A stretch of 47,747 nucleotides of DNA. Source: Methanotrichaceae archaeon. Lineage in GTDB: Archaea; Halobacteriota; Methanosarcinia; Methanotrichales; Methanotrichaceae. Positions within the stretch are counted from its first letter, which is position 1. The number at the start of each line of letters is the position of its first letter. The translations under genes were made by a program, and so were the position numbers. The stretch is taken from contig CAWDLW010000049.1 in assembly GCA_963803145.1 (NCBI GenBank), forward strand, positions 1-47,747, read 5' to 3'. Below the pieces are notes generated by a model. The model was not told the DNA's origin and searched no databases. It was given only the letters and a program-made list of their open reading frames with translations. Shown in pieces: positions 1 through 47,747 of the stretch.

Positions 1-167
1 TCTACACTCTCGGTATTTGAGTGAATGAGCATCGCAAAATTAGTTATGGAGCAATTGGCAACTTCAGTTCATGATATCTGATTGTTCTCTGACAATCATT
101 TAGAGATATCCGGCAACTGACATTTAATTATAGTTTCCCAACAGCCAACTAATTTAAGGCTGACATA

Positions 168-175
168 TTTATAAA
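168..175 (+). promoter_or_regulatory. Probable archaeal TATA box of hsp20
   Basis: TTTATAAA ~45 bp upstream of ATG 220; GGTGAT SD-like site at 211-216. Confidence 0.5.
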
Positions 176-219
176 AATTTAAATACGTTGATAGCTACTA
201 TTATCATTGTGGTGATCCA

Positions 220-651
220 ATGTTCGGGTCGATTTCAGAGGATTTGAATCAACTGCAAAATGGGATAAATAAACTTATGGGATATCTTGGCTTGCCCGGC
301 GAAAGTCAAATGAATTTAGAAGAAGATGTTATAGTGCCTATGGTGGATGTGAAGGAAACAGATGAAGCTGTCATAGTCATTATGGATTTGCCCGGCGTCG
401 ATAGAAACGATGTAGATATCTCCATATTCGATAATACACTACGCGTAGCTGCTGAAAGGAATAGTGAGAAAGAATCAACAAAGAGGTGCTTCTATACGCA
501 AGAGCGTACATATAATAGGTTCGAACGCGCCATTGATTTGCCCGTTGCTATCAGGGCAGATGAAGCTAGGGCAAAGCTGGAAAACGGAATACTCGAGATC
601 ACTCTACCTAAAGAGATAGTAACAACCAGAAAGCGTGTAACCATAGCTTGA
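220..651 (+). CDS. hsp20: Hsp20/alpha-crystallin small heat-shock protein
   Basis: PMVDVKET...DLPGV, ERTYNRFERAIDLP and A.LENGILEITLPK alpha-crystallin motifs. Confidence 0.95.
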   Translation: MFGSISEDLNQLQNGINKLMGYLGLPGESQMNLEEDVIVPMVDVKETDEAVIVIMDLPGVDRNDVDISIFDNTLRVAAERNSEKESTKRCFYTQERTYNRFERAIDLPVAIRADEARAKLENGILEITLPKEIVTTRKRVTIA

Positions 652-696
652 ATATCGCTAAGAATTATTTCGAACACCTATTGTAGTTTATGCTCT

Positions 697-764
697 AGCT
701 TGCAGCATATCGCTGCAAGCTCTCATTTTTCTGCCTTGACAAAGCTTACTGCAAGGGATTGCAG
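697..764. terminator. Two hairpins between convergent genes (terminator-like)
   Basis: AGCTTGCAGC-atatc-GCTGCAAGCT (697-721) followed by a T-tract; CTGCAA-ggga-TTGCAG (749-764). Confidence 0.5.
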
Positions 765-898
765 AGAATATATTGAATTATTGAATGCAAGCTAATACTT
801 GTTCAAAAATTATAAATATTTTAGAATGCAATATAGAATATAATAAATGTTTAGGATGGTATGAGATGGCAAATATAATCACCTGGATATTCGCGCTC

Positions 899-1861
899 CT
901 ATTTCCAAGCATTCGGAAGATTTGGCACAGAAAAGTCCTGAAACTCAGACGATGTTGCCGCCTTTAAGGTACTGTTGGATTTTGAGATATGTTCAACAGA
1001 TTGAACATTTGGTCCGGCATCTACCGATGTCTTTTGGGTGGCCACTGAGACCGTCACACCATCAGTGGTCACTACAATATCGCCATCCAAATCAGTTCTG
1101 TAGATCCTTGAGCCCACTGATTGTAGAGCCCCAAGGGTCTTTTGCGATGGATAGCCATAAACATTGTACATTCCCACCTCTATAATAGCTACACTCGGTT
1201 TGACCTTACTTAAGAACTCAGAGCTTGTAGCTCGATCACTGCCGTGATTCGCAACTTTTAGAACATCGCTTTTCAGATGATAACTTGAATTAAGGAGGCT
1301 ATTCTCTGGCCCGAATCCTGCATCTCCCATAAGCAGGAACGATATATTTCCATAAGTTACCCTGAGGACTACTGAATTGTCATTTATATTATCAAAGTGG
1401 GTTGTAGGAGACAATACTTCAATTTTTACACCGCTATCGAAATCTATCAGTTGACCAGCCTGTGCGATGCTATGAACGATTTTCTTTTTATTAATCTGAT
1501 CTGTGTATGCATCATAGACCCTAGAGGTATGAGCTTCGCCACCATCTATAGCCTGCATAACCTCGAAGTTGTTCAAAACTTTCTGCAAACCGCCTATATG
1601 ATCTGAATTGCTATTGGTAGCTACAAGAAGATCTATCTTTTTGACTCCATTGGCTTTCAGGTATGAAGAGACCGTTGAACCTGCATAGGACTCGCCTCCA
1701 TCTATAAGTGCGTTCTTGCCTGCAAACTGGATAAAGATGCTATCGCCCTGGCCTACGTTCAGGAAATGGACAACTAGGTTATCAGAAGCCTCTACTGAAG
1801 TTACAAAGATCAAGATAGACAGCACCGTGAGAATGTATATCTTCAGGCATGGTTCATTCAT
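899..1861 (-). CDS. Secreted ComEC/Rec2-like MBL-fold protein with degenerate metal-binding site
   Basis: Signal peptide; VGQGD, LIDGG, DHIGG, NDNS, GD, HGS and YRTD..G motifs; HxHxDH is replaced by NSNSDH. Confidence 0.88.
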   Translation of the reverse strand: MNEPCLKIYILTVLSILIFVTSVEASDNLVVHFLNVGQGDSIFIQFAGKNALIDGGESYAGSTVSSYLKANGVKKIDLLVATNSNSDHIGGLQKVLNNFEVMQAIDGGEAHTSRVYDAYTDQINKKKIVHSIAQAGQLIDFDSGVKIEVLSPTTHFDNINDNSVVLRVTYGNISFLLMGDAGFGPENSLLNSSYHLKSDVLKVANHGSDRATSSEFLSKVKPSVAIIEVGMYNVYGYPSQKTLGALQSVGSRIYRTDLDGDIVVTTDGVTVSVATQKTSVDAGPNVQSVEHISKSNSTLKAATSSEFQDFSVPNLPNAWK

Positions 1862-2095
1862 ACCTCAGCCCCCTGGCGGTATTAGGGTTAATACTTCAAA
1901 AGAGTTACGCTGGTCACAGGTTAAATCATACCTAAATCATACATATATTTCCCAAATCGAGTCGTCTTCCCAGAAAGCCTAGATTGCCACTGGCTTAGAG
2001 CGACATAGTGGTATATACGCTATTTGTATGTTATTCATACTTTTTTGTCATTCAATTCTGCTCTTATTGTGATTTTCTATTGTTTTAAGGCCCAG

Positions 2096-2293
2096 GCCGT
2101 AGGGCTGCTCTCTTCGGTATAGTTCTATGACATTCACCCGAAATGCAAAACTACTTGAACCAATGCATTTAGGGAGTTATCCAGGCGGCGAATGAGTGCA
2201 GGCCAACTTCCTTTAGAATATCATATTCTATATGCCTGCGCTCCGCTACAGCCTTATTAATGTCAGATAATTAATCTCTGAATGGGCTGCGGC
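2096..2293 (+). ncRNA. Candidate structured RNA or structured repeat element (unclassified)
   Basis: Several nested stems found by eye; their non-Watson-Crick pairs read as G-U on the + strand. Confidence 0.3.
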
Positions 2294-2346
2294 ATAGTTG
2301 TAGCTAATGATTTCAAGCCTGAAAGTGCGATAAATCCTATGATCGA

Positions 2347-2652
2347 TCATGTGGTTATCTCAAAAGCATTGCCATAATACCCTTCTAGCTGGTTGTCAAG
2401 ATCGGGTAGAGGCATATTATACTTTATGATTGTAATTATTAATTTGTGGCCATTCTCATTTTTATTTTCCAAACTCAGCACATATTGGGTATAACCATTA
2501 GCTACATGTTGCACCTCATTTTTGAGTGGGCCTATCACATTTACCTTATCGAACCCAGGTATATCTACTATCACATTTTAAGGTCCTGCCTTTATAGCTC
2601 CAACTCCAGAGACTAATTAGCCCAATAAAAATGCGGACAGAGGCACTATTTG
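2347..2652 (-). pseudogene. Degraded paralog of the adjacent secreted protein
   Basis: Upstream frame reads IVPLSAFLLG*LVSGVGAIKAGP*NVIVDIPG (two stops); resembles VVGPFTIGYTIDVPG of 2654..3160. Confidence 0.6.
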
Positions 2653-2653
2653 C

Positions 2654-3160
2654 TTAAGTTCGCAATACCTTGAGATTCTGAAGGAATGAATTTGTAATCT
2701 CATCTGGTAATGAAGATTTGACTAATACAATAGTATTGCCTCTTTCGCCATTTCCATCCGGGCTGTATGCCGAAATCGAATAAGGCGTTAAGGATTTAGA
2801 TTCTCGAACTTGAGCCATGAGACAGGACGCATTTCCGATAGGTATCTTATTCCAATTGACTTTGTAGGATTGTGACTTGATCATATCTGTTATCAAGTTC
2901 ATAAGTTTCGGCTCTGTTACGTCTGTGCTATTCCTGTAGTCATCGATTGTAACATTGATCGTCTTTCCCTTTAAGGGATATTCATTTAATTGGAAAAAAT
3001 ATTTATCGAATCCATTCTGCTTTATAGGCTCGGTGACGTTAATAGTAGGTTTTCCAGGAACATCTATAGTATATCCGATTGTGAACGGCCCTACAACTAC
3101 ATTATCAGATAAACCAGATACAACTGCTGGTACAAGCAATAATATCAGCATCAGAAACAA
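2654..3160 (-). CDS. Secreted hypothetical protein (GP[FY]x[IV] N-terminal family)
   Basis: Signal peptide, 168 aa; similar N-terminus to 10297..10839. Confidence 0.8.
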   Translation of the reverse strand: MFLMLILLLVPAVVSGLSDNVVVGPFTIGYTIDVPGKPTINVTEPIKQNGFDKYFFQLNEYPLKGKTINVTIDDYRNSTDVTEPKLMNLITDMIKSQSYKVNWNKIPIGNASCLMAQVRESKSLTPYSISAYSPDGNGERGNTIVLVKSSLPDEITNSFLQNLKVLRT

Positions 3161-3720
3161 GACCCATTTGGCCGTTTGAGCTCCCTCCCACAGTTTGAAG
3201 CAATACTCGATTGGATTTGAAGAGCATCCTATGGTATTAGTAATTATCTATCTATTGGCCTTCTCACTTTATGCGTCTGTGGGTAGAAATATGGAACGTG
3301 GCCTATAATCTCTTTTTGCCCCGGATTAATAGTGCCGCGTGTTGGGATGAGACAAGCCAATCCTTTATAGGTGGGCAGCCACAATTGATGATATGGCTGA
3401 AAAAAACCGACCCCAAGGCAAAAGCAAAAAAGCGATGACCAAAAAAGCAAGGCAAGAAAAGAAGAAAGTGAAATCATGAGCGAAGCCAGAGATAGAAAGA
3501 TGAAGCGTAAGCGCAAACTGGATGAAGAGAAGGCCATTAAAGTCATGAGAGCTTGCAGGTTCAGGCGGTATGATGAGAATAGGTGAGCCCTTCTTTTTTT
3601 GAGCTCCGAATGTTTGAGTTGGTTAGAAGCATAGCCGTGAGCTATACGAGCCAGCCAAGATCCTAAGAAGATCTTAAGGAGAGCGAAGAACAAGCTTTTA
3701 GGGCGATCACTATCAAAGCT

Positions 3721-4014
3721 TTGGCGCTGATTAAGATGGATGAAGCTGAGAGACTAAATTTCCTAATTGACAAGCTGGGATCCGAGAAAGACACGCCTCC
3801 CGAAAAGGCAGCAGAGCGGCTTGAACTCCTTAAGGCAGCAGAAATGCTTGAAAACATGCTCGATATGCACATGGATGAAGACACCGAGAAGGAGGCCGAA
3901 ACACGTTTTGAGATTTCAGGCGGAAGGAGAAATTATGGAAAAGAGCGCGGGAATATAATCAAATTCATGGATTCATTAACTGAAAGGCTGGATCGATATT
4001 TCTCAAGGAAGTAA
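3721..4014 (+). CDS. Hypothetical charged protein, possibly the 3' part of a degraded gene starting near 3393
   Basis: 97-aa E/K-rich ORF with TTG start; interrupted K/R/E-rich frames upstream. Confidence 0.4.
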   Translation: MALIKMDEAERLNFLIDKLGSEKDTPPEKAAERLELLKAAEMLENMLDMHMDEDTEKEAETRFEISGGRRNYGKERGNIIKFMDSLTERLDRYFSRK

Positions 4015-4190
4015 TGCGGCTGATGATCTCTTTTTTGTGCTCCATTTAGTTGCATTTTTCTTGTATCGATAAATAATGTGGTCTACTCTTTGAGTGAATG
4101 AGCTTTGCCTCTTCTGGCAATCCAATTTGTTATGATGCACTAGGGCTTCTGACCATAATTTATATTTCTTCCAACAACTCCTATAACTAT

Positions 4191-6290
4191 ATGAAAAATA
4201 TGAGAATATGTTATTCGCTGTTTCTAATATTATTTTTATTTGCAACAGCATCTGCCCAATATGTTGTCGAGACACCTGCAGGCAACATGAACGCAACGGC
4301 TCTTAAGGAATTGATAACAGAATCAGAAAGGAATTTAGAAGTATATCGTTTCACCCTTGCTCAAGACGAGCAAGTAGAAAGAATTAACCTTACGACAGGC
4401 AGTACGATAAACCAGGCCAGGCTCATTACCCTTGGATCAGGCGCCTTCAACCTTACCGCCAAGGCTACGAAAGTAATAACGGCTTTACTCTCCTATCCAG
4501 TCGGCCAGGAGGAAAATGCAATCTCCATGGCCAATGAGGTATATGTACTCAACAATACCATATACAGCAAGGTTAACGGCAATTGGACGGCAGTGAATCT
4601 GCCACTGCCTGAGAGCGTCTGGACAACACAGAATAGACTCAACCAATCTGCTGAGCTCGCAAACGCATCCGATATCAGGCTTCTCGGCACAGAGGTCATA
4701 GATGGCGAAGGCGTCTATGTTGTGGAGGTCATTCCTAAGATGGGTGCAATCTCCTCCCTGATCAGCAATCAGCTGGGACCGGGCTTTTCAATCTCTTCCA
4801 TAAATCTCAGTGCTCTCTTCAATAACACCCAGGTGAGATATATTATCTGGATCTCTATGGATAGCCACGTTCCTGTGGCTGAATATGTCCAGACAAACAT
4901 AACCATAAATTCTGGAGCGCTGGGCCTATCTGGCAGAGGAAACATAGTGAATCATATTGATTCCGTCACCACATTGGAGTTCAGAGGTTTCAATGAGTCC
5001 GTGAATATTGTGCTGCCTCAGCAGGCAATGCAGGCAGAGATGTTACCATTAACTGGCGCCCAGATATCACCATCAGGTTCTGCGATTTCCCAAGGAGCTT
5101 CGCCCCTAGATCCGCCATCTCCCAGCTATACCAACGCTTTGACGCCTGATATGCAGCAACAACTGTGGTTGGCGGAAGCATACGCATTCCTCAACGGAGG
5201 TTCCTACTCCTATAACAGCCCTATCTACGGTTCCCCTAATATGGCTTACTACGCAGGCTCCTATTACCCATACTATATTCCCTATTACTACCCGTACCCG
5301 ATGAACTATGCGCCATACACATTCCCGGCACAGGGATATATCACACCCACGCAGGGATATGCTACTACCACACCAGGGTATACAACACCTGCACAGGGAT
5401 ACGCTACTACCACATCGGGATACACCACACCTACACAAGGGTATACTACGCCTACACAAGGGTATACTACGCCTACACAAGGGTATACTACGCCTACACA
5501 AGGGTATACTACGCCTACACAAGGGTATACAACCTCTGTGCCGGAATATACCATGATGACTGCCGGTAATTCATCTATTGGCACTTACTTGACCGATGGC
5601 AAAGGCATGACCCTGTACCATCTGTTAAGCGATCAAGGAAGCTACACCAGCAGATGCACCGATGCCACATGTACGGGGATCTGGCCTCCGTTCTACGTGA
5701 GAAGCATAAACGTCCCAGTTAACTTGAACCCGGCCGATTTCAGCACAATAACGGTTAACGGGTACAAACAGTATCAACAGACCACTTATAAGGGCTGGCC
5801 TCTCTACTATTTCTATAGGGATGCTAGGCCGGGGGATATCTATGGCCAGGGCCTAAGCGATAGCTATGGGATTTGGTCTGTAGTGAATCCTGAGATCACC
5901 AACACATTTCCGACAAACTTCCAATATCAATCCGTCGGAGCTGCAGCGACTCAGTATCAATACCCTACGCAGCAACCATCTACAGTAACGATATCGCCTT
6001 CTCCGCCAGCCTATACAACACCATCTCTATATCCATCCGTTCCCACACCCAGACTGGTAACTACACCTGTATCCGGCAACGTGCCGGTGACCATCAGCTA
6101 TCCCGGATCAGGTCCTTTTGACGTATACTTAGATGGAAACTATATCGGCACAGGATCAGGTGGCAGTTTCAGTTTCAACGCACCAGGAGGCACTCACAAT
6201 GTGAGGGTTTGGGACGGCAGCTTCGACTATGAGCAATCATTACTGTTCCAGAACGGAGTGCCTAAGATAATTTATGTGCAGGCTGTGTAG
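4191..6290 (+). CDS. Secreted multidomain protein: LolA/LppX-like domain, Tyr/Pro-rich linker with TTPTQGY repeats, COG4315 Yx(FWY)xxD repeat domain, PEGA-like C-terminus
   Basis: Signal peptide from ATG 4191; YSKVNGNW and GTEVIDG..VYVV motifs; LTDGKGMTLY...C...WPP...QTTYKGWPLYYF..D; FDVYLDGNYIG. Confidence 0.85.
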   Translation: MKNMRICYSLFLILFLFATASAQYVVETPAGNMNATALKELITESERNLEVYRFTLAQDEQVERINLTTGSTINQARLITLGSGAFNLTAKATKVITALLSYPVGQEENAISMANEVYVLNNTIYSKVNGNWTAVNLPLPESVWTTQNRLNQSAELANASDIRLLGTEVIDGEGVYVVEVIPKMGAISSLISNQLGPGFSISSINLSALFNNTQVRYIIWISMDSHVPVAEYVQTNITINSGALGLSGRGNIVNHIDSVTTLEFRGFNESVNIVLPQQAMQAEMLPLTGAQISPSGSAISQGASPLDPPSPSYTNALTPDMQQQLWLAEAYAFLNGGSYSYNSPIYGSPNMAYYAGSYYPYYIPYYYPYPMNYAPYTFPAQGYITPTQGYATTTPGYTTPAQGYATTTSGYTTPTQGYTTPTQGYTTPTQGYTTPTQGYTTPTQGYTTSVPEYTMMTAGNSSIGTYLTDGKGMTLYHLLSDQGSYTSRCTDATCTGIWPPFYVRSINVPVNLNPADFSTITVNGYKQYQQTTYKGWPLYYFYRDARPGDIYGQGLSDSYGIWSVVNPEITNTFPTNFQYQSVGAAATQYQYPTQQPSTVTISPSPPAYTTPSLYPSVPTPRLVTTPVSGNVPVTISYPGSGPFDVYLDGNYIGTGSGGSFSFNAPGGTHNVRVWDGSFDYEQSLLFQNGVPKIIYVQAV
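5430..5530 (+). repeat. 21-bp coding tandem repeat (PTQGYTT)
   Basis: CCTACACAAGGGTATACTACG x4 plus a partial copy; degenerate copies extend upstream to ~5330. Confidence 0.95.
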
Positions 6291-6386
6291 CAGCGCCCAT
6301 TATCTGCTTTACAGCCCATTTTACTTTTTAGTTTACTTGTACTTGTTTATCTTCCTAGTATAGCATCGAATTCATTGGATTTCTTG

Positions 6387-9305
6387 CTAATACGGCATTA
6401 CTGCAAGGCCTGGGGCATCGAAGTCGCTTAGTACCAATGTATCTTTAACTGTAACTTCAACTCTAGAATTGGACACGCTCTCTAGTCCAACATCCATTGA
6501 GGCAGGTGCTAGTGTGAAAGCTATCTCTGCATCCATCTTCTTCGGGATACACTTATCTACTGTTAGCCAGACAGTATAGGAAACATTGCTGTCTTGCAAT
6601 AGATTATCGCCTTCCAATAGGTCATTAGAGCTTGCATCTTGCAGCTGGATTGGTGCAGAGGATTGAATTGACGATGCCTGTGCTGCCAGTATATTGCGTA
6701 ATGTACTTAGTTCAGGCTTAACCTTAACCTCGTAGCATTTCTGGCCGTCGATAGTCTCTGTGCCAATCATCTCGATATTTGAGCCGCTGATGAGATCTGC
6801 GATGCCCTTGAGCTTATTTCGCTCGTCAAATGATTTTGTTGGGTCGGATACCACAGACATGGTCCATTGGCCATCAAGTTTATTATACAATTTGTCATCG
6901 ATAAGAGTAGTCTCTATATCTTGTTCATCGATGATGTTGCCATAGCTATCCAGTTTCATCGAGCTGGTAGATTGTTTCGCACTTCTCTCTCTTAGATCGA
7001 TCAGACCTGTTTCATCTTTGGTGGTTATTTGTTCGTTTTCAGGGCATGGACCTACGAGTACAATGTTCATCTGAGCTTTTTCAGAATATCTATAGCAGCC
7101 TACGCTCTGAACAGAGGATAGCATCAATCTCTTGGTATTCTCTGCACAGTTGCTCTGTGGAGCAACACTGCACGGTGGACATACTTTGCTTTTGCTGCTC
7201 GGGCAGATAGCTCCGCAATTGCAGCTTGTGCCTGTTACACAACCGCTTCCTGTAGGACAAGCTGATTTTGTTATACAGACGCTACATGAAGGATACCGGG
7301 AATTTGTTATGCAATTGCCAAAAGTCGGGCAGGTTGAGCCTGTCGGACAATTGGAAGCTGACGGGCATGATGTGCCCGACATACAGCTTGTGCCAGTTGG
7401 GCAGGCTGTGCTGGTTATGCAGCCATTTTCAGTTGGAATGCTGGAGCCGGTTATTACTTGACAGCAGCCTGACGCTGTCGGACAGGAGGGACCGCTCGGG
7501 CAGATGCTGCTGGTTGTACAACCTGCGTCAGTCGGACAGGATGCGCCGGTTGTGCAGCTAGCTCCTGTCAGACATCCAGCTCCCGTAACACAGCCGGACC
7601 CTGTTGGGCAATCAGTGCTCGTCGGTGCTCCCGAACTAGTTATTACTTGACAGCAGCCTGATGCTGTCGGGCAGGAGGGGCCACTTGGGCAATCGCCGCT
7701 GGTTACGCAGTCCGCACTAGTCGGACAAGCCGAGTTCGTTACACAGCCACTACTTGAAGGGCAGACAGAATTAGTTGTGCAGCCTGCACTTGTCGGACAA
7801 TTTGCGCCGGAAGTGCAGTCAGCTCCTGTTAGACAGCCTGTGCCTGTCGGCGCTTCTGAACTAGTTATTACTTGACAGCAGCCTGATGCTGTCGGGCAGG
7901 AGGGGCCACTCGGACAGCTGCCGCCTGTTGCACAACTTGCTGCAGTCGGACATGCCGAATCGGTTGTACAGCCATTGCCAGTTGGGCAGCTCGAGCCAGT
8001 TGTACAGGTTGTTCCTGTTGGGCAGCTTACACCTGTTGCACAGCTACTCCCTGTGGTACAGCCAGAGCCTGTTGTGCAATCAGGGCCAGTTGGCGCATCC
8101 GAACTAGTTATTATTTGGCAGCAGCCTGATGCTGTCGGACATGTCGGGCCGCTTGGACAATCGCCGCTCGTTACGCAATCCGCACTAGTCGGACAAGCTG
8201 AATTTGTTATGCAGCCGTTACTTGAAGGGCAGACAGAATTAGTTGTGCAGCCTGCACTTGTCGGACAATTTGCGCCGGAAGTGCAGTCAGCTCCTGTTAG
8301 ACAGCCTGTGCCTGTCGGCGCTTCTGAACTAGTTATTACTTGACAACAACCTGACGCTGTCGGGCAGGAGGGGCCACTCGGACAGCTGCCGCCTGTTGCA
8401 CAACTTGCTGCGGTCGGGCATGCCGAATCGGTTGTACAGCCATTGCCAGTTGGGCAGCTCGAGCCGGTTGTACAGGTTGCTCCTGTTGGGCAGCTTGAAC
8501 CTGTCGGACAATCGGCTCCGCTTGGGCAACCGCTAGTCGTAGTGCATCCCGAACTGGTAGCACATTTGGAGCCGGTTGGGCAAAATGCAGCAGATACACA
8601 CTCAGTACAGCTTGGGCAAGAATTTCCCTGGCAGCTTCCTCCAGTGGGGCAACTACCACTGCTAGTTAGGCAGGTGCTTCCTGATGGACAAGTTGAGCTG
8701 GATGGACAATCTGATCCTGTAGGGCAGACGGACCCCGATGGACAGCCGATTCCTGTGGCACAGCCAGATCCTGTTGCACAAAGTGAACCTGTCGCGCATG
8801 CGATTCCTGTTGGAGAACCTGAACCAGTCACACAGCTGGATCCTGTTGGACAGTTTGTATTGGTTGGGCAGCTTGACTGAGTGGGAGATGTACAGCTAGT
8901 TGGGCATATGGCATTGTTGTTATATCCTTCGGCAGAGCTTGCCTCTTTGATAGTGCCCGCTTCTTTGACAGTGCTGCTTTCTTCCTGGATAGCATTTGGT
9001 TTTTCGATAGTGCTTGCTTCTTTAGGATTGCTTGCATCATTAATAGCGTTCGGTTCTTTGATGACATCCTGTTCTTTAATAGCACTCATTTCTTTAATAG
9101 AGCTCATTTCTTTTTCAGCGTTTGCATCGTTAAGTGCCATCGATTCTTTGATAGCTGCCGATTCTTCCTTAAAGCTAGAATCTTTGATAACGCCTGAATC
9201 CTTGGTGATGCCTGATCCATCGGTAACGTTCATTCCTTTGGCACTAGTAAAATTTAATGTAGTAATTATGATAACTAGTAGTAATAATATAGGCCATATC
9301 TTCAT
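6387..9305 (-). CDS. Secreted Cys-rich hexad-repeat protein with C-terminal LolA/LppX-like domain
   Basis: Signal peptide from ATG 9305; IKExxA hexads; ~590 aa of CxTxxx hexads; C-terminal LYNKLDGQW and GTETIDGQKCYEV motifs. Confidence 0.88.
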   Translation of the reverse strand: MKIWPILLLLVIIITTLNFTSAKGMNVTDGSGITKDSGVIKDSSFKEESAAIKESMALNDANAEKEMSSIKEMSAIKEQDVIKEPNAINDASNPKEASTIEKPNAIQEESSTVKEAGTIKEASSAEGYNNNAICPTSCTSPTQSSCPTNTNCPTGSSCVTGSGSPTGIACATGSLCATGSGCATGIGCPSGSVCPTGSDCPSSSTCPSGSTCLTSSGSCPTGGSCQGNSCPSCTECVSAAFCPTGSKCATSSGCTTTSGCPSGADCPTGSSCPTGATCTTGSSCPTGNGCTTDSACPTAASCATGGSCPSGPSCPTASGCCQVITSSEAPTGTGCLTGADCTSGANCPTSAGCTTNSVCPSSNGCITNSACPTSADCVTSGDCPSGPTCPTASGCCQIITSSDAPTGPDCTTGSGCTTGSSCATGVSCPTGTTCTTGSSCPTGNGCTTDSACPTAASCATGGSCPSGPSCPTASGCCQVITSSEAPTGTGCLTGADCTSGANCPTSAGCTTNSVCPSSSGCVTNSACPTSADCVTSGDCPSGPSCPTASGCCQVITSSGAPTSTDCPTGSGCVTGAGCLTGASCTTGASCPTDAGCTTSSICPSGPSCPTASGCCQVITGSSIPTENGCITSTACPTGTSCMSGTSCPSASNCPTGSTCPTFGNCITNSRYPSCSVCITKSACPTGSGCVTGTSCNCGAICPSSKSKVCPPCSVAPQSNCAENTKRLMLSSVQSVGCYRYSEKAQMNIVLVGPCPENEQITTKDETGLIDLRERSAKQSTSSMKLDSYGNIIDEQDIETTLIDDKLYNKLDGQWTMSVVSDPTKSFDERNKLKGIADLISGSNIEMIGTETIDGQKCYEVKVKPELSTLRNILAAQASSIQSSAPIQLQDASSNDLLEGDNLLQDSNVSYTVWLTVDKCIPKKMDAEIAFTLAPASMDVGLESVSNSRVEVTVKDTLVLSDFDAPGLAVMPY
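7633..8490 (-). repeat. 468-bp near-identical internal duplication within the Cys-rich gene (boundaries approximate)
   Basis: GAACTAGTTATTA at 7633, 7858, 8101 and 8326 (7633 to 8101 and 7858 to 8326 are both 468 bp). Confidence 0.9.
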
Positions 9306-9628
9306 AACCGCCCACCCTGGCAACTGCTCAATTTTATATAAACTACATATCCCTATTTTTTAATTAAGTTGCAGGAATTTTAAGTGCTTACGTTATGTCA
9401 TTAGAAGATATCCATATGGCGGATTCTTAGCTTTTAACGAAATAAATGATGGGGCGCTCTAAGTATTCTGTTGCACTATTATAGCCGATGATATTAGATA
9501 ATCATACTTCTCTTCGTAAACTAACTTTTAGAAATATAGGAATAATAACTATTTCTGGTTTTATTCAACGATTGCTGGTTTGATAAGATCATACCTTTTT
9601 GCCAAAATCGGAAGAAGGGGAAACGGTA

Positions 9629-10171
9629 TTATCTACGATATCCTTGCCCGTCATTTTCATGAATGCCTGGACTATGTGATTTCGCATCTCCAAAGACGTA
9701 CTGCCTAACGGCGTCGAACCCTTTAATGTTCAATGCTTTGCTCATGATCGCCTTGATTCGCGACATACCCTCCATGTTGAAATCGGCTACCCAGGGGCCA
9801 ACACAATTTTCGCCATAGAGTGCCGTAGCAAAGGACTCCGCCAAGCCCTCAATGATGATATATCGACCCACTGTGATGTTGACCGGATCCCAGTTCATGC
9901 CGGAGATATTATGATGTGCCTCATGAGCGAGAGCTGCCTGGAGCCGTGAGAGGTTATAATCAGTGACCTCGATGGTTTGTTCACAAAGACCGAGAGCATT
10001 TACTCGTTCAAACTTTCGTATTGACTCAATCGCCCTATCATCCAGCATCTCTGGCATTAGGAACGCCCAGCCCTTGAGCACGGCTAGCGCATCATAGCCT
10101 CCCGGCTGAGCCTTCATGGGGACACCGAAGACCTTGAACATGCCATCATATGGCCCCATTAGTTCCCCCAT
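9629..10171 (-). CDS. DUF2268-like putative Zn-dependent protease, probably truncated
   Basis: AHEAHH (HExxH) followed by EGLAE and GPW; the C-terminus drifts after YVFGD. Confidence 0.7.
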   Translation of the reverse strand: MGELMGPYDGMFKVFGVPMKAQPGGYDALAVLKGWAFLMPEMLDDRAIESIRKFERVNALGLCEQTIEVTDYNLSRLQAALAHEAHHNISGMNWDPVNITVGRYIIIEGLAESFATALYGENCVGPWVADFNMEGMSRIKAIMSKALNIKGFDAVRQYVFGDAKSHSPGIHENDGQGYRR

Positions 10172-10296
10172 AAATATCTCATACTTCTTTTGAATATCTT
10201 GCTCTTCATCCGCCGAAAAGTAGCTGTGTACACAGGCTCAAGAGCATCGGCCAGAGGTAGACATCATAGGCATTTTTTGTGTATTTTACTCAAGTT

Positions 10297-10839
10297 TTAC
10301 AGAGTCCCATTCGCAATCGGCTTTGATTTTTTTTCGATGTGAATTGTATTCAATATGTCCATAATCTCAGGCAAAGCACCAATGATTGTAATCTCTATCT
10401 CCATGCCAATTCTATAACCTGAAGAATATTCGATACGACCAGCGCTATTTACGCCCATTACGACATATCCAGGATTATTATCGATCGTCCGATATTCTAT
10501 GGACGCAGTGCCATCTATAATATGGAACAATTTTGCCGCCTGTTCGGCTTTATACTCCAAGCTATCCGATATTGGATTACCGTATTCATTTATGCTAATT
10601 TGAGCCTTGGCGGCATCATCAGGAGTATTTCTATCTCTTATTTCCAGGCCATAGAAGACGATTGCTTCACCTCCAGGACCCTTCCTTGTATCTGAGTACT
10701 GAGGCTGATAGATCAACGTCTTTGTCGTGTTAATATCAAACGAAACATTGTATGGGCCTGTTGCAACGGTCACGGGTAAGGATGAAGCTACCTGAGGCAA
10801 ACATATCGCCAAAAAGAGGAACGTGACCATTAACTTCAT
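10297..10839 (-). CDS. Secreted hypothetical protein (TGPYNVSFD family)
   Basis: Signal peptide from ATG 10839; N-terminus similar to 2654..3160. Confidence 0.8.
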   Translation of the reverse strand: MKLMVTFLFLAICLPQVASSLPVTVATGPYNVSFDINTTKTLIYQPQYSDTRKGPGGEAIVFYGLEIRDRNTPDDAAKAQISINEYGNPISDSLEYKAEQAAKLFHIIDGTASIEYRTIDNNPGYVVMGVNSAGRIEYSSGYRIGMEIEITIIGALPEIMDILNTIHIEKKSKPIANGTL

Positions 10840-11217
10840 CTGCCGATTGTATGGATGCCAGATAAAAATAGTTTGTGTTCTAAGCCAAACCATCGATCCA
10901 AGAGCCCAGAGAATTCCAGATCTCCTTTGGACCTATTCTCAAGAGGAAGACTTCGGACCATAACGATTTACAATCAAAGGTAGCAGGCCACAGCCGGTCT
11001 TAAGTCAGATGAGTTCGCTCCGTATCCCAGCTTCTCTCCTTCCTCCTCAGATTCATCACCTCTACTTCGCCATTTTGAATGTATAAAATAGAAGAGGGTC
11101 ATGCCCTATTACCACAATCGTATGGTGATTCCGTTCAAGGACCGTCTTGAGTTGGAAGCCATGCGGACAAAAATTCGATTATACTTACTGGTAAGCGATT
11201 TAGGAAATTCTTTTACG

Positions 11218-14004
11218 TCAGGTCCTTTTACTATTCGTTCCCCATTTCATGAGCTTACTTTGCAACTCGTCTATCTGTATAGGCTTACTTATGTAATCAT
11301 CCATACCCTCTTTGAGACATCTATCGCTATCGCCTTCAAGAGCGAAGGCCGTGACGGCAATGATCTTTGGCCCATCATGCCACCGCTCGCGTATTCTTTT
11401 GGTGGCCTCTATGCCATCCATCTCAGGCATTTGGATATCCATCAGAATGACATCATAGGCATGACGTTCTAATGCTTGTAGCACCTCAAACCCATTGGCA
11501 GCTACGTCCGCATCGTATCCAATCTTATGAAGCATTTGCAGGCCGACCTTCTGATTCACTGGATTGTCCTCTGCCAATAAAATATGCAAGGGATATGGTT
11601 GGCTTGACTTCAGATCAATCTCCGGCTGTTGGATGATCTTTTTAGAACTGACCGGCACTATAGCTGTGGCTGTTGCATGGATTGTAAAGTGAAATGTAGA
11701 ACCCTTGCCCGTTTCAGACTCAGCCCAAATCATTCCGCCCATCATTTCAACTAGACGTTTGCTTATAGCCAGTCCTAGACCCGTTCCGCCATACATACGT
11801 GTAGTTGAGGCATCAACCTGGCTGAATGGTTGGAATAATCGGCTAATCTTATCCTCAGGTATCCCAATTCCAGTATCTTTGATTGTAAAGTGGATCTCGT
11901 GGTTATTGCCTTTGAACTTTCTGCTAGATACCGCTACCGATACTTCGCCTTTATTCGTGAACTTAACGGCATTGCTGAGCAAATTGATTAAGATTTGGCG
12001 TAGCCTGGCATGATCGCCCATAATTGTTCTAGGGGCACTAGAATCGATGACATAGTCCAGGTTCAGGCCTTTCTTAGACGCCTCTATAGCCAGCAAATCC
12101 AAGGAATCATCAACGCAATCTTCAAGATTGAAGGGCTGTGTCTCTAACTCTATTTTGCCACTATCGATCTTCGAAAAGTCGAGGATATTGTTGATGACCG
12201 ATAGCAAAGCCTCGCCGCTAATTCTGATGGTATTCACATAATCTCGCTGTTCTTCGCTCAGATTAGTTCTCTGCAGAAGCCCAGTCAAACCTATGACTGC
12301 GTTCATAGGAGTTCTTATCTCATGGCTCATGTTTGCAAGGAACTCAGATTTGGCTTCAGTCGCTGCCTCTGCCTCTTCCTTAGCCTCTTGCAAAGCCATC
12401 TCAGCAAGCTTTCGTTCAGTAATATCACGCGCAAACCCAAGCATGGCTGGGTTGCCGTTTAAAGTAATCTTCCGTGTATTCAATTCCACAGGCAACTGAG
12501 TGCCATCTGATCGCACGTGACAGCTCTCATAAAAATTTTCTGCGTCTTCTAGAGTCTTCAAACGCCATGATGCCTTAGAGGCAATTGATGCGGGAATAAT
12601 ATCAAACACGCGACGAGTAAGTAGTTGCTCGCGGGTATACTTAAGCTGTTTGCAAGCAGCTTCATTAACTTCGATGAAGCACCCGGTTTGGTCTGCAATG
12701 AAGATCGCATCTGGGGCCATTTCGACAATGGTGCGAAACCTGAGTTCACTCTCTTTTAATGCCACTTCGACCTTTTTTCGCTCAGTGATATCAGTCAGGA
12801 AATTCAAAGTAGCCGGTCTTCCGTCCCAGATGATCGATACTGCCGAAATCTCCATCCATATTATCTTTCCATTCCGGTCTACAATCCGAAAGGCATATAA
12901 TTGAGGTGCATCTTCACCCGCTAGCCTTTTCAGATGGTTATTTGTCACCATCTCCCCATCGTCCGGATGAATGAACTCTACGAACGGCCTAGACATCAAC
13001 TCTGGCTCTGTGTAGCCCATAACTTTTGTAAATTTGGGATTGGCAAATTTTATTCTACCATCCTGAGCAACTAAAATTGATTCATTGGCATTCTCAAACA
13101 GCAGACGATATTTCTCTTCTGAAGCTCTCAGCGCATCTTCTGCTCGTTTGCGCTTTGTAATATCTTCAACGGTTCCATCAAAATGCAGGCCATCCTCATC
13201 TTGCACTATTTTGGTATTCATCGAGGTCCAAAACTTAGTGCCGTCTCTGCGCTGGACTTCAAGCTCGAATCCTTCAAGGTAGCCTTGTTCACGGATAAGC
13301 TTTATTGCCCTGTCTCGATCCTGAGAATTAACATAGAGCTGATGACCTATGTCTGTGACAGAAGCTAACATCTCTTCAGGGGATTTATAACCAAAAAGGC
13401 GTGCAAAAGCCGGGTTAACGCTGATATATCTACCAGATGGTATGCTCTGATATAAGCCCAGAATGGAATTCTCAAAGATATTCTGATACTTCTCTCTACT
13501 TCTCCCTAAATTAGCCTCGTCCTGCTTGCGCGCGGTGATATCACGTATGGATTCTATTGCTCCGATTACATGGCCCGAAGAGTCATAAAGAGGGGCAGCT
13601 TTTCCCCAAATGTAAATGCCACCGTGCCCGAAAGATGGAATACAGATTTCACCACTGATGCTAGTGCCATCACGCTGCAGATTCCCATATTCTTTTTCAA
13701 CTTCATCATTTGGTTTTAAGACCAGATCAACCAGGATAGATCGTCTGCACTGGTAGAATGGCACAGCATATTCAAAATTTCCTTTCCCCAGAATGTCTTT
13801 GGCTCTTATCCCAGTCAGATCTTCCATAGCCTTATTCCATGCGATTACAATGCCCTTCAGATCTATGGCTAAGATAGCATCAGGTATAAAGTCTAGGATT
13901 TCTGAAAGTCGGATGGCTTCCATATCGTTTGCTGAAAAATTGTGATTGAAACCATGACTATGGACTTGACTCATATCAGCTTTCTCTTCTCCGGTCATAA
14001 ACAA
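11218..14004 (-). CDS. Cytoplasmic hybrid sensor histidine kinase (4 PAS + HisKA + HATPase + receiver)
   Basis: Four PAS/PAC units ending in DIT.RK; FLANMSHEIRTPMN H-box; NAVKFT, DTGIGI, GGTGLGL; AEDN...LMDIQMP receiver. Confidence 0.96.
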   Translation of the reverse strand: MFMTGEEKADMSQVHSHGFNHNFSANDMEAIRLSEILDFIPDAILAIDLKGIVIAWNKAMEDLTGIRAKDILGKGNFEYAVPFYQCRRSILVDLVLKPNDEVEKEYGNLQRDGTSISGEICIPSFGHGGIYIWGKAAPLYDSSGHVIGAIESIRDITARKQDEANLGRSREKYQNIFENSILGLYQSIPSGRYISVNPAFARLFGYKSPEEMLASVTDIGHQLYVNSQDRDRAIKLIREQGYLEGFELEVQRRDGTKFWTSMNTKIVQDEDGLHFDGTVEDITKRKRAEDALRASEEKYRLLFENANESILVAQDGRIKFANPKFTKVMGYTEPELMSRPFVEFIHPDDGEMVTNNHLKRLAGEDAPQLYAFRIVDRNGKIIWMEISAVSIIWDGRPATLNFLTDITERKKVEVALKESELRFRTIVEMAPDAIFIADQTGCFIEVNEAACKQLKYTREQLLTRRVFDIIPASIASKASWRLKTLEDAENFYESCHVRSDGTQLPVELNTRKITLNGNPAMLGFARDITERKLAEMALQEAKEEAEAATEAKSEFLANMSHEIRTPMNAVIGLTGLLQRTNLSEEQRDYVNTIRISGEALLSVINNILDFSKIDSGKIELETQPFNLEDCVDDSLDLLAIEASKKGLNLDYVIDSSAPRTIMGDHARLRQILINLLSNAVKFTNKGEVSVAVSSRKFKGNNHEIHFTIKDTGIGIPEDKISRLFQPFSQVDASTTRMYGGTGLGLAISKRLVEMMGGMIWAESETGKGSTFHFTIHATATAIVPVSSKKIIQQPEIDLKSSQPYPLHILLAEDNPVNQKVGLQMLHKIGYDADVAANGFEVLQALERHAYDVILMDIQMPEMDGIEATKRIRERWHDGPKIIAVTAFALEGDSDRCLKEGMDDYISKPIQIDELQSKLMKWGTNSKRT

Positions 14005-14188
14005 CCTGAACTAGTAGTTGAAACCCTATATAATTTTGTTTATACTATTTTATAATTTGGGCTCTCACCACGATCGATGGATGCAGGGATGTGAAATCAA
14101 TCTGATGTACCAAGGAGCTTATCTTGCTATGACAACGTATAAATATAATAAAACTAATAGACATTTCGCTATGGAAGGTGATGCTTGT

Positions 14189-15364
14189 ATGAATATCAGC
14201 GGGAGCCTAAGCAAGGTTTTGCTTATAATGATTATTATTCAAACATCCAGCATTTGTATGGCCCTCAGTGATTGTCCATGTAACGCAGGTAATCATAACG
14301 TACCAAATACTAGCCCAACTACAAACGATCCGGCTATTAGTATTCAAAATATTTCCGGCATAGCTAAATTGGTAACCGAGAGCAACCATGAACTGCCCCC
14401 AGCCCACATGATAGCCAATGTTCCCTGGCATCAGCAGCTGAATGCATTGGAATGCGGTGAGGGTGCCCTTGAAACTGTATATGATTACTGGGGTACTGAT
14501 ATCGATCAAAAGCAAATTGCTGATGTGGCCAGGACTTCTTCAGCAGGAACCTGGACATATGATATGGTCAGAGCAGGCCAGTTTAGCTATATGAGTGCAG
14601 CTCAAGGGCGTTTTTATCCAGGCAATGTACCAATTGCCGGTTATCCTGCCCGGCCTCTAGGATATGCTGCCTTCTCGTATTCTGGGAATAATTTCTGGAT
14701 GAATGATCTTAAAGCGCTCATTGCCGCAGATATACCTGTTATAGTTCTGACAACATACAATCCAGATGGCACAGGCGGGGGCCACTATAAGACTATCATA
14801 GGCTATAACGATACTGAGAAGGCCATCTACTTCAGTGATCCCTGGGGGCGAGATCTGTTGCATAAAACGAATTTTACAGGCATCACACGCTGGACCTATA
14901 ATGAGTTTCAGAGCGGCTGGAATTACTCTGCAACAGGGGAGGGCCACCCTTACTTCGGTATGATATCCCTTCCATGGAGTGTTGGTGTAGGAACTCACGG
15001 CAGCCTCAATACAGGCAGCACAGCAATTATCACCGCAAATATAACCTATCCTTGTCCGTCACCCTTTAACCAATCTCAATTCCTAGCTAAGAGTTGTACA
15101 GCCGATATTACCTTACCTGAAGGCATGAGCCTTGCTTCCGGATCGACTAGTATTCCGCTGGGAAATATCAAGGCTGGATCAACCATCAAGACTAGCTGGA
15201 AGGTGAATATTGATAAGCCTGTGAGCGGAAAATCAGTCGCAGTAAAAGCCCAAGGCATAATATCTGGCCACGTGCCCGAAGCATATTGGACCGGAATGGG
15301 CATCGTCTATCCGCCCTACAATTATACGGATGCCATTGGAGGATATGGATCTATAGCGCTTTGA
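14189..15364 (+). CDS. Secreted C39-like cysteine peptidase with C-terminal Ig-like domain
   Basis: VPWHQQ....CG (Cys), GGHY (His), SDPWG (Asp); GGAAGGTGAT SD and signal peptide at ATG 14189. Confidence 0.85.
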   Translation: MNISGSLSKVLLIMIIIQTSSICMALSDCPCNAGNHNVPNTSPTTNDPAISIQNISGIAKLVTESNHELPPAHMIANVPWHQQLNALECGEGALETVYDYWGTDIDQKQIADVARTSSAGTWTYDMVRAGQFSYMSAAQGRFYPGNVPIAGYPARPLGYAAFSYSGNNFWMNDLKALIAADIPVIVLTTYNPDGTGGGHYKTIIGYNDTEKAIYFSDPWGRDLLHKTNFTGITRWTYNEFQSGWNYSATGEGHPYFGMISLPWSVGVGTHGSLNTGSTAIITANITYPCPSPFNQSQFLAKSCTADITLPEGMSLASGSTSIPLGNIKAGSTIKTSWKVNIDKPVSGKSVAVKAQGIISGHVPEAYWTGMGIVYPPYNYTDAIGGYGSIAL

Positions 15365-15546
15365 TGTAGCAATTTCCGGACCTTCAATAACGAAACGAAC
15401 ATATTTTTATTTCTTTTCTATTTGCGTATATGCCGTTGCCGCAAACACGATGGTTAATAGATAGTTTTTTCCATTGTTATCAACCCATAAAGCAACAATG
15501 CCATTATTCAAAAGCATTATATTCACCAAAACCTTTGACAATACCC

Positions 15547-16095
15547 ATGAAGCTCATAACGCTTATACTGTCATTGATATTGTTATTAGGAGTTGTATCA
15601 GCCGAGGTTCCCCAATGGGTTCAGCCTGGAATCTATGCAACATATAGGACGATCTCGGGAGGCTGGGCTAATGGTGCGCCGACGGAAAACAATGCAGCTG
15701 AATTCTACATAACTAATAAGGTGGACGAGGTCACAGATGAAGGCATCACGGGAACTAGCTCAGTATACAATCCATATACAGGTCTGACCCAGAACCAGGA
15801 TTTTTCTTGTATGGAAGGCACTGCCTGCTCAGGAAGATTCTGGCTTGATCCAAATAATCCCTCAGGGTCGTACAAAGACGAAACCGGCGTAACCTATACC
15901 TTTGCTGGCAAGACGGCTTACTCAGCGGCAGGCAGAAGCTGGGATGCTGCCACAATGGTTTATCAAAACCCTGGGAGCGGTGTGACATATACAATTATCT
16001 ATGATACTAAATCAGGATTGATTCTATCTGGTTCTCATGAATATCCCACTGAGAAGATCTATATGACACTTCAATCAACGAATGCCAATGTATGA
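15547..16095 (+). CDS. Secreted hypothetical protein
   Basis: Signal peptide MKLITLILSLILLLGVVSA from ATG 15547. Confidence 0.8.
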   Translation: MKLITLILSLILLLGVVSAEVPQWVQPGIYATYRTISGGWANGAPTENNAAEFYITNKVDEVTDEGITGTSSVYNPYTGLTQNQDFSCMEGTACSGRFWLDPNNPSGSYKDETGVTYTFAGKTAYSAAGRSWDAATMVYQNPGSGVTYTIIYDTKSGLILSGSHEYPTEKIYMTLQSTNANV

Positions 16096-16301
16096 ATCTC
16101 TCGATAGTTGAGGTTCTTACCCTAGGCCAAGATTCTCGCTTGGAGGATTAGGCTTCCAGGATCGCTAAAGTACCTTGGAATTCATATGCAATTGTAAGAG
16201 AGCATGGTTTACTGGGTGAAGGTATGGAGAAGGTGGCATTTGCCATGCCGCAGTTAGGATGAATTAATTGAAAATAGTTATCTAAAGTCAAGAGCTATAA
16301 G

Positions 16302-16353
16302 TGCGGGAGACTATATTCAAACCCCGAACACCTACGCGACTAGCGCCATCAAT
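16302..16353 (-). repeat. Degenerate tRNA-Leu 3'-half copy (old att site candidate)
   Basis: TGCGGGAGACTATATTCAAACCCCGAACACCTACGCGAC aligns to TGCGGGGGACGGGATTCGAACCCGCGAACCTCTACAGGAC at 36141, about three quarters identical by hand. Confidence 0.55.
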
Positions 16354-16555
16354 CACAACCTTAACCGTAGGTGTCAGAGTAATTTATTCTTTCCGAACTA
16401 GACGAACTGCCTTGATAGCCTTAGTAGCTTTAGAAGTTTTAGTAGCATGCTCAGGCTTTAGTGAATGTACATAAGCTGTTCTGGATATCATAGCAGCAAG
16501 TGTATTGTGATGAGATATAGGATTCGGTTGTGGTCGCCATCACAGCACATTCGCC

Positions 16556-17242
16556 TCATTCTTTTCCCGACTCGGTTAATTCAATATTCTTTTGTGTGTG
16601 GAAGGACCCTGAATATCTCTCCTCGCCTTTTTTAATACCGAAACCACAGCCGACTTGATTCTCGATCTCCCAGATCCCATCAAATGCCATCTCTGTATTA
16701 CAAGCTACTGTATTATTGATGCGGTTGATTGAACTGATAATGTCCGTTTCGCTCTTCTCCACATGGCTCATGTTGGACCACTCGTTGATACTAGCCCCAT
16801 TACCACTGTAGAATAAAGGAGAATGTAGACTCTTTATGCTTATGAGCTGTCCTCCATCAAAAACCAGATCGCTCTTCTGATTGAAATTGACTGCTGCGCA
16901 CCTCTTGCTCATGCTACGCTGGGATTCAAGGCTTATAGATCCGTTACCTTTCAGCCAGCCGCTAGAATCTAGAGCATGATCGCCAAAAGACCCTCTTAGA
17001 GAAACATCCCCAATGCCTTTGACCACTGATGACTCATTATAGAGCATTCCATTATCATTTGAGGCCTTCTGATCTTTGAAGTGCCCCAGATCATTGACAG
17101 GAGCCAGATGCAGCTCTCTTCGCCCATCATCAGCCGCCTTTGCACTGTCTGTGAGCTCCGCTGACAACAGTATTGAAGCAAAAAAGACTACGATAGCACT
17201 TATGGCGATGAAATCCCTCTTCACTAAGAGTCTCATAGCCAA
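16556..17242 (-). CDS. Secreted or membrane-anchored hypothetical protein
   Basis: N-terminal hydrophobic segment; beta-rich S/G composition. Confidence 0.75.
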   Translation of the reverse strand: MAMRLLVKRDFIAISAIVVFFASILLSAELTDSAKAADDGRRELHLAPVNDLGHFKDQKASNDNGMLYNESSVVKGIGDVSLRGSFGDHALDSSGWLKGNGSISLESQRSMSKRCAAVNFNQKSDLVFDGGQLISIKSLHSPLFYSGNGASINEWSNMSHVEKSETDIISSINRINNTVACNTEMAFDGIWEIENQVGCGFGIKKGEERYSGSFHTQKNIELTESGKE

Positions 17243-17403
17243 ACAATGTATATATTTATTTGCTAAGGATCCGAAGCAAATAGCAGTTAGTCACTTTGCA
17301 CTTGAATAGCTGGCACCGATATCGGATGAACCCTAAAGCGAACTTCGAGGCGATATGTTGATGAAGGGTATGAATCCATCGTTGAATTCCATTAGAACTT
17401 GAT

Positions 17404-18885
17404 ATGGAAGATTCAGTTATGAGCTCGGATAGCGAAAATTGGCAAGGGTACGAATGGACTGCACTCTCAGTCACTACAATAGGCACCTTACTCGTTTCTG
17501 TCCAGGAGACTGCGCTGCTTATCGCGTTACCTGATATCTTGATACGTTTGCAGACCGACTTCCTGACTATAATGTGGGCGATCCTGAGCTTCATGCTGGT
17601 CACAACTGCAATTGTACCAGTTATTGGACGTCTGGCGGACATGTTCGGTCGCAAAAATCTATACAACACAGGCTTCGCAATCTTCACTTTGGGATCGCTT
17701 CTCTGCGCCTTTTCTCAACCCCAGTTCCATGGCTGGGATTTTGTGTTCGCTCGCATTGTCCAGGGCTTCGGCGGCGCAATGCTCTTCGGAAATGGCGCAG
17801 CTATAGTGACGGATGCCTTCCGTAAAGGCAGGATCGGACTTGGCCTTGGTGTGAACCAGATCGCGCTCGCAGCAGGCTTCATGCTTGGGCCGGTCATAGG
17901 TGGGATCTTGACCGCCATCTCCTGGCAATGGGTATTCCTTGTGAATGTTCCCTTGGGCATCGCGGGAACTATTTGGGGAATAATTAGGTTGCGCGAGCCA
18001 GTCTCTTTGCCTGCAAAACAAAGCTTTGATTGGCTGGGCAGTTTGACCTTCGTCTTCGGCCTGGGATCGCTTCTCCTGGCAGTCTCGTTGATTGCCTTCC
18101 CGCTTATAAGCATCAACTACGTTTATGCCTTGTTTGTTTGCGCTATATTCGGTCTGGCGGCATTCCTTCTTGTGGAGAGGCGAGTTGATCAGCCTATGCT
18201 GGATTCAACGCTCTTCAAAAACAGGCTTTTCGCCCACGCCTGTGCAGCCAATGCCTTAAACGGGCTTGCTAGAGGAGCAGTGCTATTTGTTCTGATATTT
18301 TTCCTTCAGGGACCTTATGGCCAGGATCCAGTACGGGCAGGAATAATGATGGCTCCCTTTGGAGTGGCTTTCATGCTTGTGGGACCAGTTTCAGGGCACC
18401 TCTCAGATAGATACGGCTCAAGAGGTCTGGCTACTGCCGGTCTGCTGGTATCTGCTACTGGATTGGCTGGTTTAAGCACCATTGTTAGCACTACACCGTA
18501 CTGGATTATAGCCATGCTTATGGCCCTGATGGGCGGAGGTTCAGGACTTTTCGCTTCACCCAATATGAACGCTATTATGTCCTCAGTGCCCCCAGAAAAG
18601 AGAGGTATTACCGCGGGCACCAACGTCATGCTCATGAACACGGGCAGCATGCTTAGCATAGCTATAGCATTTCCCTTGGTGCTCAGCCGCATACCCTTGG
18701 ATATTATGTTTCATGTCTTCCTTTATGGAGGGGGCATGAATGGCACACCTCAGGCCCTAATGGATTTTGAAATGGGGACACATGAGGCATTCTTGGTATC
18801 ATTCGCTGTAACCCTTATGGCAGCATTAGTATCATTCCGGAGGCCTTCTCAACGGTCTATGGAACTTGCGTTGAGGAGTGAATAA
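17404..18885 (+). CDS. MFS transporter, DHA2/EmrB-QacA type
   Basis: GRLADMFGRK motif A, ARIVQGFGGA, GPVIGG, FLVNVPLG; many TM segments. Confidence 0.95.
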   Translation: MEDSVMSSDSENWQGYEWTALSVTTIGTLLVSVQETALLIALPDILIRLQTDFLTIMWAILSFMLVTTAIVPVIGRLADMFGRKNLYNTGFAIFTLGSLLCAFSQPQFHGWDFVFARIVQGFGGAMLFGNGAAIVTDAFRKGRIGLGLGVNQIALAAGFMLGPVIGGILTAISWQWVFLVNVPLGIAGTIWGIIRLREPVSLPAKQSFDWLGSLTFVFGLGSLLLAVSLIAFPLISINYVYALFVCAIFGLAAFLLVERRVDQPMLDSTLFKNRLFAHACAANALNGLARGAVLFVLIFFLQGPYGQDPVRAGIMMAPFGVAFMLVGPVSGHLSDRYGSRGLATAGLLVSATGLAGLSTIVSTTPYWIIAMLMALMGGGSGLFASPNMNAIMSSVPPEKRGITAGTNVMLMNTGSMLSIAIAFPLVLSRIPLDIMFHVFLYGGGMNGTPQALMDFEMGTHEAFLVSFAVTLMAALVSFRRPSQRSMELALRSE

Positions 18886-18984
18886 GTATGAGTAAGGATA
18901 CCAGCTGATCTCAGTTGGCATGGTCCCGGCCTTATCTGAGTTCCCATCATTGCCCGCTGACCCTAATCTTGGTGCGATCAAAAA

Positions 18985-19218
18985 TTGTCAAGCAGCGTAA
19001 AGAAAAAGGCTGATACCTTTATTCTGGTTGTTGGAGGGATGTATGGTCTGGAAGCAGAGAATGGAAAATCCGTGACGGATCTAGAATACCTGAGGCTGAG
19101 GCAAAAGCATCCTTTGCTATGTGTTTGTGCAGAAACTTATTCTTATCGCGCTCCCGATTTGGCAGAAGAATCAAATAATAATAGCAATCAGCGGTATCTC
19201 AAATCTAGCGAAGCCTAA
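18985..19218 (+). pseudogene. DUF4062-like fragment
   Basis: ADTFILVVGGMYG...GKSVTDLEY resembles the DUF4062 core; no proper start or end. Confidence 0.5.
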
Positions 19219-19247
19219 ATAAGCATGAATAGACCAGAAACCCCTTA

Positions 19248-19715
19248 ATGAGCAACATGAAACGCTTGATATTTATATTGTTTCTGCTAATGTTGATGAC
19301 TGCTCTGACATATAGCCAGACACCCATTAATCTGGACGGCCCCGGAAGCTTGAGCTTACTGAATAGCCTGACCAAAAGCCCTCTGAATCAGACCAATGGT
19401 ACTCTGAATCAGACCAATGGTACTCTGAATCAGACCAATGGTACTCTGAATCAGACCAATGGTACTCTGAATCAGACCAATGGTACTCTGAATCAGACCA
19501 ATGGTACTCTAAATACAACTAACCAAACGGCAAATCTGAATGGGAACAAAGGCACATCTTCTTCCGATTTCTGGTCATGGGGAACTAGGCCTAAAAACTA
19601 CTCTGGCCCTGGGCCTAATAGCGCTGGTAACTCCGCAAATGACCCTCTTACAGAGACTAGCGACCTTAAAGACCTTAACGACCTTAGTGAGCAGAATAGC
19701 TTTGCAACTGCCTAG
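19248..19715 (+). CDS. Small secreted protein with LNQTNGT repeats (dense N-glycosylation sequons)
   Basis: Signal peptide; 6 perfect heptads; FWSWG motif. Confidence 0.85.
   Translation: MSNMKRLIFILFLLMLMTALTYSQTPINLDGPGSLSLLNSLTKSPLNQTNGTLNQTNGTLNQTNGTLNQTNGTLNQTNGTLNQTNGTLNTTNQTANLNGNKGTSSSDFWSWGTRPKNYSGPGPNSAGNSANDPLTETSDLKDLNDLSEQNSFATA
19381..19510 (+). repeat. 21-bp perfect tandem repeat x6
   Basis: CTCTGAATCAGACCAATGGTA x6. Confidence 0.97.
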
Positions 19716-19786
19716 CAACTGCCTAGCAACTGCCTAGCAACTGCCTAGCAACTGCCTAGCAACTGCCTAGCAACTGCCTAGCAACT
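19704..19786 (+). repeat. 11-bp perfect tandem repeat x7.5 spanning the stop codon
   Basis: GCAACTGCCTA x7 plus GCAACT. Confidence 0.97.
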
Positions 19787-19899
19787 ATTCACTCAGCTAA
19801 CGCCGTTTTGGCTATCGATTTTTTAGTGTTAAATAGTAAACTAGCGTTGAAGTATCGGTAACAGAAAGCAATCCCGAAGAGCCGACATCCTTATAATCG

Positions 19900-20283
19900 T
19901 TAGAACTTGTAGGGTCGGCCCTCCTCTACAAGTGTTACATTCTCGAAGTTCTGGGCAAACCAATCTCTTGCTTCAGTATGAATGGGAACTATATGCTCTG
20001 GATCTATCTGATCGATAGCCCAAGTAATGTCTTCTTTAGATGCGTGGCCAGAAGCATGGAATCGTTTATCAAAGAATGGCTTATATTCGCCTCCATCTTT
20101 TTTCTCGATAGAGAATCCAGCCGGAATTATATTGAAGCGCTTAAGCCAGTGCCAAAGCCTCACAAAATCGATCTCCATTTCCTCATTAAAAGCCTCGCAA
20201 GCCGAATAAATATATGTCCCACCATTCGGCTTAATATCCAATACTGAGTAATCCAATATTGCCGCAGTGATCCACATGGGCAT
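19900..20283 (-). pseudogene. C-terminal fragment of an RNase J-like MBL/beta-CASP hydrolase
   Basis: HASGHAS and IVPIHTE (RMMBL-type motifs); N-terminal catalytic domain absent. Confidence 0.75.
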
Positions 20284-20914
20284 GGCTTAGAAGAACTGCA
20301 GATACATTTAGAGCCGGAAACTGGCTCATAGAGAGATCGGCAGGTACGAGGTCCGGTCGATAGATATTGAGCTTGGGAAGTAGGTCGAGGTACATCAAGT
20401 CATGAATACCGCGAGTATCGCTGCTCTTTATCCTATCCGCAGCAAGATGCGGGGATTACTTTTAAAAATTGACCCAAATTTCTGAGTAGATTCATAATCA
20501 GAAATTTATTGATAAGAATCGAATTATCGAATAGTCTAAATATATCCGGCAAAACCGCCGGAGGATATCAATTCTTATTATGGATCTTATTAGTTAAATC
20601 CTGCTTCGGTCTGCTGACTTCTTCTTTGGTCTCTTAGACTCGTTCTTTCTCAGAATCTTGTAACCTTTTCGGCCGTATTGTCTCAGATTATCACCTGCCC
20701 AATCATACAATCCTGGGTGCTGTAGAACCACGATGTAGATAGACCATATGCTCTGAGGAAATATATATAATACTCGCAGAGAATCATAATAACTGCACTA
20801 CAATAGATTAAATCAATAATAGTAACTCAAACCTTTACTAAAAGCGATAACCTTTAAAAGAGAAAAACGGGAGCATGCGCGCTAGTTTGACTCATTGCCC
20901 TTTACAATCTTTAG

Positions 20915-20978
20915 CTGCTTCTGCTCGTTCATCTCCGACATTTGCTCGGCCGGGAAGGCCAGAACGTCATGGATGACG
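20915..20978 (-). pseudogene. Remnant of a second type IIG RM gene C-terminal block
   Basis: Encodes VIHDVLAFPAEQMSEMNEQKQ, versus VVHDLLAFLAEQMLEMNKQKQ at 22095-22157. Confidence 0.75.
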
Positions 20979-21148
20979 GGCGAAATCATTTGCGCGTCAT
21001 ATCTTGGAACTTGTGTCGCACAAACTGATTTGCGCGTCATAGATGACATGCTAACTCACTCATACTTCTTTTCTATTATGCGAGAAGATCTGGTAATATA
21101 TATCGGAGGTCTACTTCATTTATAATAGCGATCAAAATAGAATTGGAT

Positions 21149-21359
21149 CTAGCCCCTCCAATTTTGTTTTGCCCGCTTAAAAATCTCCTCCACAGTCTGA
21201 TCCTCGTAAAGTTTCTTGGAGATTCCAACATAACCCGTTGGCTCGCTGTGGAAGAGCAAGAAATCTCATAGCTTCGGCTGGACCCAAGGCTTTGTTCAGC
21301 GCCTCTATTCCCAATACCCTCAATTCAGCTTCGTCCATTGCCTTTGCCCGTTCTGTCAT
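21149..21359 (-). pseudogene. Frameshifted antitoxin-like small gene
   Basis: GIEALNKALGPAEAMRFL continues in another frame as HSEPTGYVGISKKLYEDQTVEEIFKRAKQNWRG*. Confidence 0.55.
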
Positions 21360-21450
21360 AGATCCTCGCTTCTAATGTGATCTGCTGGATTTGAGATCGA
21401 CATTTTCAATCCCAATCTTCTGGCCTGGCGCACAAGTTTGTCGTCGCAAT
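21356..21450 (-). pseudogene. C-terminal fragment of a PIN-domain toxin
   Basis: CDDKLVRQARRLGLKMSISNP...*; its stop overlaps the next ATG (ATGA). Confidence 0.5.
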
Positions 21451-21491
21451 TTAAAGCCGGTTCTCTTACTTTTCAGAAAATCAGAGCCACT

Positions 21492-21683
21492 TCATAATCC
21501 AAGTTCAGCTTTGACTTTATTCCAGGACAAACCATCTTTTTTAGTTTCTTCGGATAGCCTTGCAAGCTCCTCGGCTTCCTCCAAGCTTATCTCCTCCCAA
21601 AGTATCTGGCTCAAGTCTGCAATATCTTTCGCCGATCTCTTTGATTTGTGCTGAACCCACGCTTTGCTTTTGCCATCTCTCAT
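21492..21683 (-). CDS. Antitoxin-like small protein or fragment
   Basis: Acidic helix ending in LSWNKVKAELGL, a tail typical of type II antitoxins. Confidence 0.5.
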   Translation of the reverse strand: MRDGKSKAWVQHKSKRSAKDIADLSQILWEEISLEEAEELARLSEETKKDGLSWNKVKAELGL

Positions 21684-21761
21684 ATCATGCGTATATTACT
21701 TTAGTTCTGCCAACAAGCTCTAAAAGCCTTTCGTACTCTCCGATTTTAAGAATCGTTTACG

Positions 21762-24700
21762 CTAAATGGCTCCTTCAACTATTTTGATTTCCTCCTCCGT
21801 CAGACCATACAGCCTGTAAACGATCTGATCAATCAGCGTATCCGTATCTTTGATCCGTCCCATGAGCGGCTGCAGCTTTCCAACAGACGCATCGAACTCC
21901 CGCCGCAGATCCTCCTGATTATCACGACCGGATGGATTGAAATCCTTCAGCTTTCGTTTGTTCTTCTTGAGGATAGCCAGCATCTCGTCAAACTGCCGCT
22001 TGTAGTAATCCTGAACTTTTGTTTTGGGCGTCAGGTCCTCGACCTTGGCCCCGATCTCCGTCTCAAGCCAGCTCAGGAAGCCCTTGATCTCCTGCTGCTT
22101 CTGCTTGTTCATCTCCAGCATCTGCTCGGCCAGGAAGGCCAGCAGGTCGTGGACAACATCGGCCCTCTCCCAGGCTGTGATGAAATTTCCTTCGGCATCC
22201 TTAGGGAGGCAGGCTTCGACGCTGGCCAGGATCTCCTCGAACTTCCCGGCTTGGTAAAGTGCCTTCAGTTCTGCAACCAGGCGGGCCCGCTCGGGCTCGG
22301 GGGTATTAGAATTGAAGTGAATTGCAGGCAAACTGGCAATCTCTCTTGTGCTAACATGATTATTTGTGCTAGTTAACCTGAACCTCCATTCCAATAACTG
22401 CGAATTTAGCAAGGCGAGCAGCGTTAATTCCTTTTCGCCTTCCAGTATAGGAAAATATGAGATGCTGTCAAAACAATATGATGGTGACGGCAATCTAGCA
22501 AATATCAAACGACGCCAATCATCTAATGCTGCATTGCGCTGATAACCTATACGCTGCGCTCTTGTATGTGCAACTTTTTCCCCGTGGACTTGTTGCGCGT
22601 ATCTTTGAACATCGATGTATTTGTCGGTTCCTTGTTTTGCCTCGTCTAGAAACTCATAGCGTTGAATATTTCCTCCTCTAAACACTTTTGGGCCAACAAC
22701 AGGATCTGTGCTCAATAGCTGCGCTAGACCTGTCTCATTAATTTCTCCCTGATAAGTCTTAATCGAATCCCCAATCCGACAACGTCTTTCTGAAGCAGAA
22801 TACAATTTCTTTATTAAATTAGCAGCGAGATCTGATGCCAGTAATGGAATAGGCAGATATTCTTCATCAAGCATTTTCGGTATAGATTCCTCACATAAAT
22901 ATCGACCGCTTATTTCATTCAGGTAACGCCCCGGATGGTTTACAACCACGAAAGAATTGATCTCTTTGCGGGAGTTCTTAAATAATACAACACATGTTGG
23001 CAATTTGGCTTCGGGAAATACCCTTCTTGTAGGGTCATCCTTTTGAGGAAATGCATCAATACTTTTTATACTAAAATTATTTATTAAGTATTTTCTTAAA
23101 TTAGCTGTTTGTTGATCTGCAAGAATCGACATCGGGATTATAAGTCCAATCGTGGCTTCAGGGCAAACAAGAGAACCTGATTTAGCGACCATTAGGCGAA
23201 AGAGATCTATTTTCCTTCCTTGAGCCGGAAATAGATCTTTATTTGATTCAATAAAGGTCATAAAGCTGGAAAGGTCTTCTTGTCTTTCTTTTTCGGCCAA
23301 AACATCATATGGTGGGTTACCTATCACTGCATCCCAGCCAGCGGTTTGTTTTACCGTACCCTCTTCAAAGAATATCTCCGGAAACTCTAACTCCCAATGG
23401 AAGAATGCTCTCTGATCTGCCATTTCCTGAGCTTGCTTGAACCACTGCCCCCACGTCTTACGCTTCCACTCAGCCTCGTCTCCTGCCACGCCCCAGAACA
23501 TGTCGTGGTAGACCATCTCTGCGTCTTTGTTCTTCGTCGGTTCAATCTGGTTTCCAAAATACAGGCTTGTGTGAACGTTGGCAATTGCCTTGGCCTTGGT
23601 GTACTGCGGCAGCCCTTTGAACTCCTCGAAGACCTTCTCCTTCCGTTTGATGTCGGAAAGAGTATCTTCTTCGATTCCCTCCAGCTCTCTGATCTTGCCG
23701 ATTAGGTTCTTGATGAAAAGAGGCGATACGAAAGACGGCAATGATGTCTGGTTCTCATCTCTGCTCTTTCCGCCCGGATAGTTCTTCAGGTCCGAAAGCC
23801 TTGCGCCGATGAGACTGTTGCCTTTCTTCAGCCGGTGATCAAGGAAGCTGAGAGGCTTGTCCTTGCTGATGGTGTCTAACCAGAGGGACACTTTGGCCAG
23901 CTCCACTGCCATATCGTTCAGGTCCACGCCATAAACGCAATGCGAGACCGCCTCCCTCTTGGCCCAATCGTTTGTGAACTGGCCGTCATCCTCAGCTAGT
24001 CCAGCCTCGATATCATGTTGAGCTGCAGCCATCAGCTTTACCGCAAGGAACTCAACTGCGCCAACCAGGAAATGGCCGCTTCCCATGGCGGGATCGAGGA
24101 CCTTAACCGATAGAGTGGCGTTGACATAGCTCGATTTGCTCCCTTCAGCAGCGCTCCATCTTTCCTCAACTACGGGACCGATGGTGTTTGCAACGATGTA
24201 ATTCACGATATAATCAGGAGTGTAATAAGATCCCGTGGCCTTCCGCTCGCCTTTGTCCGTAGTCAGGTAAAGCTCGCCCTTCCTCGCCCGATCGAACTCT
24301 TCAAACTCCTCGAAAGCCTTCTTCTTGCTCTTGGCCTGGTTGTACTCCTCAAGCGTTGCCCATCGGCGCTCTTTTTCGCTGCCAGCGACGACCAAATCGC
24401 TTTCGGCTACCATTACCTTGTATTCTAAAAGCCCTTCATAGATGCTGCCCAGGTGCCTGATCTCCAGTGTAGAGTAGTCTACAAATCCTATCCCGCCCTC
24501 GCCAACTCCGCTTCTCGATAATAGGTCAACGGCATCCGCCAGAAAACTGTCTCCAATAGTCCATTTATCGAGCTGGCGATTCTCCTCCGGCTCGAAAAGA
24601 CCTCCGTTGTAAGCAGGAATGTGGATTATATGATCGATCTTCAGCTCTTGGCTTCCTTTATCGATCAAACGGAATAGACTCTTGAGGCTGCCCCAAAGCG

Positions 24701-25703
24701 ATGTGCTTGTCGGCATGTAGTAATGCTGTGCCGGGCCGTCCTTCTTTGAAGCGACCTCTTTCTTGATCTTGTCGAAGCTGTGAGAATCTCGGTAGCTTTC
24801 GTTTCTCAGGTCCAGAAGGCCCTTGCCCTCAGCGTAGAGAAGGAATAGCAGACGATAGAGAAGAATCATGGTGTTCTTCTGAACAAGCTCTCGAGTCTTC
24901 GGGTCGTTGTAGTCAAGCTGGTTCTCAGGCCAGGAGAAGAATCCTTCAGCTATCTTCTTCATCGCCCGGTAGACATTCTCCTTTAAGTTGTCCCCTATCT
25001 CTTTGGCATAGTCGGCTGAGCCTTTCAAAACCGTCTCAACGAAGACCTCGCCTTCCTCATTGGGCAGAAAAGCCTCACGCCGGAAGAAATAGTAATAATA
25101 CTTGAACCCCTCAAGGTCGTTATTCTTCAACAAAGATACTAGATCAACCTCGTAATAAACATCAAGCGGCTTATCTTTGCGGTAAAGACGCCAATGTCGC
25201 CCGTTTGAGAGGATTCCCCAGTTTACTCCGGTCTCATTGAGATACAACCACATCTGAAAGCTGGGATTTCTTCTTTTATCCTGCCTGTCCTTGCCGAATC
25301 GATCAAGCTCTACATCCCACCGCTTCACCTCGCCAATGGCAAGAGCACCAGTAAAGAAGGACTTTGAATCTGCGGACTTATGTGCGTCATCGATAGTCTC
25401 CTGAGCGGCAAAAAAGGCGTAATCGGGTGAATCCGACCCACTTGACTCTTGGACTTCATAGCAAGGTAATATTTTCTTGAATATTATGGTGTAAAATCGT
25501 TCTTCCAGCTGAGACTCCTTTAGACCATCGAAAAAGGCGCTCTGGGACGTGTAGACTCTCTTAATTGAATTGAAAGCCTCTACATGCTCTTTTTTCTTCC
25601 ATTCGGGCGAGCTTTGAATTAGGTTCAATAGATAGTGATTGGAGAATAGATTGCGGTTGTTAAATACGAGATTCTCAGGCAACACTTGGCTTTCACCTTC
25701 CAT
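21762..25703 (-). CDS. Type IIG restriction-modification enzyme (fused endonuclease, N6-adenine MTase and TRD; Eco57I-like)
   Basis: PDY...GEVK nuclease motif, GILSNG..WRLY, GSYYTP, VLDPAMGSGHFL (motif I), FHWELEFPEIF, IGNPPY (motif IV). Confidence 0.93.
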   Translation of the reverse strand: MEGESQVLPENLVFNNRNLFSNHYLLNLIQSSPEWKKKEHVEAFNSIKRVYTSQSAFFDGLKESQLEERFYTIIFKKILPCYEVQESSGSDSPDYAFFAAQETIDDAHKSADSKSFFTGALAIGEVKRWDVELDRFGKDRQDKRRNPSFQMWLYLNETGVNWGILSNGRHWRLYRKDKPLDVYYEVDLVSLLKNNDLEGFKYYYYFFRREAFLPNEEGEVFVETVLKGSADYAKEIGDNLKENVYRAMKKIAEGFFSWPENQLDYNDPKTRELVQKNTMILLYRLLFLLYAEGKGLLDLRNESYRDSHSFDKIKKEVASKKDGPAQHYYMPTSTSLWGSLKSLFRLIDKGSQELKIDHIIHIPAYNGGLFEPEENRQLDKWTIGDSFLADAVDLLSRSGVGEGGIGFVDYSTLEIRHLGSIYEGLLEYKVMVAESDLVVAGSEKERRWATLEEYNQAKSKKKAFEEFEEFDRARKGELYLTTDKGERKATGSYYTPDYIVNYIVANTIGPVVEERWSAAEGSKSSYVNATLSVKVLDPAMGSGHFLVGAVEFLAVKLMAAAQHDIEAGLAEDDGQFTNDWAKREAVSHCVYGVDLNDMAVELAKVSLWLDTISKDKPLSFLDHRLKKGNSLIGARLSDLKNYPGGKSRDENQTSLPSFVSPLFIKNLIGKIRELEGIEEDTLSDIKRKEKVFEEFKGLPQYTKAKAIANVHTSLYFGNQIEPTKNKDAEMVYHDMFWGVAGDEAEWKRKTWGQWFKQAQEMADQRAFFHWELEFPEIFFEEGTVKQTAGWDAVIGNPPYDVLAEKERQEDLSSFMTFIESNKDLFPAQGRKIDLFRLMVAKSGSLVCPEATIGLIIPMSILADQQTANLRKYLINNFSIKSIDAFPQKDDPTRRVFPEAKLPTCVVLFKNSRKEINSFVVVNHPGRYLNEISGRYLCEESIPKMLDEEYLPIPLLASDLAANLIKKLYSASERRCRIGDSIKTYQGEINETGLAQLLSTDPVVGPKVFRGGNIQRYEFLDEAKQGTDKYIDVQRYAQQVHGEKVAHTRAQRIGYQRNAALDDWRRLIFARLPSPSYCFDSISYFPILEGEKELTLLALLNSQLLEWRFRLTSTNNHVSTREIASLPAIHFNSNTPEPERARLVAELKALYQAGKFEEILASVEACLPKDAEGNFITAWERADVVHDLLAFLAEQMLEMNKQKQQEIKGFLSWLETEIGAKVEDLTPKTKVQDYYKRQFDEMLAILKKNKRKLKDFNPSGRDNQEDLRREFDASVGKLQPLMGRIKDTDTLIDQIVYRLYGLTEEEIKIVEGAI

Positions 25704-25880
25704 GGTCTTCCACTCGTTATGCTAGATCTTCAATCACTCATGGTATTGCTGGGATTAACCCTCCGAGCCATCATCCACTGCTTACACGAAAAAGCTTACG
25801 GAGGAAATGTGAAGAGAGCCATACCAAAATAACTATTACTACTTTAGCCATATGTAAGATGGCGATAATTTGAAGAGGTA

Positions 25881-26216
25881 GTGACGATGACTATCCCAGA
25901 TTTCCAGAGCCTCATGCTCCCGATACTGAAGTTTGCTGGCGACAGCAAAGAACATAGCCAAGGTGAACTCAACGAGGCCATGGCTGGGCAGTTCAAGCTT
26001 ACTGAGGCTGAGAGAAAAGAGTTTTTGCCAAGCGGCAGGCAGCCAAGGTTTGAGAATAGAGTTGCTTGGTCGCGCGTCTATCTGAAGAAAGCAGGACTCC
26101 TTGAGAGTACTGGCCGAGGTAGGTTCCACATAACAAAGCAGGGAATGGAGGTCTTGAGGGATAGTCCTCTCAGCATTAATACCAAATTCTTGATGCCTTC
26201 TAAGGCCCTGCCCTGA
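25881..26216 (+). pseudogene. mrr: Truncated Mrr restriction protein (N-terminal winged-helix domain only)
   Basis: IPDFQSLMLPIL...LPSG...FENRVAWSRVYLKKAGLL...RG...IT..G; the catalytic domain is missing. Confidence 0.85.
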
Positions 26217-26241
26217 ATATCCCTTAAGTTTTCCTATGTCC

Positions 26242-26371
26242 AGTATCATCCTCTCCTAGAGTGCAAATCTTTCGTAAAGGTCCCCGCCGGAGGCAGGGTC
26301 AGGGGACCGCCCGGCCTTGAGGGCAGCTCAGATAGCTCTCGCGGGCGCCGCAACGCCTCGCGGTCACCCCC
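26242..26371 (+). repeat. GC-rich structured dispersed element, copy 1
   Basis: 26242-26352 matches 30112-30222 with 4 mismatches in 111 bp; multiple stems. Confidence 0.9.
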
Positions 26372-26520
26372 AAAAGAATTGTTAGTAGAATTGATGAGGG
26401 AATCACTTAGTAATTCTGTCTACGGGTAATCATGAGCTGGAAGCTGTGAGAATAAACATTCGATCATATTACTGGTAAGTAATTCTGAAAGTCACTCTAA
26501 AATCAGTGTGCAATGACTTA

Positions 26521-26586
26521 ATTTATGTGGGTGACGGGATTCGAACCCGCGAACCTCTACAGGACAGGGCCCTCAACCCTGCGCCT
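26521..26586 (-). repeat. att site: copy of tRNA-Leu 3' part
   Basis: 66 bp matching 36136-36201 with 2 mismatches. Confidence 0.93.
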
Positions 26587-26725
26587 ACCTGCTTTCCTTC
26601 CAGAAACCCCATTATTCCATTGAAAGATACTGATTAGATCGTATCATTTATCTCTTCGGGCAATAAAGTTTGAGCAATGTTAAATCTTATAGGTACATCA
26701 ATAGTCAAGCTTCTTATCCATCCGA

Positions 26726-28072
26726 ATGCCTATGACTAGAGGGGTCCCCTTGGCAGAGCCTCACAAAAAGTCCTGCATAAAGCCTTATCCTCGGCCTGAT
26801 AAAAGAGAGGACATAGACCTCCTTGAAGGGCTCGACGACGAGTACGATCTGATAGTTATCGGAGCGGGACCCTCCGGACTTTTCTGTGCCATTAATTCCA
26901 GCCAAAAGGGAAAGAAGACCCTAATCCTGGAAAAAAAGAATTCGCCAGGGCATAAACTGCTAATCTCAGGCCAAGGGCACTGCAATATAACAAACGAGGC
27001 AGAGATTCAGACGTTCCTCGAACACTATGGAGAACACGGCCGATTTTTGCGCCCGGCCCTCCTAGGGTTCACAAACCATGATCTAATCCGATTTTTCGAA
27101 GATCGAGGGCTGGCTATGATCCGGGAAAAAAGAGGCAAGATCTTTCCGGAAACACTACGATCCAGGAATGTGCTAGATGTTATGATCAGGGAATGCGAAG
27201 CCAAGAATATTCGCATATGCTACAATCAGGTTGTGAGATCGATAACCAAAACAGAAGACAAATTCAACGTGCACTGCATAAATCGTACATATCTATCCTA
27301 CAACCTTGTCATAGCTACGGGTGGATGCTCATATCCCGCAACGGGCTCAAATGGTGATGGATATAGATTTGCCAAGGATTTTGGTCACAGTATCGCTGAG
27401 GTCGGTCCAGCACTGACGCCTGTTATCATAAAGAATTATCCTTTCAGAGATTTGGCCGGGCTCTCCTTCCCGGAAATGAATATATCTCTCTATCGCCAAA
27501 AGAAGATAAGGGACCAGCGAGGAGATATTTTATTCACTCATCAGGGACTTTCAGGACCAGGAATTCTCGACCTATCAAGGTATATTAGAGCGGGAGATAC
27601 TTTGAGGCTCTCCTTTATGCCCAGGGAAAAAAAGGGCGAACTGGAGAAATGGTTGCAGAATAGAGCTCGATTGGATGGAGGAGTTGAACTAAGATCAATA
27701 CTATCAAGCCTGCCCAACTCAGTGCCTCTTTCCCCTAAATTGATAAAGAAAATCCTGGAGACCTCTGGGATTGCCATAGACTTGAGCTTAGCTCACCTGA
27801 CCCGAGAGATGCGGACTCACCTTATCGACAATTTGACCGGCTTACCACTAGTCGTCTCTAAACTAGGCGGATTTGATATCTCCATGGTCACCAGGGGTGG
27901 AGTTGAATTGAATCAAGTCAACCCTAAGACGATGGAATCGAGGCTTGTCAAGGGATTATATCTGGTTGGCGAAGTGCTAGACGTGGATGGAGACTCTGGT
28001 GGCTATAATCTACAAGCTGCATTTTCAACAGGCATGCTATCCGCCAGAAGCATTAAAAATAATTGGGCATGA
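26726..28072 (+). CDS. HI0933/BaiN-family flavoprotein (NAD(P)/FAD-dependent oxidoreductase)
   Basis: IGAGPSG, KLLISGQGHCNITN, ATGG.SYP.TGSNGDGY, LFTH.GLSGP, GEVLDVDGDSGGYNLQ; true start may lie downstream. Confidence 0.93.
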   Translation: MPMTRGVPLAEPHKKSCIKPYPRPDKREDIDLLEGLDDEYDLIVIGAGPSGLFCAINSSQKGKKTLILEKKNSPGHKLLISGQGHCNITNEAEIQTFLEHYGEHGRFLRPALLGFTNHDLIRFFEDRGLAMIREKRGKIFPETLRSRNVLDVMIRECEAKNIRICYNQVVRSITKTEDKFNVHCINRTYLSYNLVIATGGCSYPATGSNGDGYRFAKDFGHSIAEVGPALTPVIIKNYPFRDLAGLSFPEMNISLYRQKKIRDQRGDILFTHQGLSGPGILDLSRYIRAGDTLRLSFMPREKKGELEKWLQNRARLDGGVELRSILSSLPNSVPLSPKLIKKILETSGIAIDLSLAHLTREMRTHLIDNLTGLPLVVSKLGGFDISMVTRGGVELNQVNPKTMESRLVKGLYLVGEVLDVDGDSGGYNLQAAFSTGMLSARSIKNNWA

Positions 28073-28304
28073 ATTTAATAATTTAAAATTAGACTGCAAT
28101 AAATTTATAAATCATTAGTTTCTATCTATTTGTTGGATATATTACCTCGCAAGGCCGTAATCGTGGGACTCCGAGACCTATCTTTTATAGCGGTTACGGC
28201 CTGGCTAAATTGCTTACTTATCCCTATCCCCAATCATACCCTACCCCATTTAGTTCTTTGACATTTTAACCAATCCTTCGAAGAAATTGATGATCAATTT
28301 TGAT

Positions 28305-28934
28305 CTACTTCTTATGTAGAAATAATTCCACCTCTGCAGGAATATGGGGCACCTTGTAAAAATATGGCATAGGCGCGAAATAACTTTTATCCAAAATCTC
28401 AAACCTATTATTTTTTATCAATTTTATCAAATTATCCTCATGAGGAATTGAAATATGCGATTTATCTTTATCGAGGAAGCCAAATATTTTTCTCGGCCAA
28501 TCTTCGATAGGCAATGAAATTATAAGATATCCATCATCTTTAACCGATGAAGAGATTTTCTGAAAGTTCTTATCTAAGTTATGTGTATGCTCAAGGACAT
28601 CTAGGGCTGTTACGACATCGAAATATTTTCTGGGGTAGGGAAAGGCTGTATCAAGATCTATAACCTCAAGCTGTGATTTGGGTACAATTTCTTTTGCTCT
28701 CTCGATCGCATATGCAGATACATCACATCCATATGTTTCATCAAAAAAAGGCGCCACTTCATGTATTAAAAATCCAAAAGCACAACCCACATCTAGGTAT
28801 CTTCCCCCTCTATTATACTTTTCGATAAATCTTATTACTTCTTTAAAATATATCTTAGAGTTAATTTTATCATAACACACATAATTTGACTTTATTTTCC
28901 CATAAAAGTAATCTTTATCGAAGAATTCATCCAT
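28305..28934 (-). CDS. Class I SAM-dependent methyltransferase
   Basis: YLDVGCAFG, GCDVS, FDVVTALDVLEH; AT-rich. Confidence 0.9.
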   Translation of the reverse strand: MDEFFDKDYFYGKIKSNYVCYDKINSKIYFKEVIRFIEKYNRGGRYLDVGCAFGFLIHEVAPFFDETYGCDVSAYAIERAKEIVPKSQLEVIDLDTAFPYPRKYFDVVTALDVLEHTHNLDKNFQKISSSVKDDGYLIISLPIEDWPRKIFGFLDKDKSHISIPHEDNLIKLIKNNRFEILDKSYFAPMPYFYKVPHIPAEVELFLHKK

Positions 28935-29148
28935 AATTGTTATACTCTTCCGTTTTTAACCTACCATTAATTTTCTTCATTATATAGTTTATGCTTATGA
29001 TAGAAATTACCTATTTTATCGAAGTAATATGAGAAGAGATAGTCATTCCATTATAATTAGTACAACAACTTTAAATATTTTTAAGTATAATTAGAATAGT
29101 TTAATCGAAGGGATACCCTCCGCCAAATTTCCCTTAGGAGATTGAAGT

Positions 29149-29451
29149 ATGACAAAATTCCATATTGAATGGAAACAATCCTCAAAGATACCAGACGATC
29201 CCGTTAAGCTAGCAAAGCTATACTTGTCACATATGGAACAGATTAAGGCAGATCTGAAATCGGGTAAGTTGAATGATTTTAGACAGTATAGTAATGGGTC
29301 TAGCGGATACCTTCTCATAGAAGGAACCGAAAACGATGTATTTACCACTCTGATGAAATACCTCCCATATGTTGAATTCGATGTAAAGCCAATTGTTAAT
29401 GTGGATCAGACTATAGAAGCAATTAATAAAGCTCTATCGATGGCAAAGTAG
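29149..29451 (+). CDS. Small hypothetical protein (DUF3303/ferredoxin-like fold candidate)
   Basis: GGAG SD; 100 aa; SGYLLIEG...PYVEFDVKP pattern. Confidence 0.7.
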   Translation: MTKFHIEWKQSSKIPDDPVKLAKLYLSHMEQIKADLKSGKLNDFRQYSNGSSGYLLIEGTENDVFTTLMKYLPYVEFDVKPIVNVDQTIEAINKALSMAK

Positions 29452-29739
29452 GACTGCTCGTTCAGTAGGCGATTCTATTTTTTAATCCTAGATTATTTCG
29501 AAAATTGCCACCAGCCTTTCTTTTTGGCCTCTTCCGTTTGCTGGCTGAGATCCTTCATTTGGGGGCATTTTACAGCATTTATCATATCTTGGACTCTTCA
29601 TTTAATAGCTCCAAGGTCTTTGAAGATATGCCTTTTAACATCAGATCAGAAGCTAGATCCTTCATGCTAATCCTCTGTAAGACGGATTCAATCTCAAGTG
29701 CCCTTCTTGCCTTTGGACTTAGCTCCACCCTGTTCGAAC

Positions 29740-29940
29740 CATCGTCTCGTACTCATTGAGATAAACCTCCTCACATTTCAGAGTCTTGATGAAGCTTTCT
29801 GCAAATGCATTATCGTATGGATTGCCCTTTCTGGACATGCTGATCTTGATGTTATGCTTTCAAAGACAATCGATATAATCTTTTGAGGCGTATTGGACAC
29901 CCTGATCCGAGTGATGAATAAGTCCCCGCATAGATTCCGT
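29740..29940 (-). mobile_element. IS3-family transposase (rve core) fragment
   Basis: Manual translation: LIHHSDQGVQYASKDYIDCL*KHNIKISMSRKGNPYDNAFAESFIKTLKCEEVY. Confidence 0.9.
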
Positions 29941-30111
29941 CCATAGCCCGGGCCTTTAAGATGTCCTAAATTATCGTGTTTGTTGTTTGGATTTAGCAAA
30001 TTAGGGTTTTTCCTCCATTCATCTCAACCTTGTAAACACTGAGACTATCAAGCCACAGCAAAGGTTTCAATTCCTTGGCTTCTTCAAAGGCTCTGCCTTG
30101 CTTATCCCGCG

Positions 30112-30222
30112 AGTATCAGCCGCTCCTAGAGTGCAAATCTTTCGTAAAGGTCCCCGCCGGAGGCAGGGTCAGGGGGCCGCCCGGCCTTGAGGGCAGCTCA
30201 GGTAGCTCTCGCGGGCGCCGCA
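30112..30222 (+). repeat. GC-rich structured dispersed element, copy 2
   Basis: Direct repeat of 26242-26352, offset 3870 bp. Confidence 0.9.
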
Positions 30223-30427
30223 GCGGCGGGACTCCAGCATGAAAGCCGTTTAATAGGCTCGCCCTCATGTGCTCATTCCCCAAATTTAGGCATTCCATTG
30301 AAACTTGATGAGAAGACCATACGAAGTTTATGCATCTGAAAAGATTATTAGTAGTGGATAAGGGATTGCAGTATATCTATTACAAGCTAAGGAGATGCCC
30401 TTAGGGATGCATAGGCTGCAACCTTTT

Positions 30428-30683
30428 CTAGATATTATCCATTGGATCAATGACCTCTATGAAATCTATCCTCTTGAAAGCTCGGTCATGAGTCATTAGC
30501 TTCTTAATTTCTAGCTCCTCCATTGATGCCAGGATAGTAGCATCTCGACCACCAATACCCGTTTGCGAATATTTCGCTAGATATTCAATCGATTTTTGGG
30601 CATGATACTGGTCGAAATCAACGATTTTCATAGGATATGAAAGGAATATATTCATCTTTCTCTTTCCTTCCTACGAAGATCAG
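30428..30683 (-). pseudogene. vapC: VapC/PIN toxin with internal deletion
   Basis: C-terminal GIGGRDATILAS...LMTHDRAF; an IFV start remnant beside the antitoxin stop is out of frame. Confidence 0.75.
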
Positions 30684-30901
30684 GCCTCCCATATTTTCTT
30701 AACCTCTAGAGGATCAATCTTTGAGCTCTCAATGCATCCTCTCAATTCTTTTTTGAATTGAGCTTTGGCGATAATAGGCTTAATCACCATGTTCCCGTCT
30801 TCGAACCTTACTTCCACCTCGTCTCCATCCTTTAGACCTGCCTTCTGTATAATGTTTTTAGGAATCGAAAGTTTATCCCCCTCAAGTCTAGCCCTGATCA
30901 T
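30680..30901 (-). CDS. AbrB/MazE/SpoVT-type antitoxin
   Basis: LSIPKNI....GLKDGDEVEVRFEDGNMVIKP. Confidence 0.9.
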   Translation of the reverse strand: MIRARLEGDKLSIPKNIIQKAGLKDGDEVEVRFEDGNMVIKPIIAKAQFKKELRGCIESSKIDPLEVKKIWEA

Positions 30902-30988
30902 TCATCATCACCAATTAGCTTCATGTAACTAAACTTAAATAAATCTCTCTAGGAATTCCAAGAATCAGCTTTCACAAAAGGGTTTTAA

Positions 30989-31040
30989 TGCGGGGGACAG
31001 GATTCGAACCCGCGAACCTCTACAGGACAGGGCACTCAAC
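30989..31040 (-). repeat. att site: copy of tRNA-Leu 3' half
   Basis: 52 bp matching 36141-36192 with 2 mismatches, ~110 bp upstream of the integrase. Confidence 0.93.
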
Positions 31041-31149
31041 TCGGCTCGAAGCTTCGCTTCTCGCCTCGCCCGCTGCATAGCGTTTTTCTTAGCTGGGAAT
31101 CTTTAACATATCAAAGTTCTGCTCCCTGACTGCCTCGCGAGGTGTAAAA

Positions 31150-32012
31150 ATGAAGCAGAGGCTAGGGATTAATTGGAAGGTAAATGCCTTCCAGATAAGC
31201 TGCAAAGATATAAACGCTACCTAAGGGATAAAGGCGTTAGGCAAAGCACTCTGGATGATTATCTGTTAAGGGCCGCGAAGTGTCTTGAATTCTGCGGTCA
31301 AGAACAGCCTTCACCTGAAACAGCACAACGATATCGGGATTCTCTGATGGACAGAGGCCTAGCTAGGTCATCAATTAATAACTACTGCTTTGCGATCACG
31401 AATTATCACAAGATGCTTGGCCAAGAAGTAAAGTTCCCATTCTTGAAGAGAACCAATGAGATCCCCTACTACTTCACAGCAGATGATGTCAACAGGATAT
31501 TTGATAAAATAATCAATATTAAGCATCTGGCGATGTTCAAAACAGCATTCTATGGTTGTTTGCGGGCCAGCGAGCTTTGTCACCTCGAACTTGAAGATTT
31601 AGACCTAGACAGACTCGCCGTAAAGGTCCGCGATGGCAAAGGTGGAAAGACCTCTATAGTCTACATTTCTGAGGACGCTGCAGAAACCCTGAGGAATTAT
31701 CTTGCAATAAGGCCAGACTTTGTTTTAGATGGCAAGAAGCCATTATTCTTTACAGACCGTAGTGGTTGGTTTGATCGAAAAGAGATCTATTGGCTTGTAA
31801 TTTACTACAAAGATTTGGCAGGAATTACAAAGAAAGGCGGTGCACATGTGCTTTTCAGACATACACCAGCATCTCTTATGGTTAAGAACGGCTGTGATCT
31901 CCTGACCATTCAGCATGTCTTACGCCATAATGACATAACAACTAGCATGCGATATCTGCATTTAGCTGATGACACAAAACGGGCTAAGTATGATATGTTC
32001 CTGAAGCTATAA
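31150..32012 (+). CDS. Tyrosine recombinase/integrase (XerC/D-like); 5' end apparently frameshifted
   Basis: GCLRASE (R), GKGGK (K), HVLFRH, LRH, MRY catalytic set; ORF runs 31173..32012, but the SD-preceded ATG 31150 is in another frame. Confidence 0.9.
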
Positions 32013-32214
32013 AGTGATGAGTGCTCAGACCTAATGCCAATTTTTTTCCTGCTCTTGATTCATATTACGGATAGTACGGTTTTCACTAACTTTAATTTAC
32101 TATACTATTCCTTCTTTGTGGGGTAAAATAGAGAAAAACCGTACTAAGTGTACTATGAAACGAAACATCACTTCGGAGTCGTTTATTTAGCATTGCCAGT
32201 ATCCACGAACATCA

Positions 32215-32520
32215 TTACCTTCTTGATCTGGCATTCAAGAGTCCCTTTAGCCTCTGCCTAATAGTTTCATCTATTGGATAACAGCCATTAGCATCAATTG
32301 TACCTCCTGCCTCGAAAAGAGCCTCTTCAAGCATATCATAAGTTATGCCAAGCCAGATAGCATCTGCCCTTTCCATGAAACCAGAAGTACAGTTATCTAT
32401 CCATGCTAATCGAATGCGCCCATCCAGCACTTCAAGATAGGGGTTCTTTGTCTTGGCCAAGCTCCTGCATTTTTGGACAAAGGGTTCTGATGAGATCACT
32501 AAATCGTATACTGATACCAC
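32215..32520 (-). CDS. Hypothetical protein of the integrated element
   Basis: 101-aa ORF with GTG start, convergent with the integrase. Confidence 0.6.
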   Translation of the reverse strand: MVSVYDLVISSEPFVQKCRSLAKTKNPYLEVLDGRIRLAWIDNCTSGFMERADAIWLGITYDMLEEALFEAGGTIDANGCYPIDETIRQRLKGLLNARSRR

Positions 32521-32860
32521 CGCCTAAAAGGGATTGCTGGAGGCAGCTATGAAGGGCGTCGCAATAGGGGCGAGCTCTCCCAATGAGACGTAGCATTGAT
32601 AGCCTAAGACGGTCTCAGCGCGCTGCGAAAGTAATATAATGATCAATGGTGTCTAAGCCCTAATTAGAATAATGCCATGCCACTTCTATTCGATTTCAGG
32701 CTTATATCTAATTCATAATGATGGCACAGTCCTTTCATTTTAATATTTTATATTCAATGTATATACGCTCGCGAACAGTCGAATAAATTATTAGGATGCT
32801 TGTAAAATACTTAAAGTATTTTTTAGGAAAAAGAGTCTATCAGATAAATCAAGACTATAA

Positions 32861-34423
32861 ATGTTTGAGATAATAATAATTAATATTATAACAGTATCCG
32901 ATATTTGCTTGTTTTTATCTATAGATTATAGCAAAGTATTTATAATGGTATTCTTGTTCCTGGCCATTATGGAGGGATCGAAGAACATAGAATATAATCT
33001 TTTATTCTTGATAATAATCTTTCTACCAATATTGTGCGCTTTAATAATTTTGGGTGATTCAAAGATTGAATTAAGTTCTAGCGATAATGTACAATGGAGA
33101 ACTGTTCTAGATCCCCAGGAAAGATTCTACGATCCCACTTGGGTTACATATATGAGAGAATTCAAAGCAGGCGATGGCGGAGGTCACGCTATCAAGATTA
33201 CATTGAAGAATTTTTCCGGAGGCGGGATTCCTTTTGCATGGAAGTCTAACAAAAAAAAGGGCCTCTATGAAAAATTTGAATTTTTTATCAATAATACAAG
33301 TCAAGTTATCTATGATAAATCATCTGAATGGGAAAATGTAACAGGTTATAAAGTATTTAGACCTGAAGAATGTTGGTGGAATGTATCATACGAATATGGT
33401 GGAAAGATTTGGATCGCATTTCCCCCCACTGAAATAATGCAGTTCCCAACACCGCCAGTACCGCAGGGACCTATTTTCGGCCTAGTTGGGGATAACTTTG
33501 ATTATTCTATAGCGAATCGTATTTCATCAACTAATAAATTTAATTATATATTGGATTGGGAAGATGAAAGTCCAAATACAACTGCAAATCTCTTACCAAA
33601 TGGCATGAGTGCAATAGCCAATCACACATGGACTAGGTCTGGGGAGTTTAAAGTCCGAGCAAAGATATTAAGTGAAGAGAGCAATATTAGATCAAGTAAT
33701 TGGTCCTACCCATTAAGTGTAATCATCTATAAAAAAGAGGAAATTAATCCAGGAGATAATTTAACCTTTAAAACAAATAATATTGAAAATTTCACAGAAA
33801 TAATAATTAATAGCTCGTTAAACATTATTAGTGATTGCATTAAATTTGTAAATAAAAATCATGTAAATTTAACATCCAAAAATGAATATACGACAATAAA
33901 AGGAGGATATATTTTATCCAAAATGATAGAGCTAAATAATGCGAATAATATATCCATTGAAAACCTAATCTTTGATAACTTGGAAAGTGGAATTGAATTA
34001 TCCAATTGTCATAACTGTTTTATAAAAAATAATCGTATAAATGTTTCTAAAGTGGGATATGGTGTGAAATTGTGTTCAGGAGACAAAAATACAATTAAGG
34101 ATAATCAAATAAAACTAATAAATCCTCCAAATCCTGCCCTTAGCATCTGTCCAATCGGTGTTTGGATAGAAAGTGGAAATAGCATTTGGATCATTAATAA
34201 TAATATATATACTCCCAATTTTGATAAACAAGTACTCGGATATGTGTTCGAAAAATGTGAAGAATTAAAGGATATAACCATTAAACCAACATTCAACAGA
34301 AAACTTGTTATCAAATATGGAGACTGCGAAGGTGTATGGAATACCAACGAAGATTTCCACGAATTCGGCGAATGTGAAATCCCTGATGATAATAATTTAT
34401 TAAATGTGTGGCATATTCCATGA
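32861..34423 (+). CDS. Exported protein with PKD-like domain and right-handed parallel beta-helix (NosD/pectin lyase-like)
   Basis: TM/signal segment; YILDWED...HTWT.SGEFKVRA; GIEL.N..N..IKNN repeats; start uncertain (possibly ~32969). Confidence 0.75.
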   Translation: MFEIIIINIITVSDICLFLSIDYSKVFIMVFLFLAIMEGSKNIEYNLLFLIIIFLPILCALIILGDSKIELSSSDNVQWRTVLDPQERFYDPTWVTYMREFKAGDGGGHAIKITLKNFSGGGIPFAWKSNKKKGLYEKFEFFINNTSQVIYDKSSEWENVTGYKVFRPEECWWNVSYEYGGKIWIAFPPTEIMQFPTPPVPQGPIFGLVGDNFDYSIANRISSTNKFNYILDWEDESPNTTANLLPNGMSAIANHTWTRSGEFKVRAKILSEESNIRSSNWSYPLSVIIYKKEEINPGDNLTFKTNNIENFTEIIINSSLNIISDCIKFVNKNHVNLTSKNEYTTIKGGYILSKMIELNNANNISIENLIFDNLESGIELSNCHNCFIKNNRINVSKVGYGVKLCSGDKNTIKDNQIKLINPPNPALSICPIGVWIESGNSIWIINNNIYTPNFDKQVLGYVFEKCEELKDITIKPTFNRKLVIKYGDCEGVWNTNEDFHEFGECEIPDDNNLLNVWHIP

Positions 34424-35731
34424 TCAAAGCTAATATTTTATTCATCGTTTTAATTATATTATACCTAATTACAGGCAGTCAAGCCGATCAGTCAAATACG
34501 GGAATATCCCAAGCATTAATGAATCAATTAGGGATAGGTTCAACTGGTGAATATAATGGCGGTTATGTGAATCCAGGAACAAACGCGGGAGGTAATTTCG
34601 CTTCTGAAAATGAGTATTTTAAAATAAAGAGAAATACTACCATCAATTATAAGGGTTTTATTTCAACAAATAAGCCCAATTTCGTCGAAGTCACAATTCA
34701 AGGGTGCGGACGAACATTTAGCAATATACTTATAAAGGAAAGCATTGATCCCGATTTAGGAAATTTTAAAAATTTGAGTTTTTTTAAAGAGAACCCTTTC
34801 ACTTCAACTCATTATGAAATTAAAAAATATGAATATCCAGTTAGTGATATTGGAGAATCATTTAATAATATGAGTGATAATTATTATATAAAGAATAATA
34901 CTATGTATGCAAAAGTATCTTTTTTAAATTCGGGAGAGAATGTAAAATATATTTATGAAATAGAGTCAAAAAAGCCAGGAATTTTTGATGTCCTCACGCA
35001 GGTTAGGCTTAACGGTTCTATACATCAAGATTTGGAAAGGCAAGATCAAATTGAAATTAGACCTCCCGAACTTCAGGTAGAAACACAATGTGGCCAATCC
35101 TTTGCCGAAAAAGATACGCCTTTAAATATTACCTATTGTATTTTATATAAACAGGGGTGGTGTAAAGAGCCAATAATTTTTAGTATGAAATTTAATCAGT
35201 CAAATAATTATGAAATACTATTTGTAAATAATTTACCATATCACTATGAGTATTTCAACCAAACGCTTGATCCTTTAATAACAACAAAATTTCCCATAAA
35301 AATACAATATAAGGATGCGGGAATGTATTCAGCTCCTCCTTTAGATATAAAGGGCGTAACCGTATCCCAAAATGCGGTTCAAATCGATGTGAAAGAGAGT
35401 TATTTAATAAAGAAATTAAGAAGATAATGTAGTTTTGTTTTCGCTCGTAATATCTCTCATGGCGATTTTTATTGCGATAATTGACTATTTAAGATCTCGA
35501 AAAGAAATACGCGCAATAATTCAGGGTAATATACCCAAAGAATCCACAACGTATAGTAAATTAAAAGACGATTTAACCTTTGAATTTTCTTTTATGATTC
35601 TACTTGGAGGCGCTTGGATAATACTTAACCTTGTCTTTTCATTATCAAGTATATTTATAATAATTTTACCCGTTATCATTTTAGGATTAATTTTGGTTTT
35701 GAAGTACGTGCTGATAAAAAATTATAAATAA
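34420..35731 (+). pseudogene. Exported Ig-like protein with C-terminal TM anchor, split by a frameshift near 35410-35427
   Basis: ATG 34420 overlaps the upstream stop (ATGA); ORF ends at 35427, and the TM-rich frame EDNVVLFSLVISL... overlaps its end. Confidence 0.65.
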
Positions 35732-35956
35732 AATGATAAAATCAAGCCTATTTACAGATTTCAATAACAAAAGACTATAGGCATACAGGACAAATCCTGT
35801 CAAGATTACTCCAATCGTTCATATCTTGGATAAATCTCTCCAAAATCCTTTGACTGTCACTTCTCTCGTAACAATCGATATGATATACTACGCAAGAATG
35901 ACCACATATTTAAATTAGATATGCTTTAAGTACCTAAAGTACTGACGATTGATATC

Positions 35957-36140
35957 ATGGTTCGAAAGAGGCCCACACAACAAGTCATCACCGATATACT
36001 CCTTGCCTGCTAAGGAAATGGAGCCAACAAAACAGATGTCGTTTACGATTCCAGGCTCAACTTTAGATCTGCTAGACCTAATCTGGAGAAGCTTTCTGCC
36101 GATGGATTGCTGGAAATTGTGCCAACAGAAAACAGATTTA
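35957..36140 (+). pseudogene. Winged-helix regulator (COG3432/HTH_45-like) pseudogene
   Basis: MVRKRPTQQVITDILLAC*GNGANKTDVVYDSRLNF...LEKL..DGLLE; internal stop; runs into the tRNA 3' end. Confidence 0.75.
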
Positions 36141-36225
36141 TGCGGGGGACGGGATTCGAACCCGCGAACCTCTACAGGACAGGGCCCTCAACCCTGCGCC
36201 TTTGACCTGGCTTGGCAACCCCCGC
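36141..36225 (-). tRNA. tRNA-Leu(GAG)
   Basis: GCGGGGG acceptor stem, anticodon arm CAGGG-TT-GAG-GG-CCCTG, long variable arm, GGTTCGAATCC T-arm; 85 nt; no encoded CCA. Confidence 0.97.
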
Positions 36226-36295
36226 TTGAAAGGGTTTGATCGGCTTTTGGCCTTTTCTTTTATCTTTTAGCCGATCTTCACTTTAACTTTAGATC

Positions 36296-37087
36296 CTATG
36301 TTAATTCGGCCAGCTTTGCATCCAGTGCTTCTGCCCGCTTCCTGATCTCGTCCGATGCCCTAGACACCAGCTCCTTGGCAGGCAGCGATCCGCCACTCTC
36401 TATGCTTAGAACGAAGCTATCGAGAATAGGCGTGAGCTTCATCACCCCAGCCTCGCACTCATCGACGCAGAGCTTGCAGAGAGAGCATTCCACTGTATTT
36501 GTAGCTTTCGCTCTGCCGTCCTCCATGACGAGCACATTCCTTGGGCAGACCTCGACGCACTTTCCGCATCCTGTGCAGGCGCCGACCTCTATACTCGGCA
36601 GGTTCTTGTAGCCGCAAAGTGTCCCGGACTGCCACTTGGCATGATCCTTGCCTACACGCTTTGTGGCAAAACCCTCTATTACTAGCTTCTCGCCTTCCCC
36701 AAGAACGACAATAGGGATCTTATCGAAGGCTGGCTTAATGCTAGGGTCAGTGAACTGGATATCCTTTGAATAGACTGTCCCTGGCCCTTCTGCCGAGAGC
36801 ATGAATTCTATGCGGCACCCAGGACAGCCAGCACCTCCACATTGGCATTCTTCAGGTCTAGAGAACTGATCTAGATCTTCAGCCTGCAAAGGCACAAGCC
36901 CGAGCCTGAGAGAGATCTGCTCATCAAACAGGACAGATGTGTTATCGTATATGCTTATCTCGTCTATCGCCAGCACCGGCACTTCGCTCATGCAGGCCCT
37001 ACGAATTCCGTTCGCAAAAGCGGCAGTAACGCCGCTGAGGAGAAACCTTATTCGGTCCTCCCTCAGCTCAATCAGCTCGAACTTCAA
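36296..37087 (-). CDS. rpo3: DNA-directed RNA polymerase subunit D (Rpo3) with ferredoxin-like insert
   Basis: ANGIRR...EVP, NTSVLFDE...RLGLVP, HAKW; CxxCxxCxxxC twice. Confidence 0.97.
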   Translation of the reverse strand: MKFELIELREDRIRFLLSGVTAAFANGIRRACMSEVPVLAIDEISIYDNTSVLFDEQISLRLGLVPLQAEDLDQFSRPEECQCGGAGCPGCRIEFMLSAEGPGTVYSKDIQFTDPSIKPAFDKIPIVVLGEGEKLVIEGFATKRVGKDHAKWQSGTLCGYKNLPSIEVGACTGCGKCVEVCPRNVLVMEDGRAKATNTVECSLCKLCVDECEAGVMKLTPILDSFVLSIESGGSLPAKELVSRASDEIRKRAEALDAKLAELT

Positions 37088-37089
37088 AC

Positions 37090-37479
37090 TTACACCCTTC
37101 GACCCCTCTTTCCACCCTTCGGCTTTGTGCCGTCATGTGGGATTGGGGTCACATCCTCTATTCTGCCGATTCTAAGTCCTGCTCTTGCCAGGGCCCTTAT
37201 GGACGCCTGAGCACCTGGTCCAGGAGACCTCTGTCTATTCCCGCCCGGCGCTCGAACCTTAACATGTACGCCTACAAGGCCCTTATCCTTAACAGCCTCA
37301 GCCACCTGCATAGCCATCTGCATGGCCGTGTAGGGTGAACTCTCATCCCTCGCTGCCTTCACGACCATTCCGCCTGAGATCTTAGCCAGCGTCTCGGCTC
37401 CTGTCAGGTCGGTAATAGTAATAATGGTATTGTTGAAGGACGAAAATATATGGGCAATGCCCCATTTACCATCTGCCAT
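37090..37479 (-). CDS. rps11: 30S ribosomal protein S11 (uS11)
   Basis: [27 protein letters not shown]. Confidence 0.98.
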
Positions 37480-38016
37480 TTATCCTTCCACCCTGAGTGT
37501 CTTGGATGCCCTTTCTGGATGGCCTTCCTGGGTCATGGGCGATCCGATATAATAATCAATGGTCATCTCCTCGCCGCGCCTGACAAGATAGCTCGGTATA
37601 GTCACCTTTCGGCCTGAGACCTGAATGTGGCCGTGGGTTATGAACTGTCTGGACTGCCTCAGCGTATTAGCAAGCCCTTGGCGGTAGACCTGAGTCTGTA
37701 ATCTTCTCTCCAGTATATCAGCCACCTTCATAGAGAGAATAGCGTCAAGGTCACCGTCTTCCTTAAGCAGGCCAAGCCTCTTTAGCCTGTTAAGAATAGC
37801 CTCAGCCTCTGGAGGAGCCTGGCCCACTGCCGCGGCTGCAAGCAGATTTCGGCTGGAGTGCCTGTACTTTCTTAGAAATGCCTGAGCCTTCCACAGCTCC
37901 CTCTTGTTGCGGAGTCCGAATGCCTTTACTATCTCCACCTCAGAAGCGATTCTATCGGCCTGCCAGGGAGTGCGTGGCCTGCTGTACATCTTACGGTTTT
38001 TGCCTGGATATCCCAT
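37480..38016 (-). CDS. rps4: 30S ribosomal protein S4 (uS4)
   Basis: GLRNKRELW, LERRLQT, RQFITHGHI. Confidence 0.98.
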   Translation of the reverse strand: MGYPGKNRKMYSRPRTPWQADRIASEVEIVKAFGLRNKRELWKAQAFLRKYRHSSRNLLAAAAVGQAPPEAEAILNRLKRLGLLKEDGDLDAILSMKVADILERRLQTQVYRQGLANTLRQSRQFITHGHIQVSGRKVTIPSYLVRRGEEMTIDYYIGSPMTQEGHPERASKTLRVEG

Positions 38017-38024
38017 CTAAACCA

Positions 38025-38561
38025 CTACTCCTTCTTGGCGGGAGCTGCAGGTGCAGCTGTTCCTTCCCTCTTCCGACTTACGCCAACAATAGCGCCTGTT
38101 CTGCCCGTAGACCTTGTGCGCTGTCCTCTGACACGCAGGCCACGTTCATGTCTGATGCCCTTATAGCTCCTCATCTTTTTCATGAGGTCGAGATCTTCTC
38201 TCACCGCCATCGTGAGATCCATGCCCATGACATGCCTATCCGTGCCCGTTGTCATATCCTCACGTCTGTTCATCATCCAAACAGGCAATGTCTGGGTCGC
38301 CTCTTGCTCTATTACCCTCTTTAGAGCATCGATCTGATCATCAGGAAGTCGTCCTAGTATAGCATAAGGATCCACTTTTGCCTTATCGGCAAATATCCTG
38401 GCAGTCCTTCGGCCCACGCCCTCTATAGCCTCTAGGGCCATGTGGACCTGTCTCTTGCCTTCCAGGTCAGTATTCAATATGCGGACTATATGCTTGAGTT
38501 CATCGGCCTCTACGGCCTTCTTCGGCTTCTCATCAGCCTTCTTTGGTTTCTCTTTTGCCAA
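38025..38561 (-). CDS. rps13: 30S ribosomal protein S13 (uS13)
   Basis: HIVRILNTDL, YKGIRH..GLRVRGQRT; TTG start with GGAGG SD. Confidence 0.98.
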   Translation of the reverse strand: MAKEKPKKADEKPKKAVEADELKHIVRILNTDLEGKRQVHMALEAIEGVGRRTARIFADKAKVDPYAILGRLPDDQIDALKRVIEQEATQTLPVWMMNRREDMTTGTDRHVMGMDLTMAVREDLDLMKKMRSYKGIRHERGLRVRGQRTRSTGRTGAIVGVSRKREGTAAPAAPAKKE

Positions 38562-38588
38562 TTTATTCCTCCAGAAGTTTGCCCTCTG

Positions 38589-38669
38589 AAGCAGCCCTGG
38601 CTATAAGCCAGCGCCGCCCCTCGTCACATAGCGGGGCGTATTCTCGGATTAAACGAAAACGCACTGCTC
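38589..38669 (-). promoter_or_regulatory. Candidate structured 5' leader of the rps13 operon
   Basis: Outer stem enclosing two GC-rich hairpins just upstream of the SD. Confidence 0.45.
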
Positions 38670-38704
38670 ATACATAAGACTTATGATCTGTCGCCCTCGC
38701 ATCA

Positions 38705-39967
38705 TCAGCTTAAGGTGACATTTGAACCGAGGCTCTTCATGGCCTGGAAGAACCCGGGGTATGAGACATCCACCGACTCAGCCGTTTTAATCCTGGTTCC
38801 GCCTGCGATAATGCCTGCAACCGTCAATGCCATGACTAACCTGTGATCATCATAGCCGTTCACATCCGCCCCATGCAGCTTTCCGCCTATAACCTCAAGG
38901 CCGTCGGGACGCTCACTTATATTCGCGCCCATCTTGTGAAGCTCAGTTGCCATAGCATGCAGACGGTCAGTTTCTTTATGTCGCACGTGCTCTGCATTAT
39001 ACACAACAGTCTTTCCTTTTGCAACTGCGCCGAGTACTGCTATTGTCGGAACTAAATCAGGCGTAAGGCTCGCATCTATATCAATGCCTTTCAGCTCGCC
39101 GCCCTTGATCTTCAGATCGCCCAATTCCATATCCCAGGATACTTCTGCACCCATCCTGCGCAGAATATCGATGATAGCAGAGTCTCCCTGGCGAGACGGC
39201 AGGATTCCCTTGACAGTTACCTCACCACCTGTAACTGCTGCCGCCGCCAGGGGATAAGAGGCCGAAGAGAAATCGCCAGGAATTGTATAGCCTCTTAGGT
39301 TGTATGTCTGATTGCCGGGCACAAAGAACTCTTGGGCCTGAACATCAACGCGCACTCCTCCGTCGTTAAGCATATCCAAAGTTATCTCGGCATATGGCCT
39401 CGACTTCAGCTTTCCCTCGATTATGATTCTGCTATCGTCTTCAGCTAAAGGCGCTGCAATCAGCAGCGCCGAAAGAAACTGGGAGCTTACGCTGCCATTT
39501 AGCTTTGCTGTGCCGCCTTTTATTTTTCCTTGGACCACAAGAGGCGCTTTTCCATTTTTTCGTATGGAAAACGCGTTTGCACCCAGATCATTCAAGGCGC
39601 TGAGCAATGGTCCATTTGGCCTTGTGCGAATTGAGGCATCTCCTGTAAGCACAGCACCATCTGTGATGGCTGCCACTGCAGAGCAGAAGCGCATTGTGGT
39701 CCCCGAGTTTAGAACATTGATTATATCCTCTGGAGTCCCGGGACTATCTGAAACTCCCCGAATATTTATCTCATCGTTCAATGAAACTTCGGCCCCGAAT
39801 GCCTCAGATGCTGCGATTGTGGCTCGTGTATCCGCGGAAATGAGGGGCCTCTTTACAATGCCGCCAGGTCCGAGAGCAGTGATCAGAATGGCCCTGTGAG
39901 TATAACTCTTTGAGGGCGGAGCGTAGACCTCGCCCGAAATCTCAGAGCGCTCAACTGATGCTATCAT
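38705..39967 (-). CDS. aroA: 3-phosphoshikimate 1-carboxyvinyltransferase (EPSP synthase)
   Basis: PPSKSYTHR, NSGTTMRF, SSQFLSALL, KETDRL, DHR; likely start ATG 39967. Confidence 0.97.
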   Translation of the reverse strand: MIASVERSEISGEVYAPPSKSYTHRAILITALGPGGIVKRPLISADTRATIAASEAFGAEVSLNDEINIRGVSDSPGTPEDIINVLNSGTTMRFCSAVAAITDGAVLTGDASIRTRPNGPLLSALNDLGANAFSIRKNGKAPLVVQGKIKGGTAKLNGSVSSQFLSALLIAAPLAEDDSRIIIEGKLKSRPYAEITLDMLNDGGVRVDVQAQEFFVPGNQTYNLRGYTIPGDFSSASYPLAAAAVTGGEVTVKGILPSRQGDSAIIDILRRMGAEVSWDMELGDLKIKGGELKGIDIDASLTPDLVPTIAVLGAVAKGKTVVYNAEHVRHKETDRLHAMATELHKMGANISERPDGLEVIGGKLHGADVNGYDDHRLVMALTVAGIIAGGTRIKTAESVDVSYPGFFQAMKSLGSNVTLS

Positions 39968-40268
39968 AATCGAGGGATGGATCTGGAAGTATAAGAAGTA
40001 TGCTATGTCATAGCCTGGCATGGGGCTCATTTAATGACTTGGATTAAAATATAGAAAACAGCAAACAAGGAGACCCCACTCTCCTGCCCGGCCGTTTTAT
40101 CTTACGGCATTTACCATGTTACGACATTAGACGAATATAAACCTTACGCTTGTCGTGCCAAAATTAATGAGAATTTATTATCATTACCCCTACTATTATT
40201 CTAAGTTAGGTACGTATTGAAAACAGATTTAAAAGCAATACCCTGGCTTGATGCCTTGTCAATACATA

Positions 40269-41027
40269 TCAAGTCTCTCCCTGCCAAGGCGATGTATAAG
40301 AATCCCCTCTGGATATTGCCTTTGCTAGCCCTGCGGCCTCATCCGGGGTCAGCTCCTCAGGTCTCATCTCTAGCATAGAGGCATCCAGCTCTGCCTGTCG
40401 CTCCCTTGAAACGCCCATCGCTAGAAGAGCCCTCTTAATTTTCTTTCTTCGGCAGCAGAAAAGCCCCTCTACGAATTTGATGAACTCCACAGCATCCACC
40501 TCATGCTCTTTGGGTCGGAGCCGAACAACCGCCGATTTAACCGCAGGTACAGGCCTAAAGGCCGAACGAGGCACGACCTCCAGAATCTCTGCCCGGCTGA
40601 GATAGCCTACAATCATTGCCAGTCTACCATATTCATCCGTGCCGGGCTTTGCAAGCATGCGTTTTGCAAACTCTTGCTGATACATAAGCACCATTAGCTC
40701 AAAAGGCTTGCTCAGAAACCGAAGCGTTATCTTCGAAGATATCTGATATGGCAGGTTTGAAACTATTTTGTTATACTCCGGAATATCAACCTTCAGAGCG
40801 TCTCCCTTTATTACATTCACATTTGGGAACCTGCCCTGAAGATCAGCTGCTAAACCCGGATCTACCTCGATAGCATATACTTGGCCAGCTCGGGAAGCAA
40901 GAACCTCGGTGAGATTTCCGGTCCCTGGACCAACCTCTAAAACCCGATCACTTCCCGTGAGCTCCGAATAATCAGCAATACGCCTCAAAAGGGCTTGGTC
41001 AATAAGAAAGTGCTGACCTTTCTTCAT
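40269..41027 (-). CDS. rsmA: 16S rRNA adenine dimethyltransferase
   Basis: GQHFL, VLEVGPGTG, SNLPYQISS, YGRL. Confidence 0.96.
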   Translation of the reverse strand: MKKGQHFLIDQALLRRIADYSELTGSDRVLEVGPGTGNLTEVLASRAGQVYAIEVDPGLAADLQGRFPNVNVIKGDALKVDIPEYNKIVSNLPYQISSKITLRFLSKPFELMVLMYQQEFAKRMLAKPGTDEYGRLAMIVGYLSRAEILEVVPRSAFRPVPAVKSAVVRLRPKEHEVDAVEFIKFVEGLFCCRRKKIKRALLAMGVSRERQAELDASMLEMRPEELTPDEAAGLAKAISRGDSYTSPWQGET

Positions 41028-41605
41028 CTTGCACGGGGGAGAGTTGTGAAGATTCTGTACTTGATTTTGTCGTCCATCAGCTCATCCTCGATGCGCTTGG
41101 CGATTAGCCTTTCAGGATAATGGAGGCCTTTAACCCTATCAGTCAGATCCTTGAAGCTCTTGAAGGGCCCCTTCTTCCGCTCATTTAAAATTGCCCACAT
41201 CAGCTTCTTGCCTATACCCGGCAGAAGCTCGAGTGCATGCATACGTGTAGTGATCGGCCCGGCATCGTTAAAAAACCGAATGAATCTTGGCTCATTATCG
41301 AGCACAATCTTCTGAATCTCGAAGGGCAGCTCAATCTTTGCATTATTGGATAGCTCATCGTAATAGATTCTGCGGTTAACATGATCTATCACATCCCTTT
41401 CTCCACTGCCGATATAGACACGATCCCCTATTTTAGGAACGATGCCTTCTTTTGGGGTCATCTCCATGAGAACAAAATTAGCTTCACCCATCCCTTGAAT
41501 AAGTGGCTGCTTTTGGTAGCTCCTGGAATCGGGGATGCGTCCATAAGGAAGGTAATCGAGAACGCGAGCTAATTCTTCCTTCTTAGGTGGTCTCCCCTCA
41601 GCCAA
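41024..41605 (-). CDS. DUF655 (COG1491) putative nucleic-acid-binding protein
   Basis: VLDYLP, RMHALELLPGIGKK; conserved position after rpo4. Confidence 0.92.
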   Translation of the reverse strand: MAEGRPPKKEELARVLDYLPYGRIPDSRSYQKQPLIQGMGEANFVLMEMTPKEGIVPKIGDRVYIGSGERDVIDHVNRRIYYDELSNNAKIELPFEIQKIVLDNEPRFIRFFNDAGPITTRMHALELLPGIGKKLMWAILNERKKGPFKSFKDLTDRVKGLHYPERLIAKRIEDELMDDKIKYRIFTTLPRAR

Positions 41606-41611
41606 GCTACC

Positions 41612-41956
41612 CTACCCCCGCAGTGCGATATCTAAAATCCTATCAAGTTCTTCTTCGCTGAGAGTAAATCGCTCTTTAGCATAAATTGCTCTGAGTTCAT
41701 CTTTGGTCTTCGGCCTGATGTCGGCGATCTTTATGGCTATCTCCTGCGTCATCTTCTCGAGCTTCATAAGCTCCTCTACTATGCGCTTGCTTTCCTCCGC
41801 TGATCCTTTAGCGAAAATCTCTGCATGCCTCATCGCCCGCCGAAGCTCATAGCCCAGTTCCTCCTCATCAGCTCTACTGAGCTTGATCTGATCGAGAATC
41901 TCCTTGACCTCAGCCAGCGTCAGGAGTTCCTCCTTCACTATAGACTTAACTATCAT
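41612..41956 (-). CDS. rpo4: RNA polymerase subunit F (Rpo4)
   Basis: LTLAEVKEIL, ELGYE, KIADIRP...ELRAI; synteny. Confidence 0.95.
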   Translation of the reverse strand: MIVKSIVKEELLTLAEVKEILDQIKLSRADEEELGYELRRAMRHAEIFAKGSAEESKRIVEELMKLEKMTQEIAIKIADIRPKTKDELRAIYAKERFTLSEEELDRILDIALRG

Positions 41957-41975
41957 TTATTCAAAGCGACTGCAA

Positions 41976-42269
41976 TCATTTGTTCTGAGCGACTAAATGT
42001 TCGGGCAATGCGATCAGAGTCTTAGTTGCATCGCCATCTGTGATTTTGAGAACAAAGGCCCTGCCTCTTTTCCCCGTGATCTCTCCTGTCCTGCCATGGA
42101 ACTTAGGATGAGGCATTCCCTTATGCTTGCTTGGATCAAGGAGTACATGGACCTTCTGACCAGGCTCAAACTCCTGTATTGCCCTAATAACTGGTGAAAT
42201 GCCTCTGCCCCTGACCGGTTTACTCAGCTTGTCTCTTGTTTTCCTTCGCATTCCATGATTATGTCCCAT
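41976..42269 (-). CDS. rpl21e: 50S ribosomal protein L21e
   Basis: RRKTR, GMPHPKFHGRTG, PEHL. Confidence 0.97.
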   Translation of the reverse strand: MGHNHGMRRKTRDKLSKPVRGRGISPVIRAIQEFEPGQKVHVLLDPSKHKGMPHPKFHGRTGEITGKRGRAFVLKITDGDATKTLIALPEHLVAQNK

Positions 42270-43602
42270 TTAATTCTCCACCTACATTAACTACGTCCAG
42301 CTCTACAACCACCGCGTCAACTCTAAGACCGTCCGCAAGATTCGGACAGGTCCTGCCGCCATCCCCCGAGATAAGCTCCTTAATATAGAGGCCACTATCG
42401 CCCCTTATAATTATGCGCGCCCTGCGGCCTGTGAACTCGATTAGATCTACATCATATACATTTCTTACCCTGAGTTTATCTGCTCTTCGGTGAGATACGC
42501 GCGTTGGCGTACGCTGATCGACAGACCCTACCAATTCATTGAGCACCAATTTAAGCTTTTCTTCCGCCACTTCCGTCCCGAACTCAACCAGGGCAGAATA
42601 AGTCTTTCCAAAGGCCGCCTCTTTGAGGCGTTCCACCTCTTCCCCTTTAGCAGGCCGAAGCCCCGCGACTTCTACCTTGCCCTCCGTCCTGCAGTTTATT
42701 TCATCTTGCAGTACGCTCGGATCAAGCTCCCGTTTTCGCGGCCTCACAGCCTCGACTATGAAGGGCCTTCCAGTTCCGAGCATTAGGGCATCTATATCCT
42801 CGCGACCTGCGCCATGAAAGACTGTATCCTCCCCACCGCTAGCTTCCATTACGGAGGGACGAATAAGTTCATCCACAGATTCCTGGTACATCCTTCCCGT
42901 TCCGCTACAGCGTGGGCATCCTTTTCCATGACATATGCGACAGGGCCAACGAGTTTGAGGTATTCCGCGAACAAGTTTTCTATAGCGACCATAGAAGAAG
43001 ATAGAGGCAACCTGAAGCTCAACTTCACTCTTCTCCAGGTTCAAGTGAATAATGATGTCAGGCTCCTTTAGGTCAGCCTGCCTTTCAGTTCTCGCTGCGA
43101 TGAGTTTTCCAATCTCGCGATTTAACTCAGACTTGAAGGGCTCTGCATGCTTAGAGCCGCCATCTGCCAAGAGCAGCTCTTCGTTCTCGGCAAGAAGGCC
43201 ACTCATCTTTGTACCGACAAGGAATGTGCTGTACTCCCAGCCATCCAGGGCTTGAACTGCTTTATCTGCCCAATGATCTAAGTTTTCGGGCTTCATTTCG
43301 CCCAGGCAAACCCAGCATTTTGACTCTTCATCCTTCAGTCCAAGCTTAAGCCGCGCACTACGTGAACTGGGAGAAAGGTCCTCCAACAGAGCTTTATCAT
43401 CTGCAGATGATCCTCGCATTGCGAGCACTGTTTTTAACGATCTTCCGCGCTCAGCGTTTGTAAGACCTGTTGATAGCATGGCGAACTGCCGACCTAGGCA
43501 GCTATCGCAGATCGGTCCGAGCTTGATTATCCTGCGAGCTGTCTCCAGGATATCCTCTTTTGTGTTTTCTAAATTTGTGCACTCATTACTCATCGAATTC
43601 AT
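42259..43602 (-). CDS. pus10: tRNA pseudouridine(54/55) synthase Pus10
   Basis: CDSCLGR, GRYRK..RGIPQT, GAGREDID, QRTP.RV.HRR, GLYIKELISGD. Confidence 0.96.
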   Translation of the reverse strand: MNSMSNECTNLENTKEDILETARRIIKLGPICDSCLGRQFAMLSTGLTNAERGRSLKTVLAMRGSSADDKALLEDLSPSSRSARLKLGLKDEESKCWVCLGEMKPENLDHWADKAVQALDGWEYSTFLVGTKMSGLLAENEELLLADGGSKHAEPFKSELNREIGKLIAARTERQADLKEPDIIIHLNLEKSEVELQVASIFFYGRYRKLVRGIPQTRWPCRICHGKGCPRCSGTGRMYQESVDELIRPSVMEASGGEDTVFHGAGREDIDALMLGTGRPFIVEAVRPRKRELDPSVLQDEINCRTEGKVEVAGLRPAKGEEVERLKEAAFGKTYSALVEFGTEVAEEKLKLVLNELVGSVDQRTPTRVSHRRADKLRVRNVYDVDLIEFTGRRARIIIRGDSGLYIKELISGDGGRTCPNLADGLRVDAVVVELDVVNVGGELNGT

Positions 43603-43860
43603 ATCTCTTTCAAATCTCTACGATCAAGCCCATTATTTATGAGTTATATAAAGTCGAGCCTGGAAGCTACGCATATGAACCCCAGATAGCAATGGACTTC
43701 ATCGAACTTTGAGGCTGCGACGATAATGGTTGCTATAGCATCAGCATCTGAAATAAAACCACCAGAAAAGCAATAGCAGGGGATATCCATATATCCGCCT
43801 GCTCTTTGCAAAAATAAGAAGCGATTGGGATCTGGGCCTCTGGCCTAACGCCGCATTATC

Positions 43861-45579
43861 TTATGATGTAGCGTTTCCCTCCCAATCCTTATAGTAATCT
43901 TTGTAGAAGTCCGATTCATCCTTCAGCTCTAAAGTCTCGTCAATGCTGCCATTGCTGCCATGGTCTATGCTCAGAGGGATGCTGGTTCCATCGCCCTTCC
44001 AGGCCAGGAAGTCCAGATAGAGGGAATCGTTCGGCTTGAGGATGATTTCATCATTCCCGAAGAACTGCTCGCCCTTATCATCAAGGCGGTGCATCAGCAG
44101 CCCGTACTTGCCTGGCTTATTATTTCCTATCGTATCGAGGATGAATTTGCCGTGATTCAAATCCAGCTCTGCGCTGAGCTTTCCGCCCGATTCCACCTGG
44201 ACGCCACGGACCACAAACTCATAGTCCGCCTCTTTGGAATCAGTTCCGATGATGATGTCAGGGGACTCGGTATAGTTGGTCGTGTAGGTGAGCCTGTGGT
44301 CTTCTCCGGCATTCGAGACATCGATATGGTCCTGCTCTTCAGGATCAAGCCATAGATCCTGCACAAGCAAGTCGTATCCCGGTCCTATCATGGTCAGATT
44401 ATGATCGCTAGCCTTATCCAACCAAGTGCCGTCAACCATTATGGAGAAGTTGAGGCCCTCTGGCAGGAGATATTCTGGCCCTGATTCTGCATTGCGCCGA
44501 GAAGTCCCTTCTGTCGGTCTGCTGTCTACATGGCTTTTTATTTTGGCCTTGGGAATTTCGTTGATGAAGGTACCATTGCTGATCCGTCCTATTCTTCGGC
44601 CATGCTCATCAGTGATGAGCAGGTCGGCCAGGCCTTCCAACCATATCTGAACGTACTCTTCGCCCTTTATAACAGAAACCGAACCAGCTTTAACAACTTT
44701 TTCTTGTTCAGAATTATCATCACAGAAGGGGCATTCTTGCTGCTCCATCCGTTCGGAGTTGGGACTCAGGGTAATGTTTTTGCCTGTATAAATATCGGCT
44801 TCTCCTTCTGGTTCTGGTGTAAACTCAAAGGTGAAGGTGTCGCTATTGCGATCGAGCTCAATAGTCCTGACAGTATCGGGGTAGTTGGGATCGTACACGC
44901 TGATTTTGCCCATCCCATCCCCTTCTTCCTCGGCCTCAATAGGTGTTACCGCATGGCCGCCACCAAGACCGGATCCGCTGACGCCGAGGTAATAGGACTC
45001 CTTGGCATCTTTCCCTTCTGCCTGGATGCGCTCCAGCGTATCCAGAACGGCAGTAGGTCCGCTGATATTATTGAGATCTGCCGGCACCTCGCCATCTGTG
45101 ACCCACCAATAGGCAATCTCCCTCTGGAGAGGTTCGTTGTCTTTCAGAATCAAATCGTGAGCATCCGTGCCTCCAAACTTTTCAGGATCTACCAGCCCCT
45201 GATACATGAGAATACTTAGAATAACCATGCCGCCGCAGTGCCCTTCGCCCATTTCCTTGTTGTTCTCCTCCATCCAGCGTTCTGCAGGAGGCGTTAGGAT
45301 GCATGTATCGCCATTGATGTAGGAACAAACTTTATCCCCAAATAAACGTCTGACCTCTACAGGGGTTAGGTCTATAGTCGATGTATCATTGCCATAATTT
45401 TCAAAGCTGAACCCGTTGATCTCTGGGTTAAAATCATCCATAGCTTTTTCAAAAGTGGGAGCCTTTTGGCTTGCACCATCTCCATCAGCCTGATATTTTC
45501 CCCCTGGTTCTTCAGCCCACACTGTCATCAAACTCAGGGCAAAGAACATGCCCATAAAAGCTAAAATATATCCTCTCAT
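43861..45579 (-). CDS. Secreted acidic protein with putative papain-fold Cys-His-Asp/Asn domain
   Basis: Signal peptide; GFSFENYG, GHCGGM, GHAVTP, VYDPN; paralog of 45771..47723. Confidence 0.8.
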   Translation of the reverse strand: MRGYILAFMGMFFALSLMTVWAEEPGGKYQADGDGASQKAPTFEKAMDDFNPEINGFSFENYGNDTSTIDLTPVEVRRLFGDKVCSYINGDTCILTPPAERWMEENNKEMGEGHCGGMVILSILMYQGLVDPEKFGGTDAHDLILKDNEPLQREIAYWWVTDGEVPADLNNISGPTAVLDTLERIQAEGKDAKESYYLGVSGSGLGGGHAVTPIEAEEEGDGMGKISVYDPNYPDTVRTIELDRNSDTFTFEFTPEPEGEADIYTGKNITLSPNSERMEQQECPFCDDNSEQEKVVKAGSVSVIKGEEYVQIWLEGLADLLITDEHGRRIGRISNGTFINEIPKAKIKSHVDSRPTEGTSRRNAESGPEYLLPEGLNFSIMVDGTWLDKASDHNLTMIGPGYDLLVQDLWLDPEEQDHIDVSNAGEDHRLTYTTNYTESPDIIIGTDSKEADYEFVVRGVQVESGGKLSAELDLNHGKFILDTIGNNKPGKYGLLMHRLDDKGEQFFGNDEIILKPNDSLYLDFLAWKGDGTSIPLSIDHGSNGSIDETLELKDESDFYKDYYKDWEGNATS

Positions 45580-45770
45580 TCTCCCATCACCCGCAAATTA
45601 GAAGCTATTTTTAAATCAGCTTGCCCTCAATTTGTTGATTAAGTATATAATATAAACGGCTAGCTAAGAGAGTGATGAGTTAGGACACGTTATGAATCAA
45701 TTCACAAATTATTTATAGAAAAATTGATGAGGAATGCTGAGGGATTGGCCTGAAAACGGAAATAGTTTCA

Positions 45771-47723
45771 ATGTTATTGGTGATAGCGTTATCTTCCATC
45801 ATATGCCTGACAGCAGCTGATGCTCCCCATGATCAAATCTCATCCCAACAGGGAGCACTAGAGAAGGAATGGTTCGATAAAGGAGATTCTCTCCTTCAGC
45901 AAGGCGATCAAGAGGGAGCCATAGCAGCCTTCGATAGATACATCGAACTCAACAAATCTAACTCGCTGGCCTGGATAGGAAAAGGCACAGCCCTATTGCA
46001 GCTGAACCGATTTAACGAGTCTCTGGAGTGCTTTGAACAGGCCTTCAATCTGGAGCCCTCTAAGGATGGAAAGATGTACTGCCTGATTGTCGAGTCACAA
46101 ATTCTAAAGGGATTGGGCAGAGACCAGGAAGCGGCAGCCGTTCTTGAGAAAGTCCTGAAGATACAGGCCGACTATATTCCTAATGGAACAATAGTTGCGG
46201 ATCTGGGCTTCAGACCCGAGCAAGACGGCTTCACCTTCGGGAATTACGGCGAGGATTACCCTGGGAAGCTGACGCCCTCGGAAGTGCGTCGCCTATTTGG
46301 TCCTGATGCATGTGACTGTGAAAATGGAAGCGTTTGCGAGCTTACCCCTCCAGGAACCTACTGGATGGAGATGGCCAACGATTTCATAAAAGGAGGTCAT
46401 TGCATGGGGCTGGCCACTCTGAGCCTTCTGTTCTATGACGAGATTAAAAATGCTACAGAGTTCGGGAGCGATTCAACCCATGACCTGATAATCGATGGCA
46501 ACGTCCCCCTGCAAAGGGAAGTTGCCTACTGGAGCACTATGCAGCTGATCGAGCCCACCAAAGGTTCCTTCATAAACGAGACCCCAGATATCGTATTAGA
46601 GAGGCTTATCCAAGCCCTTCAGGACAGAAATAATACCTCTAATTCATACACTTTAGTAGTATCCAAACCGGACGGAAGAGATGGTCACGCAGTCACGCCT
46701 TATGCCGTTGAAGACCTGGGCAATGGAACCTATGATATATTGGTATACGACAACAACTTCCCTGATATCACCCTCCCAATCCAGGTAAACCGCACAACGA
46801 ATACCTGGTCTTATGATGATAGCCTGATCCCTAATGCATCTGATGAGATCTACAAGGGCAATGCAACCACCAAATCTTTAGAGCTGGTCCCAATATCCGA
46901 GGAGCTGAAGCCCCAGTATTGTCCCTTTTGCGAAAACAGCAGCGTAAATATATCCCAGATCTGGCTAGATGGAGAAGGCAATTTGCTGATAACTGATAGC
47001 CAGGACCGACGGCTGGGCATTATTGACGGCCAGATGGTTAATGAGATACCCGGTGCTGAGGTAATATATCCAATGGTCGATAGGAGCGATCTAGGATTGA
47101 CTAAGTCCCCTATATTCGAGATACCTAACGAGTATACCACCTCGTCTGGAGTGAAGATCCCAGGAAGCGCCTTAAATATAACCATTGATGGTGATAACTT
47201 CCAGAGGGCTAGCCTTGCCAATGTGACCCTCATAGGGCCGGGATATGTTCTTTTGGTGGCGGAAATACATCTCGATCCAGGCCAGAAGGATTATCTGGAG
47301 GTCTCTCCTGCATCAATGCTCGCATATCGACCATCAGGTTCTGAATCTCCAGTGATGGTCATGGGCAAGGAAGTCAATGATACTCAATATGAATTCATAT
47401 TGAGAGGCGCTCACCTCACCAATGGAACCTATATGGTCATGGGATTAAAGGACAGGGACGGTATATTCTATTTCATGCCTTATGGCACAGAGGCGAGCAG
47501 TTCATATGATATATACATGGTTCGCGCGAATGAGACAGGAGAGCAGATTTTCGGGCATGAGGGCATCATAATAAAAGGAAATGAAACTGCTGAATTCCAC
47601 TTTTTGGATTGGCACGGGAATGGAACGCCCATGAGGATGAGCATAAGCCAGGAAGGGAACCAGTCCAAGAGTTCAGTAGAGCTGAAGGATGTAACCGATG
47701 AGGTCGAGAAGGAGGATATATGA
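45771..47723 (+). CDS. Secreted TPR-containing paralog with putative papain-fold domain
   Basis: Signal peptide; ~3 TPRs (AWIGKG.AL..L.RF.E...CFE.A); GFTFGNYG, GHCMGL, GHAVTP, VYDNN. Confidence 0.82.
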   Translation: MLLVIALSSIICLTAADAPHDQISSQQGALEKEWFDKGDSLLQQGDQEGAIAAFDRYIELNKSNSLAWIGKGTALLQLNRFNESLECFEQAFNLEPSKDGKMYCLIVESQILKGLGRDQEAAAVLEKVLKIQADYIPNGTIVADLGFRPEQDGFTFGNYGEDYPGKLTPSEVRRLFGPDACDCENGSVCELTPPGTYWMEMANDFIKGGHCMGLATLSLLFYDEIKNATEFGSDSTHDLIIDGNVPLQREVAYWSTMQLIEPTKGSFINETPDIVLERLIQALQDRNNTSNSYTLVVSKPDGRDGHAVTPYAVEDLGNGTYDILVYDNNFPDITLPIQVNRTTNTWSYDDSLIPNASDEIYKGNATTKSLELVPISEELKPQYCPFCENSSVNISQIWLDGEGNLLITDSQDRRLGIIDGQMVNEIPGAEVIYPMVDRSDLGLTKSPIFEIPNEYTTSSGVKIPGSALNITIDGDNFQRASLANVTLIGPGYVLLVAEIHLDPGQKDYLEVSPASMLAYRPSGSESPVMVMGKEVNDTQYEFILRGAHLTNGTYMVMGLKDRDGIFYFMPYGTEASSSYDIYMVRANETGEQIFGHEGIIIKGNETAEFHFLDWHGNGTPMRMSISQEGNQSKSSVELKDVTDEVEKEDI

Positions 47724-47747
47724 TTTATGGACTTGGATTCTCCATGT

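Follow-up and report, generated by a model that had tools for sequence, protein, structure and literature searches.

Organisation of the gene

The window, i.e. the whole stretch of DNA that was analysed (47,747 nucleotides from a Methanotrichaceae archaeon), carries on its minus strand a gene for a long, Cys-rich protein. The 972-aa product is ordered as signal peptide, I-K-E hexads, Cys hexads and a LolA-like domain. The features of this gene and of its convergent neighbour are listed below.

6387..9305, minus strand: whole gene, 972 aa from the ATG at 9305, stop codon at 6387-6389 (open reading frame list and translation)
9333..9342, minus strand: TATA-box-like TTTATATAAA, about 33 nt upstream of the ATG at 9305 (read from the sequence)
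9240..9305, minus strand: MKIWPILLLLVIIITTLNFTSA, read from the translation as a Sec-type signal peptide (small-x-small at the cleavage site, no lipobox Cys)
8907..9233, minus strand: N-terminal region, acidic and Lys-rich, also six-periodic as [I/V]-K-E-x-x-x
7146..8906, minus strand: array of about 98 Cys hexads over 587 aa (residues 134-720 in the 972-aa numbering)
7422..8348, minus strand: five 15-aa punctuations, CC-Q-[VI]-I-T-[SG]-S-x-x-P-T-x-x-x, at 8304-8348, 8079-8123, 7836-7880, 7611-7655 and 7422-7466 (regular expression on the translation)
7590..8504, minus strand: recent tandem duplication of a 468-nt (156-aa) unit, 2.0 copies, 91% identity
6390..7145, minus strand: C-terminal globular domain, probably of the LolA / LppX_LprAFG / DUF6612 kind (Pfam, relatives, ESM Atlas)
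4098..6290, plus strand: convergent neighbour gene, 730 aa, with Lipoprotein_15 repeats (Pfam)

The open reading frame (ORF) of the gene spans 6387..9323 on the minus strand and would give 978 aa from a TTG start. The ATG at 9305 is the likely start because of the TTTATATAAA box at 9342-9333, and the TTG at 9323 was rejected because it lies too near behind this box. The box may serve as a promoter element; a scan with promoter and terminator consensus sequences gave a site count no higher than in shuffles. The signal peptide layout is common to the paralogs, with cleavage sites ending in INA/EE, ALA/VD and AFA/ED. The ORFs on the plus strand within the gene are mirror images of the repeat and were rejected as genes. 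Horizontal transfer was likewise rejected as an explanation of the GC content (0.50 for the gene versus 0.454 for the genome), which is due to the amino-acid make-up; the GC3 is 0.41, compared with 0.50 +/- 0.08 for long ORFs.

The region that follows the signal peptide also has a six-residue period. Pairs of I/V/L/M/F peak at lags 6 (10 pairs) and 12 (7 pairs), and every other lag between 2 and 14 has 0-5. There are nine [IV][KQE][EKD] motifs, at spacings of 12, 18, 6, 6, 18, 6, 7 and 6.

The Cys-hexad array

The Cys region is built on the consensus hexad C-[P/T/A/V/I/L]-[T/S]-[G/S/A]-[S/A]-x. The 587-aa span contains S111, T103, C97, G80, P59 and A46, together with two Phe, one Tyr and neither His nor Trp. 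Cys accounts for 16.5% of the residues, and S, T, P and G for 60%. Counted over the whole protein, 101 Cys leave 100 successive gaps, 72 of them of six residues; the remaining gaps are of 1 (n = 5), 14 (n = 5), 3 (n = 4) and 8 (n = 3) residues, among others. Shuffling of the 587 residues (2000 shuffles) gave a gap-6 count of 6.5 +/- 2.4, with a maximum of 16. The hexad periodicity is a fixed pattern beyond mere composition. Within the 72 strict hexads, position 2 is P39, T13, A7, V6, L3, I3 and M1, position 3 is T56 and S16, and position 4 is mainly G40, S12, A9, N5 and D3, with a small residue three places after each Cys in the array. The same preferences extend across the family (900 hexads from 28 ORFs), in which T/S fills position 3 in 97% of cases and G/S/N/A/T/D fills position 4 in 95%.

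The sequence-only reading had described a secreted archaeal protein with Cys at every sixth residue over about 590 residues, in about 100 hexads of the form C-[PTAVIL]-[TS]-x-x-x, rich in Thr, Ser and Gly, devoid of His and poor in aromatic residues. The counts above agree with each of these points, bar the single Met at position 2, and the protein is from a Methanotrichaceae archaeon with a Sec-type signal peptide in its translation.

In the modules of this protein, Pro alternates with T/I/V/A at position 2 (e.g. LTPTPIPVPP), and identity at this position is 0.45, 0.35 and 0.38 at lags 2, 4 and 6 versus 0.25, 0.21 and 0.21 at odd lags. The alternation and the even-lag excess point to a probable 12-residue unit within the modules. 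This super-period is not general; family identity at position 2 is 0.19, 0.32, 0.26 and 0.29 at lags 1 to 4, and some members (L029, L053, L035) peak at lag 3 instead.

The five CC punctuations divide the array into blocks of 8-11 hexads, and the motif is retained in the orthologs and in the C15 paralog. Beneath the 468-nt duplication there is an older period of 225/243 nt. Logan contigs of public runs, labelled as sediment and freshwater sediment, cover 6000-7662 and 8419-9514 at about 99% identity, with short pieces over 7789-8286. No RNA run is listed among the matching ones. As no Logan contig spans the duplication, the exact module count is that of this one assembly. Repeat number also differs from one ortholog or paralog to the next; the LolA-fused forms range from 35 to 113 gap-6 counts.

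Comparison with the same-genus ortholog over 511 codons of the Cys region gave a dN/dS of 0.18 (dS 1.18), with 83 of 86 aligned Cys kept. Both results establish the minus-strand frame as the coding frame. The dN/dS is 0.17-0.25 in all three parts of the protein, at 0.17 in the globular domain and 0.18 in the Cys region, which is under purifying selection at the level of the globular domain.

The C-terminal domain and the neighbouring gene

The C-terminal domain matches Pfam LppX_LprAFG with an E-value of 2.6e-4 (21.3 bits, below the cut-off of 24). DUF6612 was matched by 10 and LppX_LprAFG by 2 of the 27 relatives aligned. In the ESM Atlas the closest clusters are those of DUF6612 / LppX (0.93), and the best PDB profile match, 4z48, reaches an E-value of only 0.07. 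Domains of the LolA/LppX kind bind lipids or other hydrophobic ligands. About 90 of 147 representative matches are proteins of about 300 aa that align to residues 720-977, and the domain was found in 23 of 24 sampled Methanotrichaceae genomes. Here it differs from LolA / LppX_LprAFG / DUF6612 proteins in being attached to the 587-aa Cys region, the putative rod.

The N-terminal domain of the convergent neighbour is homologous to the C-terminal domain of the hexad protein (BLASTP 5e-16). The pair is retained in the same-genus genome G001, in which a 649-aa counterpart with Lipoprotein_15 repeats lies convergent beside the ortholog. A literature search on archaeal LolA-like proteins and on GIFT domains gave general background only.

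Family, distribution and gene context

The Cys region falls into a hitherto undescribed family of repeats in archaeal surface proteins, here named CPTG hexads. It has no match in Pfam, even at E <= 10, or in NCBIfam. None of 8000 candidates scored in a word-indexed protein database search with the region, and an exact look-up of nine family proteins in a protein collection found none of them present. The paralog L003 gave three matches only in the word-indexed search and no usable match in the ESM Atlas. A metagenome scan with alignment A1 recovered 22 loci; the scan with the C15 paralog gave no match. A literature search for archaeal Cys-hexad repeats found no paper. The family occurs in 9 of 105 Methanotrichaceae genomes, with one strong match in about 390 other genomes of the phylum, and the gene described here is the largest of eight paralogs in its own genome.

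The hexads recur as a module joined to unrelated head domains or to a membrane anchor. In P0052 a membrane anchor is followed by hexads and then a NosD beta-helix domain, while P0150 has a C1A protease with CARDB, a PT linker and then hexads. L080 joins Peptidase_C92 to C-terminal hexads, and L077 has hexads, a helical segment and a C-terminal membrane anchor. Hexads followed by a LolA-like domain occur in this protein and seven other ORFs, and these fusions form one clade (support 100/98). Six of the eight paralogs in this genome consist of hexads with no head domain.

Hexad genes co-occur with a cassette of three genes, each coding for a membrane protein with a GIFT/GldG-like ectodomain. The 697-aa gene of the cassette has high-identity orthologs in 8 of 9 hexad-positive and in 0 of 96 hexad-negative Methanotrichaceae genomes, although these counts overstate the support because related genomes are not independent. 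In the phylum sample such orthologs were found only in G183, the sole genome there with a strong hexad match. The ortholog adjoins a hexad gene in six of the eight family genomes and in G183, where a thioredoxin-like gene and a DsbD/CcdA-type gene follow the cassette.

Comparison with antifreeze proteins

The antifreeze proteins (AFPs) of the beetles Tenebrio molitor and Dendroides (TmAFP and DAFP; 1EZG and 1L1I) fold as a right-handed beta-helix with one disulfide across each coil. Insect AFPs are described as containing 15-19% Cys, with Cys at least every sixth residue, and the beetle consensus as T-C-T-x-S-x-x-C-x-x-A-x, in which the T-C-T ladder defines the ice face (PMC4046741). The Cys region resembles TmAFP and DAFP in having Cys at every sixth residue (72 of 100 gaps) and about 16% Cys. 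It shares with them a T/S/G/A/N-rich make-up without aromatics, a small residue at Cys+3 and, within modules, a 12-residue super-period. A profile of 12 paralogs found only two PDB sequences at E <= 10, the better of which was TmAFP 1EZG (E 0.007, 18.3 bits, bias 55.6); this match, the sole one below an E-value of 0.01, is borderline and composition-driven. In the alignment, Cys are in register over the full 84-aa chain, and in TmAFP the third residue after each Cys is S or A. The single-sequence PDB search with the Cys region returned no AFP at E <= 10.

The 12/13-residue consensus of insect AFPs is not followed here; C-P-T-G-S-x alternates with C-[TAVIL]-T-x-S-x. In place of a Thr ladder there is an invariant T/S at position 3 and Pro at every other position 2. 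T-C-T occurs twice and [ST]-C-[ST] six times among the 101 Cys. On one side Cys is flanked mostly by S/G/D and on the other by P, with S...P the commonest pair (15). Unlike TmAFP, the region is archaeal, 587 rather than 84 aa long, divided by CC linkers between blocks and fused to a LolA-like domain. The likeness to beetle AFPs put forward in the sequence-only reading stands for the Cys spacing, finds borderline support in the 1EZG match and fails for the T-C-T ladder, which that reading had itself called sporadic. The likeness is most likely convergent.

Ice binding, which had been raised as a hypothesis, is not borne out. A protein active on ice, gas hydrate or ice nucleation in the manner of the beetle AFPs appears extremely unlikely from its sequence. 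The Cys content falls within the insect range cited above, the family profile matches no PDB sequence better than TmAFP, and a 12-residue model would place the T/A/V/I/L of position 2 on one face. The scarcity of T-C-T and the S...P flanks speak against such an activity, and the surface positions 5 and 6 are variable, with charge not kept (L077 is Lys-rich whereas this protein is acidic). The hexads are also fused to peptidase, NosD-like and LolA-like domains, beside unrelated heads or an anchor. No cold-habitat evidence was found in the run labels, which carry no temperature information.

Comparison with other repeat proteins

The bacterial Cys-x5 proteins (DUF7107 / Dickkopf_N-type; e.g. P0029, P0096, P0071) are also secreted or membrane-anchored, with long C-x5-C runs, often as C-[ST]-x-G-x-x. 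Profile-profile comparison by hhalign gave a probability of 99.4% over 73 columns, driven by the shared period. The bacterial motif lacks P-T-G, and the best E-value of DUF7107 on the archaeal family is 0.97.

The left-handed beta-helix of the Hexapep type (PF00132) shares the six-residue period. Some Hexapep proteins (P0053, P0083, P0117), retrieved by the hexad query, have inward Cys in a C-x-[LI]-G-x-x motif, and the best single-sequence PDB match of the Cys region is a gamma-carbonic-anhydrase-like beta-helix chain (E 0.12). In the archaeal hexad, T/S takes the place of the aliphatic core residue. This fold was rejected, with no Hexapep match at E <= 10 for the region and four paralogs, and a single column aligned by hhalign. 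Collagen-like surface proteins (BclA, Scl, Lcl, surface stalks) have P-T-G triplets in common with the hexads. Their matches are weak (BclA E 0.078; L053 sub-threshold in NCBIfam), and a collagen triple helix is excluded by the sequence, as Gly does not recur at every third residue; it is confined to position 4 (60%), with Cys at position 1. Dense Cys clusters of the metallothionein kind are not present, with CC 5, CxxC 4 and CxC 1 among the 101 Cys.

Redox setting

No DsbB or VKOR was found in this genome (99% complete), only proteins of the DsbD/CcdA type. The four DsbD-type loci, one of them fused to a redoxin domain, encode proteins of the reducing branch. The Cys number is odd in 11 of 19 complete family proteins, with no bias to even counts, so not every Cys is in an intramolecular pair. 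In sheathed methanogens, whose cultures contained sulfide and cysteine, the sheath rings have been proposed to be joined by structural disulfides (PMC10593813, PMC11576556). The earlier remark that such a disulfide load is surprising in a strict anaerobe is weakened in part by these proposals. Thioether chemistry of the RiPP type was considered and rejected; one paralog has a radical SAM/SPASM gene at a distance of 4.4 kb, not adjacent, and the proteins carry Sec signals.

Proposed structure and role

The reading that we prefer, with a probability of about 0.45, is that of a Sec-secreted cell-envelope protein in which the hexads form a Cys-braced, core-less solenoid rod that acts as a stiff stalk or spacer. 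Among the functions listed in the sequence-only reading, a structural envelope protein is the one that the evidence favours. We infer the fold from sequence alone: a thin beta-solenoid without a hydrophobic core, with Cys (position 1) and the small position 4 facing inward. Each turn would be held by Cys pairs, in the manner of the beetle antifreeze fold, and the five CC linkers would split the rod into about six blocks. At 12 residues per turn the rod would measure about 22-23 nm, and at 18 residues about 16 nm. The role of the rod would be mechanical, keeping the LolA/LppX-like domain away from the attachment point, and the protein may work in an envelope system that includes the three membrane proteins with GIFT/GldG-like ectodomains.

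The stalk reading draws on the strict periodicity, the purifying selection, the 1EZG match, the 12-residue unit, the use of hexads as a module and the variable repeat number. It also draws on the single LolA-fusion clade, the cassette co-occurrence and the thioredoxin-like and DsbD genes of G183. Counted against it are the bias of the 1EZG match, the non-general 12-residue period, the odd Cys numbers, the lack of DsbB/VKOR and the hexad-only paralogs, which a pure stalk role leaves unexplained.

These last paralogs would fit better with a cross-linking matrix or anchor, in which intermolecular disulfides join the hexad proteins to each other or to sheath or wall proteins as covalent envelope or biofilm material, perhaps comparable with the high-sulfur keratin-associated proteins. 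We regard this as unlikely, though the likeliest of the alternatives. The hexads would then attach the head domains to the wall, and in P0150 and L080 they lie C-terminal behind a PT linker, the usual wall-binding place. The odd Cys counts, the disulfides proposed between sheath rings and the redox genes after the cassette in G183 are in keeping with it. However, a family carried by so few Methanotrichaceae genomes (9 of 105) is not a core sheath part, and the strict register with conserved T/S and small positions favours a defined fold over a random mesh. The cross-linking and stalk readings overlap in part and do not exclude each other. Reduced Cys in sulfidic sediment could instead make the protein a thiolate-rich binder of Ni, Co, Zn, Cu, Fe or Fe/Ni sulfide surfaces, for scavenging, detoxification or attachment, a decidedly unlikely reading. 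The 16.5% Cys, the unbiased Cys counts and a genome with reducing-branch loci and no DsbB/VKOR would suit such a role, as would some paralogs with His-rich flanks and many CxxC (16 CxxC in L006; 5 and 7 His in two L007 ORFs). In this protein, though, CC, CxxC and CxC together number only 10 among 101 Cys and His is absent, and C-x5-C is not known as a chelating motif. A short module beside enzymes and anchors better suits a structural part, and the 106 neighbouring ORFs scanned included no recurrent gene for a metal transporter or metallochaperone.

The last alternative, a flexible and heavily O-glycosylated mucin-like linker with no fixed fold, would use its Cys for occasional cross-links only. 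The content of S, T, P and G, the invariant T/S at position 3 and the poly-Thr tracts of the small relatives L083-L089 would be in line with this, as would the cassette GIFT domains, proposed as sugar-binding (PMC7226087). It is nevertheless very improbable given that 97% of the Cys are conserved, that the register is held over hundreds of residues and across genera, that an exact six-residue phase is unusual for disordered linkers and that the dN/dS equals that of the globular domain.

A bolder reading is a long shot. The CPTG hexads would be a convergent archaeal counterpart of the beetle AFP fold with about 50 turns, made in a strict anaerobe devoid of DsbB and VKOR, and would form either a record disulfide ladder by way of a new oxidising route or a row of about 100 reduced thiols. 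In both cases they would serve a dedicated envelope system of four genes as its secreted arm. In the reduced form, a regular thiolate surface might bind metals or iron/nickel sulfide minerals, or pass surface electrons.

The hexads are a large, strictly periodic and conserved repeat family for which neither Pfam nor NCBIfam has a model. If the Cys-braced solenoid is correct, the beetle antifreeze architecture would have arisen independently in archaea for a mechanical purpose, and would provide a natural rigid rod, with its length set by repeat number, of use in protein engineering. The family also raises the biochemical question of how, or whether, a methanogen in reduced sediment, with neither DsbB nor VKOR, makes about 50 disulfides in each extracellular chain. 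Methanotrichaceae are acetate-using methanogens and major methane producers, and the tight co-occurrence with the cassette suggests that a subset of them possess an envelope system not described before.

Gene and protein layout

The hexad gene encodes a secreted protein of four parts, namely a signal peptide, an acidic stretch, a Cys region and a C-terminal domain. The start was taken as the ATG at 9305 (972 aa), because the spacing of a TTTATATAAA box at 9342-9333, as read from the sequence, fits this codon (~33 nt upstream) and is too short for the TTG (only ~10-15 nt upstream). The Cys region coincides exactly with the span marked in the sequence-only reading.

Parts of the hexad gene and its convergent neighbour in the window
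6387..9323, minus strand: ORF of the hexad protein, 978 aa counted from TTG
Minus strand: Sec-type signal peptide, MKIWPILLLLVIIITTLNFTSA, from translation
8907-9233, minus strand: acidic, Lys-rich N-terminal stretch, ~110 aa, from translation
7146-8906, minus strand: Cys region, residues 134-720
Minus strand: C-terminal globular domain, 252 aa
4098-6290, plus strand: convergent neighbour, 730 aa, secreted, N-terminal LolA-like domain

The N-terminal stretch (8907-9233) is also six-periodic, with the pattern [I/V]-K-E-x-x-x, in which Ile/Val stands in the phase where Cys comes later. The N-terminal regions of relatives carry different charged repeats, with periods of 6, 10 and 14 (extracted loci L071, L074 and L073). 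Genes for an archaeal ribosomal protein and RNA polymerase subunit D are also present in the window.

The Cys-hexad repeat

The placement of Cys at every sixth residue, noticed from the sequence at the outset, is borne out by counting. Of the 100 gaps between the 101 Cys of the whole protein, 72 equal exactly 6, against 6.5 ± 2.4 (maximum 16) in 2000 shuffles of the residues of the Cys region. The composition of the Cys region (587 aa; S111 T103 C97 G80 P59 A46) agrees with the initial remark on an absence of His and a scarcity of aromatics, as it holds no His, no Trp and three aromatic residues. The 72 strict hexads of the protein are set beside the profile of the family, computed from 900 hexads in 28 ORFs.

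Residue preferences by hexad position (window protein; family)
Position 1: C; C
Position 2: P39 T13 A7 V6 L3 I3 M1; P 47%, then T/A/I/V/L
Position 3: T56 S16; T 82%, S 15%
Position 4: G40 S12 A9 N5 D3; G 60%, S 15%
Position 5: S33 A17; S 46%, A 18%
Position 6: variable; variable

Five punctuations of 15 aa, CC-Q-V/I-I-T-S-S-x-A-P-T-G-x-x, divide the array, leaving 8-11 hexads per block. Within the modules, P at position 2 alternates with T/I/V/A (LTPTPIPVPP, TTAPTPTPAPP), an alternation that fits a 12-residue unit in the window protein. Across the family this position gives a modest lag-2 signal, with lag 3 the peak in some members.

The gene is real and under constraint. Set against the ortholog in G001, which belongs to the same genus, the Cys region has a dN/dS of 0.18 (511 codons, dS 1.18) and the parts on its N-terminal and C-terminal sides have 0.25 and 0.17, and 83 of 86 aligned Cys are conserved. 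The DNA of the Cys region repeats with a period of 225/243 nt, and a 468-nt unit within it (7590-8504) was recently duplicated, at 91% identity. Contigs from public runs (sediment and freshwater sediment metagenomes, two studies) span both gene ends at ~99% identity; the module number is without independent confirmation, since these contigs break inside the duplication. Plus-strand ORFs within the gene (7132-8880, e.g. 7975-8343 and 8443-8880; 97-145 aa, V/G/Q/P/L-rich) mirror the repeat composition and were rejected as genes.

Distribution of the family

Within the databases searched the hexad family is new; it is also rare and goes with a particular gene cassette. When every ORF of the source genome (4.13 Mb) was scanned, eight hexad genes emerged, the largest being that of the window. 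Six consist of a signal peptide and hexads only; the window gene and a copy on contig C15 carry a LolA-like C-terminal domain. Relatives of the Cys region occur in 9 of 105 Methanotrichaceae genomes, the source genome counted, and in 4 of 16 genera. A phylum sample of 400 other genomes (12 from Methanotrichaceae) contained one strong match, in genome G183 of another family (E 3e-51), and one weak match with internal stops. Twenty-two loci were found in a JGI metagenome scan; on one of them lies an incomplete ORF, at least 1135 aa long, which carries 139 Cys and shares the C-terminal domain of the window protein.

The Cys region has no match in NCBIfam, nor in Pfam even at E <= 10, and none of nine family proteins was present by exact look-up in a collection of 15 billion proteins. 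The best matches to the hexad protein in the representative library are fragments of the C-terminal domain (254-257 aa), a result that breaks of the assemblies within the repeat would produce.

The motif also occurs outside the archaeal family, as an unrelated-looking membrane protein on a metagenome contig (L085, 5860-6753) has seven perfect C-P-T-G-S-N hexads mid-protein. Small secreted proteins with hexads and poly-Thr tracts were seen in loci L083-L089. Two further Cys-rich, secreted-looking ORFs of the source genome are of another type (G000:C26:10944-12605, 554 aa with 94 Cys; G000:C20:10226-11239, 338 aa with 53 Cys), and a C23 ORF with E-C-L-G-L-W hexads (83260-83916) is probably a spurious frame.

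Comparison with known structures and repeats

By phmmer, the Cys region alone matched a single PDB entry, a gamma-carbonic-anhydrase-like left-handed beta-helix chain (E 0.12). A profile built from 12 hexad-only paralogs retrieved two PDB sequences at E <= 10: the Tenebrio antifreeze protein (TmAFP) 1EZG (E 0.007, 18.3 bits, bias 55.6), aligned over all 84 aa with Cys in register, and the collagen-like BclA (E 0.078). Left-handed beta-helix and collagen readings of the hexads both failed sequence tests.

The resemblance to beetle antifreeze proteins proposed at first sight is thus measurable, with a common Cys period, but the 1EZG match is borderline and driven by composition. Each coil of TmAFP reportedly comprises 12 residues, and its Cys, Ser and Ala face inward (structure papers of 2000). 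TmAFP and the family have two features in common, the spacing of Cys and a small residue at the third place after each Cys (S/A in TmAFP, as aligned to the profile; G/S/A in the hexads). The insect consensus T-C-T-x-S-x-x-C-x-x-A-x, with Cys flanked by Thr (PMC4046741), is absent from the hexad protein, in which the commonest flanking pair is S...P. The antifreeze analogy is fair for the sequence pattern but not for the likely function, and the family would fall among Cys-laddered repeat rods.

Cys at every sixth residue is seen in other proteins too: of the 57 representative matches that fall within the Cys region, 53 have 6 as their most frequent Cys spacing. A Pfam scan of 18 representative matches gave three Hexapep proteins, five with DUF7107 and/or Dickkopf_N, one each with a NosD, a guanylate cyclase and an ephrin-receptor-like domain, two with DUF6612 (both matches to the C-terminal domain) and five without a family. 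Profile similarity to the bacterial DUF7107-type set reached 99.4% probability over 73 columns and is driven by the repeat.

The LolA-like domain and module use

The C-terminal domain probably belongs with LolA/LppX/DUF6612 proteins. Its stand-alone form (~300 aa) occurs in 23 of 24 Methanotrichaceae genomes sampled and in none of 16 genomes of two other families in the same class. A domain tree of 35 rows (eight fused proteins, 26 of 147 representative matches and the neighbour's domain) unites every fused copy and four short fragments in a single clade (100/98), and the hexad-LolA fusion therefore probably arose once. The syntenic copy is that on C15, near genes for methionyl-tRNA synthetase, an ABC ATPase, RPA and RadA in four genomes of three genera; the window gene is its paralog, with an ortholog in G001.

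In both the window and G001, the hexad gene has a convergent partner gene, and the C-terminal domain of the hexad protein is homologous to the N-terminal domain of that partner (BLASTP 5e-16 in the window). The neighbour in the window also has a Tyr/Pro-rich stretch and two Lipoprotein_15 repeats, and a perfect 21-nt x 4.8 tandem repeat (5430-5530) encodes its T-P-T-Q-G-Y-T repeat. The hexads are used as a module across several architectures.

Other architectures with hexads (library matches P0052, P0150; extracted loci L080, L077)
P0052: membrane anchor, 13 hexads, NosD domain
P0150: C1A protease and CARDB, PT linker, hexads at the C-terminus
L080: Peptidase_C92, linker, hexads
L077: Lys-rich hexads, helical segment, C-terminal membrane anchor with basic tail

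The four-gene membrane cassette

A four-gene cassette is common to the source genome (contig C20) and G183, at 47-59% identity.

Cassette positions and genes
G000:C20:145706-152276 (L061 9707-16196): source genome
G183:C57 (L070 4522-10787): G183
Gene 1: hexad gene
Gene 2: 276-aa protein with signal peptide and C-terminal anchor
Genes 3 and 4: polytopic membrane proteins (697 and 699 aa), ectodomains of GIFT/GldG/DUF4350 type

IFT52 is among the matches of the GIFT domain (E 6e-6). Of the 9 hexad-positive Methanotrichaceae genomes, 8 have a high-identity ortholog of the 697-aa gene; the 96 hexad-negative genomes have none, only paralogs of at most 26-31%, and in the phylum sample G183 alone has one. 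Genome G002 has only a weak hexad match and lacks the cassette. The cassette is found in 9 genomes of ~490 searched, all hexad-positive. The ortholog lies <4 kb from a hexad gene in six of the eight family genomes and in G183, and not in the two genomes that make up the rest, both of genus g15. This is a pattern and not a statistic, as related genomes are not independent. In G183 the cassette is followed by genes of thioredoxin-like, DsbD/CcdA-type and exosortase-like proteins.

Proposed function and alternatives

The preferred reading, put tentatively at a probability of about 0.45, is that the hexads form a Cys-braced, core-less solenoid stalk that carries the LolA-like domain as part of a GIFT-protein envelope system. 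The hexads would fold into a thin solenoid braced by Cys pairs, whose job would be mechanical, as a stiff stalk. By arithmetic, 12 residues per turn would make it ~22-23 nm long, and 18 per turn ~16 nm. The stalk would hold out a LolA-like binding domain, and the protein would belong with the GIFT-domain membrane proteins.

The state of the Cys bears on two of the rivals. The Cys number is odd in 11 of the 19 family proteins that are complete, which means that a chain often leaves one Cys or more without a partner or tied to another molecule. The sequence-only reading had considered a large disulfide load surprising in a strict anaerobe; that surprise is lessened by sheathed methanogens, for which structural disulfides between sheath rings have been proposed even though the cells had been cultured with sulfide and cysteine (PMC10593813, PMC11576556), so a precedent exists for extracellular disulfides in such organisms. 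Neither DsbB nor VKOR was found in the source genome (99% complete). A disulfide-cross-linked matrix or wall anchor is considered rather unlikely. DsbD-type proteins belong to the reducing or isomerising branch of Dsb systems. Four DsbD_TM loci are present in the source genome, one a 462-aa fusion of an AhpC/TSA-like redoxin with a DsbD/CcdA membrane domain (G000:C20:106706-110011; L059 442-1830). A thiolate surface that stays reduced and binds metals or sulfide minerals is given a low chance.

A sugar-binding role has been proposed for GIFT domains (PMC7226087), and because the Thr/Ser at position 3 is invariant as well, O-glycosylation of the rod is a reasonable guess. That the array is instead a glycosylated flexible linker is held to be improbable. 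Binding of ice or hydrate is the least credible of the readings: the strict TCT motif, described from the outset as sporadic, stands at only 2 of the 101 Cys and the defining consensus is not shared, so the original ice-binding hypothesis was not upheld.

Other features of the window

A variable stretch at 21762-35427 looks like an integrated element. GC falls to 0.33-0.38 at 28-30 kb and to 0.31-0.38 over 32-36 kb.

Further genes of the window
21762-25703: Eco57I/MmeI-type restriction-methylase fusion, 1313 aa
31173-32012: phage-type integrase
32861-34423: NosD-like protein, inside the low-GC block
14018-15364, plus strand: Peptidase_C39-like protein, 448 aa
9629-10171, minus strand: 180-aa ORF, matching the DUF2268 Zn-protease profile only in part (56-159 of its 195 positions)

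The 180-aa ORF may be truncated.
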